From assembly GCA_045635565.1 (NCBI GenBank), contig JAZTVX010000077.1, positions 1 to 60,980 on the forward strand: a DNA stretch of 60,980 nt, read 5' to 3'. This DNA is from Alphaproteobacteria bacterium. GTDB lineage: Bacteria; Pseudomonadota; Alphaproteobacteria; CAAHEQ01; UBA3637. A program made the translations under genes and the position numbers. Shown piece after piece: positions 1 through 60,980 of the stretch (position 1 is the first letter of the stretch; the number at the start of each line of letters is the position of its first letter). The notes under the pieces are model-generated. The model saw only the letters and a list, made by a program, of their open reading frames with translations, was not told the origin of the DNA and searched no databases.

Positions 1-311
1 TGTGATGTCATGTAAATCGGATAACCCGTTCCCGTTGTATCCGGAAATTCATCAAAATCCGTTCCATCTTCACTCGGTTCAGGCAAAGGCATTTCCTGAT
101 ATTTATGCCAGATATCATTGGCACGCAGATTGACTTCATACACAATATCATTTGCCCGATATTTATCCATGGCAAAAGAATACCCGTAAATCCCACCGGC
201 CGATAACACCCCTATCACAGCCAAAACACCCAAGATTTCAACCATACTGCGACCCTGCTCGGCTGATGTTTTAGCATCAAATTGTTTCAAAAAAGGCAAT
301 TTAAAATTCAT
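1..311 (-). CDS. type IV pilin-like protein (prepilin-type N-terminal domain); 3' end lies outside the window
   Basis: It runs off the window, so it is absent from the ORF track. ATG at 311-309 with GGAGG (320-316) 4 nt upstream. Translation MNFKLPFLKQFDAKTSAEQG|RSMVEILGVLAVIGVLSAGGIYGYSF... shows a charged leader, Gly(-1), Glu(+5) and a ~20-aa hydrophobic helix, which is the prepilin signal pattern. Confidence 0.6.
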   Translation of the reverse strand, partial: MNFKLPFLKQFDAKTSAEQGRSMVEILGVLAVIGVLSAGGIYGYSFAMDKYRANDIVYEVNLRANDIWHKYQEMPLPEPSEDGTDFDEFPDTTGTGYPIYMTS

Positions 312-360
312 AAAACCTCCGTTAAAATAATCTCAAAAAATCAAAACCTTCTCAATGAAA

Positions 361-528
361 AACGTGTCAAAAAAAGGTACGTTTTTTTGATGCTTTTTTT
401 TGATGGACGACGCATGCTTGTGATGAGTTAAAAAAGATATAAAAATCAGATGATTGTATTTTTTAGTTGACAAGAGGTAATTTGCACAATAATATGGGAA
501 AAATAACGTACCTTTTTTTGACACGTTT
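361..528. repeat. perfect 23-bp inverted repeat pair (361-383 / 506-528) bracketing a 122-bp segment
   Basis: AACGTGTCAAAAAAAGGTACGTT at 361-383; its exact reverse complement AACGTACCTTTTTTTGACACGTT at 506-528. Pairing extends a few A/T beyond each arm. Confidence 0.9.
467..495 (+). promoter_or_regulatory. near-consensus sigma70-type promoter inside the IR-bounded segment
   Basis: TTGACA (467-472), 17-nt spacer, TAATAT (490-495). It points away from the pilin-like gene, toward the 3' end of convergent rlmH. Confidence 0.5.
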
Positions 529-704
529 TTTAAAGAGAATATATTGATTTTTAATCCTTATTTTTGAATGGGTTTTGGTATTTGTAAAAGCTTTTTTTGT
601 ATAAAAAATTCCTTTATCATGGAAAAATCATACTTCGCTTTACTTTGTTTCTTCGACAAAGTTTAAGTCATTATCAATATATTTGTTTCAACAGATAAGT
701 CTTT

Positions 705-1166
705 TTAATCTTTATGATATGGGTGACCATCGATAATCGTTTTGGCACGATAAATTTGTTCAGCCAACACGACACGAGCCAGCATATGTGGTAATGTCAT
801 ACGGCCGAATGATAATTTGTAGTCCGCCTGTTGTCTTAAAAAATCAGCATGACCACTTGCTCCCCCAATTAAAAAAGAAACAGCCGGCACACCCGAATCA
901 ATCCATCCTTGCAATAATGTCGCAAATTCCCGAGAAGATGGTGTCTTGCCTGTTTCATCCAAGACAACGATTTTAGACCCATTCGGAACAGAATTTAATA
1001 ACAAATGCGATTCGGCTTCCTTTAATGCAACACCACTTAATGCCTTTTTTTCTTCAAATTCTTTAACGGCAACCGACCACCGCGTTTTTTGCAGATAAGA
1101 TGTGATTAAAACATCTTCAGGTGTTCCCTTTTTCAATCGACCAATAGCAGAAATAACGAGTTGCAT
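705..1166 (-). CDS. rlmH: 23S rRNA (pseudouridine1915-N3)-methyltransferase RlmH
   Basis: MQLVISAIGRLKKG...IGGASGH...LSFGRMTLPHMLARVVLAEQIYRA is the SPOUT RlmH pattern. Start moved to the ATG at 1166 (the track ORF starts at 1208). Confidence 0.9.
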   Translation of the reverse strand: MQLVISAIGRLKKGTPEDVLITSYLQKTRWSVAVKEFEEKKALSGVALKEAESHLLLNSVPNGSKIVVLDETGKTPSSREFATLLQGWIDSGVPAVSFLIGGASGHADFLRQQADYKLSFGRMTLPHMLARVVLAEQIYRAKTIIDGHPYHKD

Positions 1167-1167
1167 C

Positions 1168-1575
1168 TTAAACCCGCTTACAATATTTATTCGGCAATAA
1201 ATCTGCAATAGATACTATATCATAAGCATCTGTTTGACCGACAGGAACAATTACCCGTGCCTGACCGTTACTGTAATCAGCAATGTATTCCCGACATTTA
1301 CCACACGGAGAAATAATATATCCATCCAAGTCACGTACGGCAACAATCATGTCAATTTCCATATCTTTTTCAGCCGTCAATGCCATACCGATTGTCACGA
1401 TTTCAGCACATGTGGCAACAGATGGTTGCGTCGTCCCAACATGTAATCCAGCATAAATATTTCCTTGTTTTGTTACCAACGCAGCCGATACAACCGTATG
1501 ATGTCCATCCCGTTGATAACGTTCTTTTAACAATGCTCGAGCCGCTTGGATCAATTCATCTGCCGTTACCGTCAT
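1168..1575 (-). CDS. cdd: cytidine deaminase-family protein (small homotetrameric CDA type)
   Basis: 135 aa with the zinc motifs TCAE and PCGKCRE at the spacing typical of Cdd / blasticidin-S deaminase. The stop lies 1 nt before the rlmH ATG. Confidence 0.75.
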   Translation of the reverse strand: MTVTADELIQAARALLKERYQRDGHHTVVSAALVTKQGNIYAGLHVGTTQPSVATCAEIVTIGMALTAEKDMEIDMIVAVRDLDGYIISPCGKCREYIADYSNGQARVIVPVGQTDAYDIVSIADLLPNKYCKRV

Positions 1576-2339
1576 TATTCCCCCTTTTTCATCAATTCTT
1601 CAACCATGTTATCCAACGATTGTCGTTCTTCCTGATTGTAAGGAATAGTCGTCGGGGTTGTTTCTTTGTGAACGGCTTTTTCAATCTCCTTCACGGCTTT
1701 TTTCTTAACTTTTTCCGTTACATCTTGCTTCACTTCTTTAACAAATCGGTCAATGGCTTTCTTATTCGATTTTTCCGGTAGTTTATGTTGCCGTTTTAAA
1801 TCAACTCCGATTTTTTTCGCCGATGTCGTTTTATCTTCCCCTAAACCCAAGTCCGTCCGAACATTTTCCGGTAAAAATTTCTGCAGAAATACAACTGTTT
1901 TTTGAATGTACGGAATAGAAACATTATCTTTATTTAAGTCAGCCATTTGTTTATCGGAAAAAATCATAGACAACCCGATATAAAACAACGCAATTAACAA
2001 AATACCCCGTAACAAACCAAATAATAAACCCAAAATTCTATCAAGACCACTTAATGCACTTTGACGCAACTTTTGCCCAATGTAAGAATTGACAATTGTC
2101 ATCACAACCAAGATAACAAGCGAAACAATCAAAGAACCACATAAGCCTGCCATTTTTTCATTTTCAATGAATTGACCCATAATCGGTTGTGTCGGTCCAT
2201 AACTGAATAAAGCACCGATACCAGCCAAAATCCATGATGAAATACCCAACAATTCGGTAACTAACCCTCGATATAAAGCAAACAACACGGAAAAAACAAG
2301 TGTTCCGATAACAATCATATCGATTAAACCAACAGACAT
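1575..2339 (-). CDS. cvpA: CvpA-family membrane protein
   Basis: N-terminal 4-TM region (LIDMIVIGTLVFSVLFALYRGLVTELLGI...) plus a charged tail. Its stop overlaps the cdd start (TAATG). Confidence 0.75.
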   Translation of the reverse strand: MSVGLIDMIVIGTLVFSVLFALYRGLVTELLGISSWILAGIGALFSYGPTQPIMGQFIENEKMAGLCGSLIVSLVILVVMTIVNSYIGQKLRQSALSGLDRILGLLFGLLRGILLIALFYIGLSMIFSDKQMADLNKDNVSIPYIQKTVVFLQKFLPENVRTDLGLGEDKTTSAKKIGVDLKRQHKLPEKSNKKAIDRFVKEVKQDVTEKVKKKAVKEIEKAVHKETTPTTIPYNQEERQSLDNMVEELMKKGE

Positions 2340-2455
2340 TTTAACTCCTTTATTTTATTAGCGTGTGCGTATGATACCTTTTTTTATTTCGAAATGCAAC
2401 GATTAAATCCGAATAACATCCGTCAAAACGTTATCAATCATTTTAATTTGTCACA

Positions 2456-3574
2456 TTACCATGCTGTTTCGGAATGAGATTCATTCGGCACGACATACGT
2501 TACATTTAAGTTAGATGGTAAAATTGGTTGCAAGCGATAAACAGCGTGTTGCACCGTTCCAATAATCCATGAATGTGTACCAACAAATTGTAATTTAGCC
2601 GGTTGCCATCCGATTGCGAAAAACAGATAATAAATTGTCAACAAAACAACCGTCACTATAAAAGAACTGATACCACTCATTACATGGTTAATGAGCATGA
2701 GCTGAACAGATGTTTTTTCTTCATCAATATAAATATCATCATCACTTTCTTTCAACCGTTTAGCAATGATATAAGCCACCCAAATAATAATAAACAACGG
2801 CACAAAGGCTCCGCTGAAATCAGATAATGATCCTTCAAACATAAACGAATACGTATTATCAAAACGGGACTTGTCCAATAACACAATCAAAATGATAACG
2901 CCGATCATAAATAAACCAAGACAGATACCGGCAATATACGCTGAACGCATTTCTGATTTTGTCAGCAAATCATCTTTACTCAGTCCTTGTTTCTTCAAAT
3001 GAGGCATAACTTTTGCTAAAGAAACTTTTTGTCCGTTCATTTTAATATTGGCAAATCGTTTGGCATTTTTGTTATCCAGGATACGTTCGTATTTTTTATC
3101 CGTTATAACCGATATGGCAAACCCGTATAAAATAACATTCATAACAACACACCCGATTAAAAAAGCCCCATTGCCTGATGTTATCGAACTGATTTTGGTA
3201 TAAAAATCACTTGAAAAAAAACAAATATTACCGATAAACCACAACACCATCAATAACACTGTTTTGATTCCATGCCTGATGACAATCGGTTTATCTTTGA
3301 TAGGTACTTTATAAGTTTGTTCCACAGATGAAGCAATTGTTGTTAACAGATAAAATACGAAAAAGCAACCCCAAGCATATGCCGATTGTCGCTCAATGCC
3401 TTGTTCCCGAATCAAATCACCAACTATCTGACCAACATTAAATGCTATAATAGCATATAGAATATACAAGACAACATTAACAATGTTTTTAACCGTTCTA
3501 TTAAAAAAGAATGAAATAATCGTTGTCCCTAACAACAAAATCCAAGCAAATGATCCCATATATGTAAAAACCAT
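2456..3574 (-). CDS. polytopic membrane protein, function unknown
   Basis: 372-aa ORF with ~9 hydrophobic segments. It sits between radA and cvpA. No motif recognised. Confidence 0.55.
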   Translation of the reverse strand: MVFTYMGSFAWILLLGTTIISFFFNRTVKNIVNVVLYILYAIIAFNVGQIVGDLIREQGIERQSAYAWGCFFVFYLLTTIASSVEQTYKVPIKDKPIVIRHGIKTVLLMVLWFIGNICFFSSDFYTKISSITSGNGAFLIGCVVMNVILYGFAISVITDKKYERILDNKNAKRFANIKMNGQKVSLAKVMPHLKKQGLSKDDLLTKSEMRSAYIAGICLGLFMIGVIILIVLLDKSRFDNTYSFMFEGSLSDFSGAFVPLFIIIWVAYIIAKRLKESDDDIYIDEEKTSVQLMLINHVMSGISSFIVTVVLLTIYYLFFAIGWQPAKLQFVGTHSWIIGTVQHAVYRLQPILPSNLNVTYVVPNESHSETAW

Positions 3575-3577
3575 CTT

Positions 3578-4966
3578 TTAACCCCCTTGAAATGTATCAA
3601 TCAATGTGCGTAAATTACCAATATGTGTTACATGTATAGAATCACTTTTCGGTTTTTTATCCGTTCGGGACGGTGGTGTCAACGCCCGTTCAAAACCCAA
3701 TTTCGATGCTTCTTTTAAACGTAAATCCGGTTGGGGCACGGCCCGTATTTCACCGGATAACCCAACCTCACCAAAAATCACCATATCAGCCGGTATGGCT
3801 TTTTGTGTTAACGATGAAACAATTGCCGTTGCAACAGCCATATCACAAGCCGGTTCTGTTACTTTTAATCCGCCGGCAACATTAAGATAAATATCTTTAT
3901 TTGCCAAAGATACACCGCATCGTGCTTCCAATACTGCTAAAATCATTGCCAATCGATTCGAATCCCAACCGACAACTGCTCGACGGGGAGCCGTTCCGCT
4001 TTGAGGTGCAACCAACGCCTGTATTTCAACCAGCATCGGCCGAGAACCTTCAATACCGGCATAAACACAACTGCCGGCAATATTACCCCGTCGTTCTGCC
4101 AAAAACAACGCCGACGGATTCGGAACTTCCTGTAAACCGTTTTCGGTCATTTCAAACACACCGATTTCATCTGTCGCTCCAAACCGATTTTTAACAGACC
4201 GCAAAATACGAAAATGATGTCCTCTATCCCCTTCAAAATATAAAACAGTATCAACCATATGTTCTAAAACACGAGGTCCTGCCAAAGTTCCTTCTTTGGT
4301 CACATGTCCAACCAAAAAAACGGCAAACTGTCGTCTTTTTGCCAAGCGTATCAGTTCATGACCTGCTGCCCGTACTTGACCAACCGTTCCAGGTGCTGAA
4401 TCTAACGTATCAATAAACATTGTTTGTATTGAATCAATAACCACAATATCCGGTGCATCAGCCGTATCCAATGTCGCAACAATATCACGCACGTTGGACA
4501 CACTGGCTAAATCAACATTGGCTTTGGATAATCCTAAACGCATGGCACGTAACCGAACCTGATCAACGGATTCTTCTCCTGAAATGTAAACACATTTTGT
4601 CGGTGAACCGATTTTATTGACACCTTTGGATAAATTGGCAACAGCTTGCAACAACAATGTCGATTTACCAATACCGGGGTCACCCCCAACCAAAATAACC
4701 GAACCGGGGACTAAACCACCCCCACAAACTCTATCCAATTCTCCAATTTGAGATTTGAGACGAAAAATAATTTCAGGTGCCCCCTGCAAATCAGAAAAAT
4801 CAATTTTGCGACCACCTCGCCCACCGGTAGCCGTTGGACTTTCTTTTTGTGGTAAATCTTCTTCAATAATCGTATTCCATTCACCACATGCTTCACATTT
4901 GCCTGCCCATCGGGGGTATATTGTTCCACAACTTTGGCAAACAAACTGTGTCATTTTTTTTGCCAT
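3578..4966 (-). CDS. radA: DNA repair protein RadA/Sms
   Basis: N-terminal CxxC-x-CxxC zinc finger (CQSCGTIYPRWAGKCEACGEW), Walker A GDPGIGKST, KNRFG motif and a Lon-like C-terminal domain. Confidence 0.95.
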   Translation of the reverse strand: MAKKMTQFVCQSCGTIYPRWAGKCEACGEWNTIIEEDLPQKESPTATGGRGGRKIDFSDLQGAPEIIFRLKSQIGELDRVCGGGLVPGSVILVGGDPGIGKSTLLLQAVANLSKGVNKIGSPTKCVYISGEESVDQVRLRAMRLGLSKANVDLASVSNVRDIVATLDTADAPDIVVIDSIQTMFIDTLDSAPGTVGQVRAAGHELIRLAKRRQFAVFLVGHVTKEGTLAGPRVLEHMVDTVLYFEGDRGHHFRILRSVKNRFGATDEIGVFEMTENGLQEVPNPSALFLAERRGNIAGSCVYAGIEGSRPMLVEIQALVAPQSGTAPRRAVVGWDSNRLAMILAVLEARCGVSLANKDIYLNVAGGLKVTEPACDMAVATAIVSSLTQKAIPADMVIFGEVGLSGEIRAVPQPDLRLKEASKLGFERALTPPSRTDKKPKSDSIHVTHIGNLRTLIDTFQGG

Positions 4967-4967
4967 G

Positions 4968-5768
4968 TCAATCTACCTTCACTTCAACGTTAATCGGTCC
5001 GTTTGCACTGCCGGCAACAAATTGACGAACATACGGATTCGTTGTTTTATCCAATTGCTTTACCGTCCCAACCCAAATAATTTTGCCTTCATATAACATA
5101 GCAATTCTATCAGCGATTTTTCGTGCCGAATTCATATCATGCGTAATCGTCAAAGCCGTCGCGCCCAATGTTTTAACCGTTGAAACAATTAAATCATTGA
5201 TAACATCTGACATAATCGGATCAAGTCCTGTTGTCGGTTCATCAAAGAAAATGACGTTTGGATTCGTCGCTATGGCTCGAGCCAAACCCACCCGTTTTTT
5301 CATACCACCGGATAAATCAGCCGGATAAGAATCGGCAATCGATGGATTTAAACCAACCTGAGCCAATTTTTCAATCGCAATTTTTTTAGCCGTTAACTTA
5401 TCTGTCGTTTTATTTTGTAACAATGAAAACGCCACATTTTCCCAAACACTCAAACTGTCAAACAATGCTCCGCTTTGGAACAACATACCGATTTGAGAAC
5501 GCAGTTCTTCCTGTGCTTTACGAGGCAAAGATGACACATGATGTCCATCAATTTCAACGTGTCCTTTATCCGGATTCAATAATCCCAAAATACATTTGAG
5601 CGTAACGGATTTACCTGTACCGGAACCTCCGATAATAACCAAAGATTCCCCCATACGAATATCTAAATCAACACCATCTAAAACCTTTTTCCGTCCAAAG
5701 GCTTTATGAACATTAACCAACTTAATTTTAGGGGTTTCCGGTGTTTTTCGACGTTGAAACAAAGCCAT
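4968..5768 (-). CDS. mlaF: ABC transporter ATP-binding protein, MlaF-like
   Basis: Walker A GGSGTGKS, signature LSGGMKKR and Walker B IFFDEPTTGLD. Size and pairing with an MlaE-like permease fit MlaF. Confidence 0.8.
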   Translation of the reverse strand: MALFQRRKTPETPKIKLVNVHKAFGRKKVLDGVDLDIRMGESLVIIGGSGTGKSVTLKCILGLLNPDKGHVEIDGHHVSSLPRKAQEELRSQIGMLFQSGALFDSLSVWENVAFSLLQNKTTDKLTAKKIAIEKLAQVGLNPSIADSYPADLSGGMKKRVGLARAIATNPNVIFFDEPTTGLDPIMSDVINDLIVSTVKTLGATALTITHDMNSARKIADRIAMLYEGKIIWVGTVKQLDKTTNPYVRQFVAGSANGPINVEVKVD

Positions 5769-5778
5769 AATTATTCTC

Positions 5779-6591
5779 CTAAATTGAAAAGAAAAGTTCC
5801 GTAATAATGTAATTAAATACCAAAATTAAAATACTGGAAGAAACAACGGCATTTGTCGTTGCTTGACCAACCCCTTGAGCCCCACCTTCCGAATTAAATC
5901 CGTTATAACATCCTAACAGTGTTATAATGAACCCAAATACCGATGCTTTTGTTAAACCGGAAATAATATCCATTGGTTTTAAATATTCCCATGTATTGAC
6001 AAGATACGTCGCCGCATTAAAATCCAATTTGGATACACCAATCATATATCCGCCAAAAATACCGATTACATCTCCGATGAGTACCAAAACAGGTAACATC
6101 AAAACACCGGCAATAACACGGGGAACAATCAAATATTTAAACGGATTCGTCGATAAAGTATATAATGCATCAATTTGTTCTGTAACACGCATTGTTCCAA
6201 TTTCAGCAGCCATTGCCGCCCCAATCCGACCGGCAACCATCAATCCGGCCATGACAGGTGCCAATTCCCGTGTAACGGCAACCAAAACAACCATAGCAAC
6301 AGCCCCTTCTGCCGATAATTGAGCAAATCCACTGTATGTTTGCAGTGCAATAACCATACCGGCAAACAACGTTGTCAATGCGACAACCGGCAAAGAATAA
6401 AATCCAATATCCACAAATTGCCGAAATAAGGCTTTCCCGTAAAACGGCGGTGTGATACAATGGTAAAGCGTATCTGTTGCAAATAACCCCAACCGACCGG
6501 CCGACCGTAAAAAACGCAATACGACCTGCCCTAATTTATTGACGAACTGTATTATTTTAGTCACGAAAAAAATCCTTTCTGTTTGCGTCAA
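5779..6591 (-). CDS. mlaE: ABC transporter permease, MlaE-like
   Basis: 270-aa permease with REL.P...A....GR.G.A...E.G.M.V.EQIDAL, the MlaE/Ttg2B signature. Confidence 0.8.
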   Translation of the reverse strand: MTQTERIFFVTKIIQFVNKLGQVVLRFLRSAGRLGLFATDTLYHCITPPFYGKALFRQFVDIGFYSLPVVALTTLFAGMVIALQTYSGFAQLSAEGAVAMVVLVAVTRELAPVMAGLMVAGRIGAAMAAEIGTMRVTEQIDALYTLSTNPFKYLIVPRVIAGVLMLPVLVLIGDVIGIFGGYMIGVSKLDFNAATYLVNTWEYLKPMDIISGLTKASVFGFIITLLGCYNGFNSEGGAQGVGQATTNAVVSSSILILVFNYIITELFFSI

Positions 6592-6649
6592 CTATAAGCC
6601 GAAAGACAATAAAATGCAAACAAAAAGTGACATATGATTTTGATAAACA

Positions 6650-6960
6650 CAATGAAAACAGAGGTATTCTGTTGCTGGGAACCTCCAAACCCCACCATTT
6701 CGCTCATTTGAAAATGGAATTGATGGTCTAGGTACCTAATTAGGCAGCCATTGCGACCGGAGCAAAATTATCATTTGCATTTATTTATATTAGCCCGATA
6801 ACGGCGGTACAATGCCGAATGCAAGAGAAAGCCTTTATTATGCGTGTCGATCCTATTTCACCCCCATAAAGTATTGAATGGTGGAGGTGTCGGGTACCGC
6901 CCCCGAGTCCACAGACATCTATTCCGCCTTTCGTTTAGCATCATAGTCAGTTACCTGACG
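6650..6960 (-). ncRNA. ssrA: tmRNA (ssrA), circularly permuted two-piece type
   Basis: Minus strand. The acceptor piece ends ...GGAC-TCGGG-GGCGGTA-CCCGA-CACCTCC-ACCA at 6879. Thirteen nt downstream, GGGGGTGAAATAGGATCGAC (from 6865) is the canonical tmRNA 5' end and pairs with CACCTCC, including a G3:U pair. Resume codon GCA at 6778-6776, tag ANDNFAPVAMAA, TAA at 6742-6740. The CCA end lies upstream of the tag ORF, so the gene is permuted. Outer ends are approximate. Confidence 0.85.
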
Positions 6961-6965
6961 ATTCG

Positions 6966-6994
6966 ATGCTATCACATTTTGAAACGAAAAGCAA
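6966..6994 (-). promoter_or_regulatory. possible ssrA promoter
   Basis: Minus strand: TTGCTT (6994-6989), 17 nt, TAGCAT (6971-6966). Confidence 0.3.
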
Positions 6995-7015
6995 GTCCAT
7001 TTATCTGAAATACAC

Positions 7016-9484
7016 CTATTCTTTCATCGAAGATGAGAACGCATCGTCACCAGAATGAGGCGTAACGATGTGAACACCAATGGGTTTATCTTCCGTACAC
7101 AAGTGCACAACTCGTTGCGGGAGCGGAATATTGATATTTTCAGAACGGAAACGTGTCAGTATTTCGGCTCGTATTGCACTGGATAAAGAAGCACGTGATC
7201 CAATATCGTTTGTATAACAACTAACCCGAAAATTTAAACTGTTATCCGCAAAATCCATCAACAAGACAAACGGTGCCGGATTAACCAAAATACCTTTTGT
7301 GTTTTTAACAACATCTAATAAAATTTCCTGCACACGAACAACATCACTGTCATAATCAACACCCACAGCAACATCAACACGTCCCATTTTATTTTTGTAT
7401 GTCATATTCGTCACCGTATTGGATAATATATCGGCATTCGGAATAATCACATTAGCACGATTAAACGTTTCAATGACCGTTGAACGAATATTGACTTGCT
7501 TAACTGTTCCCTCTTCCCCGTTAATGATAACCCAATCACCGATTTTAATCGGACGTTCAAATAACAAAATGATACCCGAAACAAAATTGTTCACAACATT
7601 TTGCAAACCAAGCCCTGCTCCTAATGACAACGCCCCTGCGACCAAGGCCAATCCTTTCAGACTTCCGCCCATAACACTGATACCGGCCAAACAGGCAACA
7701 ATAATCCCAACAAAACCAATACCGGCAGCCAATGAGTTACGAATACTCGAATCCATTTCGATATTACTTAATTTACCGTTGAGCAAACTGTTTTTAATCC
7801 ATTTACTGATAATCAAAACAACAAAAAACGCTACAATTCCCAAAAAGACGGATGTTATGGAAACGTGCATACCACCAATATTAAATCCGATAAAAAATTT
7901 CTTTAATTTTTGCAACAAAATATCAACGGAAACGCCCCAAACAAATAACAAAACCAAGACACAACTGATAACAACAATCGGACTGAGGAAAAAACCGAAC
8001 CAAAATTCCCATTTTTCCGTTTGTTTACGATTAACCCGAAAATCACGCATCCAAAATTTGCGTGTGACAAATTGATGAAATAAGACCGTGAATAACTTGT
8101 GAATAATATAAAAAAGACCCACAATAAAAACGGATTCAATAAATTTATTGTAAATATACTCCGTTAAAATCACATACCCGAACAACGAAAAAGACAAAAC
8201 AACCAGGGTTATGATTGTCATCAAAATACTGATTTTTGATGACGTACTCAACTGTTGAACATCCCCGTTATTTAATTCTTCGTCCGTTAATTGATGATCA
8301 TTGTATAAAAAGCGTTTAACAACCAAAATAATACATAAGGCTTTAACAATATTAGACAACGATTTTAACGCATAGATAATATCATCAGAATGTTCTAATT
8401 GGATAGCCAACACTTGAAAATACGAAAAGACACAAATAATGATAATGGAAAAATTAAGCGCAAAGTAAAGTGATTTAGCTTTTTCATCATTTACCTCTAT
8501 TAACCGCCAGTTTGAACGTTTTGGTGTGAATAAGACCCGAACAACGGCACTACAAATGAATAAATACAAACCGTAAATAATTCCGATTCTTAAAACCGTT
8601 CCGAATGGTCCGGAAAATAAATCCTGATGATTTTTTAACCACAACCAACATAAACCGAACATGGCTGCCGGTATAATTCCCCGTGCCAGCAAAACGAAAA
8701 AGCCAGCCATAACTTTATGAGAATAATCCGGATTTAAAATATCTTTTTGATAACCGAGTTTTTTACGAATCAAATAACTCAACAATGCAATACCGGCAAA
8801 TGCCAATAAAAACCAAACACCAACCGTTTCCATTTGAATTTTGACGGATTGTTGTTGTGCTTGTGTCAAATTATTATACCATTGTACCGGATATGTACCA
8901 ACGTTGTAAAAGAACAGTGCAAAACTTTTAATTGATTCAACAAATGTCCGCCAGTGTAAAATAGAATTATGTTTAACCATAATCCGTTCCAACAAAGCCT
9001 GATTACGCAAACTGACAATCAACTGATTGATTTCGTCTATTTTCGCCAAAGCCATATCTGCCGAGGCAATTTTGGATTTAATTTTATCCGATTCATCCGT
9101 TAATTCTTTGCGTTGCTTGGCAATGTCTTCCGGTTCCGTTTCCCCTTCGGCAACTAAAGCGTTTAAGGAGGCTATTTTTTTTGCGGTATTTTCCAACTGT
9201 GTTGTCGCACGTTGTTTTTCTTTCGTCAAAACATCTTGAAAAGAACTCAATTGTTTAATGTTTGTTTGCGAACCTCTGACTGCAATGGTTTTTTGTCGAA
9301 TCAATGTTTCAATATTGTTCAGTTCTGACCCAATATTTTCAATATCGATACTGGTTTCAATAATAACTGCATCCGCCTTATCCGACACATCAATCATTTG
9401 AGTTGTTTGTGCATAACACATACGGGTAACACAAAACAACACGCTTAAAACAATCAATAAACAACGCATATTTCTTCCTCTCAA
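7016..9484 (-). CDS. mechanosensitive ion channel family protein (MscK/KefA-like, large)
   Basis: 822 aa with a signal peptide, a periplasmic coiled-coil region and ~10 TM segments. C-terminal MscS core: GIILLFERPIKIGDWVIINGEEGTVKQVNIRSTVIETFNRANVIIPNADIL. An alternative start is at 9469. Confidence 0.85.
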   Translation of the reverse strand: MRGRNMRCLLIVLSVLFCVTRMCYAQTTQMIDVSDKADAVIIETSIDIENIGSELNNIETLIRQKTIAVRGSQTNIKQLSSFQDVLTKEKQRATTQLENTAKKIASLNALVAEGETEPEDIAKQRKELTDESDKIKSKIASADMALAKIDEINQLIVSLRNQALLERIMVKHNSILHWRTFVESIKSFALFFYNVGTYPVQWYNNLTQAQQQSVKIQMETVGVWFLLAFAGIALLSYLIRKKLGYQKDILNPDYSHKVMAGFFVLLARGIIPAAMFGLCWLWLKNHQDLFSGPFGTVLRIGIIYGLYLFICSAVVRVLFTPKRSNWRLIEVNDEKAKSLYFALNFSIIIICVFSYFQVLAIQLEHSDDIIYALKSLSNIVKALCIILVVKRFLYNDHQLTDEELNNGDVQQLSTSSKISILMTIITLVVLSFSLFGYVILTEYIYNKFIESVFIVGLFYIIHKLFTVLFHQFVTRKFWMRDFRVNRKQTEKWEFWFGFFLSPIVVISCVLVLLFVWGVSVDILLQKLKKFFIGFNIGGMHVSITSVFLGIVAFFVVLIISKWIKNSLLNGKLSNIEMDSSIRNSLAAGIGFVGIIVACLAGISVMGGSLKGLALVAGALSLGAGLGLQNVVNNFVSGIILLFERPIKIGDWVIINGEEGTVKQVNIRSTVIETFNRANVIIPNADILSNTVTNMTYKNKMGRVDVAVGVDYDSDVVRVQEILLDVVKNTKGILVNPAPFVLLMDFADNSLNFRVSCYTNDIGSRASLSSAIRAEILTRFRSENINIPLPQRVVHLCTEDKPIGVHIVTPHSGDDAFSSSMKE

Positions 9485-9557
9485 TCAAACTGATTGATTT
9501 TATATCGGATTTATATGCCGATTGTCAAGGAAAAACCCTTTATTTCAAGCAGGGGAT

Positions 9558-11147
9558 TTAATTATTTCCCCGAAAGTGTGCATGACCAGAACGTACACAC
9601 CGATAGGTGTATGACGCGGCTTTTTGAACACGACGTCCTTTCTGAACAAACGGCGTATAGAACGGTTCATGTTTTGTCGTTTTCAATGGTTGTGCATCTG
9701 ATATAACGTGTGTTGCATGTATCGTTTTGGGGGTTGGATTTTCAATGATTTGAACAGCAACATCTTGAACAATCATTTGCGTTTCCGTCGTTACCTCAAC
9801 AGGGGCTTCGGCTTTTTGTTTAAAATGTGCTTTACGCTTGGCTTTCAACCGTTCTTTTTGTATCTTACGTGCTTTATCTTGCTGACGACGTTGCTGTTTG
9901 GCTTCTTCATTTTGTTGACGTTCCAATGGTGATATCATGGATTGTGCTTGTATATCATCTAATCGTTGCTCGGCTTGTTTTTTCTTTTTGGCTGCTTCAC
10001 GACGCTTTGCCCGTTTCATAGCTTGACGATCTTTCTGCATCTGTTCTAATTCAGCCTGTTGTTTTTCAACAGCACGTTGTTTAGCACGTTCCCCATTGGA
10101 TAAGGCAGCCTTTTCCAAACGCTGTGCCGATGTCTGACACAAAGAAATCAATGCATGTGGGATACCGTCTTGTGTTGTGACGGATTTGAGTGTATCAATA
10201 ACATTACGAATATGAATTAAAAATTTTTTTTGTAACTGGTGATGCATTTGTTTGATACCACCCAAATGTTGCGTAATTATTTCAACATTTTCCCGAAGTA
10301 ATCGAACAATATTAGCATCTTCCGGATGCATTAACCCTAATCGAATAGCCGTTGCACAGGCTTTAACTTCTTCCAACACTTCAAACCGTTGTAAACGAGC
10401 CGATGGCTTTGCCGATTTTACCGGTTGAGTTGGGACATTGTCCTGTTCAACGGGTGTTTGTTCCTGTCGTATAACTTTGTGAGGTATAACGTCACCTGTT
10501 TCCGGCAATTCGGGACTATTATCATCCAGTCTTAAATTATGACCGTCTAAACTATCCATCATATATTTACCATACAATTGTAATTCACGATAGTGAATCG
10601 GATCGGCTTTTGAACGAGCATAATTTTTATAATAACCTTCCAATGCCGATAACCGTTCCTTGTCCAAATAATGAAACATCCATGGGTTATCATAAACCTG
10701 CGATACCATGCCCGATACAAAACGGGCAAACCGTCTTTCCGTTTGATAACGAAACAGCAAATCACGCCCCAATTGAGATTTAGGATAACGCAACACAAAA
10801 TTATCGGTTTCATGGTCCGCAAAACTAAATACACAGGAACCAATTTTGTGTTTTTGCAAAAAACGGTAAAGCATGTCTTCCGTCAACATGGGATACTTAT
10901 CCTGCAACGCCGGATTCTTGGAAAAATAAAGAACAACAGGACGCCAGTTGGGATAAGAAGCAATAAAACGTTCAACATCTTCATGCCGTTCATATTCTTC
11001 AATGACAGCAACCGGCCAATTCATCGGTTCTTCACCTCGAGGGTCCGGCGTTAACATCGCCCGAAGCAAATGACGGTCTTCCATTCTATCAGACAAACCA
11101 AACAACAATTTGCGACGATGATACATTCTCAATTCATAATCTGTCAT
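9558..11147 (-). CDS. hypothetical protein with Lys/Arg/Gln/Glu-rich C-terminal third
   Basis: Long ORF. Start set at the ATG at 11147 (MTDYEL...), preceded by GGAGG. No family recognised. Confidence 0.6.
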   Translation of the reverse strand: MTDYELRMYHRRKLLFGLSDRMEDRHLLRAMLTPDPRGEEPMNWPVAVIEEYERHEDVERFIASYPNWRPVVLYFSKNPALQDKYPMLTEDMLYRFLQKHKIGSCVFSFADHETDNFVLRYPKSQLGRDLLFRYQTERRFARFVSGMVSQVYDNPWMFHYLDKERLSALEGYYKNYARSKADPIHYRELQLYGKYMMDSLDGHNLRLDDNSPELPETGDVIPHKVIRQEQTPVEQDNVPTQPVKSAKPSARLQRFEVLEEVKACATAIRLGLMHPEDANIVRLLRENVEIITQHLGGIKQMHHQLQKKFLIHIRNVIDTLKSVTTQDGIPHALISLCQTSAQRLEKAALSNGERAKQRAVEKQQAELEQMQKDRQAMKRAKRREAAKKKKQAEQRLDDIQAQSMISPLERQQNEEAKQQRRQQDKARKIQKERLKAKRKAHFKQKAEAPVEVTTETQMIVQDVAVQIIENPTPKTIHATHVISDAQPLKTTKHEPFYTPFVQKGRRVQKAASYTYRCVRSGHAHFRGNN

Positions 11148-11381
11148 AAAAAGCCTCCCACAAAATAACGACATATTCCGTTATATCCGATATTATTTTT
11201 TTTGTCAAGAAAATTGTTAATAACTCATTAAAAAACAGCAGAGGTACGTTTTCCATATAAAACATCACTTGATAATTATTTATTTTTCAAAAAAAATTGT
11301 GGTTTTTATTTTTTTTTCTTGCACTTTTATGCAAGAGATTGTAAAAAAAAGGCGTATTAAGTTTAAAAATTAGGAAATAAC

Positions 11382-11759
11382 ATGAAAAAAATTATTCTTG
11401 CACTGGTCATGGGACTGTTGATTATTTTAGGAACAAGTGCCTGTTCTAAAAAAGAAAACCCTGATGCCGACATTGTTGTTTTTTCCCAAAAAGCATGTCC
11501 GCACTGTATTCACGCAAAAGAATTTATGAATACAGAATTAAAGAAAATGATTCCGACTGTTTCCATACAGGATTATGATATTCGTGCCAGTAAAAAAAAT
11601 TATGAATTATTCATGCACGCCGTTCGTCGCTATAAAATTGATCCGAATCGTGCCGGTACACCGTTATTCATTGTCAATGATAATGTTTTAATGGGATGGA
11701 ATGATGAAATTCAAACGAAACTGGTTGAATTTGTCAAACAAAAGAAATCAGCACAATAA
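11382..11759 (+). CDS. thioredoxin-fold (glutaredoxin-like) lipoprotein
   Basis: Signal peptide with a lipobox-like LGTSAC, and a CPHC active-site motif early in the mature part. Confidence 0.65.
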   Translation: MKKIILALVMGLLIILGTSACSKKENPDADIVVFSQKACPHCIHAKEFMNTELKKMIPTVSIQDYDIRASKKNYELFMHAVRRYKIDPNRAGTPLFIVNDNVLMGWNDEIQTKLVEFVKQKKSAQ

Positions 11760-11799
11760 AATTAAACACATTTTAACATCAACATAAAGGAGAGTAAAA

Positions 11800-12726
11800 A
11801 TGAAAAAAACAAAAACAATTCCGGAAACACCGTTTGCTGTTGAAACAACAACAAACCATTCAACACATGATTGTTGCTGTGGGTCCGACTGTCACTGCCA
11901 TTCGGAAAAACCGGCCGGCTGTGGATTAAAAACGGTTTTAATGGCTGCTTCCATGTGGGGTAGTGCCTTGGTTATTGCCGGTGCTATTTTAGTTTCCGGT
12001 GGCCCGAGCGTTTCTCCGATTCGCCCGACTGCAACACCAAAAGTTGCTCCGGTTGCCACAGCAAGCGTTTCAGATGAAACGATGAAAAAATTCGTTGAAA
12101 AAAATCCGAAATTGATTTTTGAAACAGTTCAGAAATATTTAAACGACATGGAAAGAGAAGCCCGTGCCGCCGAAGAAGCCAATCCGAAAATGGCACCACA
12201 AGAAATCATTGATGAAATTTTGGCTGACAAATCTAACTACTCTTTGGGCAACCCGAACGGTAAATATGTCATCATTGAATTTTTCGATCACAAATGTGGT
12301 TGGTGCAAACGCACAAATGATGCTATGAGAACCGCTCTTGCCAAACCGGAAAACAAAAACATTCGTTGGGTTCCGATTGATACACCGATTTTTGGTGAAC
12401 AATCCGAAACAATTGCCCGTTTTGTTTTAGCCGCCGGCAAACAAGGTAAATATGCCGAAATGCATGAAGCCGTCGGAACAGCTAAATCTTTCACAGATGC
12501 AGACTTCATCGAAATGGGTCGTAAAATCGGTTTAGATACAGATAAATTGGTTGCCGATGCCAACAGTGAAGAATTAAAAGCAAAATTAGTTAAAAACCAA
12601 GAATATGCCGGTAAATTGAATATCAACGGCGTTCCGATGTTAATCGTCAACGGCCGAATTAATCCGGGTGCCTTGTTGGGTGAAAAACTTGAAAAAGCCC
12701 TCCAAGAAGCACGGGAAATGAAATAA
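11800..12726 (+). CDS. DsbA-family thiol:disulfide oxidoreductase with Cys/His-rich N-terminal extension
   Basis: FFDHKCGWCKR is the CxxC of the DsbA fold, and GVPMLIVNG is the cis-Pro loop region. The N-terminus carries HDCCCGSDCHCH...GCG followed by one TM. RBS AAGGAG. Confidence 0.8.
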   Translation: MKKTKTIPETPFAVETTTNHSTHDCCCGSDCHCHSEKPAGCGLKTVLMAASMWGSALVIAGAILVSGGPSVSPIRPTATPKVAPVATASVSDETMKKFVEKNPKLIFETVQKYLNDMEREARAAEEANPKMAPQEIIDEILADKSNYSLGNPNGKYVIIEFFDHKCGWCKRTNDAMRTALAKPENKNIRWVPIDTPIFGEQSETIARFVLAAGKQGKYAEMHEAVGTAKSFTDADFIEMGRKIGLDTDKLVADANSEELKAKLVKNQEYAGKLNINGVPMLIVNGRINPGALLGEKLEKALQEAREMK

Positions 12727-12743
12727 GGTTATTTCATGATATG

Positions 12744-12774
12744 AAACGGGCTTGTCAAACAAGCCCGTTTTTTA
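12744..12774 (+). terminator. rho-independent terminator
   Basis: AACGGGCTTG-tcaaa-CAAGCCCGTT followed by TTTT. Confidence 0.75.
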
Positions 12775-13227
12775 TATGTCAAAAAAATATTATCTATACA
12801 TTTTATTCAAAACTCAAAATAAGAACACTTAACAAATCTGACACACACCACCGATAGAGTCACAAATATTATTCCGAAAAAAACAAGAAATATAATCCTT
12901 ATCACATATTTTGGCACCATCAAAAATGACATGGCTAACGCAAAAAAATAAATAATATCATTTAAAAACATCTGTGATGAGTCAAATAATCATGAGATAT
13001 TACAAAAATTGTTTTGAAGAAACAACCCCTACCGTTTTCTCGCTCTTTTATCCCAATCCATAATACAAATCAACAAAAGACACTTGTTTGATTTTGAACA
13101 AATAAAAAACAATACCTATTGTAGTGATTTTTACTGCAACTTCATCAAAATCTATCTCATATGTATTCACCAACGCCAAATTGCATTGTTGATAAAACAA
13201 GTTGCCGGCTAAATTAAAAAACGTCTT

Positions 13228-15264
13228 TTAAACGGCATCAATAGATATTTGTTGTGCTTCCAGTTTTTTAATGGTATCCCGAATACGGGCGGCTTCTTCA
13301 AATTTCATTTCACTGGCCGCCTGACGCATTTTCTTGTATAAATCATTTAATAATTGTGGTATATCGTCCATTAAATCATCTGTCACTTTTGTTTTTTTGT
13401 TCACAACATCATCCTTACCGACCAAATCATTAAAGTCTTTAATCAAATCAGGAATTTGTTTTTGAATACCTTTCGGCACAATCCCGTTTTGAATGTTAAA
13501 TGCCATTTGCTTCGTCCGTCGTCGGCTCGTTTCATCTAATGCCGACTGCAAAGATTTCGTCATCTTGTCAGCATATAAGACGACCCGTCCATTCACATGA
13601 CGGGCCGCCCGTCCGATTGTCTGAATCAAAGAGGTTGTTGACCGTAAAAAACCATCCTTGTCCGCATCTAAAATAGCAACCAATGCCACTTCGGGAATAT
13701 CCAATCCTTCACGTAACAAGTTAATACCAACCAAAACATCAAAAACACCTAAACGTAAATCACGCAAAATCTGTATGCGTTCTAAAGTATCAATATCCGA
13801 ATGCAAATAACGGGTTTTAACACCTCTTTCAGTTAAATATTCAGTTAAATCTTCTGCCATACGTTTCGTTAATGTCGTAACTAAAACACGCCCCTTGCAT
13901 TCAATTGTTTTTAAACATTCAGCCAATAAATCTTCGACCTGATTCGTCACAGGCCGTACAAAACATTCAGGGTCAAGTAATCCCGTCGGACGAATAATCT
14001 GTTCTGTTACAACTCCTTGTGTTTGTTCCAATTCAAACACGCCGGGCGTTGCCGATACAAAAATAGTTTGAGGACGCATTTTATTCCATTCTTCAAACAT
14101 TAACGGCCTATTATCCATACAACTGGGCAATCGAAAACCATATTCCGACAATATTGATTTGCGAGCATAATCTCCCCGATACATTGCCATCAATTGTGGG
14201 ATAGTTACGTGGCTTTCATCAACAAATACCAAAGCATCATCCGGCAAATATTCAAACAAAGTGGGTGGGGCTTCACCAGACTTACGGCCGGTCAAGTGAC
14301 GAGAATAATTTTCAATACCCCGACAACTGCCCGTCGCTTCCAACATTTCCAAATCATACCGTGTCCTAGATTCTAATCGTTGTGCCTCCAATAATTTTTC
14401 TTCTTTTTGAAAAAAAGCAAGGCGTTCTTTTAATTCCTGACGTATCGTTTTAATTGCTTGTGATAATGCCGGTCGAGGTGTCACATAGTGACTGGCCGGA
14501 AAAACAGTAATCTCCGGCAAAGCCGTTTTTTTCTTACCCGTCAAGGGGTCAAACTCATAAATAGCTTCAATTTCATCACCGAAAAAACTAACCCGCCATG
14601 CTAAATCTTCATAGTGCGACGGAAAAATATCCAAGGTATCTCCGGTCACACGAAAAGTTCCCCGTTCAAAAGCAATATCATTCCGTTTGTATTGCAATTC
14701 GACCAACCGTCTTACCACATCACGAATATCAACTTCTTCTGACTTTTTCAATGAAAACGCCATAGATGAATACGATTCAACAGATCCCAACCCGTAAATA
14801 CAAGAAACAGACGATACAACAATCACATCTCGTCGTTCCAATAAATGACGAGTCGCTGCATGGCGCAATCGATCAATTTGTTCATTAACGGCAGAATCTT
14901 TTTCAATAAATGTATCCGTTTTCGGAATATATGCTTCCGGTTGAAAATAGTCATAGTACGAAACAAAATATTCAACGGCATTGTTTGGAAAAAAAGATTT
15001 CATTTCGGCATACAATTGAGCCGCCAATGTTTTATTGTGTGCCAAAATCAATGCCGGCCGTTGTAATTCATGAATAACGTGTGCCATGGTATAGGTTTTA
15101 CCCGAACCGGTAATACCTAACAAAACCTGATTTTGTTGTTGTTGACGGATACCGGCCACCAATTCACGAATAGCCTGTGGTTGGTCACCTGATGGTTGAA
15201 AAGGTGATTCTAACATAAAACCTGCCAAACCGGTTAAATTCGGCTTCTCGTACATAGGTATCAT
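13228..15264 (-). CDS. uvrB: excinuclease ABC subunit B
   Basis: GITGSGKT Walker A, DESH box, helicase motifs and a C-terminal UVR domain ([12 protein letters not shown]). Confidence 0.97.
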
Positions 15265-15292
15265 GGTTTAATATCCTTTTTCAAACGGTCAA

Positions 15293-16438
15293 TCAATCTT
15301 GTTTTGAGCAATTAACAGAAGGGACTTCTTCTTTCTTTTTACTCATTTCGGCTTGAAGTGGTTGCCCCCGTTTTGATGCAACATTTTTTACTTCACGCCA
15401 TAATTCTTTGACCCCCATTGTTGCATCTTTTTTCAAACTTTTCAAGGTAACTTTCGACTGCACCCGAGATAAAGACAAATACATTTGATATAAAACAAGT
15501 ATGGCAAATAATAAAGTCACTCCCAGATATCGAACAGAACCAAACATACCGAAAATGCCCATTATACCGGTTAATAACATGATATAAAAGACACGTTTTA
15601 AAACAAATTTCGGTGATATCTGTAATGATAGTGCCCGTTCCGTCAAAAACATTTCCCCAATCGGAAAAACAAAACGATGACGATAAATGTTTGCCGGTAT
15701 CGTTCGCAAGGCTTCAAAAATCGGATAAGCCATCATAATCAAAACGAACACTCCTTGTGGCATTAGCGACAGTTGTATCCACAAAAAACCACTGATAAAC
15801 GTCATGATAAAAACAAGTGGAAATCCCAAAGATAATACAACAAACTTCCGATAGACAAACCACACGACCAACAATAACATCAACATCATTACCCAAAACG
15901 AAAAACATGCTTCAGGCAACAAACCAAAAACCTTGCTGGACATCAACAAAAACAACAAACAGGCAACAATATTAACAACAAAACCTTTTATCGGTACACG
16001 GTCAAATTCCGTATAAAGCATCATGAAAAACGCCCAAGCAACGGCCAATACCACTCGAATGACCATTACTCCAATCGGATTGGATATACCGTACAATGTT
16101 TCAGGCAACGCAAATGTTCCTGCAAAACATATCAGTCCCAACAAACCAAACTGCAACCAAAACGGACGTTTATACAGTATCGGCATGGTGCATAATCCAA
16201 CACCTATCAAAACCAATAGAAACAAGTAAGACGGTGGTAATATCGGCAAACCAAAAGCACTAGACAACCCCTGTTCCAAAACCAAAGACAAGGCAAACAA
16301 AATGCTAACACCCCACGAAACACCCATGACGGAAACGTGTTCATATTTTTTCAATAATAACGGAACAAAGAAATAACGGGCACTGACAAAAAACAATACG
16401 GCAACAATTAACCAAATCCCTGTCTGTATCAATGTCAT
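15293..16438 (-). CDS. polytopic membrane protein, function unknown
   Basis: About 380 aa, almost entirely hydrophobic segments. Start set at the ATG at 16438 (AAGGGGG upstream); the track start at 16453 is TTG. Confidence 0.55.
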   Translation of the reverse strand: MTLIQTGIWLIVAVLFFVSARYFFVPLLLKKYEHVSVMGVSWGVSILFALSLVLEQGLSSAFGLPILPPSYLFLLVLIGVGLCTMPILYKRPFWLQFGLLGLICFAGTFALPETLYGISNPIGVMVIRVVLAVAWAFFMMLYTEFDRVPIKGFVVNIVACLLFLLMSSKVFGLLPEACFSFWVMMLMLLLVVWFVYRKFVVLSLGFPLVFIMTFISGFLWIQLSLMPQGVFVLIMMAYPIFEALRTIPANIYRHRFVFPIGEMFLTERALSLQISPKFVLKRVFYIMLLTGIMGIFGMFGSVRYLGVTLLFAILVLYQMYLSLSRVQSKVTLKSLKKDATMGVKELWREVKNVASKRGQPLQAEMSKKKEEVPSVNCSKQD

Positions 16439-16540
16439 TTTGCCCCCTTTCAACCGATGTCACCTGTTACAACACCATAATAAATCGTTTTATGTCGGCT
16501 TATCATAAAACGATTTTTATCATCCGTTCACCTAAAAAAA

Positions 16541-16762
16541 TTAAGCCTTGTGACGGAAAGCAATACGTCCTTTTGACAAATCATATGGTGTCATTTCAAT
16601 TTCGACCTTATCTCCGACCATGACGCGAATACGGAATTTACGCATTTTACCGGACGTATGTGCAATGATTTCATGACCATTTTCCAGTGTAACCCGAAAA
16701 GTAGCGTTTGGTAATGCTTCCGTTACCGTTCCCGTAAATTGCAAAACTTCTTCTTTTGCCAT
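16541..16762 (-). CDS. infA: translation initiation factor IF-1
   Basis: [79 protein letters not shown]. Confidence 0.95.
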
Positions 16763-17023
16763 AAAAAAACTCCTCATAAAAAAATAAACTGGGCGTATCT
16801 TATATCATTTTTGACAAAAAAACAAGCAAAAAATGATTTATTTCCCGAAACATCTCAAAAAAACGATTACAAGCAGCAAATTGCCAAAAACAAAACCAAG
16901 AACAGGCTTTATTGACAAAAAACAACGTATTTTTTCAATAAAACATCGCTTTTTTCCTTGTAAAAAAAATATTTTTTGCGTAAAATACGACAGAATATGC
17001 GTTTATTATTGAAAGGATAACAT

Positions 17024-18730
17024 ATGTTGTACCGTTCTGTTTTATTGGCTGGTCTTTGTTTTGTTTCGCTTACGGGAGCATGGGCACAGGAAAATGCAAA
17101 CATCACATTAAAAGAAGGGCAAACACTCAATCTGGATTTGGGTAGCATACTTGTTTGCAAAGCCAATCAATGTGTTGCAACAAATCACAACATGAGTCGG
17201 GAATATTTGCATCATCAGGTTGCCTCCTTATTATCGGCGAATACAGGCAAAGGCATCCGTCTGTGTGAGGCCGATGCATCGACACATCAATGTGTACAAA
17301 ACGGCATTTCACTTCCTATCGAGTCCAATACGATTCACACGATGGCAAATATTACCAAAGCCCGTTTAGTTGATGCTCGTTCGGTTACAGACGTACCGGC
17401 ATATGATTTTATTATCGACTACAAAATGAAAACAGGCGATATATTCCCATCTTGTCAAACGGCTTTGTCCCGTGTCGGTATGCGTCATGCCGGATCAGTT
17501 GAAATCATGTCTCCGAAATTCAATTGTCGTTTAACACAAACAGGGACAACAACATTCAGTTTAGCTTATCATGTTGATTATATCGATTTTGACAGAGGAG
17601 TTATCGGAGCCATGTATTCCATAGCGGCTGACAACCAGTTAAAAGGAAACGGTTCAGGCTATGTTTTATTAGATTTTGATAACGGTGTCAAAATGGACAT
17701 CGGGGAAACATTCCCGTATCCGGAACAAATGGCCGCATTGGAAAGTGGAGAAGTAGCAACATTTGACACGCCGGGTGATATTGAAGCCGTTTGGATGCGT
17801 CCGACACCATTCCTCAATTTATTCACGCCGACATTCTCCCCAAACAACTGTCATACATTTGTCGGAGGTTGTTCAGCTCAAATGTTAAATAATCCGGCTT
17901 CTGCCATTCCACCGGCACAAGCGAAATTGAATAAATTAACCCCTCCGAATGTGGCATCTACAACAGGATTGATTATTCAGGAAATGACGAGTGAACAGGT
18001 TTCTCCTGTCGAAAAACAAAAAGTGATGACAAAACGGCTTATTCAGGAAAACGGCAGAACCGTTTATTCGGAACAATCAACCCGTCATTATGTTCGTCAA
18101 ACACCAGATTCACCATTGGTAGAAGAAACAGACAAAGCCGACATTCAAACAAGTGGCACAGATTCCCGACCAATAGAGGAAGTTGTTCAAAATGCCGAAA
18201 AAGAATATGCTGCCATGAAACAATTTCAAGCACACAAACAAACCGGCATTCAAAAAAAACAGAAAACAACGCCTAATAAAAAAATCATCATGCAACAACC
18301 TACATCAACACAACCTCGTCGTTTAGGAGAACCGATTAAACAAACCAATGTTGAAGTTGTTGTTCCTCAAGGTGTTGTTTTATCCGATGCCGAACGAGCC
18401 TATATCGAGCAAATGGCATTACCTCATATGCCACAAACACGAACACAGGACAAGGAAGAGCCGTCAAACACACAACAGCAAACACTTCCTTCAGAACATC
18501 AACCCAATACGCAACAAACAATCAATCAAGAAACGATTCAACCGATAGCACAGATCGAAGAATCCCAATTACCGATTGTTGCCGTTAACGGGAAAGAAGT
18601 AATTCCCGTCACGAATGAAAAAGTTGAAACAGCCCCCCAACAACCATCTGTTTTTGATAACATTGAAACACCTAAAGAAGAAAAATCTCTTTGGAAAAGT
18701 TTTACAGATGGCATTGGCAGTTGGTTTTAA
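17024..18730 (+). CDS. secreted hypothetical protein with Gln/Thr/Pro-rich C-terminal half
   Basis: Signal peptide MLYRSVLLAGLCFVSLTGAWA|QEN. AAGGA RBS. No family recognised. Confidence 0.6.
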   Translation: MLYRSVLLAGLCFVSLTGAWAQENANITLKEGQTLNLDLGSILVCKANQCVATNHNMSREYLHHQVASLLSANTGKGIRLCEADASTHQCVQNGISLPIESNTIHTMANITKARLVDARSVTDVPAYDFIIDYKMKTGDIFPSCQTALSRVGMRHAGSVEIMSPKFNCRLTQTGTTTFSLAYHVDYIDFDRGVIGAMYSIAADNQLKGNGSGYVLLDFDNGVKMDIGETFPYPEQMAALESGEVATFDTPGDIEAVWMRPTPFLNLFTPTFSPNNCHTFVGGCSAQMLNNPASAIPPAQAKLNKLTPPNVASTTGLIIQEMTSEQVSPVEKQKVMTKRLIQENGRTVYSEQSTRHYVRQTPDSPLVEETDKADIQTSGTDSRPIEEVVQNAEKEYAAMKQFQAHKQTGIQKKQKTTPNKKIIMQQPTSTQPRRLGEPIKQTNVEVVVPQGVVLSDAERAYIEQMALPHMPQTRTQDKEEPSNTQQQTLPSEHQPNTQQTINQETIQPIAQIEESQLPIVAVNGKEVIPVTNEKVETAPQQPSVFDNIETPKEEKSLWKSFTDGIGSWF

Positions 18731-18745
18731 CGAACAAGGAATAAT

Positions 18746-20053
18746 ATGATACAAACAAAAATATTACCGAACGGCGTTCGGATTGTATTTGAACAAGTCA
18801 GCAATCTTCAAAAAGTGTCTTTTTGCTGTCGTATGATGGCAGGATCGCAAAATGAAACTCGGGAACAAAATGGTATTGCTCACTATTTAGAACACTGTCT
18901 CTTTTTAGGAACAACATCCCGAACAGAAGAAGAAATTCAATTGATTGAACGACACGCCGGCACTATTTTCAACGCTGAAACAGGACAGGAATATATCCAA
19001 CTCATAACAGATGTTTTACCGGAAGATTTCGCTCTGGCATTTGATGTTTATGCAGATATGATTCAAAATCCGACATTCCCACAGGAAAAACTGGAACGGG
19101 AAAAAGGCATTGTTTTAACGGAAATATCCGAATTTTTAGATGATACGGATAACTGTGCCAATAATTTAATGTTTAATGCGGCCTACAAACGCAATCCGTT
19201 AGGTTTGCCGATTGAAGGAACCATTAAAACCGTTAAAAACATTACACGAGATCATTTGATTGATTTTTATCAAAAATGGTTCCGTCCGGAAAATTTAATT
19301 ATTTCCGTTGCCGGCAATACGGATTTTGACACGGTTGTGCGTTATTGTGAACAGGCATATGGTCAATTTCAAAACAACACACCTGTTCCGACAAAAACAG
19401 CATCTCCATATTTAGGGGGTGACCGTCGAGAAGAAGAAGACACGGAAACAAACACCGTTCGCATGGCTTTTCAAGGCGTCCCCATTCATCATTTCAGAGA
19501 TTATATGTGTGCGTCACTGTATGCCGGTATTGTTTCGTTAATGGCTTTTGATGAACTACGCATGAAACAAGGATTACTCTATGGTATTCAAGCCGAAAAC
19601 TGTGCCTTTGAAGACAGTGCTATTTTTCATATCAATTTTTCGGCCGACGTAACAAAACAAGAAACAATTATTCAAGAAACATGTCGTTTGCTGAAACAAA
19701 CACAGATGGAGATTCCGTCTTTTTACATTGAAGCTGCCAAAAAACAAATGAAATTAGACATGCCATCCAATGATGGATCATTAGACGAAAAAATATCTTC
19801 CAATTTATTTGATATGACGTATTTTAACCATGTAACATCACAAGAAGATGTTTTAGCCGAATTGGATTCGATTACATCGGCAGAAATTCAACAGATAGCC
19901 GGTCGCATCCTAAATTCCCGTTTGGCTTTTGCCATTCGGGGAAATATCCGCAAAACACCGACTTATGAGCAAATCAATAAATGGCTTAACGGCGATGAAC
20001 CCAAAACAAAAGCAAATGTGATTCCATTGCCTCAACCTTCTCCAATACGATAG
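18746..20053 (+). CDS. M16 (pitrilysin) family peptidase
   Basis: Inverted zinc motif HYLEH with a downstream E; 435 aa. Confidence 0.85.
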   Translation: MIQTKILPNGVRIVFEQVSNLQKVSFCCRMMAGSQNETREQNGIAHYLEHCLFLGTTSRTEEEIQLIERHAGTIFNAETGQEYIQLITDVLPEDFALAFDVYADMIQNPTFPQEKLEREKGIVLTEISEFLDDTDNCANNLMFNAAYKRNPLGLPIEGTIKTVKNITRDHLIDFYQKWFRPENLIISVAGNTDFDTVVRYCEQAYGQFQNNTPVPTKTASPYLGGDRREEEDTETNTVRMAFQGVPIHHFRDYMCASLYAGIVSLMAFDELRMKQGLLYGIQAENCAFEDSAIFHINFSADVTKQETIIQETCRLLKQTQMEIPSFYIEAAKKQMKLDMPSNDGSLDEKISSNLFDMTYFNHVTSQEDVLAELDSITSAEIQQIAGRILNSRLAFAIRGNIRKTPTYEQINKWLNGDEPKTKANVIPLPQPSPIR

Positions 20054-20062
20054 GAAATAAAA

Positions 20063-21319
20063 ATGATACAAACAACAACTTTATCAAACGGCATTCGTGT
20101 TATTACCGATTCTTCCGACACATCGGAAAGCATTTCTTTGGGCGTTTGGGTATCCGTCGGAGCCCGCTATGAAACGGCAGACATCAACGGGATATCACAT
20201 TGTTTGGAACACATGGCTTTCAAAGGAACAACAAACCGTTCATCTTTTGACATATCCAAAGAAATTGAAGATGTCGGTGGAATTATCAATGCCTACACAG
20301 GTAAGGATATGACGGCTTATTACGTTCGGGTTCTCAAAGAACACGGGCAGTTAGGATTAGACATCATCACCGACATTGTTCAACATTCCGTCATGGATAA
20401 AACCGAATTGGAAAAAGAAAAAGGCGTTATTATTCAAGAAATCAACATGCAAAATGATACCCCCGATGATTTGGTTTTTGATTATTACAGTGAAACGGCT
20501 TATCCCAATCAGCCGTTAGGTCGAGCCATTTTGGGAACGGCACAAACCGTACGGGATATCAGCAGTCAAAAATTATTGGACTACATGCATACACAATACA
20601 CGACAAAACGTATGATTGTCAGTGCTTCGGGTGCCGTTAATCATGAATCATTTGTAGCCGAATGCGAAAAACGGTTAACACACGTTGCAACACATGATAT
20701 GCCATCAGCCGAAACAGCCGTTTATCACGGTGGCGAAAAACGGGTTTTAAAACCACACGAACAAGTCAATCTTGTTTTCGGATTTGAAGGATTTTCATAC
20801 AATCATCCGGATTATTATGTCGGCAGTTTATTATCTTCCATTCTGGGAGGCGGCATGTCATCCCGTTTGTTTCAGGAAATTCGTGAAAAAAGAGGATTGG
20901 TCTATTCCATTTACGCCTTTAATTCAGCAGAAACAGACACCGGTTCATTTGGTGTTTATGCGGGAACAGGCGAGAAAGAAGTCGTTGAACTGATGCCTGT
21001 TTTATGTGATGAACTGGTCAAACTGCCGGATTCTTTAACGGAAGAAGAAATCAATCGTGCTAAAGCCCGTTTGCGTGCCGGTATTCTGATGCGTCAGGAA
21101 AACATGGCAACACATGCCGAAGCCAATGCTATTGACATGATTATTCACGGTCGGGTTGTTTCTAAACAAGAAGTTATCGACAAAATAAATGCCATTGAAA
21201 TGGCTGATTTACAACGGGTTGCCCATCAACTCACAGCCCAAAAGCCGACATTATCAGCATTAGGTCCGATAAAACACGTCATGGCGTATGATGACATTGT
21301 ACAACGACTCAAAAAATAA
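20063..21319 (+). CDS. M16 family peptidase (MPP-beta-like)
   Basis: HCLEHMAFKGT...EKGVIIQEI is the canonical M16 active-site region. Confidence 0.9.
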   Translation: MIQTTTLSNGIRVITDSSDTSESISLGVWVSVGARYETADINGISHCLEHMAFKGTTNRSSFDISKEIEDVGGIINAYTGKDMTAYYVRVLKEHGQLGLDIITDIVQHSVMDKTELEKEKGVIIQEINMQNDTPDDLVFDYYSETAYPNQPLGRAILGTAQTVRDISSQKLLDYMHTQYTTKRMIVSASGAVNHESFVAECEKRLTHVATHDMPSAETAVYHGGEKRVLKPHEQVNLVFGFEGFSYNHPDYYVGSLLSSILGGGMSSRLFQEIREKRGLVYSIYAFNSAETDTGSFGVYAGTGEKEVVELMPVLCDELVKLPDSLTEEEINRAKARLRAGILMRQENMATHAEANAIDMIIHGRVVSKQEVIDKINAIEMADLQRVAHQLTAQKPTLSALGPIKHVMAYDDIVQRLKK

Positions 21320-21357
21320 AAATGATATTTTTGATTTCACATCGGTAGATATTATCT

Positions 21358-22845
21358 CTACTTTGTGACGTTGTTACGACGTTGTATAATGGTTTGGCGA
21401 TTACGTTGTTCAATACCAGCCAATGCTTCAACAACTGTTCGGGTACTAAATCCCTGACGAATATCAGGACGCTGTGGATAATAAGGTGAATAACCGTTAA
21501 GTGCCTGTTTTTGCTGAACGGGTTTATGTTCATTCAACATATGATACGGCAATGTTGCCGTTGTTTTTAGTGCAACATCAAATGCATCCTGACCGTTACA
21601 GACAATATCCGGTGCATGACCGATGCATTCAATATTTTCCCCTTGTGCATCCCAATAAGTTAATTTTGTTACACCAATACGCAACAAAAATCCACAAGGC
21701 AAATGAACATTCCCCTGTTGGAATTGTTGCATACCACACGTATTTTCACCAATGTAACAGACATTCGGATGATGATAAAAAGACGTGTAAACACTTTCAC
21801 CGGCAGAAGCAACCTCCCTATCCGTCAGAATGTTGATTTTACCCTGATACCCTTGTTGTGGATTAAATGCGTAATATGATTTTGTTTCATCAAATAAGGC
21901 TGTCCGTCCGCCTGAAAAGCACATACGTTTCAATTCGGGAACAGTCTTATCCAAATGACGGGTAAAAATACCGTGTGTATGGAGGGCGTAATTCGATAAA
22001 AACGTATCTCGAATTTCACAGCGTTTAAATGTGTTAATATCATTGCCATATGTCCGACGGGCAATATGGTCAATGGGCTTATCTTCTCCACCCTGATTCC
22101 CCCTAAAATCTAAAATCAATCTATCCCATTTTTGACCTTTCTGACCGTAAATCACATCAAAACATTTAATAAAACGTTTCCAGCGTTTATAATCCGGTCG
22201 AAAAGATAATGAGGCACACGACACAACCAAAATTTTTTCCTGATTGTGTTGCATCACACCGATTTCCCAAATCGGTCGAGCATCTGATGGTAATCGTATT
22301 TTATCCCGATTATGTCGATGAACAGCAAATAATTTCTTTTCCATACCACGGGCATCTGATACACAATATTCAGCACTTAATAATTGATAGCCGTCCGGCC
22401 GATAAGATGTTTTCATTAAATTTTGACCGACACCCTGTGGATGCCTGTTCGAATGATACCCACTCATTCTGTTTTGACCGGTTGCTATAATACAGTGATT
22501 ATCTAAAATATACTGTCCCGCTTGTTGTAAAACAAATTGAAAAAAAGAATCCGCACGCATATCATGCCGAATATGTTGCCATATATGCTCAACGGCTCGT
22601 TTAAATCCTTGCTGATTTTGAACACCGAACCCTTCCCAACCGACATGTTCCACCATCCAACGGGCATAGGCTGCTAAATTTTTTCGCTGTTCTGTCGGGG
22701 AAAGTATTTGTTCCCCTAAATCATTCGTCGGACGATTCAAACAAGCCATTTCGTGAAACGACACACCATTTTGAATCGGCGTTACCAAATCGGCAATCGA
22801 AACGGTTTTTAAAATTTCGTCAAATGTTAAAAAACGACACACCAT
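21358..22845 (-). CDS. S41 (C-terminal processing peptidase)-like protein
   Basis: ILDFRGNQGG and ILTDREVASAGE resemble the S41 DLRxNxGG and xTASAxE motifs. No obvious signal peptide. Confidence 0.6.
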   Translation of the reverse strand: MVCRFLTFDEILKTVSIADLVTPIQNGVSFHEMACLNRPTNDLGEQILSPTEQRKNLAAYARWMVEHVGWEGFGVQNQQGFKRAVEHIWQHIRHDMRADSFFQFVLQQAGQYILDNHCIIATGQNRMSGYHSNRHPQGVGQNLMKTSYRPDGYQLLSAEYCVSDARGMEKKLFAVHRHNRDKIRLPSDARPIWEIGVMQHNQEKILVVSCASLSFRPDYKRWKRFIKCFDVIYGQKGQKWDRLILDFRGNQGGEDKPIDHIARRTYGNDINTFKRCEIRDTFLSNYALHTHGIFTRHLDKTVPELKRMCFSGGRTALFDETKSYYAFNPQQGYQGKINILTDREVASAGESVYTSFYHHPNVCYIGENTCGMQQFQQGNVHLPCGFLLRIGVTKLTYWDAQGENIECIGHAPDIVCNGQDAFDVALKTTATLPYHMLNEHKPVQQKQALNGYSPYYPQRPDIRQGFSTRTVVEALAGIEQRNRQTIIQRRNNVTK

Positions 22846-22927
22846 TATCCGAAGATTCCTTCCTTTATCTTATAAGATACTCGAAAATCACATAAATGTC
22901 AATTTGAAAAAAAATAATAAAAAAAAT

Positions 22928-22956
22928 AGACATTATCATAAAAATGTGATATACTG
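22928..22956 (+). promoter_or_regulatory. sigma70-type promoter
   Basis: TAGACA, 17 nt, TATACT, about 20 nt upstream of the AGGAG RBS of the 22979 gene. Confidence 0.45.
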
Positions 22957-22978
22957 TGTGCTCAACAAAGGAGATAAC

Positions 22979-23776
22979 ATGTTTTTTAAACGCTTGCTTA
23001 ATCTATTTAACAAAGAATCAAAAGCCGAAAAAGAAGCCCGTGAAGCACAAGAAGCAAAAGAAGAATACGATTCCATTGTGTTCACAATGGCTGTATCGAA
23101 TGAAGATTATTATCTTGCTTTAAAACTATTGGAAGAAACACCTGCTTTGGCTCACTATGGTATCGTTGAAGCCGCTCAACCACTTCACCAATTGGCAAAT
23201 GTATTAGCACAAGAAACGCTTAATCCTGAAGCAACACAGTTATATGTCAGTTTATGTGAAGCCGGCATGAAACCACACGCATCAGATATGCCAAAACTCA
23301 TGCAACAAAAACACAATTTACCGATTATATGTCGATTATATAAACAACAACCTCATTTGCAAAAAACCATTCAAAATTTAAATCCGTTATTAACGTTGGC
23401 AAAATCATTAGCAACATGGGATCGTTCTCAACAAGATGTTGATTTATTCGGACGATTTTCACAAATGGGATTAAAAGCCAATCAAAAAATTGTTAAATTA
23501 CTGTTCCGACAACCGGAAAATTTACCGATTATCCGTTATATATTCATGAATCAACCGGAATTATCTCCTGAAAGCAACGGAATAGATGGTCAAAATTATG
23601 TTCGTCATGCCAATCAGACACAAAATTATTCCGGTTTATTATTTTTATATACATTAGGAGCCGAATTATCTGCCCGTCAAATTAAAACGCTTGGTAAGGC
23701 ACGACTGGATACCAACACCCGTTTAAACCGTCGTTTCAACCTGCAACGGAAACAAAAACAAAACATCAATCAATAA
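22979..23776 (+). CDS. hypothetical protein (helical, no family recognised)
   Basis: Start moved to the ATG at 22979 (MFFKRLL), which has an AGGAG RBS. The 25 codons upstream in the track ORF overlap the promoter. Confidence 0.55.
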   Translation: MFFKRLLNLFNKESKAEKEAREAQEAKEEYDSIVFTMAVSNEDYYLALKLLEETPALAHYGIVEAAQPLHQLANVLAQETLNPEATQLYVSLCEAGMKPHASDMPKLMQQKHNLPIICRLYKQQPHLQKTIQNLNPLLTLAKSLATWDRSQQDVDLFGRFSQMGLKANQKIVKLLFRQPENLPIIRYIFMNQPELSPESNGIDGQNYVRHANQTQNYSGLLFLYTLGAELSARQIKTLGKARLDTNTRLNRRFNLQRKQKQNINQ

Positions 23777-23783
23777 GTTTTTA

Positions 23784-23811
23784 TCCCTCGCATATCCTAG
23801 CGAGGGATTTT
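23784..23811 (+). terminator. rho-independent terminator
   Basis: CCCTCGC-atatccta-GCGAGGG followed by ATTTTT. Confidence 0.65.
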
Positions 23812-23977
23812 TGTATCATACTTATGATACAAAATGATATAAAATTCAGAACAAAAAATGTTACCAAACAGGGAACGGCTATGACATGAATCCCATAACG
23901 TGCATGAACCACACACCTGACAATCTGACAAGTGAATAAATTGCATCATTTGACTGTGAATATTTAATCCGTTTTAA

Positions 23978-25462
23978 TTATTTTTGTTGTGGCCTGCGTG
24001 GGGGTAACGGAGGATTCTTACCAAACAACTGTTGTTTAAAATCCGGATGAACACTTTCGGCAAATGATTGAAACTGTTCTAATTCAAAACCACTCAACTG
24101 CTTACCGGAGATAACATTATCTTGCAACGGATTTACCGTTTTTTTGCCTTTCCAGACCTCATAATGTAAATGAGGTCCCGTTGTTCGACCTGTTGATCCG
24201 ACATAACCAATCAATTCTTTTTGTTTGACATAAGAACCGACTTTTAAGCCCTTTTTGTACGCATTTAAATGAGCATAGGCCGTTTCATAGCCACCGGCAT
24301 GACGAATACGAATATATTTTCCATAAGCCCCTTTACGACCTAACTGAATAATTTTACCGTCACCACCGGCATAAACAGGCGTTCCCCGAGGGGCTGCCAA
24401 ATCCAATCCTTTATGAAAAATACGATACATTAAAATCGGATGTGTTCGCCAACCGTATGAAGATGACAATCTGAATTTTTCAATCGGGCGTTTTTCCAAA
24501 GTTCGTTGTTCACGCTGTCCGGTCGGATTATAAAAAGCGGCCGTTCCGGAACGATCTGTGTACCAATAGCGATGTACTTCCTTTTTACCCGATTTAAATC
24601 CAAAATACAAAACCTGTTTGTTTGTATCTAATTCTAAACCGGTTGGTGTCACCTGCTGTGAATAAATAATTTCAAAAGGGTCTTCCGGCTTGAAATCGCT
24701 GTAAAAATCAATTTCATTTCCCAACGCATTGATGATTTGACGAACAATGGCTTTTGGCACCCCGTATTTTTGAGCCGACCCACTAAATGTACGAACGATT
24801 TTTCCTTCAATCCGTTTGTTTTGTGTTTCAACCCGCCCTTCCTGCGAAAAAGGAATTAACAATCCGTCTTCATCTTTTAAAACAGCCACAAATTCATTTT
24901 CCCGAAAGGGCAGTGTCAACCCTAAAAACTCCCCTTTTAAACCGGTAAAGACCATCACAACCGTTCCACGCTGAATCGTCCGCAAATTAACCAACGTTTC
25001 CAACGTATTGGCAATGTTTTTATGCTGGATTTTATCAATATCGGCACGGCTTAACAATTTTAAAAATGTTTCACCTTTTTCCATGGTATATGTATTTAGA
25101 TAAGCTTTTCCCTGACGAACGGCATTTTCCAAATCAACTAATGACGGACCCGTTTCCGGTTCTTCTTCAACAACCGGTTCATCACCCAAATCCGAATGAA
25201 CAACTTCCTGTGCTTCGGGATTTAAAACCGGTTCAACAGCACAATTTGGTGCACAATTGATATCGTCCGGACTGACAACAACCTGTGAATCGGGTTTAAA
25301 CAAAACAAAAGCGCCCAATCCCAGCAAGAGCAACATAACACCTTTGACAACACGGTCAATCCATTTGCGATGCCCGACACCACCGATTTTTTTATACGTT
25401 TTATATCGGAAAATTTTAGATTGCTGTGTTGCTTTTTGTAATCGATTGAGTATTTTCTTCAT
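23978..25462 (-). CDS. M23 family metallopeptidase (MepM/NlpD-like murein endopeptidase)
   Basis: HKGLDLAAPRGTPVYA...HLHYEV is the HxxxD...HxH M23 signature. N-terminal TM anchor. Confidence 0.9.
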   Translation of the reverse strand: MKKILNRLQKATQQSKIFRYKTYKKIGGVGHRKWIDRVVKGVMLLLLGLGAFVLFKPDSQVVVSPDDINCAPNCAVEPVLNPEAQEVVHSDLGDEPVVEEEPETGPSLVDLENAVRQGKAYLNTYTMEKGETFLKLLSRADIDKIQHKNIANTLETLVNLRTIQRGTVVMVFTGLKGEFLGLTLPFRENEFVAVLKDEDGLLIPFSQEGRVETQNKRIEGKIVRTFSGSAQKYGVPKAIVRQIINALGNEIDFYSDFKPEDPFEIIYSQQVTPTGLELDTNKQVLYFGFKSGKKEVHRYWYTDRSGTAAFYNPTGQREQRTLEKRPIEKFRLSSSYGWRTHPILMYRIFHKGLDLAAPRGTPVYAGGDGKIIQLGRKGAYGKYIRIRHAGGYETAYAHLNAYKKGLKVGSYVKQKELIGYVGSTGRTTGPHLHYEVWKGKKTVNPLQDNVISGKQLSGFELEQFQSFAESVHPDFKQQLFGKNPPLPPRRPQQK

Positions 25463-25570
25463 GATTTTACTGTACTCATTTTTATCAATAAGTCAAGTTA
25501 ATTTATCAACACATACACACATATTAACCATTCTAACATATTTTTGTAATAATTTGAAACAATCATTGAT

Positions 25571-25599
25571 TTGTCAAATCCCGAAAAAATCGGTATGCT
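25571..25599 (+). promoter_or_regulatory. possible lpxC promoter
   Basis: TTGTCA, 17 nt, TATGCT. Confidence 0.35.
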
Positions 25600-25628
25600 G
25601 ACGACAACTCATGCAAAGGAGAATAACA

Positions 25629-26579
25629 ATGATTGCAGAAATTAAAACATTAACGTCTTATAAACACTGTGAAAAAACATTACAAAACGCCATTCCGTGT
25701 GTTGGTGTTGGATTACACAGCGGTCAAAAGGTTCACATGACGTTAAAACCTGCCGGTATCGGTCATGGAATTGTTTTCAAAAGAACGGATATTACAGACA
25801 AAGACAATTTAATTCCGGTTAGTCATGATAGCGTTGTTGACACACGGATGTGTTCTTGTGTCGGTAATGCTGATGGCGTTTCAGTTGGCACAATTGAACA
25901 TTTAATGGGTGCATTGAGTGGTTTTGGCATTACGAATATCCTGATTGAATTAGACAGTGCCGAAGTACCGGTCATGGACGGTTCTGCGTCAGATTACGTC
26001 ACGTTAATTGAATGTGCCGGCATCATTAAACAAGATGCTCCGTTAAAAGCCGTTAAAATTTTAAAAGAAGTCAGTTTTGACGATAACAAAGGATCAAGCG
26101 TTTGTCTGTATCCGGCAGAAAAAAATCTTTCTATTGACTTTATGATTGATTTTTCAAAATCAAAAGTCATCGGTCGTCAAGAATATTCTATTACATTATC
26201 GGAAAGAACGTTTAAAGATGCCATTTCTTATGCCCGTACATTCGGCTTTTTGCAGGAGGTGGAAGCCTTACGTTCTATGGGGTTAGCAAAAGGCGGGTCA
26301 CTTGACAACGTGATTGTTGTTGATGGGGACAAAGTTGCCAATAAAGAAGGATTGCGGAGCGAAAATGAATTTGTTGTTCATAAGACATTGGATGCCGTTG
26401 GTGATTTGTATCAATTAGGTATGCCGATTATCGGTCATTTTGCCGGTGTTAAGTCCGGTCATGCTCATACCAATCAATTGTTACGCAAATTGATGGCTGA
26501 TAAGTCTGCTTATACCATTGTTAACATGGACGATTACGAAGAATCATTGTGTCATGTTTCCATGCGTCAATCAGCATAA
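25629..26579 (+). CDS. lpxC: UDP-3-O-acyl-N-acetylglucosamine deacetylase
   Basis: GVGLHSG..V......PA..GI.F.R.D, TIEHLM and HKTLDAVGDL motifs. Start at the ATG at 25629 after AAAGGAG. Confidence 0.95.
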   Translation: MIAEIKTLTSYKHCEKTLQNAIPCVGVGLHSGQKVHMTLKPAGIGHGIVFKRTDITDKDNLIPVSHDSVVDTRMCSCVGNADGVSVGTIEHLMGALSGFGITNILIELDSAEVPVMDGSASDYVTLIECAGIIKQDAPLKAVKILKEVSFDDNKGSSVCLYPAEKNLSIDFMIDFSKSKVIGRQEYSITLSERTFKDAISYARTFGFLQEVEALRSMGLAKGGSLDNVIVVDGDKVANKEGLRSENEFVVHKTLDAVGDLYQLGMPIIGHFAGVKSGHAHTNQLLRKLMADKSAYTIVNMDDYEESLCHVSMRQSA

Positions 26580-26600
26580 TGGTTTTATTGTTAAACACAA

Positions 26601-26628
26601 AAGGCGTATCAACCGATACGCCTTTTTT
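26601..26628. terminator. bidirectional rho-independent terminator between lpxC and csp
   Basis: AAGGCGTATC-aacc-GATACGCCTT flanked by an A-run and a T-run. Confidence 0.7.
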
Positions 26629-26641
26629 CATCTATCTATTC

Positions 26642-26848
26642 TTATAAAGACTTCTTTAAATTGGTGGCACAAATTTTACCGTTTTCTTCCTTTAAATCGT
26701 ACAAGACGGTTTCATCTTCATCTAAACTGCGTAATTTAGCTGCTTGCAATGCCGTAATGTGAACAAAAATATCTTTTTCCCCTTGGTTTGGTTTAATAAA
26801 ACCATACCCTTTTTTGTAATTAAACCATTTTACTTTACCGGTTTCCAT
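26642..26848 (-). CDS. cspA: cold-shock protein (CspA family)
   Basis: METGKVKWFNYKKGYGFIKPNQGEKDIFVH carries the RNP1/RNP2 motifs. GGAG RBS before the ATG at 26848. Confidence 0.9.
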   Translation of the reverse strand: METGKVKWFNYKKGYGFIKPNQGEKDIFVHITALQAAKLRSLDEDETVLYDLKEENGKICATNLKKSL

Positions 26849-27010
26849 ATTAAACTCCATATTTGTGACTAAAAATAACAAAACAACCTATTTGTGTTTT
26901 GTTTGTCTGTACGACAAGATAGAATATAAGAAGCCTCCCCATAAAAATCAAGGCATTCATTTCATTTATTTTATTGAAATTAAAAGTTTTTTTTAATATT
27001 ATTGTATGTA

Positions 27011-27244
27011 CTAATGTACACTTAAACCAATGAGTTCATTTTGATTAACAACGGCAAATGCCACTTCCCGACTGGCAGCATATCCCATTTTTTCTCCTTG
27101 ACCATTGTATATTGACCACACCAACGCATTGTTGTGCGTTTCTTGCTTGATATAAGCCTTATCCATATCAACAGAAAGAGTGTTTTGCAGAAAGTAAGTT
27201 CCCTCATCAAACTCAGGTAAAACAAATTGTTTACTCATCTTCAT
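27011..27244 (-). CDS. DUF1150-like small protein
   Basis: 77 aa ending ...ELIGLSVH, directly downstream of hsp20. This pairing is typical of alphaproteobacteria (recalled from memory). Confidence 0.55.
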   Translation of the reverse strand: MKMSKQFVLPEFDEGTYFLQNTLSVDMDKAYIKQETHNNALVWSIYNGQGEKMGYAASREVAFAVVNQNELIGLSVH

Positions 27245-27683
27245 GCTCCTGCGTCGTTAAAATATGCGATGTTTCTTTTTTCGTCTGAATCGCAATTTGA
27301 CGAATTTTTTTTGGCTTCGCCGGACGATACAAATCAATATTTAACAAACCGTTTTCCAAAAAGGCTTCCGTTATCTTTAAGCCGTCTGCCAACACAAAAG
27401 ATTTAATGAATGACCGACCGGCAATGCCTCGATGTAAAAAATGGCGATTTTCATTCGTCTCTTGTCTTCCCCGAATAACCAGTTGCTTATCTTCAAGAGA
27501 TACATCTAAATCCTGTTCCTTGTAACCGGCAACAGCCAACGTTATCCGCAATGAATCCGGACCCGTTTGTTCAATATTATAAGGGGGGAAACTTTCCGAC
27601 CCTTTGGATATGCGTAACAAAACATCTTCCAATTCATCAAAACCCAACATAAACGGATGATTGAACGGATTGATATTTGCCAT
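27231..27683 (-). CDS. Hsp20/alpha-crystallin family small heat-shock protein
   Basis: PPYNIE...RITLAVAGY...L.V......L.I.G......HRGIA.R.F.R.F.LAD is the IbpA-like ACD. Confidence 0.9.
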   Translation of the reverse strand: MANINPFNHPFMLGFDELEDVLLRISKGSESFPPYNIEQTGPDSLRITLAVAGYKEQDLDVSLEDKQLVIRGRQETNENRHFLHRGIAGRSFIKSFVLADGLKITEAFLENGLLNIDLYRPAKPKKIRQIAIQTKKETSHILTTQEHEDE

Positions 27684-27684
27684 A

Positions 27685-29181
27685 TTATACCCCTTCTTTC
27701 ATTCGCATCATGATATTGTCTTTATCCTTAACCAATTGCGAATCCCGTGACAACAAATTTTCAATTGTTCGAACGGCATGTATAATCGTCGTATGATCCC
27801 GTCCGAATTGTGACCCGATATCCGGTAACGATAAGGCTGTCAGCGTTTTGGCTAAATACATCGCTAATTGACGAGGTCGAGCAATTTTACGTTCACGTCT
27901 GTTGGATTTTAAATCAGATAATCTCAAGCCGTAATAATCAGCCGTAGCCTGTTGAATTTCCATTACGGAAAATTGCCGTTCATAAACCTGCAAAATATCT
28001 TTTAATACCATGCGAGCCGTATCCATGTTAATAGGTGTACCAATCAATTCAGCATGGGCAACCAACCGTTTGAAAGACCCTTCCAACTCCCGAATACTCG
28101 CTGTAATGTTTTTAGCCAGATACCGAATCACATCATCCGGAATATAAACCCGTGTTTCTTCGGCTTTCTTTTGCAAAATACCTAAACGCAACTCATACGT
28201 CGTCGGTTGCATTTGAACAACTAACCCTTGAGCAATGCGTGTTTTAATTCTATCTTCAATCCCTTGCAAATCCATCGGATTCGTATCAGCCGACAAAATT
28301 ATTTTTTTCCCGCGGGCAATCAATTGATTAAATGTATGAAAAAATTCTTCCTGTGAAGCAGGTTTTCCAAAAATAAACTGAACATCATCAATCATTAACA
28401 CATCAACGTCACGAAACAACTTGCGAAACGAATCCGTATTTTTATGTCGCAAAGCCTTAATGAAGTGTTGAAAAAACTGTTCCGACGTTAAATATAATAC
28501 GTTTTGTTCAGGATATAATTCCTTAATACGCCAAGCAATCGCATGCATTAAATGCGTTTTACCCAATCCGACCGACGCATGTAAATATAACGGATTAAAT
28601 ACAACCGTATTGTCTTCGGCAACCCGTCGGGCAGCGGCATAAGCAAATTCATTTGACGGACCAACCACAAACGAATCAAACGTATGACTCTTATCCAAGA
28701 AACAAGGAATTGTTTCCCCATCAACATCAATACGCATTTCAACTTTACCGGCTGCATGCGTTTTAACCGTTTCGACAAAAGAAACATCTGACACACCCGT
28801 CTTGGTATGAAGCGGTTGTATCGTCTGTGTCGAAAGTGCTGTATCACCCTGTTGATTCAATTGAAATGTCAACCCGTCAATCATCGGATTTTCTTTTTGC
28901 CATAGAGCCAATATCTGATCGGCATAATTACGTTTAATCAATTCATGAATACACGGCGACGGCACACACAAATTAACCTGATTATCAACCACTTTATCGG
29001 GTGTTACCCGTTTTAACCAACGTAACGCTAATTTATCACCCATTTGCGTTTCCAATGCCTGACAAACACTCTGCCATTCCTGTTGCAAGGCAGACCCATC
29101 TGCCTGCACACCGTTCGCAACGGTTTCAGAAGAATTGGTTTGTGCAAAAAGCAGTTGTTCTTGTTTCATGCCTGTCAACAT
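27685..29181 (-). CDS. dnaA: chromosomal replication initiator protein DnaA
   Basis: Walker A GLGKTHL, box VII and a C-terminal DnaA-box-binding helix (GRDHTTIIHA). Confidence 0.97.
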   Translation of the reverse strand: MLTGMKQEQLLFAQTNSSETVANGVQADGSALQQEWQSVCQALETQMGDKLALRWLKRVTPDKVVDNQVNLCVPSPCIHELIKRNYADQILALWQKENPMIDGLTFQLNQQGDTALSTQTIQPLHTKTGVSDVSFVETVKTHAAGKVEMRIDVDGETIPCFLDKSHTFDSFVVGPSNEFAYAAARRVAEDNTVVFNPLYLHASVGLGKTHLMHAIAWRIKELYPEQNVLYLTSEQFFQHFIKALRHKNTDSFRKLFRDVDVLMIDDVQFIFGKPASQEEFFHTFNQLIARGKKIILSADTNPMDLQGIEDRIKTRIAQGLVVQMQPTTYELRLGILQKKAEETRVYIPDDVIRYLAKNITASIRELEGSFKRLVAHAELIGTPINMDTARMVLKDILQVYERQFSVMEIQQATADYYGLRLSDLKSNRRERKIARPRQLAMYLAKTLTALSLPDIGSQFGRDHTTIIHAVRTIENLLSRDSQLVKDKDNIMMRMKEGV

Positions 29182-29612
29182 GTCCGTTCCTTGTCCGTTT
29201 CTGTTTTTTATTCATCTTAACTTTGATTGATATACATATAATAAAAGTTTCCACAAAAAAATCAATTAACTTTTTGTTAATTTTTAAAAACAATTTCCTT
29301 GACACAATATATAGTACCAACCAAAACAACATTTTGTGTTTTTAGCGTGTTTTCGATATTTATTGACTTTGTCGTCCCCCTCAAAGCGATACTCCCACAT
29401 CGCTAAAAGTTAACCGATGAACGTCATACCATGATATCACCGACTCGCAAAACAAACGGCATTTTAACAAAATATATTGAGAAGTCAACCTGTTTTTAAA
29501 AAAAAAGACGACTCGAAAATAAAAATTATTCCGTCAAGACATCTTGACAAATATCAGATATATGATAACATGATGAACGTTTTAATAAGTTGAGAGGTTT
29601 TATTTAAAGTCT

Positions 29613-30965
29613 ATGACACCGATATATGCATATGTCCTTAATATTGGACTTGTTCTTTTTTTAGTTTTTGCGAATGCTTTTTTTGTTGTTTCAGAATTTT
29701 CAATTGTTAAGATTAGACGGACCCGTTTGGAAGAATTAGTTCGCACAACAAACAGTCGCCGTGCGAAAATTGCTTTAAAAATTAACGACCGGTTAAACAC
29801 GTATTTGAGTGCCATTCAGTTAGGGATTACGCTGGCATCCTTGGGTTTAGGTTGGATTGGTGAACCGGCAGTTTCTAAACTGTTAGAATCGTTGTTCGGT
29901 CATTGGTTTGCCGAAGATTCTGTTTTACTGCATTCAATTAGTTTCGGGATTGCATTTTCATTCATTACATTATTGCACGTTGTATTGGGTGAATTAGTAC
30001 CGAAATCATTAGCCATTCAATCAACAGAACGGTATGTATTAGCCGTTGCACCGGCACTTTACACATTCAATCGGATTTTTGCCCCATTCATTTGGATTTT
30101 TGACCATGTGTCCATTTGGATTTTGGGTTTAATGGGAACGAAATTAGCCGATGAAACGGAAGAAACACACTCGGGAGAAGAAATCAAAATCATTATTGAT
30201 GCCTCTCAAAAAAGTGGCATGATTAGCGAAACAGAAGGCGAAATCATTCAAAACGCTATTGTATTTTCCGAAATTTGTGCCCATGAAATCATGATTCCTC
30301 GTCAAGACATGAAATGTTTGTATCAAGATGACAGTAATGAAGAAGTGTTAAAATTCATCAGAAAACATCACCACACCCGTTTTCCGTTATGTGATAAAGA
30401 CCGTGACCACGTCATCGGTATGATACACATACGAGACATCATTGAACGTGGGGCAGAAAAGAATGATGAAAAATTCCTTACCAACATATCCCGTGAAATT
30501 TTGTTTGTTCCAGAAAACAAATCCATTTCGGATATTTTGCATGAAATGATGCTCAAACACATTCACATGGCCGTTGTTGTTGATGAATACGGTGGAACAG
30601 CCGGTTTATTATCTATGGAAGACATTTTGGAAGAATTGGTCGGTGATATTTTAGATGAACACGATCCACAAATCAACGAACCGATTAAACAAATTGATGA
30701 CAGTGTTTATGAAGTTGACGGTACGGTTTTAGTTGAAGATGTTTTTGAATGTGCCGGTTTACCTTATATGGAACACGAAGAAACCACCATGGGTGGGTAT
30801 GTGTTTGGTTTATTGGGTGAAGTTCCGAAACAAGGCAATCATGTCGAAGATGAATTTTGTCGGTATGAGGTCATGACAGTTGACAACATGCGTATTTTAC
30901 GCATTCGGATTCAAGTCAAACAATTACCGAACAATGAAACAAACACATCGGAAGAATCATTTTAA
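29613..30965 (+). CDS. tlyC: HlyC/CorC family transporter (DUF21-CBS pair-CorC_HlyC), TlyC-like
   Basis: N-terminal 4-TM DUF21 (SEFSIVKIR), a CBS pair and a C-terminal transporter-associated domain (VDGTVLVEDV...R.L....). Confidence 0.85.
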   Translation: MTPIYAYVLNIGLVLFLVFANAFFVVSEFSIVKIRRTRLEELVRTTNSRRAKIALKINDRLNTYLSAIQLGITLASLGLGWIGEPAVSKLLESLFGHWFAEDSVLLHSISFGIAFSFITLLHVVLGELVPKSLAIQSTERYVLAVAPALYTFNRIFAPFIWIFDHVSIWILGLMGTKLADETEETHSGEEIKIIIDASQKSGMISETEGEIIQNAIVFSEICAHEIMIPRQDMKCLYQDDSNEEVLKFIRKHHHTRFPLCDKDRDHVIGMIHIRDIIERGAEKNDEKFLTNISREILFVPENKSISDILHEMMLKHIHMAVVVDEYGGTAGLLSMEDILEELVGDILDEHDPQINEPIKQIDDSVYEVDGTVLVEDVFECAGLPYMEHEETTMGGYVFGLLGEVPKQGNHVEDEFCRYEVMTVDNMRILRIRIQVKQLPNNETNTSEESF

Positions 30966-30970
30966 CACTT

Positions 30971-31000
30971 AAAGCCACCACAATTCGGTGGCTTTTTTTA
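30971..31000 (+). terminator. rho-independent terminator
   Basis: AAAGCCACC-acaattc-GGTGGCTTT followed by TTTT. Confidence 0.8.
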
Positions 31001-31070
31001 TAAAAAGCAAAAAACCCTCTTGTTCTTTTGTTGAAGACACTCTAATTAAACCATATCACCGCATGTTTAA

Positions 31071-31550
31071 CAAAGGAAATACCAATGGACAAGATTCACA
31101 ACTTACCGTCTAAATCCGTGTGTCAATAAATTAGGACATAAATTAGGATATGGTGCGACAGTTGGCTATAACGCAGGCTCTATTAAGGCTGCGGCAGAAG
31201 GATTTTTGGAACCCTCTGCACGAAAAGCACTTGACGAGAAAAACCGAATTACGCCTCTGCGAATTCCCGATACAAACAAACATCAATATATCAGCTGTGT
31301 TGGTTCTTCCGATGGAGGATTTGCAGCTACCGAAATGTTTTTCGGCGGAATTGACAAAGAAGTTTCAGATATATATGATAAAGTATCTGATTCCAAACAA
31401 CGGAAGGCTTATGGGGGAATAGGCAGAATATTACAAGACTCCACAAAAGATATAAAAAACAATATATTGGGTATTTCACATGGTTTATCATCTAACACCC
31501 CGGAATCCTGCAATATATTATTACAAAACCCAATTTCTTGGTCGAAATAA
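31071..31550 (+). pseudogene. start-less ORF, possibly the 3' remnant of a larger (toxin-like?) gene
   Basis: The frame is open from 31071 with no ATG. The track starts it at TTG 31206. No RBS and no family recognised. It is followed by a strong terminator and a small membrane-protein gene. Confidence 0.3.
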
Positions 31551-31553
31551 AAT

Positions 31554-31700
31554 CTTCTTCAAAACGGATAAATAATATTGACTATTTATCCGTTTTCTTT
31601 TATCATGTTCATGTATTGTTCTAATCGAAAGGTGTGTTAATGACTTTAAAAAAAGTATTACTGTCTATCGTGTTATTGATAACGACATTGATTTGTTTCG
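31554..31700 (+). repeat. direct repeat copy A (terminator + 5' UTR + first codons of the 31640 gene)
   Basis: Aligns with 32208-32360. Copy B carries a 10-bp internal duplication (CGGATAAATA). Confidence 0.85.
31561..31600 (+). terminator. rho-independent terminator (14-bp perfect stem)
   Basis: AAAACGGATAAATA-atattgac-TATTTATCCGTTTT followed by CTTTT. Duplicated at 32215-32265. Confidence 0.7.
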
Positions 31701-32152
31701 TATTATTCAGTAATGTTTTGATAAACACGATATATATTGGATTTATCGTTCCGTTGTTGCTCCAAAAAGTATGGTTTAATGTATGGTGGTTTCGGTGTAG
31801 AGATGACAATTCATTGTATGTTGATATCTTCTTTACATTGGTTTTCATCAGCATTTCATTATGGTTTTTTGATATAATAACATTACAGTCATTTCACCAT
31901 CCTAAATATGATTGGTTCCAATCAGACACAAGTCAACCGTTTGAATATACTTGGCTGAGGGTCTTGTCACTGATTCCCAATAAATTATTCTTTTTGTTTG
32001 CTATGGTTTATTTATGGAATCGTCGTTTTATAAAAAAACAAAATAAATACCTGAACGGCTTATTCTTATGTATAAGAGCGTATTATACTTTGATCTTCTC
32101 GTTACCGTTTTTATTTTTAATAGCCATAAAACTCTATTTATTGGTGAAATAA
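31640..32152 (+). CDS. small polytopic membrane protein (immunity-like?)
   Basis: ATG at 31640 after AAAGG. About 170 aa with 5 hydrophobic segments. Confidence 0.5.
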   Translation: MTLKKVLLSIVLLITTLICFVLFSNVLINTIYIGFIVPLLLQKVWFNVWWFRCRDDNSLYVDIFFTLVFISISLWFFDIITLQSFHHPKYDWFQSDTSQPFEYTWLRVLSLIPNKLFFLFAMVYLWNRRFIKKQNKYLNGLFLCIRAYYTLIFSLPFLFLIAIKLYLLVK

Positions 32153-32207
32153 TAAATTGAAACGAACACTGCTATGTATCAACTTTAAAACGATACGAAC
32201 ATAATCA

Positions 32208-32360
32208 CTTCTTCAAAACGGATAAATACGGATAAATAATATTGACTATTTATCCGTTTTCTTTTACCATGTTCCTGTATTGTTTCGATCGAAAGGTGTG
32301 TTAATAACTTTGAAAAAAGCAGCACTATCAATTATTTTTCTTGCAGAACATCGCCAAATA
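32208..32360 (+). pseudogene. direct repeat copy B: dead 5' copy of the 31640 gene
   Basis: ATG is replaced by ATA. ITLKKAALSIIFLAEHRQI* aligns with MTLKKVLLSIVLLITTLI.... Confidence 0.7.
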
Positions 32361-32407
32361 TGATACAATATAAAAACGCTGTATAAATACAAGAGGAATA
32401 AGTATCA

Positions 32408-32659
32408 ATGTACACATCAGAAACACAAGAAGATGATATCAACAATCGGGAACATCATCGTCCTGAACGGGGTGAAGAAAGTCGTTCAGAACGGGAAGAA
32501 CCGGAAAGCCGTATGGAACGGGAAGAACGTGAACATAGAGAACAACGTCGGAAACAGTTAGAAGAAAACAGAAGCCGATATCGGGAAGAACGTATTCGTG
32601 AAGAAAATCGACGCTCTGCTGAAATCATTCGCAATCGAAATAGTGGTATGGGTATGTGA
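32408..32659 (+). CDS. possible Glu/Arg-rich small protein (83 aa)
   Basis: AGAGGA RBS 9 nt before the ATG. The sequence is extremely low-complexity (EERE/RSE repeats), so the coding status is uncertain. Confidence 0.35.
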   Translation: MYTSETQEDDINNREHHRPERGEESRSEREEPESRMEREEREHREQRRKQLEENRSRYREERIREENRRSAEIIRNRNSGMGM

Positions 32660-32787
32660 TAAAAAACCATCTGGTTATCCACATAATAACGATATTAACG
32701 TGTTGCTTTATTATCAAAATACCTAAAACACCTTCCCTATCATTTTGATACCGATTTTATAATACCCGTATTTTAATCAATGGAAAA

Positions 32788-35700
32788 TCAGGGAATATTT
32801 TTCCTTTTTGTGGGCACAGATTGCGTTAGTTGCCCCCCTATTGCTTTGTAAAACCGTATTAAATCTGTATATAATGAGCCTACCGATTGTATCATTTCAA
32901 TTTGTGCTTTCAATCGGTTTTGTTCGGCTTGCAAAACATCGGTATAATCGATTAAACCGTTTTTGTATTTACTTTGCATGAGTGTTGCAACAGTATCAGC
33001 ATGTCGATACGTTTCTTTGAGTAATAAATAATGCTGATGTTCCTGATATAAAGCAATTATCGCATTTTTAACATCATTTGCTGCCTGTAACAAGGCTTGT
33101 TGATAGGCATAGACATATTCTTCCTTTAACGCCTTTTGAACGGCAACATTTTCTTTTAATGCACCAAAATGAAATAACGGAGCCGTTATACCGGGAGTAA
33201 TGGTATGTGTCAGACTTTTCGCTTTCCATAAATGACCCCATGTCAATGATTCTAAACCGAACAAGGCCGACAAACTAACCTTGGGAAACATATCGGCAAT
33301 GGCGGCTCCGACCAAAGCATTTTGGGCTATCAGATTTTCTTCGGCTGCTCGTACATCCGGACGGTTACGGACAACATCGGCAGAAATTTGTGTAATTTTG
33401 TTTAAATCAAAACGAAATGAACGTGTTACAAAGGAAGACGTATTTTGTTTCAATATTTCATCAACACCCCCGGGCAATTCCCCGACAATCAATGCCAACG
33501 CATTTTTACTTTCGGCATGTTGGTATTCTAAGTCGGCTAATGTTGCTGATGTATTCTTTAACAAATACAAGGCCTGTTCCAATGACAAATCACTGGCAAG
33601 ACCTGTTTTCCGTTTGTCCTTGACAAGTTGAGTCATTTCTTCCTGCAAACGAATGTTTCGACGTGTTTGTCGAACCAACTCCTGAAATGTCCGTGTTTGA
33701 ATGTAAAGACGGGCAACTTCTGCCGTTAATGAAACCGTTGTCTGCTGAACGGCATATAACGTCGATTGAACGTTTGCCCGCTCGGCTTCTATCCGACGAC
33801 GTTGCGAACCGAACAAATCTAACTCCCACGAGGCATCTAATCCAACTTGAAAATAATCTTCATTCAGTATCTGTCCCATGTTTTGACTGTTTTTGATATC
33901 ATTATACCGTGCTGTTGCGTCAAATGTCGGGAAAAGACCGGCTTGCGTAACGGCAAGACTAAACCGTGTACCTCGCAAACGCCAAAGAGCCTGTTGCAAT
34001 GTCGGACTGTTTTGAAATGCTTTATCTAACAAAGTGTTTAATGTTGTATCCTGTAAATCTTTCGGCGTAAAATGATGTGTCGAGTTCGTCGTTGTATTCA
34101 AGGCTTTTTGAATTGCCGACTGTGTAAAAAATTGCGGTTGTTCATAATCCGGTCCCATTTGACAGGCTGATACCCCACCAACCACTATCATCATCAATAA
34201 ACCTTTTATGATTTGTTTTTTAGCCGTATATTTAAGTGAAATTTTATCACAGAAAACAAAATATGCCGGCACAAATAAAATACCGATACATGTCGCAATA
34301 ATCATACCACAAAAAACGGTTGTACCGATAGAACGTTGACTGGCCGCACCTGCCCCTGTTGCAACCACCATAGGGAATGTCCCCAAAATAAACGTTAATG
34401 CCGTCATGACAACGGCCCGAAACCGTTCTTTGGCTCCTTTTAAGGCAGCCTTGACCGTTTCCATACCACCTCGTTGGTATTGTGTCGTAAACTGAACAAT
34501 GAGAATGGCATTTTTACTGGCCAGCCCTATTAACATCACAAGTCCTAATTGTGCATAAATACTTAATGACAATCCCCATAATTTTAAACCAAGCAATGCT
34601 CCCGAAACAGCAAAAACATTACTTAAAATCACAGCAACGGCAATCCACCAACTTTCATACAAAGCCACCAAAAACAAATAAGAAAACACCAAAGCCAGCG
34701 TTATTAAAACAACAGCCAGCCCGGCCGTTTCCACTTGTTGAAGCGTTAATCCCGTCCATGCAAAAGAAAAATCTTTTCCCAACTTATCCATAAATTGTTT
34801 AAGAGATGTCAAAGCCGTTCCCGAACTGACATGCGGAGCTGTTTGAGCCGTAATACCGGCACTTAAATACTGATTAAAACGATAAATAATTTTAGGAGCA
34901 ATCACAATATTTTCTGTTAAAAAATTTTGAATTTGAATCAATTTTCCCGACACATTCGGAACATATAACTGCCCGATATCCGGAATATCCTGACGTGCCG
35001 AAAAATCTGCCTGAACAATCACTTTATTGATTTGTCCATCTACCGTGATATTATTCACATAACGGGAACCCAATGAATTTTGTAATACCGAAAACAAATC
35101 CGATAACTGTACTTGAAAAGATGATAATTTCGTTCGGTCAATATCCAGATACACATGGGGGGTATCTGCCGTGAACGGAGAAAAACCAAACGAAAAAAGT
35201 TTGTTATGATTGATAAAGGTTAATGTTTTTTGCAGGGCTTCATCCAGTTGTTGATACCCGACAGATTGATTAAGTGCATTCAATTGAAAACTGATACCAT
35301 CAGCATTACCGACACCGGGGATAGACGGCATAGCAAAAAAATTGATACTTGCCTCGGTAGAGGTCGCATATCTGCGTGTCAATTCGGATAAAATCCCGTC
35401 CATAGATAACCCCTGTTTGTCACGTTCGTCCCAAGGTGTCAACACAATAGCCGCCATACCGATATTTTCCCCACTGGCAGAAAGCATACTGTTCCCCGAA
35501 ATGCCGATAAATGATTGCACACCGGATATCGTTCGTACGTCTGCTGACATTTTATGTAACAAGGCTTCGGTTTGATTGATACTTGCCGTTGCAGGTAATT
35601 GGACAGAAGCCATGATAATACCTTGGTCTTCTTGGGGAACAAACCCTTTCGGGACAAGGAAAAATAAAATTCCCGATAATCCGATAACACCCACAGTGAT

Positions 35701-37320
35701 GATTAGAGTTGTTTTGACATGTGTACATAAAAAAGAAACACCTTTACCGTAAATGTGTTCACATGTATCTAACAACCCATTAAAAGCCTTCATCCAACCA
35801 AACGATGGTGTTGTTTTGGTCGATAAAAAAATAGCACACAATGCCGGACTTAATGTCAACGCATTCACGGCGGAAAAGAAAACAGCCGTTGCCAACGTAA
35901 CTGCAAATTGTTGATAAATTTTCCCTGTCATACCCGCCATTAACCCGACAGGAATAAAAATAGCCATCAACACCAACGTTGTAGCAACAACAGACGACAT
36001 GATATCTTTCATAGCCTGTGCAGAGGCTTGTACGCTACTCATTTGACGATATTTTATCAAATATTGCACCCGTTCAACCACAACAATAGCATCATCAACA
36101 ACTAAACCGATAGCCAAAATCATAGCAAACAACGTTAAAATATTGATATCAAAACCCAACACATAAATGACAACAAATGTTGCAACCAATGACACAGGAA
36201 TGGTTATCATCGGAATTACCGTTGCCCGAACATCTTGCAAAAAAACATACACAACACCCATTACCAACAAAAAAGTCAATGCCAATGTCATTAAGATAGC
36301 TTGAATACTTGCCCGAACAAATGTTGTAGAATCATACACGATTTCAAATTGGATATCATCAGGAAATGATTTTTCCAATGAAGCCATTTCTTTTTTTAAA
36401 TTCTTCATAATTTCTAAAGAATTGGAATTAGGCAGTTGAGATAATGCCATGACAACAGATGGTTGATTATTAAAACTGGCATTCAACTGATAACTGTCTG
36501 CCCCCATTTCAATGCGAGCAATATCTTTAAGCCGTATAACACCACCGGACAAATGCCCCCGTACAACGATTTCTTCAAAATCCGTGACGGTTGAAAGCAA
36601 CCCTTTCGTCGTGACGGAAAGCACTTGATTTGTTCCCTGTGGTGCCGGAGCCGATGAAAGCGAACCAACACCGGCCACCTGATTTTGGGATTCAATGGCT
36701 TGTATCACTTCATTTGTACTGATACCGATACCGTTCATTTTTTTCACATCTAACCATATACGAATGCTATGTTGCGGACCATAGATGTTGACATCGCCCA
36801 TTCCTTTAATTCGTTTGAATGGATTTTGAATATGCGTAAAAGCAAAGTTACTCAAATAAAGTGGGCTATATGTTCTTTGGGGAGATGTCAACGCAATAAA
36901 TGCTAAAATATTGGCTGATTGCTGATGAACATCTAATCCTTCCTGTACCACGACTGATGGTAAAAAGGGTTTGGCTTTATCCAAGCGATTTTCAACTTTA
37001 ACCTGTGCCATATCAGGATTGACACCAACATCGAATGTAATTGTCAAGGTATATTGTCCCGTATCCGTAGATGTTGATGACATATACAACATACCTTCCA
37101 CACCGTTGATTTGATTTTCAATCGGTGTTGCAACAGTATCAGCTAATACACCGGCATTTGCCCCCGGATAATTGGCCGATACAATGATTTGAGGGGGTGT
37201 AATGTCAGGATATTGCGAAACAGGCAAAACAACACCGGCAATAACACCGGCTAACACCATAACCAATGCAATGACACCGGCAAAATGGGGACGCGAAATA
37301 AAAAAATCCGAAAAATTCAT
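32788..37320 (-). CDS. RND efflux permease (AcrB-like) fused in frame to an outer-membrane factor (NodT/OprM-type lipoprotein)
   Basis: Residues 1 to ~1030 are RND (MNFSDFFISRPHFA..., 12-TM layout). From ~1040: KKQIIKGLLMMIVVGGVSAC|QMGPDYEQP, an OMF signal peptide plus lipobox (Cys1053, codon 34164-34162) and the GPDYxxP start. About 458 aa of OMF follow. There is no stop between the parts. Confidence 0.85.
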   Translation of the reverse strand: MNFSDFFISRPHFAGVIALVMVLAGVIAGVVLPVSQYPDITPPQIIVSANYPGANAGVLADTVATPIENQINGVEGMLYMSSTSTDTGQYTLTITFDVGVNPDMAQVKVENRLDKAKPFLPSVVVQEGLDVHQQSANILAFIALTSPQRTYSPLYLSNFAFTHIQNPFKRIKGMGDVNIYGPQHSIRIWLDVKKMNGIGISTNEVIQAIESQNQVAGVGSLSSAPAPQGTNQVLSVTTKGLLSTVTDFEEIVVRGHLSGGVIRLKDIARIEMGADSYQLNASFNNQPSVVMALSQLPNSNSLEIMKNLKKEMASLEKSFPDDIQFEIVYDSTTFVRASIQAILMTLALTFLLVMGVVYVFLQDVRATVIPMITIPVSLVATFVVIYVLGFDINILTLFAMILAIGLVVDDAIVVVERVQYLIKYRQMSSVQASAQAMKDIMSSVVATTLVLMAIFIPVGLMAGMTGKIYQQFAVTLATAVFFSAVNALTLSPALCAIFLSTKTTPSFGWMKAFNGLLDTCEHIYGKGVSFLCTHVKTTLIITVGVIGLSGILFFLVPKGFVPQEDQGIIMASVQLPATASINQTEALLHKMSADVRTISGVQSFIGISGNSMLSASGENIGMAAIVLTPWDERDKQGLSMDGILSELTRRYATSTEASINFFAMPSIPGVGNADGISFQLNALNQSVGYQQLDEALQKTLTFINHNKLFSFGFSPFTADTPHVYLDIDRTKLSSFQVQLSDLFSVLQNSLGSRYVNNITVDGQINKVIVQADFSARQDIPDIGQLYVPNVSGKLIQIQNFLTENIVIAPKIIYRFNQYLSAGITAQTAPHVSSGTALTSLKQFMDKLGKDFSFAWTGLTLQQVETAGLAVVLITLALVFSYLFLVALYESWWIAVAVILSNVFAVSGALLGLKLWGLSLSIYAQLGLVMLIGLASKNAILIVQFTTQYQRGGMETVKAALKGAKERFRAVVMTALTFILGTFPMVVATGAGAASQRSIGTTVFCGMIIATCIGILFVPAYFVFCDKISLKYTAKKQIIKGLLMMIVVGGVSACQMGPDYEQPQFFTQSAIQKALNTTTNSTHHFTPKDLQDTTLNTLLDKAFQNSPTLQQALWRLRGTRFSLAVTQAGLFPTFDATARYNDIKNSQNMGQILNEDYFQVGLDASWELDLFGSQRRRIEAERANVQSTLYAVQQTTVSLTAEVARLYIQTRTFQELVRQTRRNIRLQEEMTQLVKDKRKTGLASDLSLEQALYLLKNTSATLADLEYQHAESKNALALIVGELPGGVDEILKQNTSSFVTRSFRFDLNKITQISADVVRNRPDVRAAEENLIAQNALVGAAIADMFPKVSLSALFGLESLTWGHLWKAKSLTHTITPGITAPLFHFGALKENVAVQKALKEEYVYAYQQALLQAANDVKNAIIALYQEHQHYLLLKETYRHADTVATLMQSKYKNGLIDYTDVLQAEQNRLKAQIEMIQSVGSLYTDLIRFYKAIGGQLTQSVPTKRKNIP

Positions 37321-38408
37321 TGAGGTATTCCTTGAGCAGGTTGTCCGATTTGAAATGGTGAAACAGGTACCGTAACAAGCGTATCACCGGCAAGCAATCC
37401 TGATTTTACCCAATATTGTGTACCGATAGGAGCCCCGATTTCAACGCTTTGTTTTTCAATACGGCCGTTTTTTATGAGGATTGCTTCTGCACCGTCCGGC
37501 GTCAATGTGATATGATTTTTATCAACTAAAATACCTGTTTCCGGATATTTAAAACGTACTTCAACATAAGCCCCGGGTATCAGTTTTTTTTCATCATTCG
37601 GTACATCAATAAAAAAAGAAAGCGAATCTGTTGTTTTATCAGCCTTGTTATCTCGTACAATTTGAAAATTATCCCATTCTAAAATACGTTTATCAGACAA
37701 TACAACCTGTAATGTGGCTTTTTCATGGGTTATGTCTTCTTTGTTATAAGCAGACAGAGGCACAAAAAAAACCAATCGAACGGGTGAAAAACGCACAATA
37801 GTTGCTAATGCCGAACTTTCAGGAGATAAATATTCACCGACGGTTGCCGTGATATTTCCCACCCAACCGCTGATTGGGGCTTGAATAACAGTATAACGAT
37901 AAAGTGTTCGAGCCTGATTTTCCGCTGAAACGGCTTTTTGAAATGCGGCATCAGATGCTTCATAAGCTGTCTTGGCTTGTTCCAATTCAACAAGCGAAAC
38001 GGCACGCTTATCCGTTTTTTGCATGCGTTCATAATACGTTTTAGCATTTTCCCGTTGAGCCAACGCCTGACTGACGGCTTCTTTGGCTTGGTTTAAATCG
38101 GCTAACGGTATTTTATCATCCAGCAAAAACAAAACATCATTTTGATTAACTTCTGCACCGGAGGACACACGAACTTCCTTTAAAAAAGCAGATAAATACG
38201 GCACAATATCAACAGACTGCACAGCCTCAACAGAACCAATAAAACTTTTTGTATAGATAAAAGAACGATTTTCTAAAACACGTACCGGCAACGTAACAAC
38301 CGTGTCATTTTCAACAACAGATTGAACCGGTAACTTATGTCGAAAAACGATAAAAAGACTTCCGACAATCAAAACACCCAATACACAGAACACAATTCGT
38401 TTTTTCAT
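37317..38408 (-). CDS. efflux RND periplasmic adaptor (MFP) subunit
   Basis: N-terminal anchor, alpha-hairpin and barrel-sandwich pattern. 4-nt ATGA overlap with the RND gene. Confidence 0.85.
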   Translation of the reverse strand: MKKRIVFCVLGVLIVGSLFIVFRHKLPVQSVVENDTVVTLPVRVLENRSFIYTKSFIGSVEAVQSVDIVPYLSAFLKEVRVSSGAEVNQNDVLFLLDDKIPLADLNQAKEAVSQALAQRENAKTYYERMQKTDKRAVSLVELEQAKTAYEASDAAFQKAVSAENQARTLYRYTVIQAPISGWVGNITATVGEYLSPESSALATIVRFSPVRLVFFVPLSAYNKEDITHEKATLQVVLSDKRILEWDNFQIVRDNKADKTTDSLSFFIDVPNDEKKLIPGAYVEVRFKYPETGILVDKNHITLTPDGAEAILIKNGRIEKQSVEIGAPIGTQYWVKSGLLAGDTLVTVPVSPFQIGQPAQGIPQ

Positions 38409-38827
38409 AAAATCCCCCCATTAACAAAAAGGATATGTTTCAATGCAAATCAAGAAAATATATCCTTTCTGACGTATGAAAAAAGGAAGAAAACAAAAAA
38501 ACGCTCAATGTTAAAAATCTCAACTTTAACCTTTCATTTGATTTCAACTATAATCAATCTCTTATCCGAACAACAACCATCGATATTGTACCGGATAATA
38601 TGTACATCATAATTTAACGCATGATTAAGTGGTTACGTTCCGATTTCAATAGTAATACGTTCACATATAAAATATCATCAAAAATGACCCAAACAGCCAA
38701 CGCTTATTTTTTTGAGATGGAATGAAGCACCACATACACAGACTCATACAAAATGTTAAAAAAGTTATTGAAAAAAAAGAATAAGGAAAGTATTATCAGA
38801 CAAAATGAAAAACAGAAAAAGAATAAC

Positions 38828-39388
38828 ATGAAAATACTCTATATCAATTCTTGCGTACGAAAAGACTCACGAACAAAAATGTTGGCCGATTATCTGCTCA
38901 ATAAAATCAGGGGTGATGTTAAAGAAATCATTTTGAATGAAGAAAAAATAAAACCACTGGATAATATCGCCTTACAAAAACGAGAAAAGTTAATATCTGA
39001 AAACAACTTTAATGATAACATGTTTTTATATGCTCAAAATTTTGCAGAATCTGATGTTATTGTTGTTGCCGCCCCTTATTGGGATTTATCATTCCCATCA
39101 ATATTAAAAGTCTTTTTTGAGCATATCAATGTCTTAAAATTGGTATTTGATTATTCTGATAAAGGTCAAATCATTTCTTTGTGCAAAGCAAAAAAACTGT
39201 ATTATGTGACAACCAAAGGTGGATACGGCTCAGATGATTTTGGCTTTAAGTATATTGAAGCGTTAAGTAAAACATTTTACGGCATACAAGATGTTGTTCT
39301 CATCAATGCCGAAGGTCTGGATGTTTATGGAAACAATGTACAAGATATCTTGGCAAAAGCAAAAAGAAATATCGATAATTTAGTATAA
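38828..39388 (+). CDS. flavodoxin-like fold NAD(P)H-dependent oxidoreductase
   Basis: MKILYINSCVRKDSRT...VVAAPYWDLSFPSILK is the Flavodoxin_2/AzoR-like pattern. Start moved from 38753 to 38828. Confidence 0.65.
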   Translation: MKILYINSCVRKDSRTKMLADYLLNKIRGDVKEIILNEEKIKPLDNIALQKREKLISENNFNDNMFLYAQNFAESDVIVVAAPYWDLSFPSILKVFFEHINVLKLVFDYSDKGQIISLCKAKKLYYVTTKGGYGSDDFGFKYIEALSKTFYGIQDVVLINAEGLDVYGNNVQDILAKAKRNIDNLV

Positions 39389-39418
39389 TTTAAGACAAAT
39401 AACGTTAAGGAATTTCGC

Positions 39419-40225
39419 ATGAAAAAGATTATTTACATATTGGGAAGTATCATTTTCGTATTTGTTTTGTATTTAGGTTCTTTATATCTTTTACAAGATA
39501 AATTATTATTCAAACCGGATAATAACTACATTTCACCACAAAAGGCTCATTTAGGTGATGTGCATGAAAATATGCTAACAATGTCAGATGGAACAAAAGT
39601 GATGACATGGGCAAAAGAGGGCAACAAGGATTTGCCTGCTCTATTATTTTTTCATGGAAATCGTGGGCAGATGGCAGAATTTGCCCCTCAAATAATACAG
39701 TTTAACAAAAACGGACACGGTGTTTTTTTGGCCGAATATAGAGGTTATGGTAATTCAGAAGGAAAAATCAATCAAGAAAAAATGTTTTCAGACGGAGCAG
39801 AAATATATGATTGGATAAAAACAAGGGGATATTCCAAAATAATCGTTATCGGATATTCCTTTGGTTGTGCGGCATCTATTGGGTTAGCCGATAAAAGAAA
39901 AGTGAACGGATTGGTTCTTATTTCGCCCTTTGCCTCCTTATCTCGTTTGGTCGCAGAAAAATATCCGTTTTCTGATTGGGCTTTAAAAGATAATTACCCT
40001 TCGGAAAAAACCATTCAAAAACTGACTGAACCGATTTTAATCATTCATGGAACAGCAGATACTTTGGTTCCCGTCCGTCATGCAAAAATTTTATATGAAC
40101 AAAGAAGTAAAAATACAAACCTACATTTATTGGATGGAAAAGATCATAGGGGAGCCTTTTGGGCACAAGAAACACTCCTCCTCATTTCAAACTGGTTACA
40201 ACGTTTTGAAATCAAAAAAGGATAA
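39419..40225 (+). CDS. alpha/beta hydrolase
   Basis: N-terminal TM, HGNRG, nucleophile elbow GYSFG, and late Asp/His (HGTADTLVP, DGKDH). Confidence 0.8.
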   Translation: MKKIIYILGSIIFVFVLYLGSLYLLQDKLLFKPDNNYISPQKAHLGDVHENMLTMSDGTKVMTWAKEGNKDLPALLFFHGNRGQMAEFAPQIIQFNKNGHGVFLAEYRGYGNSEGKINQEKMFSDGAEIYDWIKTRGYSKIIVIGYSFGCAASIGLADKRKVNGLVLISPFASLSRLVAEKYPFSDWALKDNYPSEKTIQKLTEPILIIHGTADTLVPVRHAKILYEQRSKNTNLHLLDGKDHRGAFWAQETLLLISNWLQRFEIKKG

Positions 40226-40238
40226 TAAAAACAATATA

Positions 40239-40787
40239 TTATCTATTGGGCTGATATACGGTTTTTCCCATATTAACATAGTCGTATAAAACTTTTTCAC
40301 CGGCTTCAACCTCGATGTTACCGTAAACGACAATCCCACGATTTTTAAATTCTTCAAACCAATTGGGCTTAAATCCTTCATCAAATCCGGTAATTTCTTC
40401 TACACGCTTTGATGGCACACCATAATAAACCGCTTTGATGCCGGACCACATAATACCACCAATACACATCATACACGGTTCAGCAGTTACATATAAACTT
40501 AAATTATATTTTGACAGGTCGTATGTTCCCAAATTCCTTTGAGCCATCTTAATTGCGTTCATTTCTGCATGATTATTACTGCAACCTTCCGACACGACAG
40601 AATTAGCCGTTTTGGAAATAACTTTTCCACTTTCATCTACAATGACAGCCAAAAACGGACCCGAGCCGTTTGCAATATAATCACTCATTTCATTTTGAAG
40701 TTGTAGAATGATTTTTCTTGCATTTTCAAGTTTTATCTCACTGATTTTTTCATTAGAAACCACTTGATTATTTAAATTTTCCGACAT
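40239..40787 (-). CDS. CDA-fold nucleoside/nucleobase deaminase (guanine/cytosine deaminase- or TadA-like)
   Basis: HAEMNAI ... PCMMCIGGI zinc motifs. Start at the ATG at 40787 after GGGGAG. Confidence 0.8.
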   Translation of the reverse strand: MSENLNNQVVSNEKISEIKLENARKIILQLQNEMSDYIANGSGPFLAVIVDESGKVISKTANSVVSEGCSNNHAEMNAIKMAQRNLGTYDLSKYNLSLYVTAEPCMMCIGGIMWSGIKAVYYGVPSKRVEEITGFDEGFKPNWFEEFKNRGIVVYGNIEVEAGEKVLYDYVNMGKTVYQPNR

Positions 40788-40986
40788 GAATAAATCTCCC
40801 CTTAAAACTTTTCCATGACAACCTGTTATCACCTTATTTGATGAATATATATGAATTTTAATCCCTATCTTCAAAAAAAACAAGTTAAATGTTAATGAAA
40901 TAAATTTTGATATTTCAAGATGGAAAGTTTTTTTAAAAACAAACTGTGTTCAAGATAAAAAAACAACAAAACATCAAAATCCCTTT

Positions 40987-41853
40987 TTATTCACGGCTAT
41001 TTTGCACCATAACACTTAAATGTTTTTGAGTCAGTGGTGTTAACGGCAGTTTTCTTAATAAAGCATTCCCTGAAGCATGGACCATAATGCGTCCTGCATC
41101 TTCAATATCAAGAACCGCTCGTCCACCCCAAGATTCTTTTTGCGATGATAACGACATAACACAACTTAAAAAAGAAAGCAAATCATACACCGATTCTTTT
41201 GTGGGTTGAACCAAAGAAGAACATTCTTTCCAACCAAGTTGTTGACCATCTTTTAAAACATTTAATGTCATATCGGTATCGGTTATAACCTGTGTTTCTT
41301 TTTCAAGTTTATGATACATTTGTTTTTCATAGGCTTCACCAGTTACATTTTCTTGTTTTTCAAGCCAAGAACCCATCTCATCCGTTAACGCCTGAGATAA
41401 AGTTAAATGTCTGACATCAACAAAATTTTCATCCGTCATCAAGTGAGCATGCAGATGAGGCACTGTATTTTGCGAATTCGGACCAATATTAAAAACAATT
41501 CTGGAAACAGATGTTTTTAAATTATCCGTCAAAGAAAGATGATTTTGACGCGTTTCCTGAATCACTTCCTGAATAGCCCGAACATATCCGACAACACTAT
41601 TTATTGGAGCCCGTTCACAAAAATCAAACAAATCTTTTGCCGGATAGACAGGCAATGCCAAATGATAAACATTTGTTCGTTGAACCTGATTTTGAATAAT
41701 AATGGCATCCGGTGTTTCCTTAATAATTTTTGACGGCATTTCTCCTCTTAAAATTTTTGAAAAAGGGTTTTGAGGATTATATTCATCGCCTCGTTCTTCC
41801 AAATAAGCCTTATGCATATTTGCAATTTCTTCGGAAACATATCGCTCTTTCAT
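40987..41853 (-). CDS. HIT-family protein with C-terminal extension
   Basis: FSKILRGEMPS and the histidine triad VPHLHAHL in the first ~150 aa. The second half is unrecognised. AAGGAG RBS before 41853. Confidence 0.7.
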   Translation of the reverse strand: MKERYVSEEIANMHKAYLEERGDEYNPQNPFSKILRGEMPSKIIKETPDAIIIQNQVQRTNVYHLALPVYPAKDLFDFCERAPINSVVGYVRAIQEVIQETRQNHLSLTDNLKTSVSRIVFNIGPNSQNTVPHLHAHLMTDENFVDVRHLTLSQALTDEMGSWLEKQENVTGEAYEKQMYHKLEKETQVITDTDMTLNVLKDGQQLGWKECSSLVQPTKESVYDLLSFLSCVMSLSSQKESWGGRAVLDIEDAGRIMVHASGNALLRKLPLTPLTQKHLSVMVQNSRE

Positions 41854-41932
41854 ATCATAACTCCTTAACACATAATGAATCTCTATGGTATTTTATCATA
41901 CCATATTTATTTTGTCAACCATTATTAAAAAG

Positions 41933-42511
41933 TTAAAAAAAACTGACACCGAAGCCAATGAATGCCGATAACAACAATAACGCCATCATTGGAAAACGAT
42001 AATGATACAACACGATAGTCATCAGGCAAATACAAATCTGTGGATAATTAACAATATCCTTTAACCCAAAAACAGAGTTAATTGAGTTAATCGGCTTTGA
42101 AAAAACAGAAATATTTGCAAATAAAAGGATGGCATATCCAATCATCACGATTGAAGCATATTTTGCCCCTTTAAAAAAGCCCCGTACAAACCAAGAATCC
42201 TTGTATCGTTTAATAAAATTTAAACAACAGGACGCTAAAACAAACGTCGGCAATGCTAAACCGATACTACAAATAACGGCACCGATAATCCCGTTTTGAA
42301 TATAGCCGACATAGGTTGCCGTATTGATGCTGACAGCCCCCGGAGTCATTTGAGAAATTGCCAACAAATTCCCAAATTCAAAAGGGGTAAAAACAGACGT
42401 GAGTTCAACATAATCATGAAACAACATCGGAATAATCATATATCCGCCGCCAAAACATAAAACACCATATTTTATGAATTGAATAAGAAGCAACAAATTA
42501 AGCATTGGCAC
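41933..42511 (-). CDS. chromate transporter (ChrA) family half-size protein
   Basis: FGGGYMIIPMLFHDYV and SQMTPGAVSINTATYVGY are the Chromate_transp domain pattern. Confidence 0.8.
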   Translation of the reverse strand: MPMLNLLLLIQFIKYGVLCFGGGYMIIPMLFHDYVELTSVFTPFEFGNLLAISQMTPGAVSINTATYVGYIQNGIIGAVICSIGLALPTFVLASCCLNFIKRYKDSWFVRGFFKGAKYASIVMIGYAILLFANISVFSKPINSINSVFGLKDIVNYPQICICLMTIVLYHYRFPMMALLLLSAFIGFGVSFF

Positions 42512-43064
42512 CTCCGTTTTTCGGATTTTTTATTTCAGCAAGAACCATCAAAAAACAACCGGCAATAATACCACCTGCAATAATAATCAAAATATGCAAC
42601 CCAAACATTAAACCTATTGCCAAACAAGCAACAACAAGCCAATCTATCAAAGATTTCAAAACCTGTTTACCCAGACGAAGCAACATACAGATAAACACCC
42701 CGACAACACAGGCTCGAATATATGAAAAAGCCATTAACAAATGGGGATTATCCAGCGTTTGAAGTGGAAAAAAGGCAGCAATGACACTTAAAATAATAAC
42801 AGAAGGTATTAAAACTCCTAAAACAGCGACAAAACTCCCCTTTAAGCCGGCGATTTTTGACCCGACATAAATAGCACAGTTAATAGCAATCAACCCCGGG
42901 ATTGTCTGAGAAACAGCCATCATATCAAAAATATCTTCTGTTTTCATCAATTTATGCTTCTTGACAAAAATATCCTCAATGACCGGAATCATTGCCAATC
43001 CACCACCAATAACGAAAAGAGAAATCTTAAAAAAAGAAATAAACAACAATAATAACATAAGCAT
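42498..43064 (-). CDS. chromate transporter (ChrA) family half-size protein
   Basis: IGGGLAMIPVIEDIFV... and SQTIPGLIAINCAIYVG. Overlaps its partner gene. Start moved to 43064. Confidence 0.8.
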   Translation of the reverse strand: MLMLLLLFISFFKISLFVIGGGLAMIPVIEDIFVKKHKLMKTEDIFDMMAVSQTIPGLIAINCAIYVGSKIAGLKGSFVAVLGVLIPSVIILSVIAAFFPLQTLDNPHLLMAFSYIRACVVGVFICMLLRLGKQVLKSLIDWLVVACLAIGLMFGLHILIIIAGGIIAGCFLMVLAEIKNPKNGGANA

Positions 43065-43255
43065 TCTCCGCTTTTCAAACAAATGCACAAACGTGTGTTT
43101 TATATAAGAAAAAACAAAACTTGTCAATAATGACGCATACAAAACATCTTTTTAGTATTTTCAATATCCGTTGACCAAACAAACACATTCCCAACCAATA
43201 AAAAAAATCCATAAAGGCGTTTTTTATTAACCGAGTTCATTGTGCAATTTTTAAA

Positions 43256-43471
43256 CTAAATTCTGAGAGGTTTTTGATTTTGAATATAACGTTCAGCCAT
43301 AATCATTACTTTTAAATAATATCCTGAAATATTAACCCTGTCGTGATATGAACAAAAATCTTTTTTAGTGATACTTCTAAACTCATTTTTATAGTTTTTT
43401 CCATCCCATATTTTACCCTCAATTTGAATATTGTTGACCTCACCGGAAAAAAGATGATCACAATTGATAAT
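43256..43471 (-). CDS. possible 71-aa ORF lacking a canonical start (ATT?)
   Basis: A 72-codon open frame directly after the stop of the 43488 gene. AGGAG (43485-43481) lies 9 nt upstream of ATT 43471. No ATG/GTG/TTG is available. Confidence 0.2.
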   Translation of the reverse strand: MINCDHLFSGEVNNIQIEGKIWDGKNYKNEFRSITKKDFCSYHDRVNISGYYLKVMIMAERYIQNQKPLRI

Positions 43472-43487
43472 AAAATTTTACTCCTAT

Positions 43488-43823
43488 CTAGATATCCTTT
43501 TTAAGTTGAATTTTATTCAAATGATAATCGACCAATTCTCCGCCGTAATAGACAATATTTGAGTAACCGTAATCTAATTTTTTAGTATAAAATGTGATAG
43601 GCTTTGAGGCATATATCCATTCATATCTGTCAAAAAACTTTTCATCTTTAACACTAAAATCGGCATTTTCAGACATTTGTTGAATAACTCTATCTGTATC
43701 TTTTTTTGTTAAAGCATTTTGTAAAATCCATTGTGAATATGGATTATCAAAATTATTATTGTGTGTATTTAAATTGAGTGTTTTTAAACTAACTGTTTTA
43801 ATATGAGGATAAAATAAGTTCAA
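43488..43823 (-). CDS. hypothetical protein (111 aa)
   Basis: ORF in an operon context. No family recognised. Confidence 0.5.
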   Translation of the reverse strand: MNLFYPHIKTVSLKTLNLNTHNNNFDNPYSQWILQNALTKKDTDRVIQQMSENADFSVKDEKFFDRYEWIYASKPITFYTKKLDYGYSNIVYYGGELVDYHLNKIQLKKDI

Positions 43824-43851
43824 ATTCTTTGTATTTCATAAAGTTTCTCCT

Positions 43852-44352
43852 TTATAATAAGTTTTTAATTAATGGATAAATATCGTTTGTGTTTTTAAAT
43901 GGTATAATTTTAATATGGTGACTGTTTTTTATGGCATTAGCGATTGCAAACCAATATTCAGATTTTATTGTGTAGGAAGATTCTTCTTCTTGATACAATA
44001 AAATAATTTCTTTATTTTGATACAATGCCCAATCCAACTCAACAATCGTGCCAACAGAAAAATATTCCGATAAAACACAAACAAAAAAATCAGCATCTAA
44101 AACTGCTTTAAATTCAGCATTAAGTACAGTATTACAATCGGTTGAAGTATAATCTCCGCTTGATGCTTGTTCACAGTAAAAAGGACCTGTATAAATATAT
44201 TTGCCAAAAACAATTTGAGTGTCAATTGGGTGTGTGAGTTTTTCTGACCCACCCAATATTTTTGATCGATAATCATCTTTCAACGAGTCCGACAAAGAAA
44301 GTTTTGGATCTTTTAGTTTATTAAATTTTCCTGAAAAATATACTTTTTTCAT
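43852..44352 (-). CDS. nucleoside 2-deoxyribosyltransferase-like protein
   Basis: MKKVYFSG... Rossmann-like start, and SVGTIVELDWA resembles the GTxxExGxA catalytic-Glu motif. Confidence 0.55.
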   Translation of the reverse strand: MKKVYFSGKFNKLKDPKLSLSDSLKDDYRSKILGGSEKLTHPIDTQIVFGKYIYTGPFYCEQASSGDYTSTDCNTVLNAEFKAVLDADFFVCVLSEYFSVGTIVELDWALYQNKEIILLYQEEESSYTIKSEYWFAIANAIKNSHHIKIIPFKNTNDIYPLIKNLL

Positions 44353-44906
44353 TATTGTTTTCCTTTCATAATTTTATGCCACTCGTGATAAGATAAAACC
44401 GCCAAAACAGTCCAAACAATATTTAATGACAACAGATAAAACGCCGGTTGAGGTAACAAAGCATATTGAATGATATAACAAATATTATTAACAAACCAAA
44501 TAACCCATGTATCAATTTTACGTAAAACCATAAAATAAGTTGCAACAAAACTGGAAATTGTTGTAAATGCATCTATCACAGGAAGATAATCATCCGTTTG
44601 TTTCAATAAAAAATACAAACCAATTGTTCCAAATACAATAAATAGTGTATATCCTATTCTCTCCTCAAAAGAACAGGCTCTAATCATTTTTTTTCCGCAT
44701 TTAGGATTCCACAAAACGAAACCCACAATACCAACAATTAAATAAAAGAATGCATTACCCATATCTGCGTATAATTTACTGGCAAACGAAAACAGTATTA
44801 AGCACAACATTTGCACGATGTAAAAAAACCAATGAATCCGGTTATTAAACAACACAAAAATCCCTTGCAACAATCCAAAGACTGTTGCTCCTATTTCAAA
44901 AATCAT
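44352..44906 (-). CDS. pnuC: PnuC-family (nicotinamide riboside-type) transporter
   Basis: 184 aa, 7 hydrophobic segments. DTWVIWFVNNICYIIQY resembles the PnuC W..W..VN motif. 1-nt overlap with the downstream gene. Confidence 0.7.
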   Translation of the reverse strand: MIFEIGATVFGLLQGIFVLFNNRIHWFFYIVQMLCLILFSFASKLYADMGNAFFYLIVGIVGFVLWNPKCGKKMIRACSFEERIGYTLFIVFGTIGLYFLLKQTDDYLPVIDAFTTISSFVATYFMVLRKIDTWVIWFVNNICYIIQYALLPQPAFYLLSLNIVWTVLAVLSYHEWHKIMKGKQ

Positions 44907-44926
44907 TTATTTTCTCCTAAATTCTG

Positions 44927-45319
44927 TTATTTTTCCCGTATTTGATGCGGTAAGTATTTTTTTATAACCGGCAAATAAGTTGCCTTATATTCGGGATAAA
45001 AACGCATTAAAGTATCATAGGCATTAAGCGGTTTATCCGGTTTTGTCATTCTGGCACATTCCCAATCAATAATTGTGTCCAATAAATCATCCGGCGATTT
45101 TTTAAGATTATTTTTAACATGATGACGGTTGTGAATCCGATGAAATGTATGAACATCAGAAATACTCATCCAAAAGCAAAATAAATACATCAGTGGCTTT
45201 TCGGCATCATGCAAGTAACCGCTTAAAGTGTTTTTACCTCGCAATTGTTTTTCCACTTGTAAAAAAGCTTTTTTATGCTTTAACGTATAAAATATTTTTT
45301 GTATTTTTTCTTTGAACAT
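44927..45319 (-). CDS. small His-rich protein, DUF5662-like (HD-type motif)
   Basis: GYLHDAEKP ... HRIHNRHH ... IIDWECAR. The pattern is recalled from phage/Firmicute DUF5662 proteins and is a tentative call. Confidence 0.45.
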   Translation of the reverse strand: MFKEKIQKIFYTLKHKKAFLQVEKQLRGKNTLSGYLHDAEKPLMYLFCFWMSISDVHTFHRIHNRHHVKNNLKKSPDDLLDTIIDWECARMTKPDKPLNAYDTLMRFYPEYKATYLPVIKKYLPHQIREK

Positions 45320-45337
45320 TTCTTTTTCCTTTCAAGG

Positions 45338-45359
45338 AAAGAGGGGAGATCCCCTCTTT
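45338..45359 (-). other. GC-rich perfect 10-bp hairpin between two operon genes
   Basis: AAAGAGGGGA-ga-TCCCCTCTTT. There is no U-tract on the transcribed (minus) strand. Confidence 0.6.
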
Positions 45360-45362
45360 GGT

Positions 45363-46565
45363 TTAAGCTCTAATTCTTTCGGGAATATCGGTTAAATAGT
45401 TATCAAAATATCCTTTTACCAATACAACTGGAGTCCCTTTATCACCTGATCCTGTAGTTAAATCACATAACGATCCAACTAAATCCGTAATTTGCCTTGG
45501 TGTTGTTCCCAGCGTATAAAAATCATCTCCTGTATTTTTTTCGGTAATAGCTTTTTGAATGGCTTCTTCCGGATTATCTATATGATTATCGGCAACTGCT
45601 TTGATTTTAATTTCATTGGGCATTCCCTTTAATCCATCGGTATATCCTGGTGAAACAACTGGATCGGCAAACTCCCAAATATGTGTTTTTGGACATTTAA
45701 ATCCACCATCTCCGTAAATCATCACCTCAATGGCCAAACCAGTTTTTTGTTTCAACTTATCTTGTAATTTTTTACAAAAGGCTTGAGAATCTCTAGGAAA
45801 CAATTTTAACCGATTTTCATCCGAATAATTAGAACCAAGAACACCATATTCGCTCCAACCATGTTGACTTGTCGGTGTATTACAAATATCATCCAATGTA
45901 TAGACTATACCACCAGCCTGTTGTAAAATGGCTTTATGACGATATCGGGCATGAATGCTAGAAACAATAATTTGATTGGTATATTTCAAAATATCCTTTG
46001 GATTATTTAATAAAACAATTTCAATGTTCGGGGCAATTTCTTCATACATTTGAATATGATCAGATCCCGTAATCGGATGATGAAAAACACCAAATTTTTC
46101 ACGAAATTGTAGCTTACTTAAAATATCTGAATACGGATTAATGTCGGAATTAAATAAAGCATCTTCATCCATAATAGCATTTCCAACTTCATCTACTGGA
46201 TAAGATAAACACACATAGACCTTTCCCTTGACCCCTTGGGCAATACCTTCTAATATTTTGGCAAAACGGTTACGAGATAAAATCGGAAAAGCAACAGCGA
46301 CGTCCCCTTCTGGAAATTTTTGACTGATATCATCAGCAATATCATCTAAAGTTACATAGTTGCCTTGAGCTCTCGCTAAAAAGGATTCTGTAATTCCGAC
46401 AATATCACAATTATCTAAGGTAATGGGTTGGTAAGAGGTGTTGTGTGCTTGAATCAGTTTATCTGAAATAATGCTAGCGATATCATCACCTTGTTTTATA
46501 ATCGGCATTCTTACACCATAAACAGAAACACCGACATAACGATTTGTTGAATAAGTTGTATTCAT
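45363..46565 (-). CDS. CofE-like (F420-0:gamma-glutamyl ligase family, PF01996-type) protein
   Basis: DIVGITESFLARAQG, VLGSNYSDENRLKLFPRDSQ, IEVMIYGDGGF and a C-terminal GSGDKGTPVVLVKGYF parallel the CofE motifs. Confidence 0.6.
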   Translation of the reverse strand: MNTTYSTNRYVGVSVYGVRMPIIKQGDDIASIISDKLIQAHNTSYQPITLDNCDIVGITESFLARAQGNYVTLDDIADDISQKFPEGDVAVAFPILSRNRFAKILEGIAQGVKGKVYVCLSYPVDEVGNAIMDEDALFNSDINPYSDILSKLQFREKFGVFHHPITGSDHIQMYEEIAPNIEIVLLNNPKDILKYTNQIIVSSIHARYRHKAILQQAGGIVYTLDDICNTPTSQHGWSEYGVLGSNYSDENRLKLFPRDSQAFCKKLQDKLKQKTGLAIEVMIYGDGGFKCPKTHIWEFADPVVSPGYTDGLKGMPNEIKIKAVADNHIDNPEEAIQKAITEKNTGDDFYTLGTTPRQITDLVGSLCDLTTGSGDKGTPVVLVKGYFDNYLTDIPERIRA

Positions 46566-46656
46566 TTTATTTTCTCCTCGACAGTAGGTTTTAATTGATT
46601 TGTCTCGACTGTCCCTACAAGACCCAAATCAATGGAAAAGTTGATCTCAGCCTTTC

Positions 46657-47190
46657 CTAAACAAGTCCATCTTCATAAAAATTCTTTTCAATTAACTCCT
46701 GATTTTCTGGATGGACAAACTCTTTGTAACGTTCATCTTGAAGAGCGATCATATCACGCACCATATTTCCCGATAAAAACGGAAAACTTTGGGTTGTTCT
46801 GGAACATAACCCTACATTTGGCACATCAGATGCAAAAAATAAATATTCCCGATTGTCCCCAACATACATAATATCTGGCCGAGGTCTGTCTGGCAATTCC
46901 TTATTGATTGTTTCCAAAACATGATAATTCCAAGGAATCCTCTCTGTATCCTTTACAGGAATAATTTGCAATCTGGCATAATCTGAACTTTTACGCCAAA
47001 CATTTTGAATCATTTTTTTGCGTATAAAATATGGCAGAGGATTCATATGAGTCCCGCTCTCTTGAGCAGAGCCAATTAAAACCGTTCCCTGTTCACATTC
47101 TTGCATCATTTGCTTAATTAATCGATCATGACCAATATGAAACGGTTGACATCGTAAAATACAAAATCCGTGTTTATATTTAAAAGTCAT
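46657..47190 (-). CDS. nicotinamide-nucleotide adenylyltransferase, archaeal/NadM type
   Basis: GFCILRCQPFHIGHDRLI matches the G(R)xQPxHxGH nucleotidyltransferase motif. Start moved to the ATG at 47190 (MTFKYKH). Confidence 0.75.
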   Translation of the reverse strand: MTFKYKHGFCILRCQPFHIGHDRLIKQMMQECEQGTVLIGSAQESGTHMNPLPYFIRKKMIQNVWRKSSDYARLQIIPVKDTERIPWNYHVLETINKELPDRPRPDIMYVGDNREYLFFASDVPNVGLCSRTTQSFPFLSGNMVRDMIALQDERYKEFVHPENQELIEKNFYEDGLV

Positions 47191-47295
47191 AAAAAAAACC
47201 TCTCTTTCGAAAGGCCAACACATCATCTTAGGATTACCCTATACATTGATGACTGGCCAAGTCTATTGTCCCCGCCCATTGCCCTCGGACGCCTG
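47191..47295 (-). promoter_or_regulatory. structured ~100-nt leader with terminator / RBS-sequestering hairpin (candidate riboswitch or attenuator)
   Basis: Minus-strand RNA. A long hairpin GGCCA-GTCATC...TAGG-GTAAT-CCTA...GATGA-TGTGT-TGGCC is followed by CCTTTC-GAAA-GAGAGG + U8, directly abutting the ATG. That stem contains the AGAGAGG RBS and shares its CC with the preceding helix. Confidence 0.4.
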
Positions 47296-47335
47296 AACAG
47301 GTATTATGTTAATACACAAAAAAAGCAGATGTCAA
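47296..47335 (-). promoter_or_regulatory. possible operon promoter
   Basis: Minus strand: TTGACA (47335-47330), about 18 nt, TAACAT. Confidence 0.35.
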
Positions 47336-47626
47336 TAAAAAAATACAAAAAACACAAATTATTTTGCAACATATTGATTAATATATTTTTAATAAGGGAT
47401 ATATAACAAAAAAAATACTGCTTTTTATTTTTTTAAACACCAAGTTGACGTTAAAATGATCTTCATTGAAATGATATTCTACATATCAACCTTATCCTAA
47501 CAAACGTATTAAATAACAGATGTATGCCAATAAGAAACAAACAAGCGCTGTCAAACTAAAATATACCGCCACACGGACTTAATGTACGCTAAAAAACATC
47601 GGGATTGGGATTGAAAAGCTTTGGTT

Positions 47627-47794
47627 TTATTGGCTTTCATCTTCTGTATAATGTTCTTCATTGCTAACCTCCGTTTGTGTCATGATCTCTATTCCCAATT
47701 TGAAAAAGTTAATCAAATTTAATTCATAATCACCTGCTTCTTGCTCTGATATATCGGGATACAAACGTAATATTTCTTCTTTGACGTTTTGCAT
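47627..47794 (-). CDS. possible acidic 55-aa protein
   Basis: Below the track cutoff. AAGGA lies 8 nt before the ATG at 47794. MQNVKEEILRLYPDISEQEAGDYELNLINFFKLGIEIMTQTEVSNEEHYTEDESQ. Confidence 0.3.
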   Translation of the reverse strand: MQNVKEEILRLYPDISEQEAGDYELNLINFFKLGIEIMTQTEVSNEEHYTEDESQ

Positions 47795-47909
47795 CAATTT
47801 TATCCTTTCATTTTGTTATGAAAGAATTTTGTCGCACTTCTTTTGATATGTAAAACCGTTTTTAAATTGATAAATTTTTTTATTATTATTTTGAAAGGCT
47901 AAGAAGATG

Positions 47910-47936
47910 AACCTCGATTTTATCAAAACCGAAGTT
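47910..47936. repeat. 27-bp imperfect palindrome, copy 1 (inverted relative to copy 2)
   Basis: AACCTCGATTTTATCAAAACCGAAGTT. It equals the reverse complement of 51712-51738 with 1 mismatch. On the minus strand it is not followed by a U-tract. Confidence 0.8.
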
Positions 47937-47979
47937 GTGTTTCATTAAGTAACATCAATGTCAGTTAATCGTAAAATTT

Positions 47980-48582
47980 TTAAGCCCATCCTTGACGAGA
48001 GATAAAACGCCGAAGCGTTGTGCGTCCAACACCCATAACTTTAGCAATTTGAGCTTTTGAAACGCCTTTATCCAATAAATCTTTGACTCGCTTTGAATTC
48101 TTTGATAGTTTTAATTTCTTGCTTGTGGCTGAGAATGGACGGCCCAGTTTTTTACCGCTGGCTTTTATGTTTGCCAAAGATGATTTTGTCCGTTGAGATA
48201 TTAAACTGCGTTCAATTTCAGCCGATATACCAAAAGCAAATGCCATTACTTTTGATTGAATATCTGCGCCTAGCCTAAAATTTTCTTTTATTGTCCAGAC
48301 CTGACATTCTTTGTTTAAACAAGTTTCTAATATGCGCATAACTTCTAACATTGAACGCCCCAAACGAGATATTTCACAAGAAATCAGGATATCTCCGGCT
48401 TTCATACTTTGAAGTAATTTTCCTAATTTTCTTTTATCTAAAGATTTTCTGGATGAAATAGTTTCTTCAATCCAATGCGTAATTTTGACTTTTTGAGCTT
48501 TTGCGAATTGTTTAATTTCATATTTTTGATGTTCACAGGTTTGTTTATCTGTTGAAACTCTGATGTAGCCAATAACTGCCAT
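47980..48582 (-). CDS. small serine recombinase (resolvase/DNA-invertase family)
   Basis: MAVIGYIRVSTDKQ (catalytic Ser), SRLGRS, and a C-terminal HTH (ISKAQIAKVMGVGRTTLRRF). GAGGAGG RBS before 48582. Confidence 0.9.
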   Translation of the reverse strand: MAVIGYIRVSTDKQTCEHQKYEIKQFAKAQKVKITHWIEETISSRKSLDKRKLGKLLQSMKAGDILISCEISRLGRSMLEVMRILETCLNKECQVWTIKENFRLGADIQSKVMAFAFGISAEIERSLISQRTKSSLANIKASGKKLGRPFSATSKKLKLSKNSKRVKDLLDKGVSKAQIAKVMGVGRTTLRRFISRQGWA

Positions 48583-48852
48583 GTTGTACCTCCTCATAAA
48601 TAAAGTTTAAAAAGTGGCTCATTTAATAGAACGTTTAAATCAACCACTTTTTTCATACTTTTGTATTTTTTGTATATTTTTAAAAAAGAATATGAAAAAT
48701 AAAGAAAATCTATCATTTCAAGAACTGTATAGACATTTTATTATCTTGAATAAAAGCAAGGTGACCACAAACGTTGGTTTGTGGTACAGCATAGATGTGT
48801 ACGTACATAATGATTCTTGTACATTTAATTTAATTTCTTATAAGGAGTAAAA

Positions 48853-50337
48853 ATGAAAAAATTATCATTTATGGCCGTTTTGGCAGTTTCAACAATATTA
48901 ATAGCTTGCAGTAGTGATAGTAGCGGAGGCGGAACTTCTTTTGTCTCTGGTAATGGAGGTGGTGGTTCTTCTATTCCTGTTACATCCTTACCTGATGGTT
49001 CAACGGTTCCAGAATCTGGGACAAGCATTCAAACGGTTAACAATTCACAACGCAGAACCGCAAATTATGAAAATGCTGTTGAATCCGTAAGTGGAACAGC
49101 AAGCGGTATAGCCGTATTAGCATCAGCACTATCTGCAGGTAATGCCACAGCTGAAGAAATTAACAATGCTTATAGCAATATGAATAAAATTTTGGTCAAT
49201 CAAGATTTTACGAATGCAACAAAAGAAGATATTTTATTGTCTTTAGCAATGGCCGGTGAAGATATTTCTGATTTAAAAGAAAAAACATTAGATGAATTAA
49301 AGGCAGAAGTTCAAAATTCAGATATTAAGTCAAAAGCAGAAGATGTTTATGCGAGATTAGGAACAGAACGTAATTTGTCTTTGAAAGATATTACATTCTA
49401 TGAGCCAGGAGATACCAATCGAGATGTTTATACATTTATTGTTGATACGAATGGTAATTTAACCGGATTTAAACAGGGTGATGAAGCTAATGCAACCAAC
49501 TTAAAATTTACTCGCACAGGAGATGGTATTTACAAAGCTAACGAAGGTTTAATAAAGTATGGTTTTGTTTACAAAGGAGAATATGGAACAACGTATGAAG
49601 AAGATGTCACCTTTTCTAAATCAACTCCGATTTCAGAAATAAGAGAGGCCTTGAAAAAAACAGCTCAAGCTGAATGGAGTGATAGTAGTGAATTAAATGC
49701 ATTATTGGCTTGGTTAGATACAGTAGATTTATCAAATCCTAAAGCTGATGACGAGGATTGTGATAATCAAAATACTTGTGTATATAAAAAGCATTCTGGA
49801 AATAATATAACTGCTCAACTTGATAGTGTAGGCAAAACAATTGCTTTAAAATACACTGATTTTGGTTCTATCAAATATGATGTAGACGGAGAAAAAGATG
49901 TTAATTTATTCTATGGTGGTTATGAAGCATTGTCTGCTAAAGCCTCTGATTTACCGCAAGTTGACACAGAAATGAATTTTGAAGGTAAAGCATTAGCCAA
50001 AGTTGAAACTGAAGTCGGTGATGACGATATTTCAAAATTGTATAATGGAACGGCTAATTTGACGTTTAAAGATGGTAAAGAAACATTAGTTGCTGATTTT
50101 ACCGATTGGCATAAAGTCACAATTGAAACAGATGGTTCAAAACCAAGTGGGTATGCTTTTACGTTTGATAAAACACCAACAGATACAAACTTGACAGTTC
50201 CATTTGGTGGACAGGAAGCCGTAGATATCAAATACTATGGTGAAAATCCTAAAAATCCAGATGAATTTGCCGGTTCTGCTTTTTACGAACAAGGTGACTT
50301 CAATGCCGAAATGGTATTTGGTGGAACACGGAAATAA
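48853..50337 (+). CDS. surface-lipoprotein candidate (TbpB/HpuA/fHbp-like C-terminal beta-barrel)
   Basis: Lipobox LIAC followed by a Gly/Ser-rich tether (SSDSSGGG...GNGGGGSS). C-terminus: NFEGKALA...GTANLTFKDGKETLVADF...IKYYGENPKNPDEFAGSAFY...AEMVFGGTRK, matching the SLP barrel pattern (F.G.A...G.A.L.vdF...FYG..a.E.aG.f...vFGa.k). Confidence 0.6.
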   Translation: MKKLSFMAVLAVSTILIACSSDSSGGGTSFVSGNGGGGSSIPVTSLPDGSTVPESGTSIQTVNNSQRRTANYENAVESVSGTASGIAVLASALSAGNATAEEINNAYSNMNKILVNQDFTNATKEDILLSLAMAGEDISDLKEKTLDELKAEVQNSDIKSKAEDVYARLGTERNLSLKDITFYEPGDTNRDVYTFIVDTNGNLTGFKQGDEANATNLKFTRTGDGIYKANEGLIKYGFVYKGEYGTTYEEDVTFSKSTPISEIREALKKTAQAEWSDSSELNALLAWLDTVDLSNPKADDEDCDNQNTCVYKKHSGNNITAQLDSVGKTIALKYTDFGSIKYDVDGEKDVNLFYGGYEALSAKASDLPQVDTEMNFEGKALAKVETEVGDDDISKLYNGTANLTFKDGKETLVADFTDWHKVTIETDGSKPSGYAFTFDKTPTDTNLTVPFGGQEAVDIKYYGENPKNPDEFAGSAFYEQGDFNAEMVFGGTRK

Positions 50338-50340
50338 TAA

Positions 50341-51702
50341 ATGTTATTACGTGTTTGTTTGACATTTATGATGTTGATCGGCTTGGGTGGAATAACTGCC
50401 CAAGCTTCAACATTAAACTCAGATGATAACAAAACAACCGTTGTCACAATGACACATGAGCAGACTTTAACTTTTGCTCAAGAGTTAGTTGAAAAAAATA
50501 AATTAGAGGATGCCAAAAAAGTTCTTCTCTTAAAACCGTTTCAACAAAAAGAATTAGAAATTGAACGTTTGTATTTGTTGGCTCAAATAGCAACAAAAGA
50601 AAATAAAATAGATAAAGCCATTGATATTTACTATTTTATTTTGGAACACCAACCAAACATTTCCAATATCCGCTTTCGATTAGCTGAGTTATACCTCATT
50701 CGCAAAGATTGGATACGGGCCGATTATCATTACAGATTGGCTTTGGCCGATAAAGAATTGCCTATTGTTATTCAAAATCGTATTAAGCAAGCACTTTATT
50801 ATATCAGACAAAATAAAAATTACAATTTTTGGTTTAATTTTGGTATAGCACCGGATAATAACGTCAATAATACAACATCCGGTGAACAGTGTATTATGAC
50901 TATGTTTGGTCCTATGTGTAATACATTAGATGACCCAGATAAAGATGTCGGTCTCAACATTACGGTTGGCGGCAATTATGAATTCAAATTGTCGGATAAT
51001 TGGCGTTTCAGAAATGAAGCATTGATTTATTCTTTAAAATATCAGGATAAAAAATATGATGATATTTATTTATCTTATGTTTTAGGACTTAAATACGTTT
51101 ATAAAAAAGGTGATGTGTTCTTTGGACCTACCTTTTCAAAAAGATTTTTAGGTCATAAATCATATAATTACACAACCGGTTTTATGATTGATACAGGATA
51201 TGATTTAACAAAGCAATTAAACGCACGTTTGTATTTGGCTTATACCCCAACACATTATGATGATTATGGTGATATTTTAGACGGAGATGTTAAAACAGCC
51301 CGTTTACGAATGTTTTATGCACTGGATTCATCAAAGTATTTGATATTCAAAACGGGTTATGAGTATGAAAAAACAAAAGATAAAACATATACAAATGACC
51401 GAGTTAATTTGGCTTTAGGCTTTGGGGCTGATATGCCTTGGGGGTTTCACATTTATGCAGAACCTTCAGTCTTATTTACTAATTACAAAGGAAAGCGTTG
51501 GACTGTAAAAGATTATGAATTTAAAGAAGTGAAAGAATGGGATATCACGCAACGTTATTCTGTCTCTTTATCAAACCGTAAAATTTCTTTATGGGGTTTA
51601 ATGCCAGTTTTAACCTATTCATATACAGATAAAAAATCAAATATTTGGCAACGAGAATATCAAAAATCACTTATTGAATTATCTATTCAAAAACGTTTTT
51701 AA
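50341..51702 (+). CDS. Slam-like outer-membrane protein (N-terminal TPR + DUF560 barrel; type XI secretion)
   Basis: Signal peptide, ~120-aa TPR-like region, then NYNFWFNFGIAPDNNVNNTT... and alternating beta-strand sequence ending in F. The gene starts 3 nt after the lipoprotein gene. Confidence 0.65.
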   Translation: MLLRVCLTFMMLIGLGGITAQASTLNSDDNKTTVVTMTHEQTLTFAQELVEKNKLEDAKKVLLLKPFQQKELEIERLYLLAQIATKENKIDKAIDIYYFILEHQPNISNIRFRLAELYLIRKDWIRADYHYRLALADKELPIVIQNRIKQALYYIRQNKNYNFWFNFGIAPDNNVNNTTSGEQCIMTMFGPMCNTLDDPDKDVGLNITVGGNYEFKLSDNWRFRNEALIYSLKYQDKKYDDIYLSYVLGLKYVYKKGDVFFGPTFSKRFLGHKSYNYTTGFMIDTGYDLTKQLNARLYLAYTPTHYDDYGDILDGDVKTARLRMFYALDSSKYLIFKTGYEYEKTKDKTYTNDRVNLALGFGADMPWGFHIYAEPSVLFTNYKGKRWTVKDYEFKEVKEWDITQRYSVSLSNRKISLWGLMPVLTYSYTDKKSNIWQREYQKSLIELSIQKRF

Positions 51703-51711
51703 TAATGAACT

Positions 51712-51745
51712 AACCTCGGTTTTGATAAAATCGAGGTTATTTTTT
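51712..51745 (+). terminator. 27-bp palindrome copy 2 with T-run (terminator of the Slam operon and/or recombination site)
   Basis: AACCTCGGTTTT-gat-AAAATCGAGGTT followed by ATTTTTT. Confidence 0.7.
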
Positions 51746-52020
51746 ACTTCCTGCCCCTAGGGGCATGTTTTGAAAATATCATAGTTATTGATGAAATTTT
51801 GTATTTCTAACCTTTGTATATGTGTAGGTAGAGGTTGAAATGAACAATTATACTAAATAAGCATAGCCTCTCATCGGCTCTCGCATGTAAAGGCTCTTGC
51901 AAAAAAACACTCCATTAACGATGTTGCATTTAATTTTGATGACTGGGATGTGCCGGTCGGGTTCCCGATGTCCTCTAGATGGCAGGTAGGGCTCCCGAGG
52001 TAGCCGTAGCAATAAGCGTG

Positions 52021-52485
52021 TTATAAGAACATCTTTTTCTCATCTAAACTCAGTCTGAATACATTCAACAATCTCTGGGATGAATTTTTGACATCCCGAC
52101 AAGGAAACATTGAAAACAAAGTCTTTTTTGAATTTTGAGTCCGTGTAAGGCTGAAAAAAAGGCTTTTTGAAAAACACTCTACACGGACCAGATTAAGTGA
52201 TTGTAAAACAAAGACTGCGCAAATAAAAAGTTGCCAGTGGCAAGTTTTTATGCGTAAAGCAATGAAACACAATGAATTCAAGTGGCAACGCAGAATGAAT
52301 TGATGTTGGAATTGGTCGCTATTTTGAGCGACTTATCTGTTTTGACTGGGCTGGCTGGATTGCTCGGGATAAATCCCTCGTCCTCATTCCATTCGGACCG
52401 TCCTAACGGACGTCTATTTCGCTATCGCTTCATGAACGAACCAACTATTCGTTGGCTCAAATCCTAACCAAACCAACCAATAAAA
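52021..52485. repeat. reiterated module copy R1 (tRNA-Gln flank + 100-bp insert + tRNA 3' relic + structured S segment)
   Basis: Aligns by eye with 58924-59390. Contains GACTGGGCTGGCTGGATT (52344-52361), 17/18 identical to the tRNA-Gln 3' end at 60911-60928. Confidence 0.85.
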
Positions 52486-52686
52486 TTTCTATAAAACAGA
52501 TTTTAATATTTTCATTAACAGATATCGATATCATTTAATTATTTGAGATTAAAAGTCATTTTAAACAAACGACTATTTATAAATTTTATTACAAGCAGTA
52601 AAAAAGAAAAAAACACGTTTTTTATTGACATTTATTTTTAATAATTTTACTATAAAACCATATTACGATGTATAGGAAAAATTTTA

Positions 52687-54432
52687 ATGAACTTATTAAA
52701 AATATCACTTCTTGTTTTTAGTTTTATATTGTTGTCCCATAGTTGTTTTTCAAATGATCTTGTTAACAATTTTTTAAAAGAAGAAAATTTGGAACACATG
52801 CTAAATGATTATAAAGTAAATTCTTTAAATTCAGAAGAATCCATTATTAAGAGATTAAACGATATTTTAACATCACCATTTAATGATAAATATAAAAAAG
52901 CAACTATAAAAGATTATTTAAGTTCCAAACAATCAATTGATTGGTATTTTTCTTATTCTCCCATGCATGCATCATATTATGATCCGCATGGATATCTTTT
53001 ATATTTAGACAATTTAAAAGAAAGAACCATGATTCAAAATTTTCAACTGTTGATGTTAAAGCATGTTTATCTGCCTGAATCGGTTGGAAATGATGCTTTT
53101 AATAAAGATGTAACGACAACCCATGAAAGTTTAAAAAATTATTTTGAAAGTCAAAATTTAGAAAAAGATTATCATTTAAGAATGATAAAGGAAAGTTATT
53201 ATAAAAAAATAGGAGTGGATTATTTTGCATGTTACACAAATTTTGACTGTTTTTTAGGTTTACTTCCTGAATGGTATGATTCTTCTAATGAGACCGTTTA
53301 TTTGCCCTGTGAATTAGCACAAAAATATGATAAGGTTGCATATTTACAAGACAAAGCATCCCCATTGAATTGTTTTTCTAAATTAACTTCAGATTGCCCA
53401 TTACATGAAAAATATCGATATCATCCAGATTTAGAAGACTATATAGCTCATGTTTTTTACGAGGGAATAGGTTACGTTGAATATTCTTATCAATGGTTAT
53501 TAGTAGCCCGAGCAGAATATGAATATTACACTAAAAAATATGTTCCAGATTTCAATATAGAAACACAACATGATTGGGGAAAATTTCCTCACAATGAATG
53601 GTCAATTCAATCTTATTATACATTCAAAAAATTTAATAAATTTATAAATTATGGTATTGGATATCAAAAGGCTCTTGAAATGCTAACAAATCATTATATT
53701 CATTACTTTAATGTTGAAAAAGAGAAAGCATATAATCGGGCTTTATATGTTTTAACTCTTTCCGTGTTTAAAAAGTCATGGCCTCCTATCCAGCCAGATA
53801 ACATAAAATATTTACTGTTAACTGGAGCTGATTGGGAAATGATAGAAAAAAAACATCCCAATATTCAAAATTATCATGATTTATTGAGATATAGTATCGA
53901 ATATCCCAAAAATTTGGAAAAACTTATTCAAATGGGAAAGAAAACAAAAAACTTTAATATTAATGTCGGTGATGAAGATTTGTCAAAAACAGCTCTTATG
54001 TGGGCCGCACAACATGGATATATTAAAAGTGTTAAATTATTAGTTGAAAATGGGGCTGATTTAAATCAACAGACTTCTGAAAATATTTGGTGTAACGGTA
54101 TTAACGCTTCTGTATCTAATTTGTGTGTACATAATAAAAAAAGAACAGCATTAATGTATGCGGCTCAAGAAGGGCATGAAGAAATTGTTCGATACTTAAT
54201 TGAAAAAGGAGCAGATAAAAACATAACAGATACTCGTGGAAAAACAGCTTATCATTATATGATAGGGGAAGCACCTTGGAAAAATCCTTATTATGAATCG
54301 ACAATTGGTGTTGGCATGACAACAAGTCGCTCTGCCAATGAACAAAAAACACTTTTTACTGATGAACAAATTAGAAAGTTGACCCCTCTTTTACTTCCAG
54401 ATCTTCCTTTGACTTCGGATAAAGAGTATTAA
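52687..54432 (+). CDS. secreted ankyrin-repeat protein
   Basis: Signal peptide MNLLKISLLVFSFILLSHSCFS. C-terminal ANK repeats (KTALMWAAQHGYIKSVKLLVENGADLN; RTALMYAAQEGHEEIVRYLIEKGADKN). Confidence 0.8.
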   Translation: MNLLKISLLVFSFILLSHSCFSNDLVNNFLKEENLEHMLNDYKVNSLNSEESIIKRLNDILTSPFNDKYKKATIKDYLSSKQSIDWYFSYSPMHASYYDPHGYLLYLDNLKERTMIQNFQLLMLKHVYLPESVGNDAFNKDVTTTHESLKNYFESQNLEKDYHLRMIKESYYKKIGVDYFACYTNFDCFLGLLPEWYDSSNETVYLPCELAQKYDKVAYLQDKASPLNCFSKLTSDCPLHEKYRYHPDLEDYIAHVFYEGIGYVEYSYQWLLVARAEYEYYTKKYVPDFNIETQHDWGKFPHNEWSIQSYYTFKKFNKFINYGIGYQKALEMLTNHYIHYFNVEKEKAYNRALYVLTLSVFKKSWPPIQPDNIKYLLLTGADWEMIEKKHPNIQNYHDLLRYSIEYPKNLEKLIQMGKKTKNFNINVGDEDLSKTALMWAAQHGYIKSVKLLVENGADLNQQTSENIWCNGINASVSNLCVHNKKRTALMYAAQEGHEEIVRYLIEKGADKNITDTRGKTAYHYMIGEAPWKNPYYESTIGVGMTTSRSANEQKTLFTDEQIRKLTPLLLPDLPLTSDKEY

Positions 54433-54485
54433 TTATCGTGAAGTTAGAATATCTATTGATAGAGTAGATTATAGATTGTAAATTG

Positions 54486-54665
54486 CGAGCAATTTATCCC
54501 TCATAAACTCGGGACCATCCTAATGGACGTCTATTTCACTGGGGCGTCATGAACGAACCAACTCTTGCCATTCGTTGGCTCAAATCCTAACCAAACCAAC
54601 CAATAAAAAAACCTCCACAAAGGAGGTTCTTTTTATTGGCTGGAGAAGTCTGGTAATACACGGAC
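54486..54665. repeat. module copy S2 (S segment + terminator hairpin + right end ...GGTAATACACGGAC)
   Basis: Aligns with 59270-59450. CCTCCACAAAGGAGG + TTCTTTTT hairpin. Confidence 0.8.
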
Positions 54666-54669
54666 TTTA

Positions 54670-55185
54670 TTATTTTACTTTCTGAATATATTTGGGGGGA
54701 ATAACGCCACCTTTGATAACGATAAGATAGTAACGAATAAAAGCAAAACGCCATCCCTTTTCATCATCTAAAATAGTGTAATCATTCGCTGTAAAATCAA
54801 TTTCAGTTAAATCAGAAATTTTATATAAGCCTTCATCATTTTTATTTTGAGGTTCTTTTTCCAACACGGAAGGACTTACATAAACGGCTTCTATCAACCC
54901 ATCTTTTTTAAGGGCGGAAATATCAATTTTAAATAAATCTGATGTTTCTATAAATTTTCTTATGCTAGGTGTATTTTGAGTGTGTTGCAGTGGTTCAATC
55001 AATAACCTAATTCCTCGGCTACGTCCGGCAAAGCAACTTTCCATCCACTTCACGATATCTGAATGTGTCGTTTTTCCTGAACGTTTTATATAGTAATTAA
55101 TATCTGCTTTTGGATTTTTAGCAAAAGACAGAATCCCTTCTGATAAAACATTATTCCTTTTTGCAACGTAATGGTAAAGATACAT
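54670..55185 (-). CDS. hypothetical protein (171 aa)
   Basis: ORF whose stop lies 4 nt from the module right end. The N-terminal MYLYHYV..N.LSEGIL vaguely recalls the start of ART/Tpt1/DarT-like folds. Unverified. Confidence 0.5.
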   Translation of the reverse strand: MYLYHYVAKRNNVLSEGILSFAKNPKADINYYIKRSGKTTHSDIVKWMESCFAGRSRGIRLLIEPLQHTQNTPSIRKFIETSDLFKIDISALKKDGLIEAVYVSPSVLEKEPQNKNDEGLYKISDLTEIDFTANDYTILDDEKGWRFAFIRYYLIVIKGGVIPPKYIQKVK

Positions 55186-55250
55186 ACTATTTCATCCTTT
55201 TTTGTTTTATGTTATAGTTAAACATTATAAAAATCAACTATAATTACCAT

Positions 55251-55464
55251 CTGCAATCTCTGGGATAAAATTTTGACATCCCAAGTCAGAAGCATTGAAA
55301 ACAAAGACTGCGCAAATAAAAAGTTGCCAGTGGCAAGTTTTTATGCGTAAAGCAATGAAACACAATGAATTCAAGAGGCAACGCAGAATGAATTGATGTT
55401 GGAATTGGTCGCTATTTCTAGCGACTTGTCTGTTTTGGCTGGAGAAGTCTGGTAATACACGGAC
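55251..55464. repeat. module copy R2 (short form)
   Basis: GGGAT...TTGACATCCC hairpin, 100-bp insert (55308-55407), GTCGCTATTTCTAGCGAC hairpin (55408-55425), then TTGGCTGG|AGAAGTCTGGTAATACACGGAC. Confidence 0.85.
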
Positions 55465-55572
55465 TCATTTTTTGTTAAAACTCCATCTAATACATTAAAA
55501 ATTGTTGATAAAATTTTTTATTTGATGTAGACTTCAAAAGTTAGCTATTTGCCATATTTGAGAAAGAAAAAA

Positions 55573-56247
55573 ATGAATGAATTAATTGGTTGTGGATTGT
55601 ACTCTATTCCAGAAGCTTCAAAATTAACAAAAGTTCCTAACACAACAATTTATCGCTGGATTAGAGGATACAAGTACCGTTCAGATAATACTATAAAAAA
55701 AGTAAAACCTTTGTGGACTAGAGATATTCCTGAATTTGATGGTGAAAATGCAATTAGTTTTTTGGATTTATTAGAAGTACGCTTTATAAATGCTTTTCGA
55801 AAAGCTGGTGTGAGTTGGAAGTTCATTAGAGAAGCTGCATTCAAAGCGCAAGAAGTTTTTAATACGACGCATCCATTTACTACCCAAAGATTTAGAACTG
55901 ATGGTAGGCATATATTTTCGAGTTTTTCAGAAAACAACAGCAAATTAACATTAGATTTAAATAATGCAAATTATGCCATGGAAAAAGTTATAGAACCATT
56001 TTTCAAAGATATAGAATTTGAAAGTAATCAAGCAGCAAGATGGTATCCTTACAAAAATAAAAAAATAGTGATTGATCCAGAACGAGCTTTTGGACGTCCG
56101 ATTTTAAAAGAATCTGGGATAGCAACAGATATACTGTATGCTGCTTTCAATACGGAGAAAGATGAAAAATTAGTTGCAGAATGGTATGACATCGACATTG
56201 CTTCCGTTAAATCAGCAGTGAATTATGAAAAAGGGTTGAGAACATGA
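55573..56247 (+). CDS. HTH + DUF433-like protein (putative antitoxin)
   Basis: LYSIPEASKLTKVPNTTIYRWIRG (HTH). The C-terminal ERAFGRPILKESGIATDILYAAF...VAEWYDIDIASVKSAVNYE matches the DUF433 pattern. ATG at 55573 preferred over TTG at 55549. Confidence 0.6.
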   Translation: MNELIGCGLYSIPEASKLTKVPNTTIYRWIRGYKYRSDNTIKKVKPLWTRDIPEFDGENAISFLDLLEVRFINAFRKAGVSWKFIREAAFKAQEVFNTTHPFTTQRFRTDGRHIFSSFSENNSKLTLDLNNANYAMEKVIEPFFKDIEFESNQAARWYPYKNKKIVIDPERAFGRPILKESGIATDILYAAFNTEKDEKLVAEWYDIDIASVKSAVNYEKGLRT

Positions 56248-56663
56248 ATTTTCTGTTTGATAATAATATATCACCTAAAATAGCTCATGCCGCACGGGAA
56301 CTTTTTCAAAATAACAAACATAAAATAATTCATTTAACTGATAAATTCACTGCAAACACTCAAGATGAAGTCTGGCTGAGGCAGTTAATAAAAGAAGGTA
56401 ATTGGGCATTAATCAGTATTGATCGTTTTCAAAAGAATGCTTTTGAAAAAGCTGCATTAGATGATCCTAATTTAATTTCGTTTATACTTAATAATAGTTG
56501 GTCAAAACTTCGATTTGTTGATCAATCATATAGATTAATAAGATGGATACCTCAAATTATTTCCACGGCCGAATCAAATTCATGTGGTGTTTTTGCTATT
56601 CCTATAAATTATGGATCTGGAAAACCTGAACGAATAGAAATAAAACATAAAAAGCACAAATAA
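56244..56663 (+). CDS. DUF5615/PIN-like protein (putative toxin)
   Basis: MNFLFDNNISPKIAHAAR... is the typical DUF5615 N-terminus. ATGA overlap with the upstream gene. Confidence 0.55.
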   Translation: MNFLFDNNISPKIAHAARELFQNNKHKIIHLTDKFTANTQDEVWLRQLIKEGNWALISIDRFQKNAFEKAALDDPNLISFILNNSWSKLRFVDQSYRLIRWIPQIISTAESNSCGVFAIPINYGSGKPERIEIKHKKHK

Positions 56664-56678
56664 TTTATCATATAATTT

Positions 56679-56945
56679 TTATACATCCAAGTTTTCGAAC
56701 ACATTAAGATTGTTAACTGCGATTTCAGGCCATTGTTTGTAATCTGGGCAAGAAAGCAGTTTGTCAAAGGGTTTATTTAGTTCGTACTCCAATGTTTTGC
56801 CGTTTAATTTGCAATCTTTTAACAGTAATTTTAACAATGCACTTTTTTGAGAAGTCGTCGCTATATCAAAAACATGTTTTAAATCACTTGCGATTGAAAC
56901 GATATTTATAATCTTATCCCGCTTATAAGAACATCTTTTCACATC
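56679..56945 (-). pseudogene. 3' remnant of a recombinase-like gene, copy 1
   Basis: ...KRCSYKRDKIINIVSIASDLKHVFDIATTSQKSALLKLLLKDCKLNGKTLEYELNKPFDKLL... The LL.L...NC.L.gK.L.y.L.KPFD tail recalls the C-termini of large serine recombinases (from memory, unverified). There is no 5' part. Confidence 0.45.
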
Positions 56946-57180
56946 AAATTTGAGTCTGAATACAGTAGCCTCTCTCAGGGATGATTTTTTGACATCCCAA
57001 GACAGAAGCATTGAAAACAAAGACTGCGTAAATAAAAAGTTGCCAGTGGCAAGTTTTTATGCGTAAAGCAATGAAACACAATGAATTCAAGTGGCAACGC
57101 AGAATGAATTGATATTGGAATTGGTCGCTATTTCTAGCGACTTATCTGTTTTGGCTGGAGAAGTCTAGTAATACACGGAC
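56922..57180. repeat. module copy R3 (short form)
   Basis: Same architecture as R2, with the 100-bp insert at 57024-57123. Confidence 0.85.
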
Positions 57181-57271
57181 TAAAAATATATAAGTATCTT
57201 TTTTTCTTGAAAATTTTGAATAACAATGATATTATACAACCAATTGTGATTAATAAAGGCATAGTTAAAGT

Positions 57272-58150
57272 ATGGAAATCAAAATTTATCCGTTTTTAAT
57301 TTCTACAGTATTAGATAGTCAGAATAGTCTATCTGTAGAAGACTTTGCAAATTATTTAACTAAAAATTCTAACAATAAATATACTATCTACGATAAAGAA
57401 CGAGTTATAGTATTACAAAACATCCCTGATACTAACTATATTGCCGGTGTTTTATTATCATTTAGAGACTATGATGCTCATTGTAAAGTTATCCCTGACG
57501 GTCAAGGTGGCTATTCTGCAAGAATCGAAACCATAAGAGATGGTGCTGAATATAATTTTTTTGTGCTTAATAAAAAATCCTTAAAAGGTCTTTGGTTAAC
57601 TTATTTTAACTCTGCTTCAATTAGTGTATTAGATAAAATCTTAAGAAATATATTTAATCAATATGCTGAGACCAATGAAATAGAAGTTAATAGAAGATTT
57701 AAACTAAAAAACAAAGTTAAAGTCAATATGATTTTATCCAGAGAAACTATTGCTGATGCCCTCTCTGCATTTAGTTCTATTTATTCTGTAGAATACACTG
57801 AGATAAATAAACAACAACATTTGTTTGTTCCAGATACAATTAATGTGAAAAAAACAAAATTATTACTAAAAAGAAATAATATTATAGATAATATTAAAAA
57901 TAGTGTTGAAGCCTTAGTTTGTAGTGGAGAAGCAGAAAATATATGTGTAGCAGGTAAGAATCACCAGGGAAAAATCGAACGTATTAACTTGGATGTTATT
58001 TTTAGACCTTGGGTAGTATATGACTACGATGAAATTACAAGAACCTTGCAAAACTTTAATACGAAAAACTTACTTCATCATGAAATTATTACCAATCTCA
58101 TGATGTGTATCAACAATAATATAAGATATAGGAGAATTATTGAAGGATGA
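57272..58150 (+). CDS. hypothetical soluble protein (292 aa), first gene of a two-gene cassette
   Basis: Clean ORF. No motif recognised. Confidence 0.6.
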   Translation: MEIKIYPFLISTVLDSQNSLSVEDFANYLTKNSNNKYTIYDKERVIVLQNIPDTNYIAGVLLSFRDYDAHCKVIPDGQGGYSARIETIRDGAEYNFFVLNKKSLKGLWLTYFNSASISVLDKILRNIFNQYAETNEIEVNRRFKLKNKVKVNMILSRETIADALSAFSSIYSVEYTEINKQQHLFVPDTINVKKTKLLLKRNNIIDNIKNSVEALVCSGEAENICVAGKNHQGKIERINLDVIFRPWVVYDYDEITRTLQNFNTKNLLHHEIITNLMMCINNNIRYRRIIEG

Positions 58151-58650
58151 TGAAAAAAATTTTTTTTATTATAGTATTTTTTTTGATTCCATTTCTTTTG
58201 TGTTTTTTCACAAATCCAATTTATCATTTTTTGACAGATACATTAAAAGTGGATTTTAAAAATTCTAGATGTTGGGATAGTTGGATATCTGATTATCTAA
58301 CTATAGGTAGTTTTATGTTTGCTGTGCAAAGTTTCCTTATTCCATTTTTAAAAAAATCTTTGTATGACTCAAAGGAGTATAAGGATTATATTAAGGACGA
58401 ATACCCAGAACATTACGATGATGAGCAGTATAGACCTTTATGTAATCTATCTAATTTTCTTTTTATATCTACATTATTATCGTTTATATCGGCATTGTTC
58501 ATGTTTGTATTTGTTTTTGTTAGAGCCCCCTTTATTATTAACTTAACTATCTATTGTGGAGTACTTTCTTTTGCAAGTCTTATAATATCGTTATTTTTAA
58601 TGCAACAAAATTTTACTATTATGTTTAAAAATAGAAAAAATATCTTGTAA
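58147..58650 (+). CDS. hypothetical 4-TM membrane protein (167 aa), second gene of the cassette
   Basis: ATGA overlap with the upstream gene. Four long hydrophobic segments. Confidence 0.6.
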   Translation: MMKKIFFIIVFFLIPFLLCFFTNPIYHFLTDTLKVDFKNSRCWDSWISDYLTIGSFMFAVQSFLIPFLKKSLYDSKEYKDYIKDEYPEHYDDEQYRPLCNLSNFLFISTLLSFISALFMFVFVFVRAPFIINLTIYCGVLSFASLIISLFLMQQNFTIMFKNRKNIL

Positions 58651-58679
58651 CAAAAAATAAATTTTAGATTACTATTTCC

Positions 58680-58946
58680 TTACACCACCACTTTATCAAA
58701 CTCGTCTAAATAATTGATAGTAATTTCAGGCCATTGTTTGTAATCTGGGCAAGAAAGCAGTTTATCAAATGGTTTATTTAGTTCATACTCCAATGTTTTG
58801 CCGTTTAATTTGCAATCTTTTAACAGTAATTTTAACAATGCACTTTTTTGAGAAGTCATCGCTATATCAAAAACATGTTTTAAATCACTTGCGATTGAAA
58901 CGATATTTATAATCTTATCCCGCTTATAAGAACATCTTTTTACATC
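58680..58946 (-). pseudogene. 3' remnant of a recombinase-like gene, copy 2
   Basis: Identical to copy 1 except T->M and the last ~13 residues (TINYLDEFDKVVV versus AVNNLNVFENLDV). Confidence 0.45.
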
Positions 58947-59450
58947 AAATTTGAGTCTGAATACATCTGCCTCTCTCTGGGATGATTTTTTGACATCCCG
59001 GCAAGGAAACATTGAAAATAAAGGATTTTTTGGATTTTGAGTCCGTGTAAGGCTGAAAAAAGAGCTTTTTGAAAAACACTGTACACGGACCAATATAAGT
59101 GATTGTAAAATAAAGACTGCGTAAATAAAAAGTTGCCAGTGGCAAGTTTTTATGCGTAAAGCAATGAAACACAATGAATTCAAGTGGCAACGCAGAATGA
59201 ATTAATGTTGGAATTGGTCGCCATTTTTGACAACTTACACGATTTGGCTGGGCTGGCTGGATTGCTCGGGATAAATCCCTCGTCCTCATTCCATTCGGAC
59301 CGTCCTTCGGACGTCTATTTCGCTATCGCTTCATGAACGAACCAACTCTTGTCATTCGTTGGCTCAAATCCTAACCAAACCAACCAATAAAAAAAACCTC
59401 CACAAGGGAGGTTCTTTTTATTGGCTGGAGAAGTCTGGTAATACACGGAC
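58924..59450. repeat. module copy R4 (most complete form)
   Basis: Flank with GTCCGTGTA...TACACGGAC inverted repeat, 100-bp insert (59117-59216), tRNA 3' relic GGCTGGGCTGGCTGGATT (59246-59263, 18/18), S segment, opposed tRNA-half relic (59351-59386), hairpin, and right end ...CACGGAC overlapping the stop of the 59450 gene. Confidence 0.85.
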
Positions 59451-60487
59451 TAATCTTCATTCTCCATAGATATTTTTTTCACATTTGTCATGCTTATTTC
59501 ATTTAGCAATGAAATAATGTTTAAAAGCTCCGCCATATTTTCATAAAATTTCAGAAATAATCGTTCATCCAGAAAAGAATATTCTATCTTCAAAAATTGA
59601 AAAAATTTTACATCAGTATGCATAGCAAGCAACACCTTATTTTCAAAAAAAGAAACATCAATTCTAGGAGTATTAAATTGTTTTTTTAATCTATTAAGGA
59701 ACATTAACAAACAAATCAAATTTTCTTTATCCTCTAAATTCGGTTGCGTTGAAAAAATTTTAAAATAATGGTTAAAATAATCATCCTCTAAACTCAGTTG
59801 ATAAAAATCACCTTCCAATATTTGGGGTACCTCAATATCACAAATGCTAGAATTCTGAAGCATATGATAAAACATATTTTGTTGATTTAAAATAACAGTA
59901 TGTTTTTCAAAACTTTTATTTAACTCACAGCAAATAAATATTCCTTTAAAAGGACATTGATAACTATATTGATATTTGCGTAAGCATTGTGGCGTCATAA
60001 AACACCATCTAGGCCCAATATTATTAATAATAACACTTTCTTGCACCAAACAATTCATCGCTTCATGTTTAAAACAAAAACCAAAAGGGGTTCTAACATG
60101 ATCAGCATATCGAAATAATCCGCTTTTTAATATTATATCCTTTGTAATAAATGAATTAGTTACCTCACCTTCTTTAAAAAAATTAAAAATAAGTGGGATA
60201 ATTTCAAAGTGAACCCTTTTAAGAAATAAATTGACTTTAAAGCGATAGATTACATAAGGAATAACGCCAAAAAAAACAGCGAAAAGCAAAAAAATACCAT
60301 TATCGTAAACAGCTAGAAGCTTAAAAGATAATAGTATTAATATGAACGTTAACAAAAAACAGATTTTTTTTATTTTCTTACCTAAAGAAATATACAGTTT
60401 TCTTTGAGTTTCCAAAGGCTCAAAAATGGAAAATTTTGATTTTATAAAAGACAAAAAACGCTCGTTTTTTTCAAAATTATTTTGCAT
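59450..60487 (-). CDS. hypothetical membrane protein (2 TM near N-terminus; DUF3137-like?)
   Basis: 345-aa ORF. The family guess is weak. Confidence 0.5.
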   Translation of the reverse strand: MQNNFEKNERFLSFIKSKFSIFEPLETQRKLYISLGKKIKKICFLLTFILILLSFKLLAVYDNGIFLLFAVFFGVIPYVIYRFKVNLFLKRVHFEIIPLIFNFFKEGEVTNSFITKDIILKSGLFRYADHVRTPFGFCFKHEAMNCLVQESVIINNIGPRWCFMTPQCLRKYQYSYQCPFKGIFICCELNKSFEKHTVILNQQNMFYHMLQNSSICDIEVPQILEGDFYQLSLEDDYFNHYFKIFSTQPNLEDKENLICLLMFLNRLKKQFNTPRIDVSFFENKVLLAMHTDVKFFQFLKIEYSFLDERLFLKFYENMAELLNIISLLNEISMTNVKKISMENED

Positions 60488-60647
60488 TAAATATTATCCC
60501 CAAATTTCATATTTTTATACATACAATTATAATGCTTTGAAAAAATAAAATCAAATAAAATTGTAGTTTTTTCAAAAAGATGTATTTCATAACATCAATA
60601 TCACCCAATTAAAAGTTTGAAGTATTTCTTTTTGTGTTTGTCAAAAT

Positions 60648-60674
60648 AACCTTGACTTTATAAAAATCGAGGTT
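60648..60674. repeat. 27-bp palindrome, degenerate copy 3
   Basis: AACCTTGACTTTATAAAAATCGAGGTT, in the same orientation as copy 2. It sits at the inner edge of the native tRNA flank. Confidence 0.55.
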
Positions 60675-60701
60675 GGGGACATAAAAAATAATGCACCACA
60701 C

Positions 60702-60909
60702 CACATCAAATTTAAGTCTGAAACCACACTACTATCACCGAGACAAAAATTTGGCATCACAAGACAGGAGTATTGTAAAATAAGGCTTTTTTGGATTTTG
60801 AGTCCGTGTAGGGCTGAAAAAAGAGCTTTTTGAAAAACTCTGTACACGGACCAATATAAGTGCTTGTAAAATAAAGAAAAAGTCGCTATTTCTAGCGACT
60901 TATCTGTTT
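60702..60909. repeat. module copy R5 = native downstream flank of tRNA-Gln, including its terminator
   Basis: Lacks the 100-bp insert. GTCGCTAGAAATAGCGAC + TTTTTC on the minus strand is the tRNA terminator (60882-60899). Confidence 0.8.
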
Positions 60910-60980
60910 TGGCTGGGCTGGCTGGATTCGAACCAACGAATGACGGTATCAAAAACCGTTGCCTTACCACTTGGCGACAG
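60910..60980 (-). tRNA. tRNA-Gln (anticodon UUG), 5' end (about 4 nt) beyond the window
   Basis: Minus strand: ...CTGTCGCCAAGTGGTAAGGCAACGGTTTTTGATACCGTCATTCGTTGGTTCGAATCCAGCCAGCCCAGCCA. Anticodon loop TTTTGAT, T-loop TTCGAAT, encoded CCA. It closely parallels E. coli tRNA-Gln. Confidence 0.9.

Follow-up and report, generated by a model that had tools for sequence, protein, structure and literature searches.

How did the 3' end and downstream flank of one tRNA gene come to be reiterated between small groups of genes? The window (the whole 60,980-nt stretch of DNA analysed) ends in a tRNA-Gln(UUG) gene on the minus strand (60910-60980), the 5' end of which is lost at the window end. ARAGORN did not call this tRNA-Gln at the window end; it was recognised by an Rfam match spanning 60913-60980 (RF00005, 48 bits), with the anticodon UUG read off the sequence, and it is 100% identical to complete tRNA-Gln genes in the related sequences L008 and L012. 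The host is an uncultured gut alphaproteobacterium. Between 52.0 and 60.9 kb there are five to six copies of the tRNA-Gln 3' end and flank, separated by units of one or two genes. We consider it probable that a genomic island with this tRNA gene as its anchor spans 47.56-60.98 kb, and that it arose by repeated site-specific integration followed by internal deletions. The argument draws on the anatomy of the repeats, a common core, four types of junction, remnants of a large serine recombinase (LSR), and the turnover of cargo among relatives.

The repeats were identified by blastn with 51-61 kb as the query against the whole window, and the modules were aligned with MAFFT. The reiteration reported in the first-pass annotation was recovered far above chance. 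R1 (52021-52485) is 90% identical to R4 (58924-59392) over 471 nt (E=0), R2 (55257-55465) is 95% identical to R3 (56973-57181), and 56722-57022 matches 58723-59023 at 95% (E 5e-134). The tRNA-proximal flank (60703-60877) is 81% identical to R4 and 76% to R1 (blastn, MAFFT). The copies were initially described as nearly identical. This is true of R1-R4, whereas the tRNA-proximal copy reaches only 76-81%, lacks segment F, and has a degenerate GGGATG...CATCCC hairpin. In 1-51 kb the blastn self-search recovered no copy of a module; a 27-nt terminator palindrome (pal) was later found there, at 47910-47936.

The modules all lie on the minus strand. R4, at its full extent (58924-59451), contains A (59429-59451, a pseudo-tRNA P arm), the core CCAGCCAA (59421-59428), the remaining A2 (terminator, 59389-59420), B (59354-59388), C (59264-59353), D (the 19-nt tRNA end, 59245-59263), E (59217-59244), F (59103-59216), G (59024-59102), and H (58924-59023). 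R3 (56923-57181) consists of A (57159-57181), core (57151-57158), E (57124-57150), F (57014-57123), and H (56923-56998). It is without G, which in R4 is flanked by the direct repeat TTTATTTT(A)CAA, and was lost from R3 between two copies of that repeat. R2 (55251-55465) has A (55443-55465), core (55435-55442), E (55408-55434), F (55298-55407), and a truncated H. Rp (54486-54666) is an attP-type junction with A (54644-54666), core (54636-54643), the remaining A2 (54605-54635), B (54570-54604), and the first half of C. R1 runs from B (52447-52485) through C (52362-52446), D (52343-52361), E (52315-52342), F (52201-52314), and G (52124-52200) to H (52021-52123). R5, the tRNA-proximal flank (60702-60909), has the terminator hairpin E (60880-60901), palindrome G with GTCCGTGTA at 60802-60810 and 60843-60851, and a degenerate H; the 114-nt F, present in R1-R4, is missing. 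All 10 occurrences of GTCCGTGTA fall inside modules (0.18 expected). A degenerate pal copy (AACCTCG...CGAGGTT; repeat family D10, strand unassigned) is found at 60644-60674.

The final 19 nt of the tRNA gene, AATCCAGCCAGCCCAGCCA (60910-60928), are proposed to be the attB left arm plus core. Two modules were said to carry 17-18 nt of the tRNA 3' end; both copies are present, but are 19 nt long (59245-59263, no mismatches; 52343-52361, one mismatch). The 8-nt core CCAGCCAA, the end of the tRNA region, occurs at every unit boundary. All four arm combinations predicted by attB x attP recombination were found in the window or in related MAGs: tRNA-core-E (window 60916; L022), A-core-E (window 57158 and 55442; L001; L014), A-core-A2 (window 59428 and 54643; L012 2667), and tRNA-core-A2 (L008 1606; L012 3457). 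R2 and R3 have the form A-core-E and R4 the form A-core-[A2-B-C]-19 nt-E. The earlier reading of R2 and R3 as deleted versions of R4 fits, with one recombination between two tRNA-end core copies.

The units between these junctions are small. U5 (59450-60487, minus) encodes a 345-aa DUF3137 membrane protein (Pfam), the stop codon of which overlaps arm A. U4 (57272-58650, plus, antisense to the tRNA) encodes a 292-aa orphan and a 167-aa multi-TM protein with overlapping stop and start codons, and neither could be assigned to a family by Pfam and further search. U3 (55549-56663, plus) encodes an HTH_66/DUF433 protein and a PIN_10 protein (Pfam), a toxin-antitoxin-like pair of which an identical copy lies beside the same modules on ENA contigs L001 and L002. 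The ORF of U2 (54670-55185, minus) encodes a 171-aa orphan, the homologue of which in another array (L018 8567-9103) is placed differently. U1 (52687-54432, plus) encodes a 581-aa ankyrin-repeat protein (Pfam) with an N-terminal hydrophobic leader, and lies between direct copies (~95 nt) of B and part of C (52395-52485 and 54512-54608). Modules had been described as abutting gene stops, which is the case in the two minus-strand cassettes alone (stops 59450 and 54670); in plus-strand cassettes the gene start is ~85-90 nt from the module end.

The array had been thought to begin at 52021. Related sequence reaches 47562, so the island includes a Slam/lipoprotein pair and a small resolvase. The continuation of the flank taken to be the oldest (51708-52020, minus) extends from the GC-rich J (51917-52020) to a pal terminator (51712-51738), and is colinear with the tRNA-Gln flank of L022 (82% identity to L022 1422-1792). 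Genes for a surface lipoprotein (494 aa) and a Slam outer-membrane translocon (453 aa; Pfam SlipAM 2e-40) sit between two pal copies (48853-51702, plus). Orthologues in L017 have 98% (Slam) and 72% (lipoprotein) amino-acid identity, and L022 fills this slot with Rep-like, DUF3768, and DpnII restriction-modification genes. At 47562-47975 (minus) is the backbone normally upstream of the LSR, without the LSR; it includes pal, an intact ~55-aa ORF (MQNVKEEIL...), and a GTCCGTGT site (47571-47578). This sequence is 94.5% identical over 415 nt to L022 8538-8952, and in the breakpoint alignment the homology to intact elements ends ~10 nt beyond the GTCCGTGT site. The flank at the tRNA was initially regarded as native; it more probably belongs to the newest element as its arm, and R1 together with 51708-52020 would be the oldest flank.

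Remnants of an LSR occur twice. Remnant I (58683-58922, minus; tblastn, phmmer) comprises the final 80 codons (residues 453-532), joined to H at TTATAA/GCGGGATAAG. The second C-terminal remnant (56682-56921, minus) is 95% identical to it and has the same fusion junction. Because this one deletion junction is common to both, the remnants did not decay independently but were copied one from the other; the remnants and their left arms thus indicate that at least one unit came from duplication or homologous recombination, not independent integration. Both are 84% identical (tblastn) to residues 453-532 of P0015, our reference LSR for identity figures (532 aa; Pfam domains Resolvase, Recombinase, and Zn_ribbon_recom). 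In related islands, at tRNA-Gln and at tRNA-Tyr, this position is occupied by intact LSRs that are 77-87% identical to P0015. No intact LSR was found inside the window, which covers 61 kb of the genome, and no tyrosine integrase or recombinase among the ORFs scanned. Judging from sequence, the recombinase of this family is most likely the LSR whose C-terminus persists twice here, and it would act as the integrase. Against this assignment, a block of 8-19 identical nt at the 3' end of a tRNA is classically the mark of tyrosine integrases. Between the LSR gene and the A-core junction there are 1-2 kb, and in L022 the tRNA is ~7 kb away from the gene; the LSR could be cargo, or could act on another site. 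Distant LSRs occur 185-260 nt 3' of tRNA-Phe on four environmental contigs, and the relative L031 carries paired LSR genes, like ccrAB. The window also encodes an intact small serine recombinase (205 aa, 47980-48597, minus; Resolvase and HTH_7, Pfam 4.5e-33). A truncated homologue is immediately upstream of the LSR in L033-L035, and the gene was not seen at other arrays.

Comparison of the tRNA-Gln locus in relatives, as originally suggested, revealed the same modules with different cargo, frequently defence genes. At least six other species-level MAGs have this architecture at tRNA-Gln with unrelated cargo. A roe-deer MAG encodes Slam with 98% amino-acid identity and none of the array cargo of the window. 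The order LSR, variable cargo, A, core is kept in intact relatives such as L021. At tRNA-Gln, L022 has the LSR and the start of the downstream cargo, and the contig ends before the right end. L033 is a complete 11-kb island at tRNA-Tyr in which the P arm is unchanged and the core is now CTCCACCAGTTC; E-G-H-type arms are present at both ends.

We propose that segment A (AGTCCGTGTATTACCAGACTTCT), as the P arm of attP, is a degenerate version of the T-arm and acceptor of the tRNA, and that the 8-nt core after it has the same sequence as the end of the tRNA region. The P' arm would bring a replacement tRNA terminator (E or A2), then the hairpin-rich F, G, and H. Integration would restore an intact tRNA and make the target available again, so newer elements would stack at the tRNA and displace older ones outward. 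Deletions would then remove the backbone and leave CIME-like units with one or two cargo genes between att scars. Those seen here are the joining of H to LSR codon 453, the loss of G between 12-nt repeats, and recombination between core copies. Serial capture with decay of the integrases, as first suggested, agrees with the shared core, the remnants, and the differing cargo of relatives, except that the remnants are of an LSR and not a tyrosine integrase. Counting against accretion, we found no dyad symmetry typical of serine-integrase att sites around the core, nor did we observe an excision product, a circle, or an empty site.

The array might instead be a cassette exchanger in which modules of 200-500 nt provide portable homology without a dedicated site-specific recombinase, and cassettes are gained, lost, duplicated, or swapped via RecA-dependent crossovers or Campbell-type insertion of module-bearing circles. 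The modules are long, extending to 471 nt, with identities of 76-96%, the H-LSR fusion junction is common to U3 and U4, so one was copied from the other, the G gap of R2 and R3 falls exactly between short direct repeats, and ~95-nt direct repeats surround the ankyrin cassette. Given the arms on both sides of the L033 island, part of the repetition could stem from Campbell-type homologous integration. We nevertheless regard this as an unlikely origin, because the same 8-nt core breakpoint recurs in four arm combinations and several genomes, the P-arm core matches the target tRNA (CCAGCCAA at Gln, CTCCACCAGTTC at Tyr), and the left edge of arm A is base-sharp in alignments against unrelated cargo. 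A secondary action of homologous recombination, which the first-pass annotation had offered as an alternative, is clear, but it leaves the precise common core unexplained.

Somewhat less probable again is a platform served in trans, where a recombinase not carried by the cassettes (the small resolvase, or one encoded beyond the window) reads the structured arms (F, G, and GTCCGTGTA motifs) and moves cassettes at tRNA 3' ends, by analogy with integron integrase and attC. Units without recombinases still have sharply conserved arm boundaries, and the backbone gene for the small resolvase is conserved. The fold of F, two hairpins, is conserved, with 9 compensatory pairs; F has no Rfam match and is located 3' of at least six tRNA species, the E-F-G grammar occurring 3' of tRNA-Thr, -His, -Met, -Lys, -Gly, and -Tyr. 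The arm A motif co-varies with that of palindrome G in three classes (GTCCGTGTA, GTCCGATA, and GCTCGGAA), and the motif resembles the resolvase half-site consensus TGTCYNNTA, which we take as a lead only. However, cassettes occur in both orientations, each with its own upstream region, no recombinase gene is fixed beside the arrays, the resolvase is truncated in L033-L035, and the remnants and intact LSR elements account for the units as decay products. The L033 island retains an intact G at each end, so G is not the crossover site. It is very improbable that the modules represent ordinary intergenic repeats of a dispersed, terminator-bearing kind (REP- or MITE-like), clustered by chance and only incidentally similar to the tRNA end. 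F and G do behave as presence/absence blocks (F is missing from R5 and L022), G has short direct repeats on either side and 10-nt inverted termini, F adjoins the housekeeping gene anmK in L009 and L011, and terminator-like hairpins are in excess (26 observed vs 3.3 expected). But the module self-search found no copy in the other 51 kb of the window, pal excepted, most of 15 F-bearing stretches have a tRNA gene, encoded on the strand of F and ~35 nt to ~1.4 kb away, and neither the exact 19-nt tRNA-end copies nor the four-junction pattern is incidental.

Accretion with decayed units is not without precedent, as had been supposed (PMC5704250; 10.1101/2020.12.28.424599). Tandem accretion with decayed, integrase-less units is known for ICE/IME/CIME, including ICESt1/CIME of Streptococcus thermophilus and the tRNA-Lys composites of S. 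agalactiae, where, as proposed here, elements integrate at gene or tRNA 3' ends, integration into a resident att site gives tandem arrays with att repeats between units, and CIMEs keep attL and attR with the recombinase gone (PMC5704250). Unlike these, the array has at least six stacked units, each down to one or two genes, genes for conjugation or mobilisation were not seen, the associated recombinases are all serine-type, and the host is an uncultured gut alphaproteobacterium. Tycheposon islands of Prochlorococcus likewise grow at tRNA genes by serial integration, with partial tRNA copies alone between tandem elements, fragmented integrases, scattered partial tRNAs, variation that peaks near the tRNA, defence genes in the cargo, and an LSR in a minority of elements (27/937) (10.1101/2020.12.28.424599). 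Their hallmark deep-branching tyrosine recombinase and replication genes were not found here, and that study describes neither conserved E-F-G-H arms nor a pseudo-tRNA P arm (10.1101/2020.12.28.424599). SCC composites (SCCmec/ACME/psi-SCC; the Enterococcus cassette chromosome) share LSRs, a conserved gene 3' end as target, direct repeats bounding each cassette, and tandem arrays including recombinase-less pseudo-cassettes (PMC6222049); here the target is a tRNA 3' end, not rlmH, and the LSR is a different family member with a predicted role.

Chromosomal integron arrays also have cassettes of one or two genes, many orphans, toxin-antitoxin-like pairs, and structured repeats between cassettes, here beginning 0-4 nt from gene stops. 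IntI, attI, and Pc are absent from our array, its cassettes face either way and leave space for promoters of their own, and its repeats are att scars with the tRNA end, not attC sites. As in the E. coli tyrT rtT repeats (RF00391), a tRNA 3' end and flank are reiterated downstream of the tRNA gene. The RtT match at 52353-52483 is weak (E 0.77) and below the Rfam threshold. The tyrT repeats are short, head-to-tail, and without cargo genes, unlike this array.

Since the window has no intact LSR, the array would at present be static unless a copy elsewhere acts in trans. Site-specific accretion followed by gene loss is a known route of genomic island building, and it is probably the one by which this island formed at tRNA-Gln.

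The repeat modules that the first-pass annotation had placed between 52.0 and 60.9 kb were recovered at the same positions by blastn self-comparison, repeat finding and MAFFT alignment. Module copies R1, Rp (a partial copy), R2, R3, R4 and R5 (the tRNA-proximal flank) alternate with cargo units, and the array ends at a tRNA-Gln(UUG) gene on the minus strand (60913-60980), whose 5' part is cut by the window end. This tRNA rests on an Rfam match and its sequence, and was not called by ARAGORN. Read in tRNA orientation, R4 is a full module, composed of segment A (23 nt), the core CCAGCCAA, A2 (a terminator hairpin), B, C, D (19 nt, the tRNA end), E (hairpin), F (114 nt), G (a palindrome with GTCCGTGTA arms), H (hairpin) and I. 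The other copies have the structures A-core-E-F-H (R2 and R3), A-core-A2-B-C' (Rp), B-C-D-E-F-G-H (R1) and, at the tRNA, tRNA-core-E-G-H' without F. Self-comparison gave 90% identity over 471 nt for R1 and R4, 95% for R2 and R3, 95% for 56722-57022 and 58723-59023, and 76-81% for the tRNA-proximal flank against R1 and R4. The GTCCGTGTA arm occurs ten times in the window (0.18 expected), always within modules, and 26 terminator-like hairpins were found, versus 3.3 expected.

On the plus strand, B-C (52362-52485, 54525-54604 and 59264-59388) is a hairpin-rich, tRNA-like piece that includes an acceptor-like tail and a T-arm-like stem-loop, perfect (GTTGG-GCCGAAC-CCAAC) in the related loci L008 and L017. 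B-C and the tRNA-Gln side converge across a common bidirectional terminator, and a 39-nt stretch is 100% identical among all three window copies. Rfam places neither B-C nor F in a known RNA family; B-C gave only a sub-threshold RtT match (E 0.77). After hairpin H, several arrays keep a segment J of ~100 nt that is GC-rich amid an AT-rich region (window 51917-52020; L018 3494-3597; L022 1499-1618). In L018 and L019, J is joined directly to a large serine recombinase (LSR) remnant; no Rfam family matches it.

Besides the tRNA (60916) and the copy within D (59251), the core occurs at four A-type junctions (59428, 57158, 55442 and 54643). A 19-nt tRNA-end sequence is present in the tRNA itself, at 59245 and, with one mismatch, at 52343; the direct repeats that bound the units thus contain the 3' end of the target tRNA, as in accretion islands. 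All occurrences of the core, together with the sequence on either side, were surveyed in the window and related loci. Across the window, L001, L008, L012, L014 and L022, one and the same 8-nt core is surrounded by four arm combinations, as accretion predicts: tRNA-core-E (window 60916; L022), A-core-E (window 57158 and 55442; L001; L014), A-core-A2 (window 59428 and 54643; L012) and tRNA-core-A2 (L008; L012). Judged from their sequences, these putative att sites form the attB/attR/attP/attL pattern of conservative site-specific recombination, and the attP-type junction is the internal joint expected from tandem integration of like elements. The deletion between TTGGCTGG repeats that had been proposed for the short copies corresponds to recombination between two core copies; equivalently, the change from R2/R3 type to R4 type is the insertion of a 165-nt A2-B-C piece.

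Arm A, the P arm, looks like the T-arm and acceptor of the tRNA in degenerate form. Its equivalent in L010 is GGTTCGCAAACCGTACATCGTTT, followed by the core CCAGCCAA. Serine-integrase att sites are some 40-50 bp long and show imperfect dyad symmetry about a central dinucleotide; inspection by eye revealed none around CCAGCCAA. The P-arm motif GTCCGTG is more distant from the core, by ~5 nt, than GTTCGAA in the tRNA arm, a spacing that would fit serine-integrase attP/attB half-site geometry and that we take as a lead only. A third arm-motif class (L033 7741-7790 and 8290-8500; L014 4522-4561) has GCTCGGAA instead of GTCCGTGTA in arm A and, in L033, also in the adjacent palindrome.

A word-indexed search with segment I returned short relatives only. 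Longer relatives of the segment pointed to a serine-recombinase C-terminus (phrog_95, E 0.006), and exhaustive phmmer matched P0015, an intact 532-aa LSR with Resolvase, Recombinase and Zn_ribbon_recom domains, at 86% identity over 121 residues. Enzymes of this type combine a Resolvase catalytic domain at the N-terminus with a Recombinase domain, a zinc ribbon and a C-terminal coiled-coil region. By tblastn, window 56682-56921 and 58683-58922 both correspond to P0015 residues 453-532 (84% identity each). Just the C-terminal 80 residues remain in each, so they are remnants and not genes; the decayed recombinases suspected in the first-pass annotation therefore exist, as LSR C-termini. Both remnants are joined to H at an identical point, and the same junction occurs in L008 and several metagenome contigs. 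The H-I block has therefore propagated as a unit, and the third and fourth cargo units are partly paralogous. Intact LSR genes are present in L021, L022 and L033-L035, and the window has only the 80-codon remnants; recombinase-bearing relatives thus coexist with decayed units that lack the recombinase and keep their att sites.

No recombinase domain was detected in the window's cassette ORFs, and no tyrosine recombinase or integrase among ~55 ORFs scanned with Pfam, permissive E-values included. The candidate integrase next to F in L009 and L011, an ORF of 435 aa, is the housekeeping gene AnmK. The small resolvase of the window (47980-48597) was found by tblastn at no other array among the related loci compared, save for a truncated homologue in L033-L035. 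In the complete L033 island both ends retain an intact palindrome G, which is therefore not a split LSR crossover site. The pal terminator palindromes were likewise rejected as LSR att sites, both halves being alike in all copies and hence not hybrid. At E <= 1e-30 the LSR has 720 relatives. In L031 (3738-7304), two LSR genes in tandem, for proteins of 542 and 539 aa that each share 43% identity with P0015, adjoin a restriction-modification/Vsr cluster in an arrangement reminiscent of ccrA/ccrB pairs. On four environmental contigs (L023, L024, L025 and L029), distant LSRs (~27% identity) start 185-260 nt downstream of tRNA-Phe.

A module 24-mer matches 15 stretches in ~12 species-level MAGs, all labelled Alphaproteobacteria bacterium and several from yak and roe-deer gut, which together with the alpha-type tmRNA described below assigns the window to an uncultured alphaproteobacterium of the gut. 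In L021 the order is GTCCGTGTA with TATAAT, LSR, an antisense DUF6119 gene and an A-like arm with core. L022 reads tRNA-Arg, tRNA-Gln, E, G, H, J and the pal terminator, then a faintly Rep-like ORF, DUF3768, two methyltransferases, DpnII, pal, a small ORF and the LSR, after which the start of a PDC-M53B-like gene is the last feature visible. L033, a 147-kb contig (LSR 77% identical), has a complete island at tRNA-Tyr. Its first part runs from tRNA-Tyr-E-G-H to a resolvase fragment, pal, a 60-aa ORF, GTCCGTGT and the LSR, and the rest comprises an AAA ATPase (NsnB/AriA-like) with a 202-aa protein, TTAGTCCGTGCCATGCAAGACTTCCT, then CCACCAGTTC, E-G-H and finally eptA. The P arm is conserved between the Gln and Tyr versions, and the core matches the end of the local tRNA; as read from sequence, these two tRNAs agree at 19 of their last 25 nt. 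The tRNA-Tyr island of L033 also contains Gln-type junction relics.

Cassette content at tRNA-Gln varies among relatives, as the first-pass annotation had proposed checking: the same modules accompany different cargo in L008/L017, L012, L014, L016, L010, L018 and L022. In a roe-deer MAG (L017 and L008, one contig), the outer-membrane translocon Slam is 98% identical in amino acids to that of the window and none of the window's array cargo is present. The array there consists of Slam, a 260-aa protein, a module, proteins of 102, 191 and 308 aa (the last with ankyrin repeats), a module, DUF6119, I-H-G-F-E-D-C-B-A2 and tRNA-Gln. Array cargo is different again in L012, L014, L016, L010 and L018, and the 171-aa orphan of the window recurs in L018 at another position. 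Cargo in the relatives is often defence-like, including an Mrr type IV REase (5e-84), an AAA ATPase, PDC-M53B and DpnII restriction-modification genes, and NYN follows the LSR remnant in L018, L019 and L020. The slot between LSR and arm A behaves as a hotspot of such cargo in relatives (type IV REase, AriA/NsnB-like AAA ATPase, PDC-M53B and NYN).

The island extends beyond the modules. Window 47562-47975, with an intact small ORF by translation, is 94.5% identical to the L022 segment directly upstream of the LSR, and the homology ends ~10 nt past the GTCCGTGT site (47571-47578), where the LSR promoter and gene would come next. This small ORF upstream of the LSR (55-60 aa) is a candidate directionality factor. 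Copies of pal at 47910-47936 and 51712-51738 form an inverted pair of a 27-nt terminator-like palindrome with one mismatch (a degenerate copy lies at 60644-60674). The pair encloses 3.8 kb with the small serine recombinase, a surface lipoprotein and Slam (48853..51702), possibly as a segment that can invert or be exchanged; the pal-bounded slot of L022 holds Rep-like, DUF3768 and restriction-modification genes. The lipoprotein is 72% identical to its L017 orthologue, versus 98% for Slam. R1 with 51708-52020 is colinear with the L022 tRNA-Gln flank and is therefore taken as the oldest flank. From the slot correspondence and the L022 homology, the island spans at least 47.56-60.98 kb, with Slam and the lipoprotein as cargo.

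The DNA to the left (38000-47500) may also be accessory: window GC is ~36%, and from ~38 kb onward it falls to 27-36%. Genes there include an NMN transporter and F420-ligase-like, cytidylyltransferase-like and HIT-domain proteins. Farther left, by translation reading only, a 1510-aa ORF (32788-37320) resembles an RND efflux pump with an outer-membrane-factor-like part fused at its C-terminus; a 363-aa membrane-fusion-like protein comes next. At 6649-6998 lies a two-piece (permuted) alpha-type tmRNA (RF01849, 244 bits; tag peptide ANDNFAPVAMAA).

Segment F is found in the window at 59103-59216, 57014-57123, 55298-55407 and 52201-52314, and in L003-L017. It is 81-98% conserved across species-level MAGs, with an inverted copy in L015 at 76%. 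Where present it takes the place of the T-run after hairpin E; neither the tRNA-proximal flank nor L022 contains it. At least six tRNA species have F on their 3' side, and it also adjoins anmK; copies 3' of tRNA-Thr, -His, -Met, -Lys and -Gly have the same orientation, at ~35 nt to ~1.4 kb. At tRNA-His, F and a terminator are bounded by 19-nt tRNA-end repeats. An alignment of 15 copies gives two hairpins, the second followed by a T-run, with 23 pairs (99.1% of cells paired) and compensatory changes in nine, versus 0-3 in slid controls. F has no Rfam match at E <= 5. A small protein gene (MRKAMKHNEFKWQRRMN, plus strand) was rejected, as single-base indels in variants break the frame and keep the hairpin. 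We read F as a structured element that this family of elements carries in its P' arm; it may be a small RNA read through from the tRNA.

We consider it probable that the window island grew by accretion of elements at the tRNA-Gln 3' end followed by decay. The logic is the same as in CIME/ICE accretion (PMC5704250) and in the tRNA-linked islands described with tycheposons, which include tandem elements with partial tRNA between them and degenerated elements with fragmented integrases, with LSR in 27/937 elements (10.1101/2020.12.28.424599). Homologous recombination has acted as a secondary process: units share the H-I junction, G has been lost, and B-C repeats flank the ankyrin gene. Judged by the defining genes of those systems, the island is neither an integron nor a tycheposon. 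Tycheposons are marked by a deep-branching tyrosine recombinase (rarely an LSR) and replication-module genes; here the scanned ORFs lack a tyrosine recombinase, and the one Rep-like match is faint (REP_ORF2-G2P, E 0.03, in L022). Integrons have the tyrosine recombinase IntI, attI and Pc at the array head, and promoterless, co-oriented cassettes ending in attC. The repeats here contain tRNA-end cores instead of attC, and the cassettes lie on both strands. Inspection of window ORFs (by Pfam for 38-61 kb and by reading translations, with ORFs upstream of 37 kb listed only) turned up nothing IntI-like, and the integron reading was rejected on this result and the mixed orientation. A phage origin was set aside, F and A-core having no IMG/VR match. 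SCC elements use Ccr-type LSRs, integrate at the rlmH (orfX) 3' end and are bounded by direct repeats of the integration-site sequence. Their composite islands are the closest serine-recombinase analogue, although the target here is a tRNA 3' end and the shared logic is confined to LSR, direct repeats and pseudo-cassettes.

Whether the LSR is the integrase of these islands we regard as evenly balanced. It is the sole recombinase recurrently tied to them and its position is fixed relative to arm A, but the core lacks visible dyad symmetry, and identity blocks of 8-19 nt are classical for tyrosine integrases. A broader reading, which we think improbable, is that the E-F-G-H and A modules are more than scars and form a lineage-wide docking platform, found at numerous tRNA genes (Gln, Tyr, Thr, His, Met, Lys and Gly). 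Serine recombinases (the LSR, the small resolvase or both) would then be supplied in trans and would recognise the pseudo-tRNA arm together with folded accessory elements, a new tRNA could be targeted simply by exchange of the 8-12-nt core, and F, as a new structured element of RNA or DNA, would control or insulate the cassettes. If true, this platform would be a tRNA-anchored serine-recombinase analogue of the integron, concentrating defence genes.

Among the window's own cargo, Pfam suggests a toxin-antitoxin pair only for HTH_66/DUF433 with PIN_10; PADLOC returned nothing convincing, and exact-protein look-ups for Slam and the DUF3137 protein had no match. Because the LSR-to-arm-A slot is rich in defence-like cargo in relatives, the window's orphan pairs are candidates, by analogy, for new defence or toxin-antitoxin systems.

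The points worth following are segment F and the retargetable pseudo-tRNA arm. As an unclassified structured element, F is of interest at the RNA level. Should the LSR prove to be the integrase, the conserved pseudo-tRNA P arm with its swappable core (Gln versus Tyr) would be of interest to serine-integrase genome engineering, as would the natural attB, attP, attL and attR set. The 720 LSR relatives point to a large family of tRNA-linked serine recombinases. In a little-known lineage of gut Alphaproteobacteria represented by MAGs only, the base-level junctions provide a worked example of island growth and decay at one tRNA.
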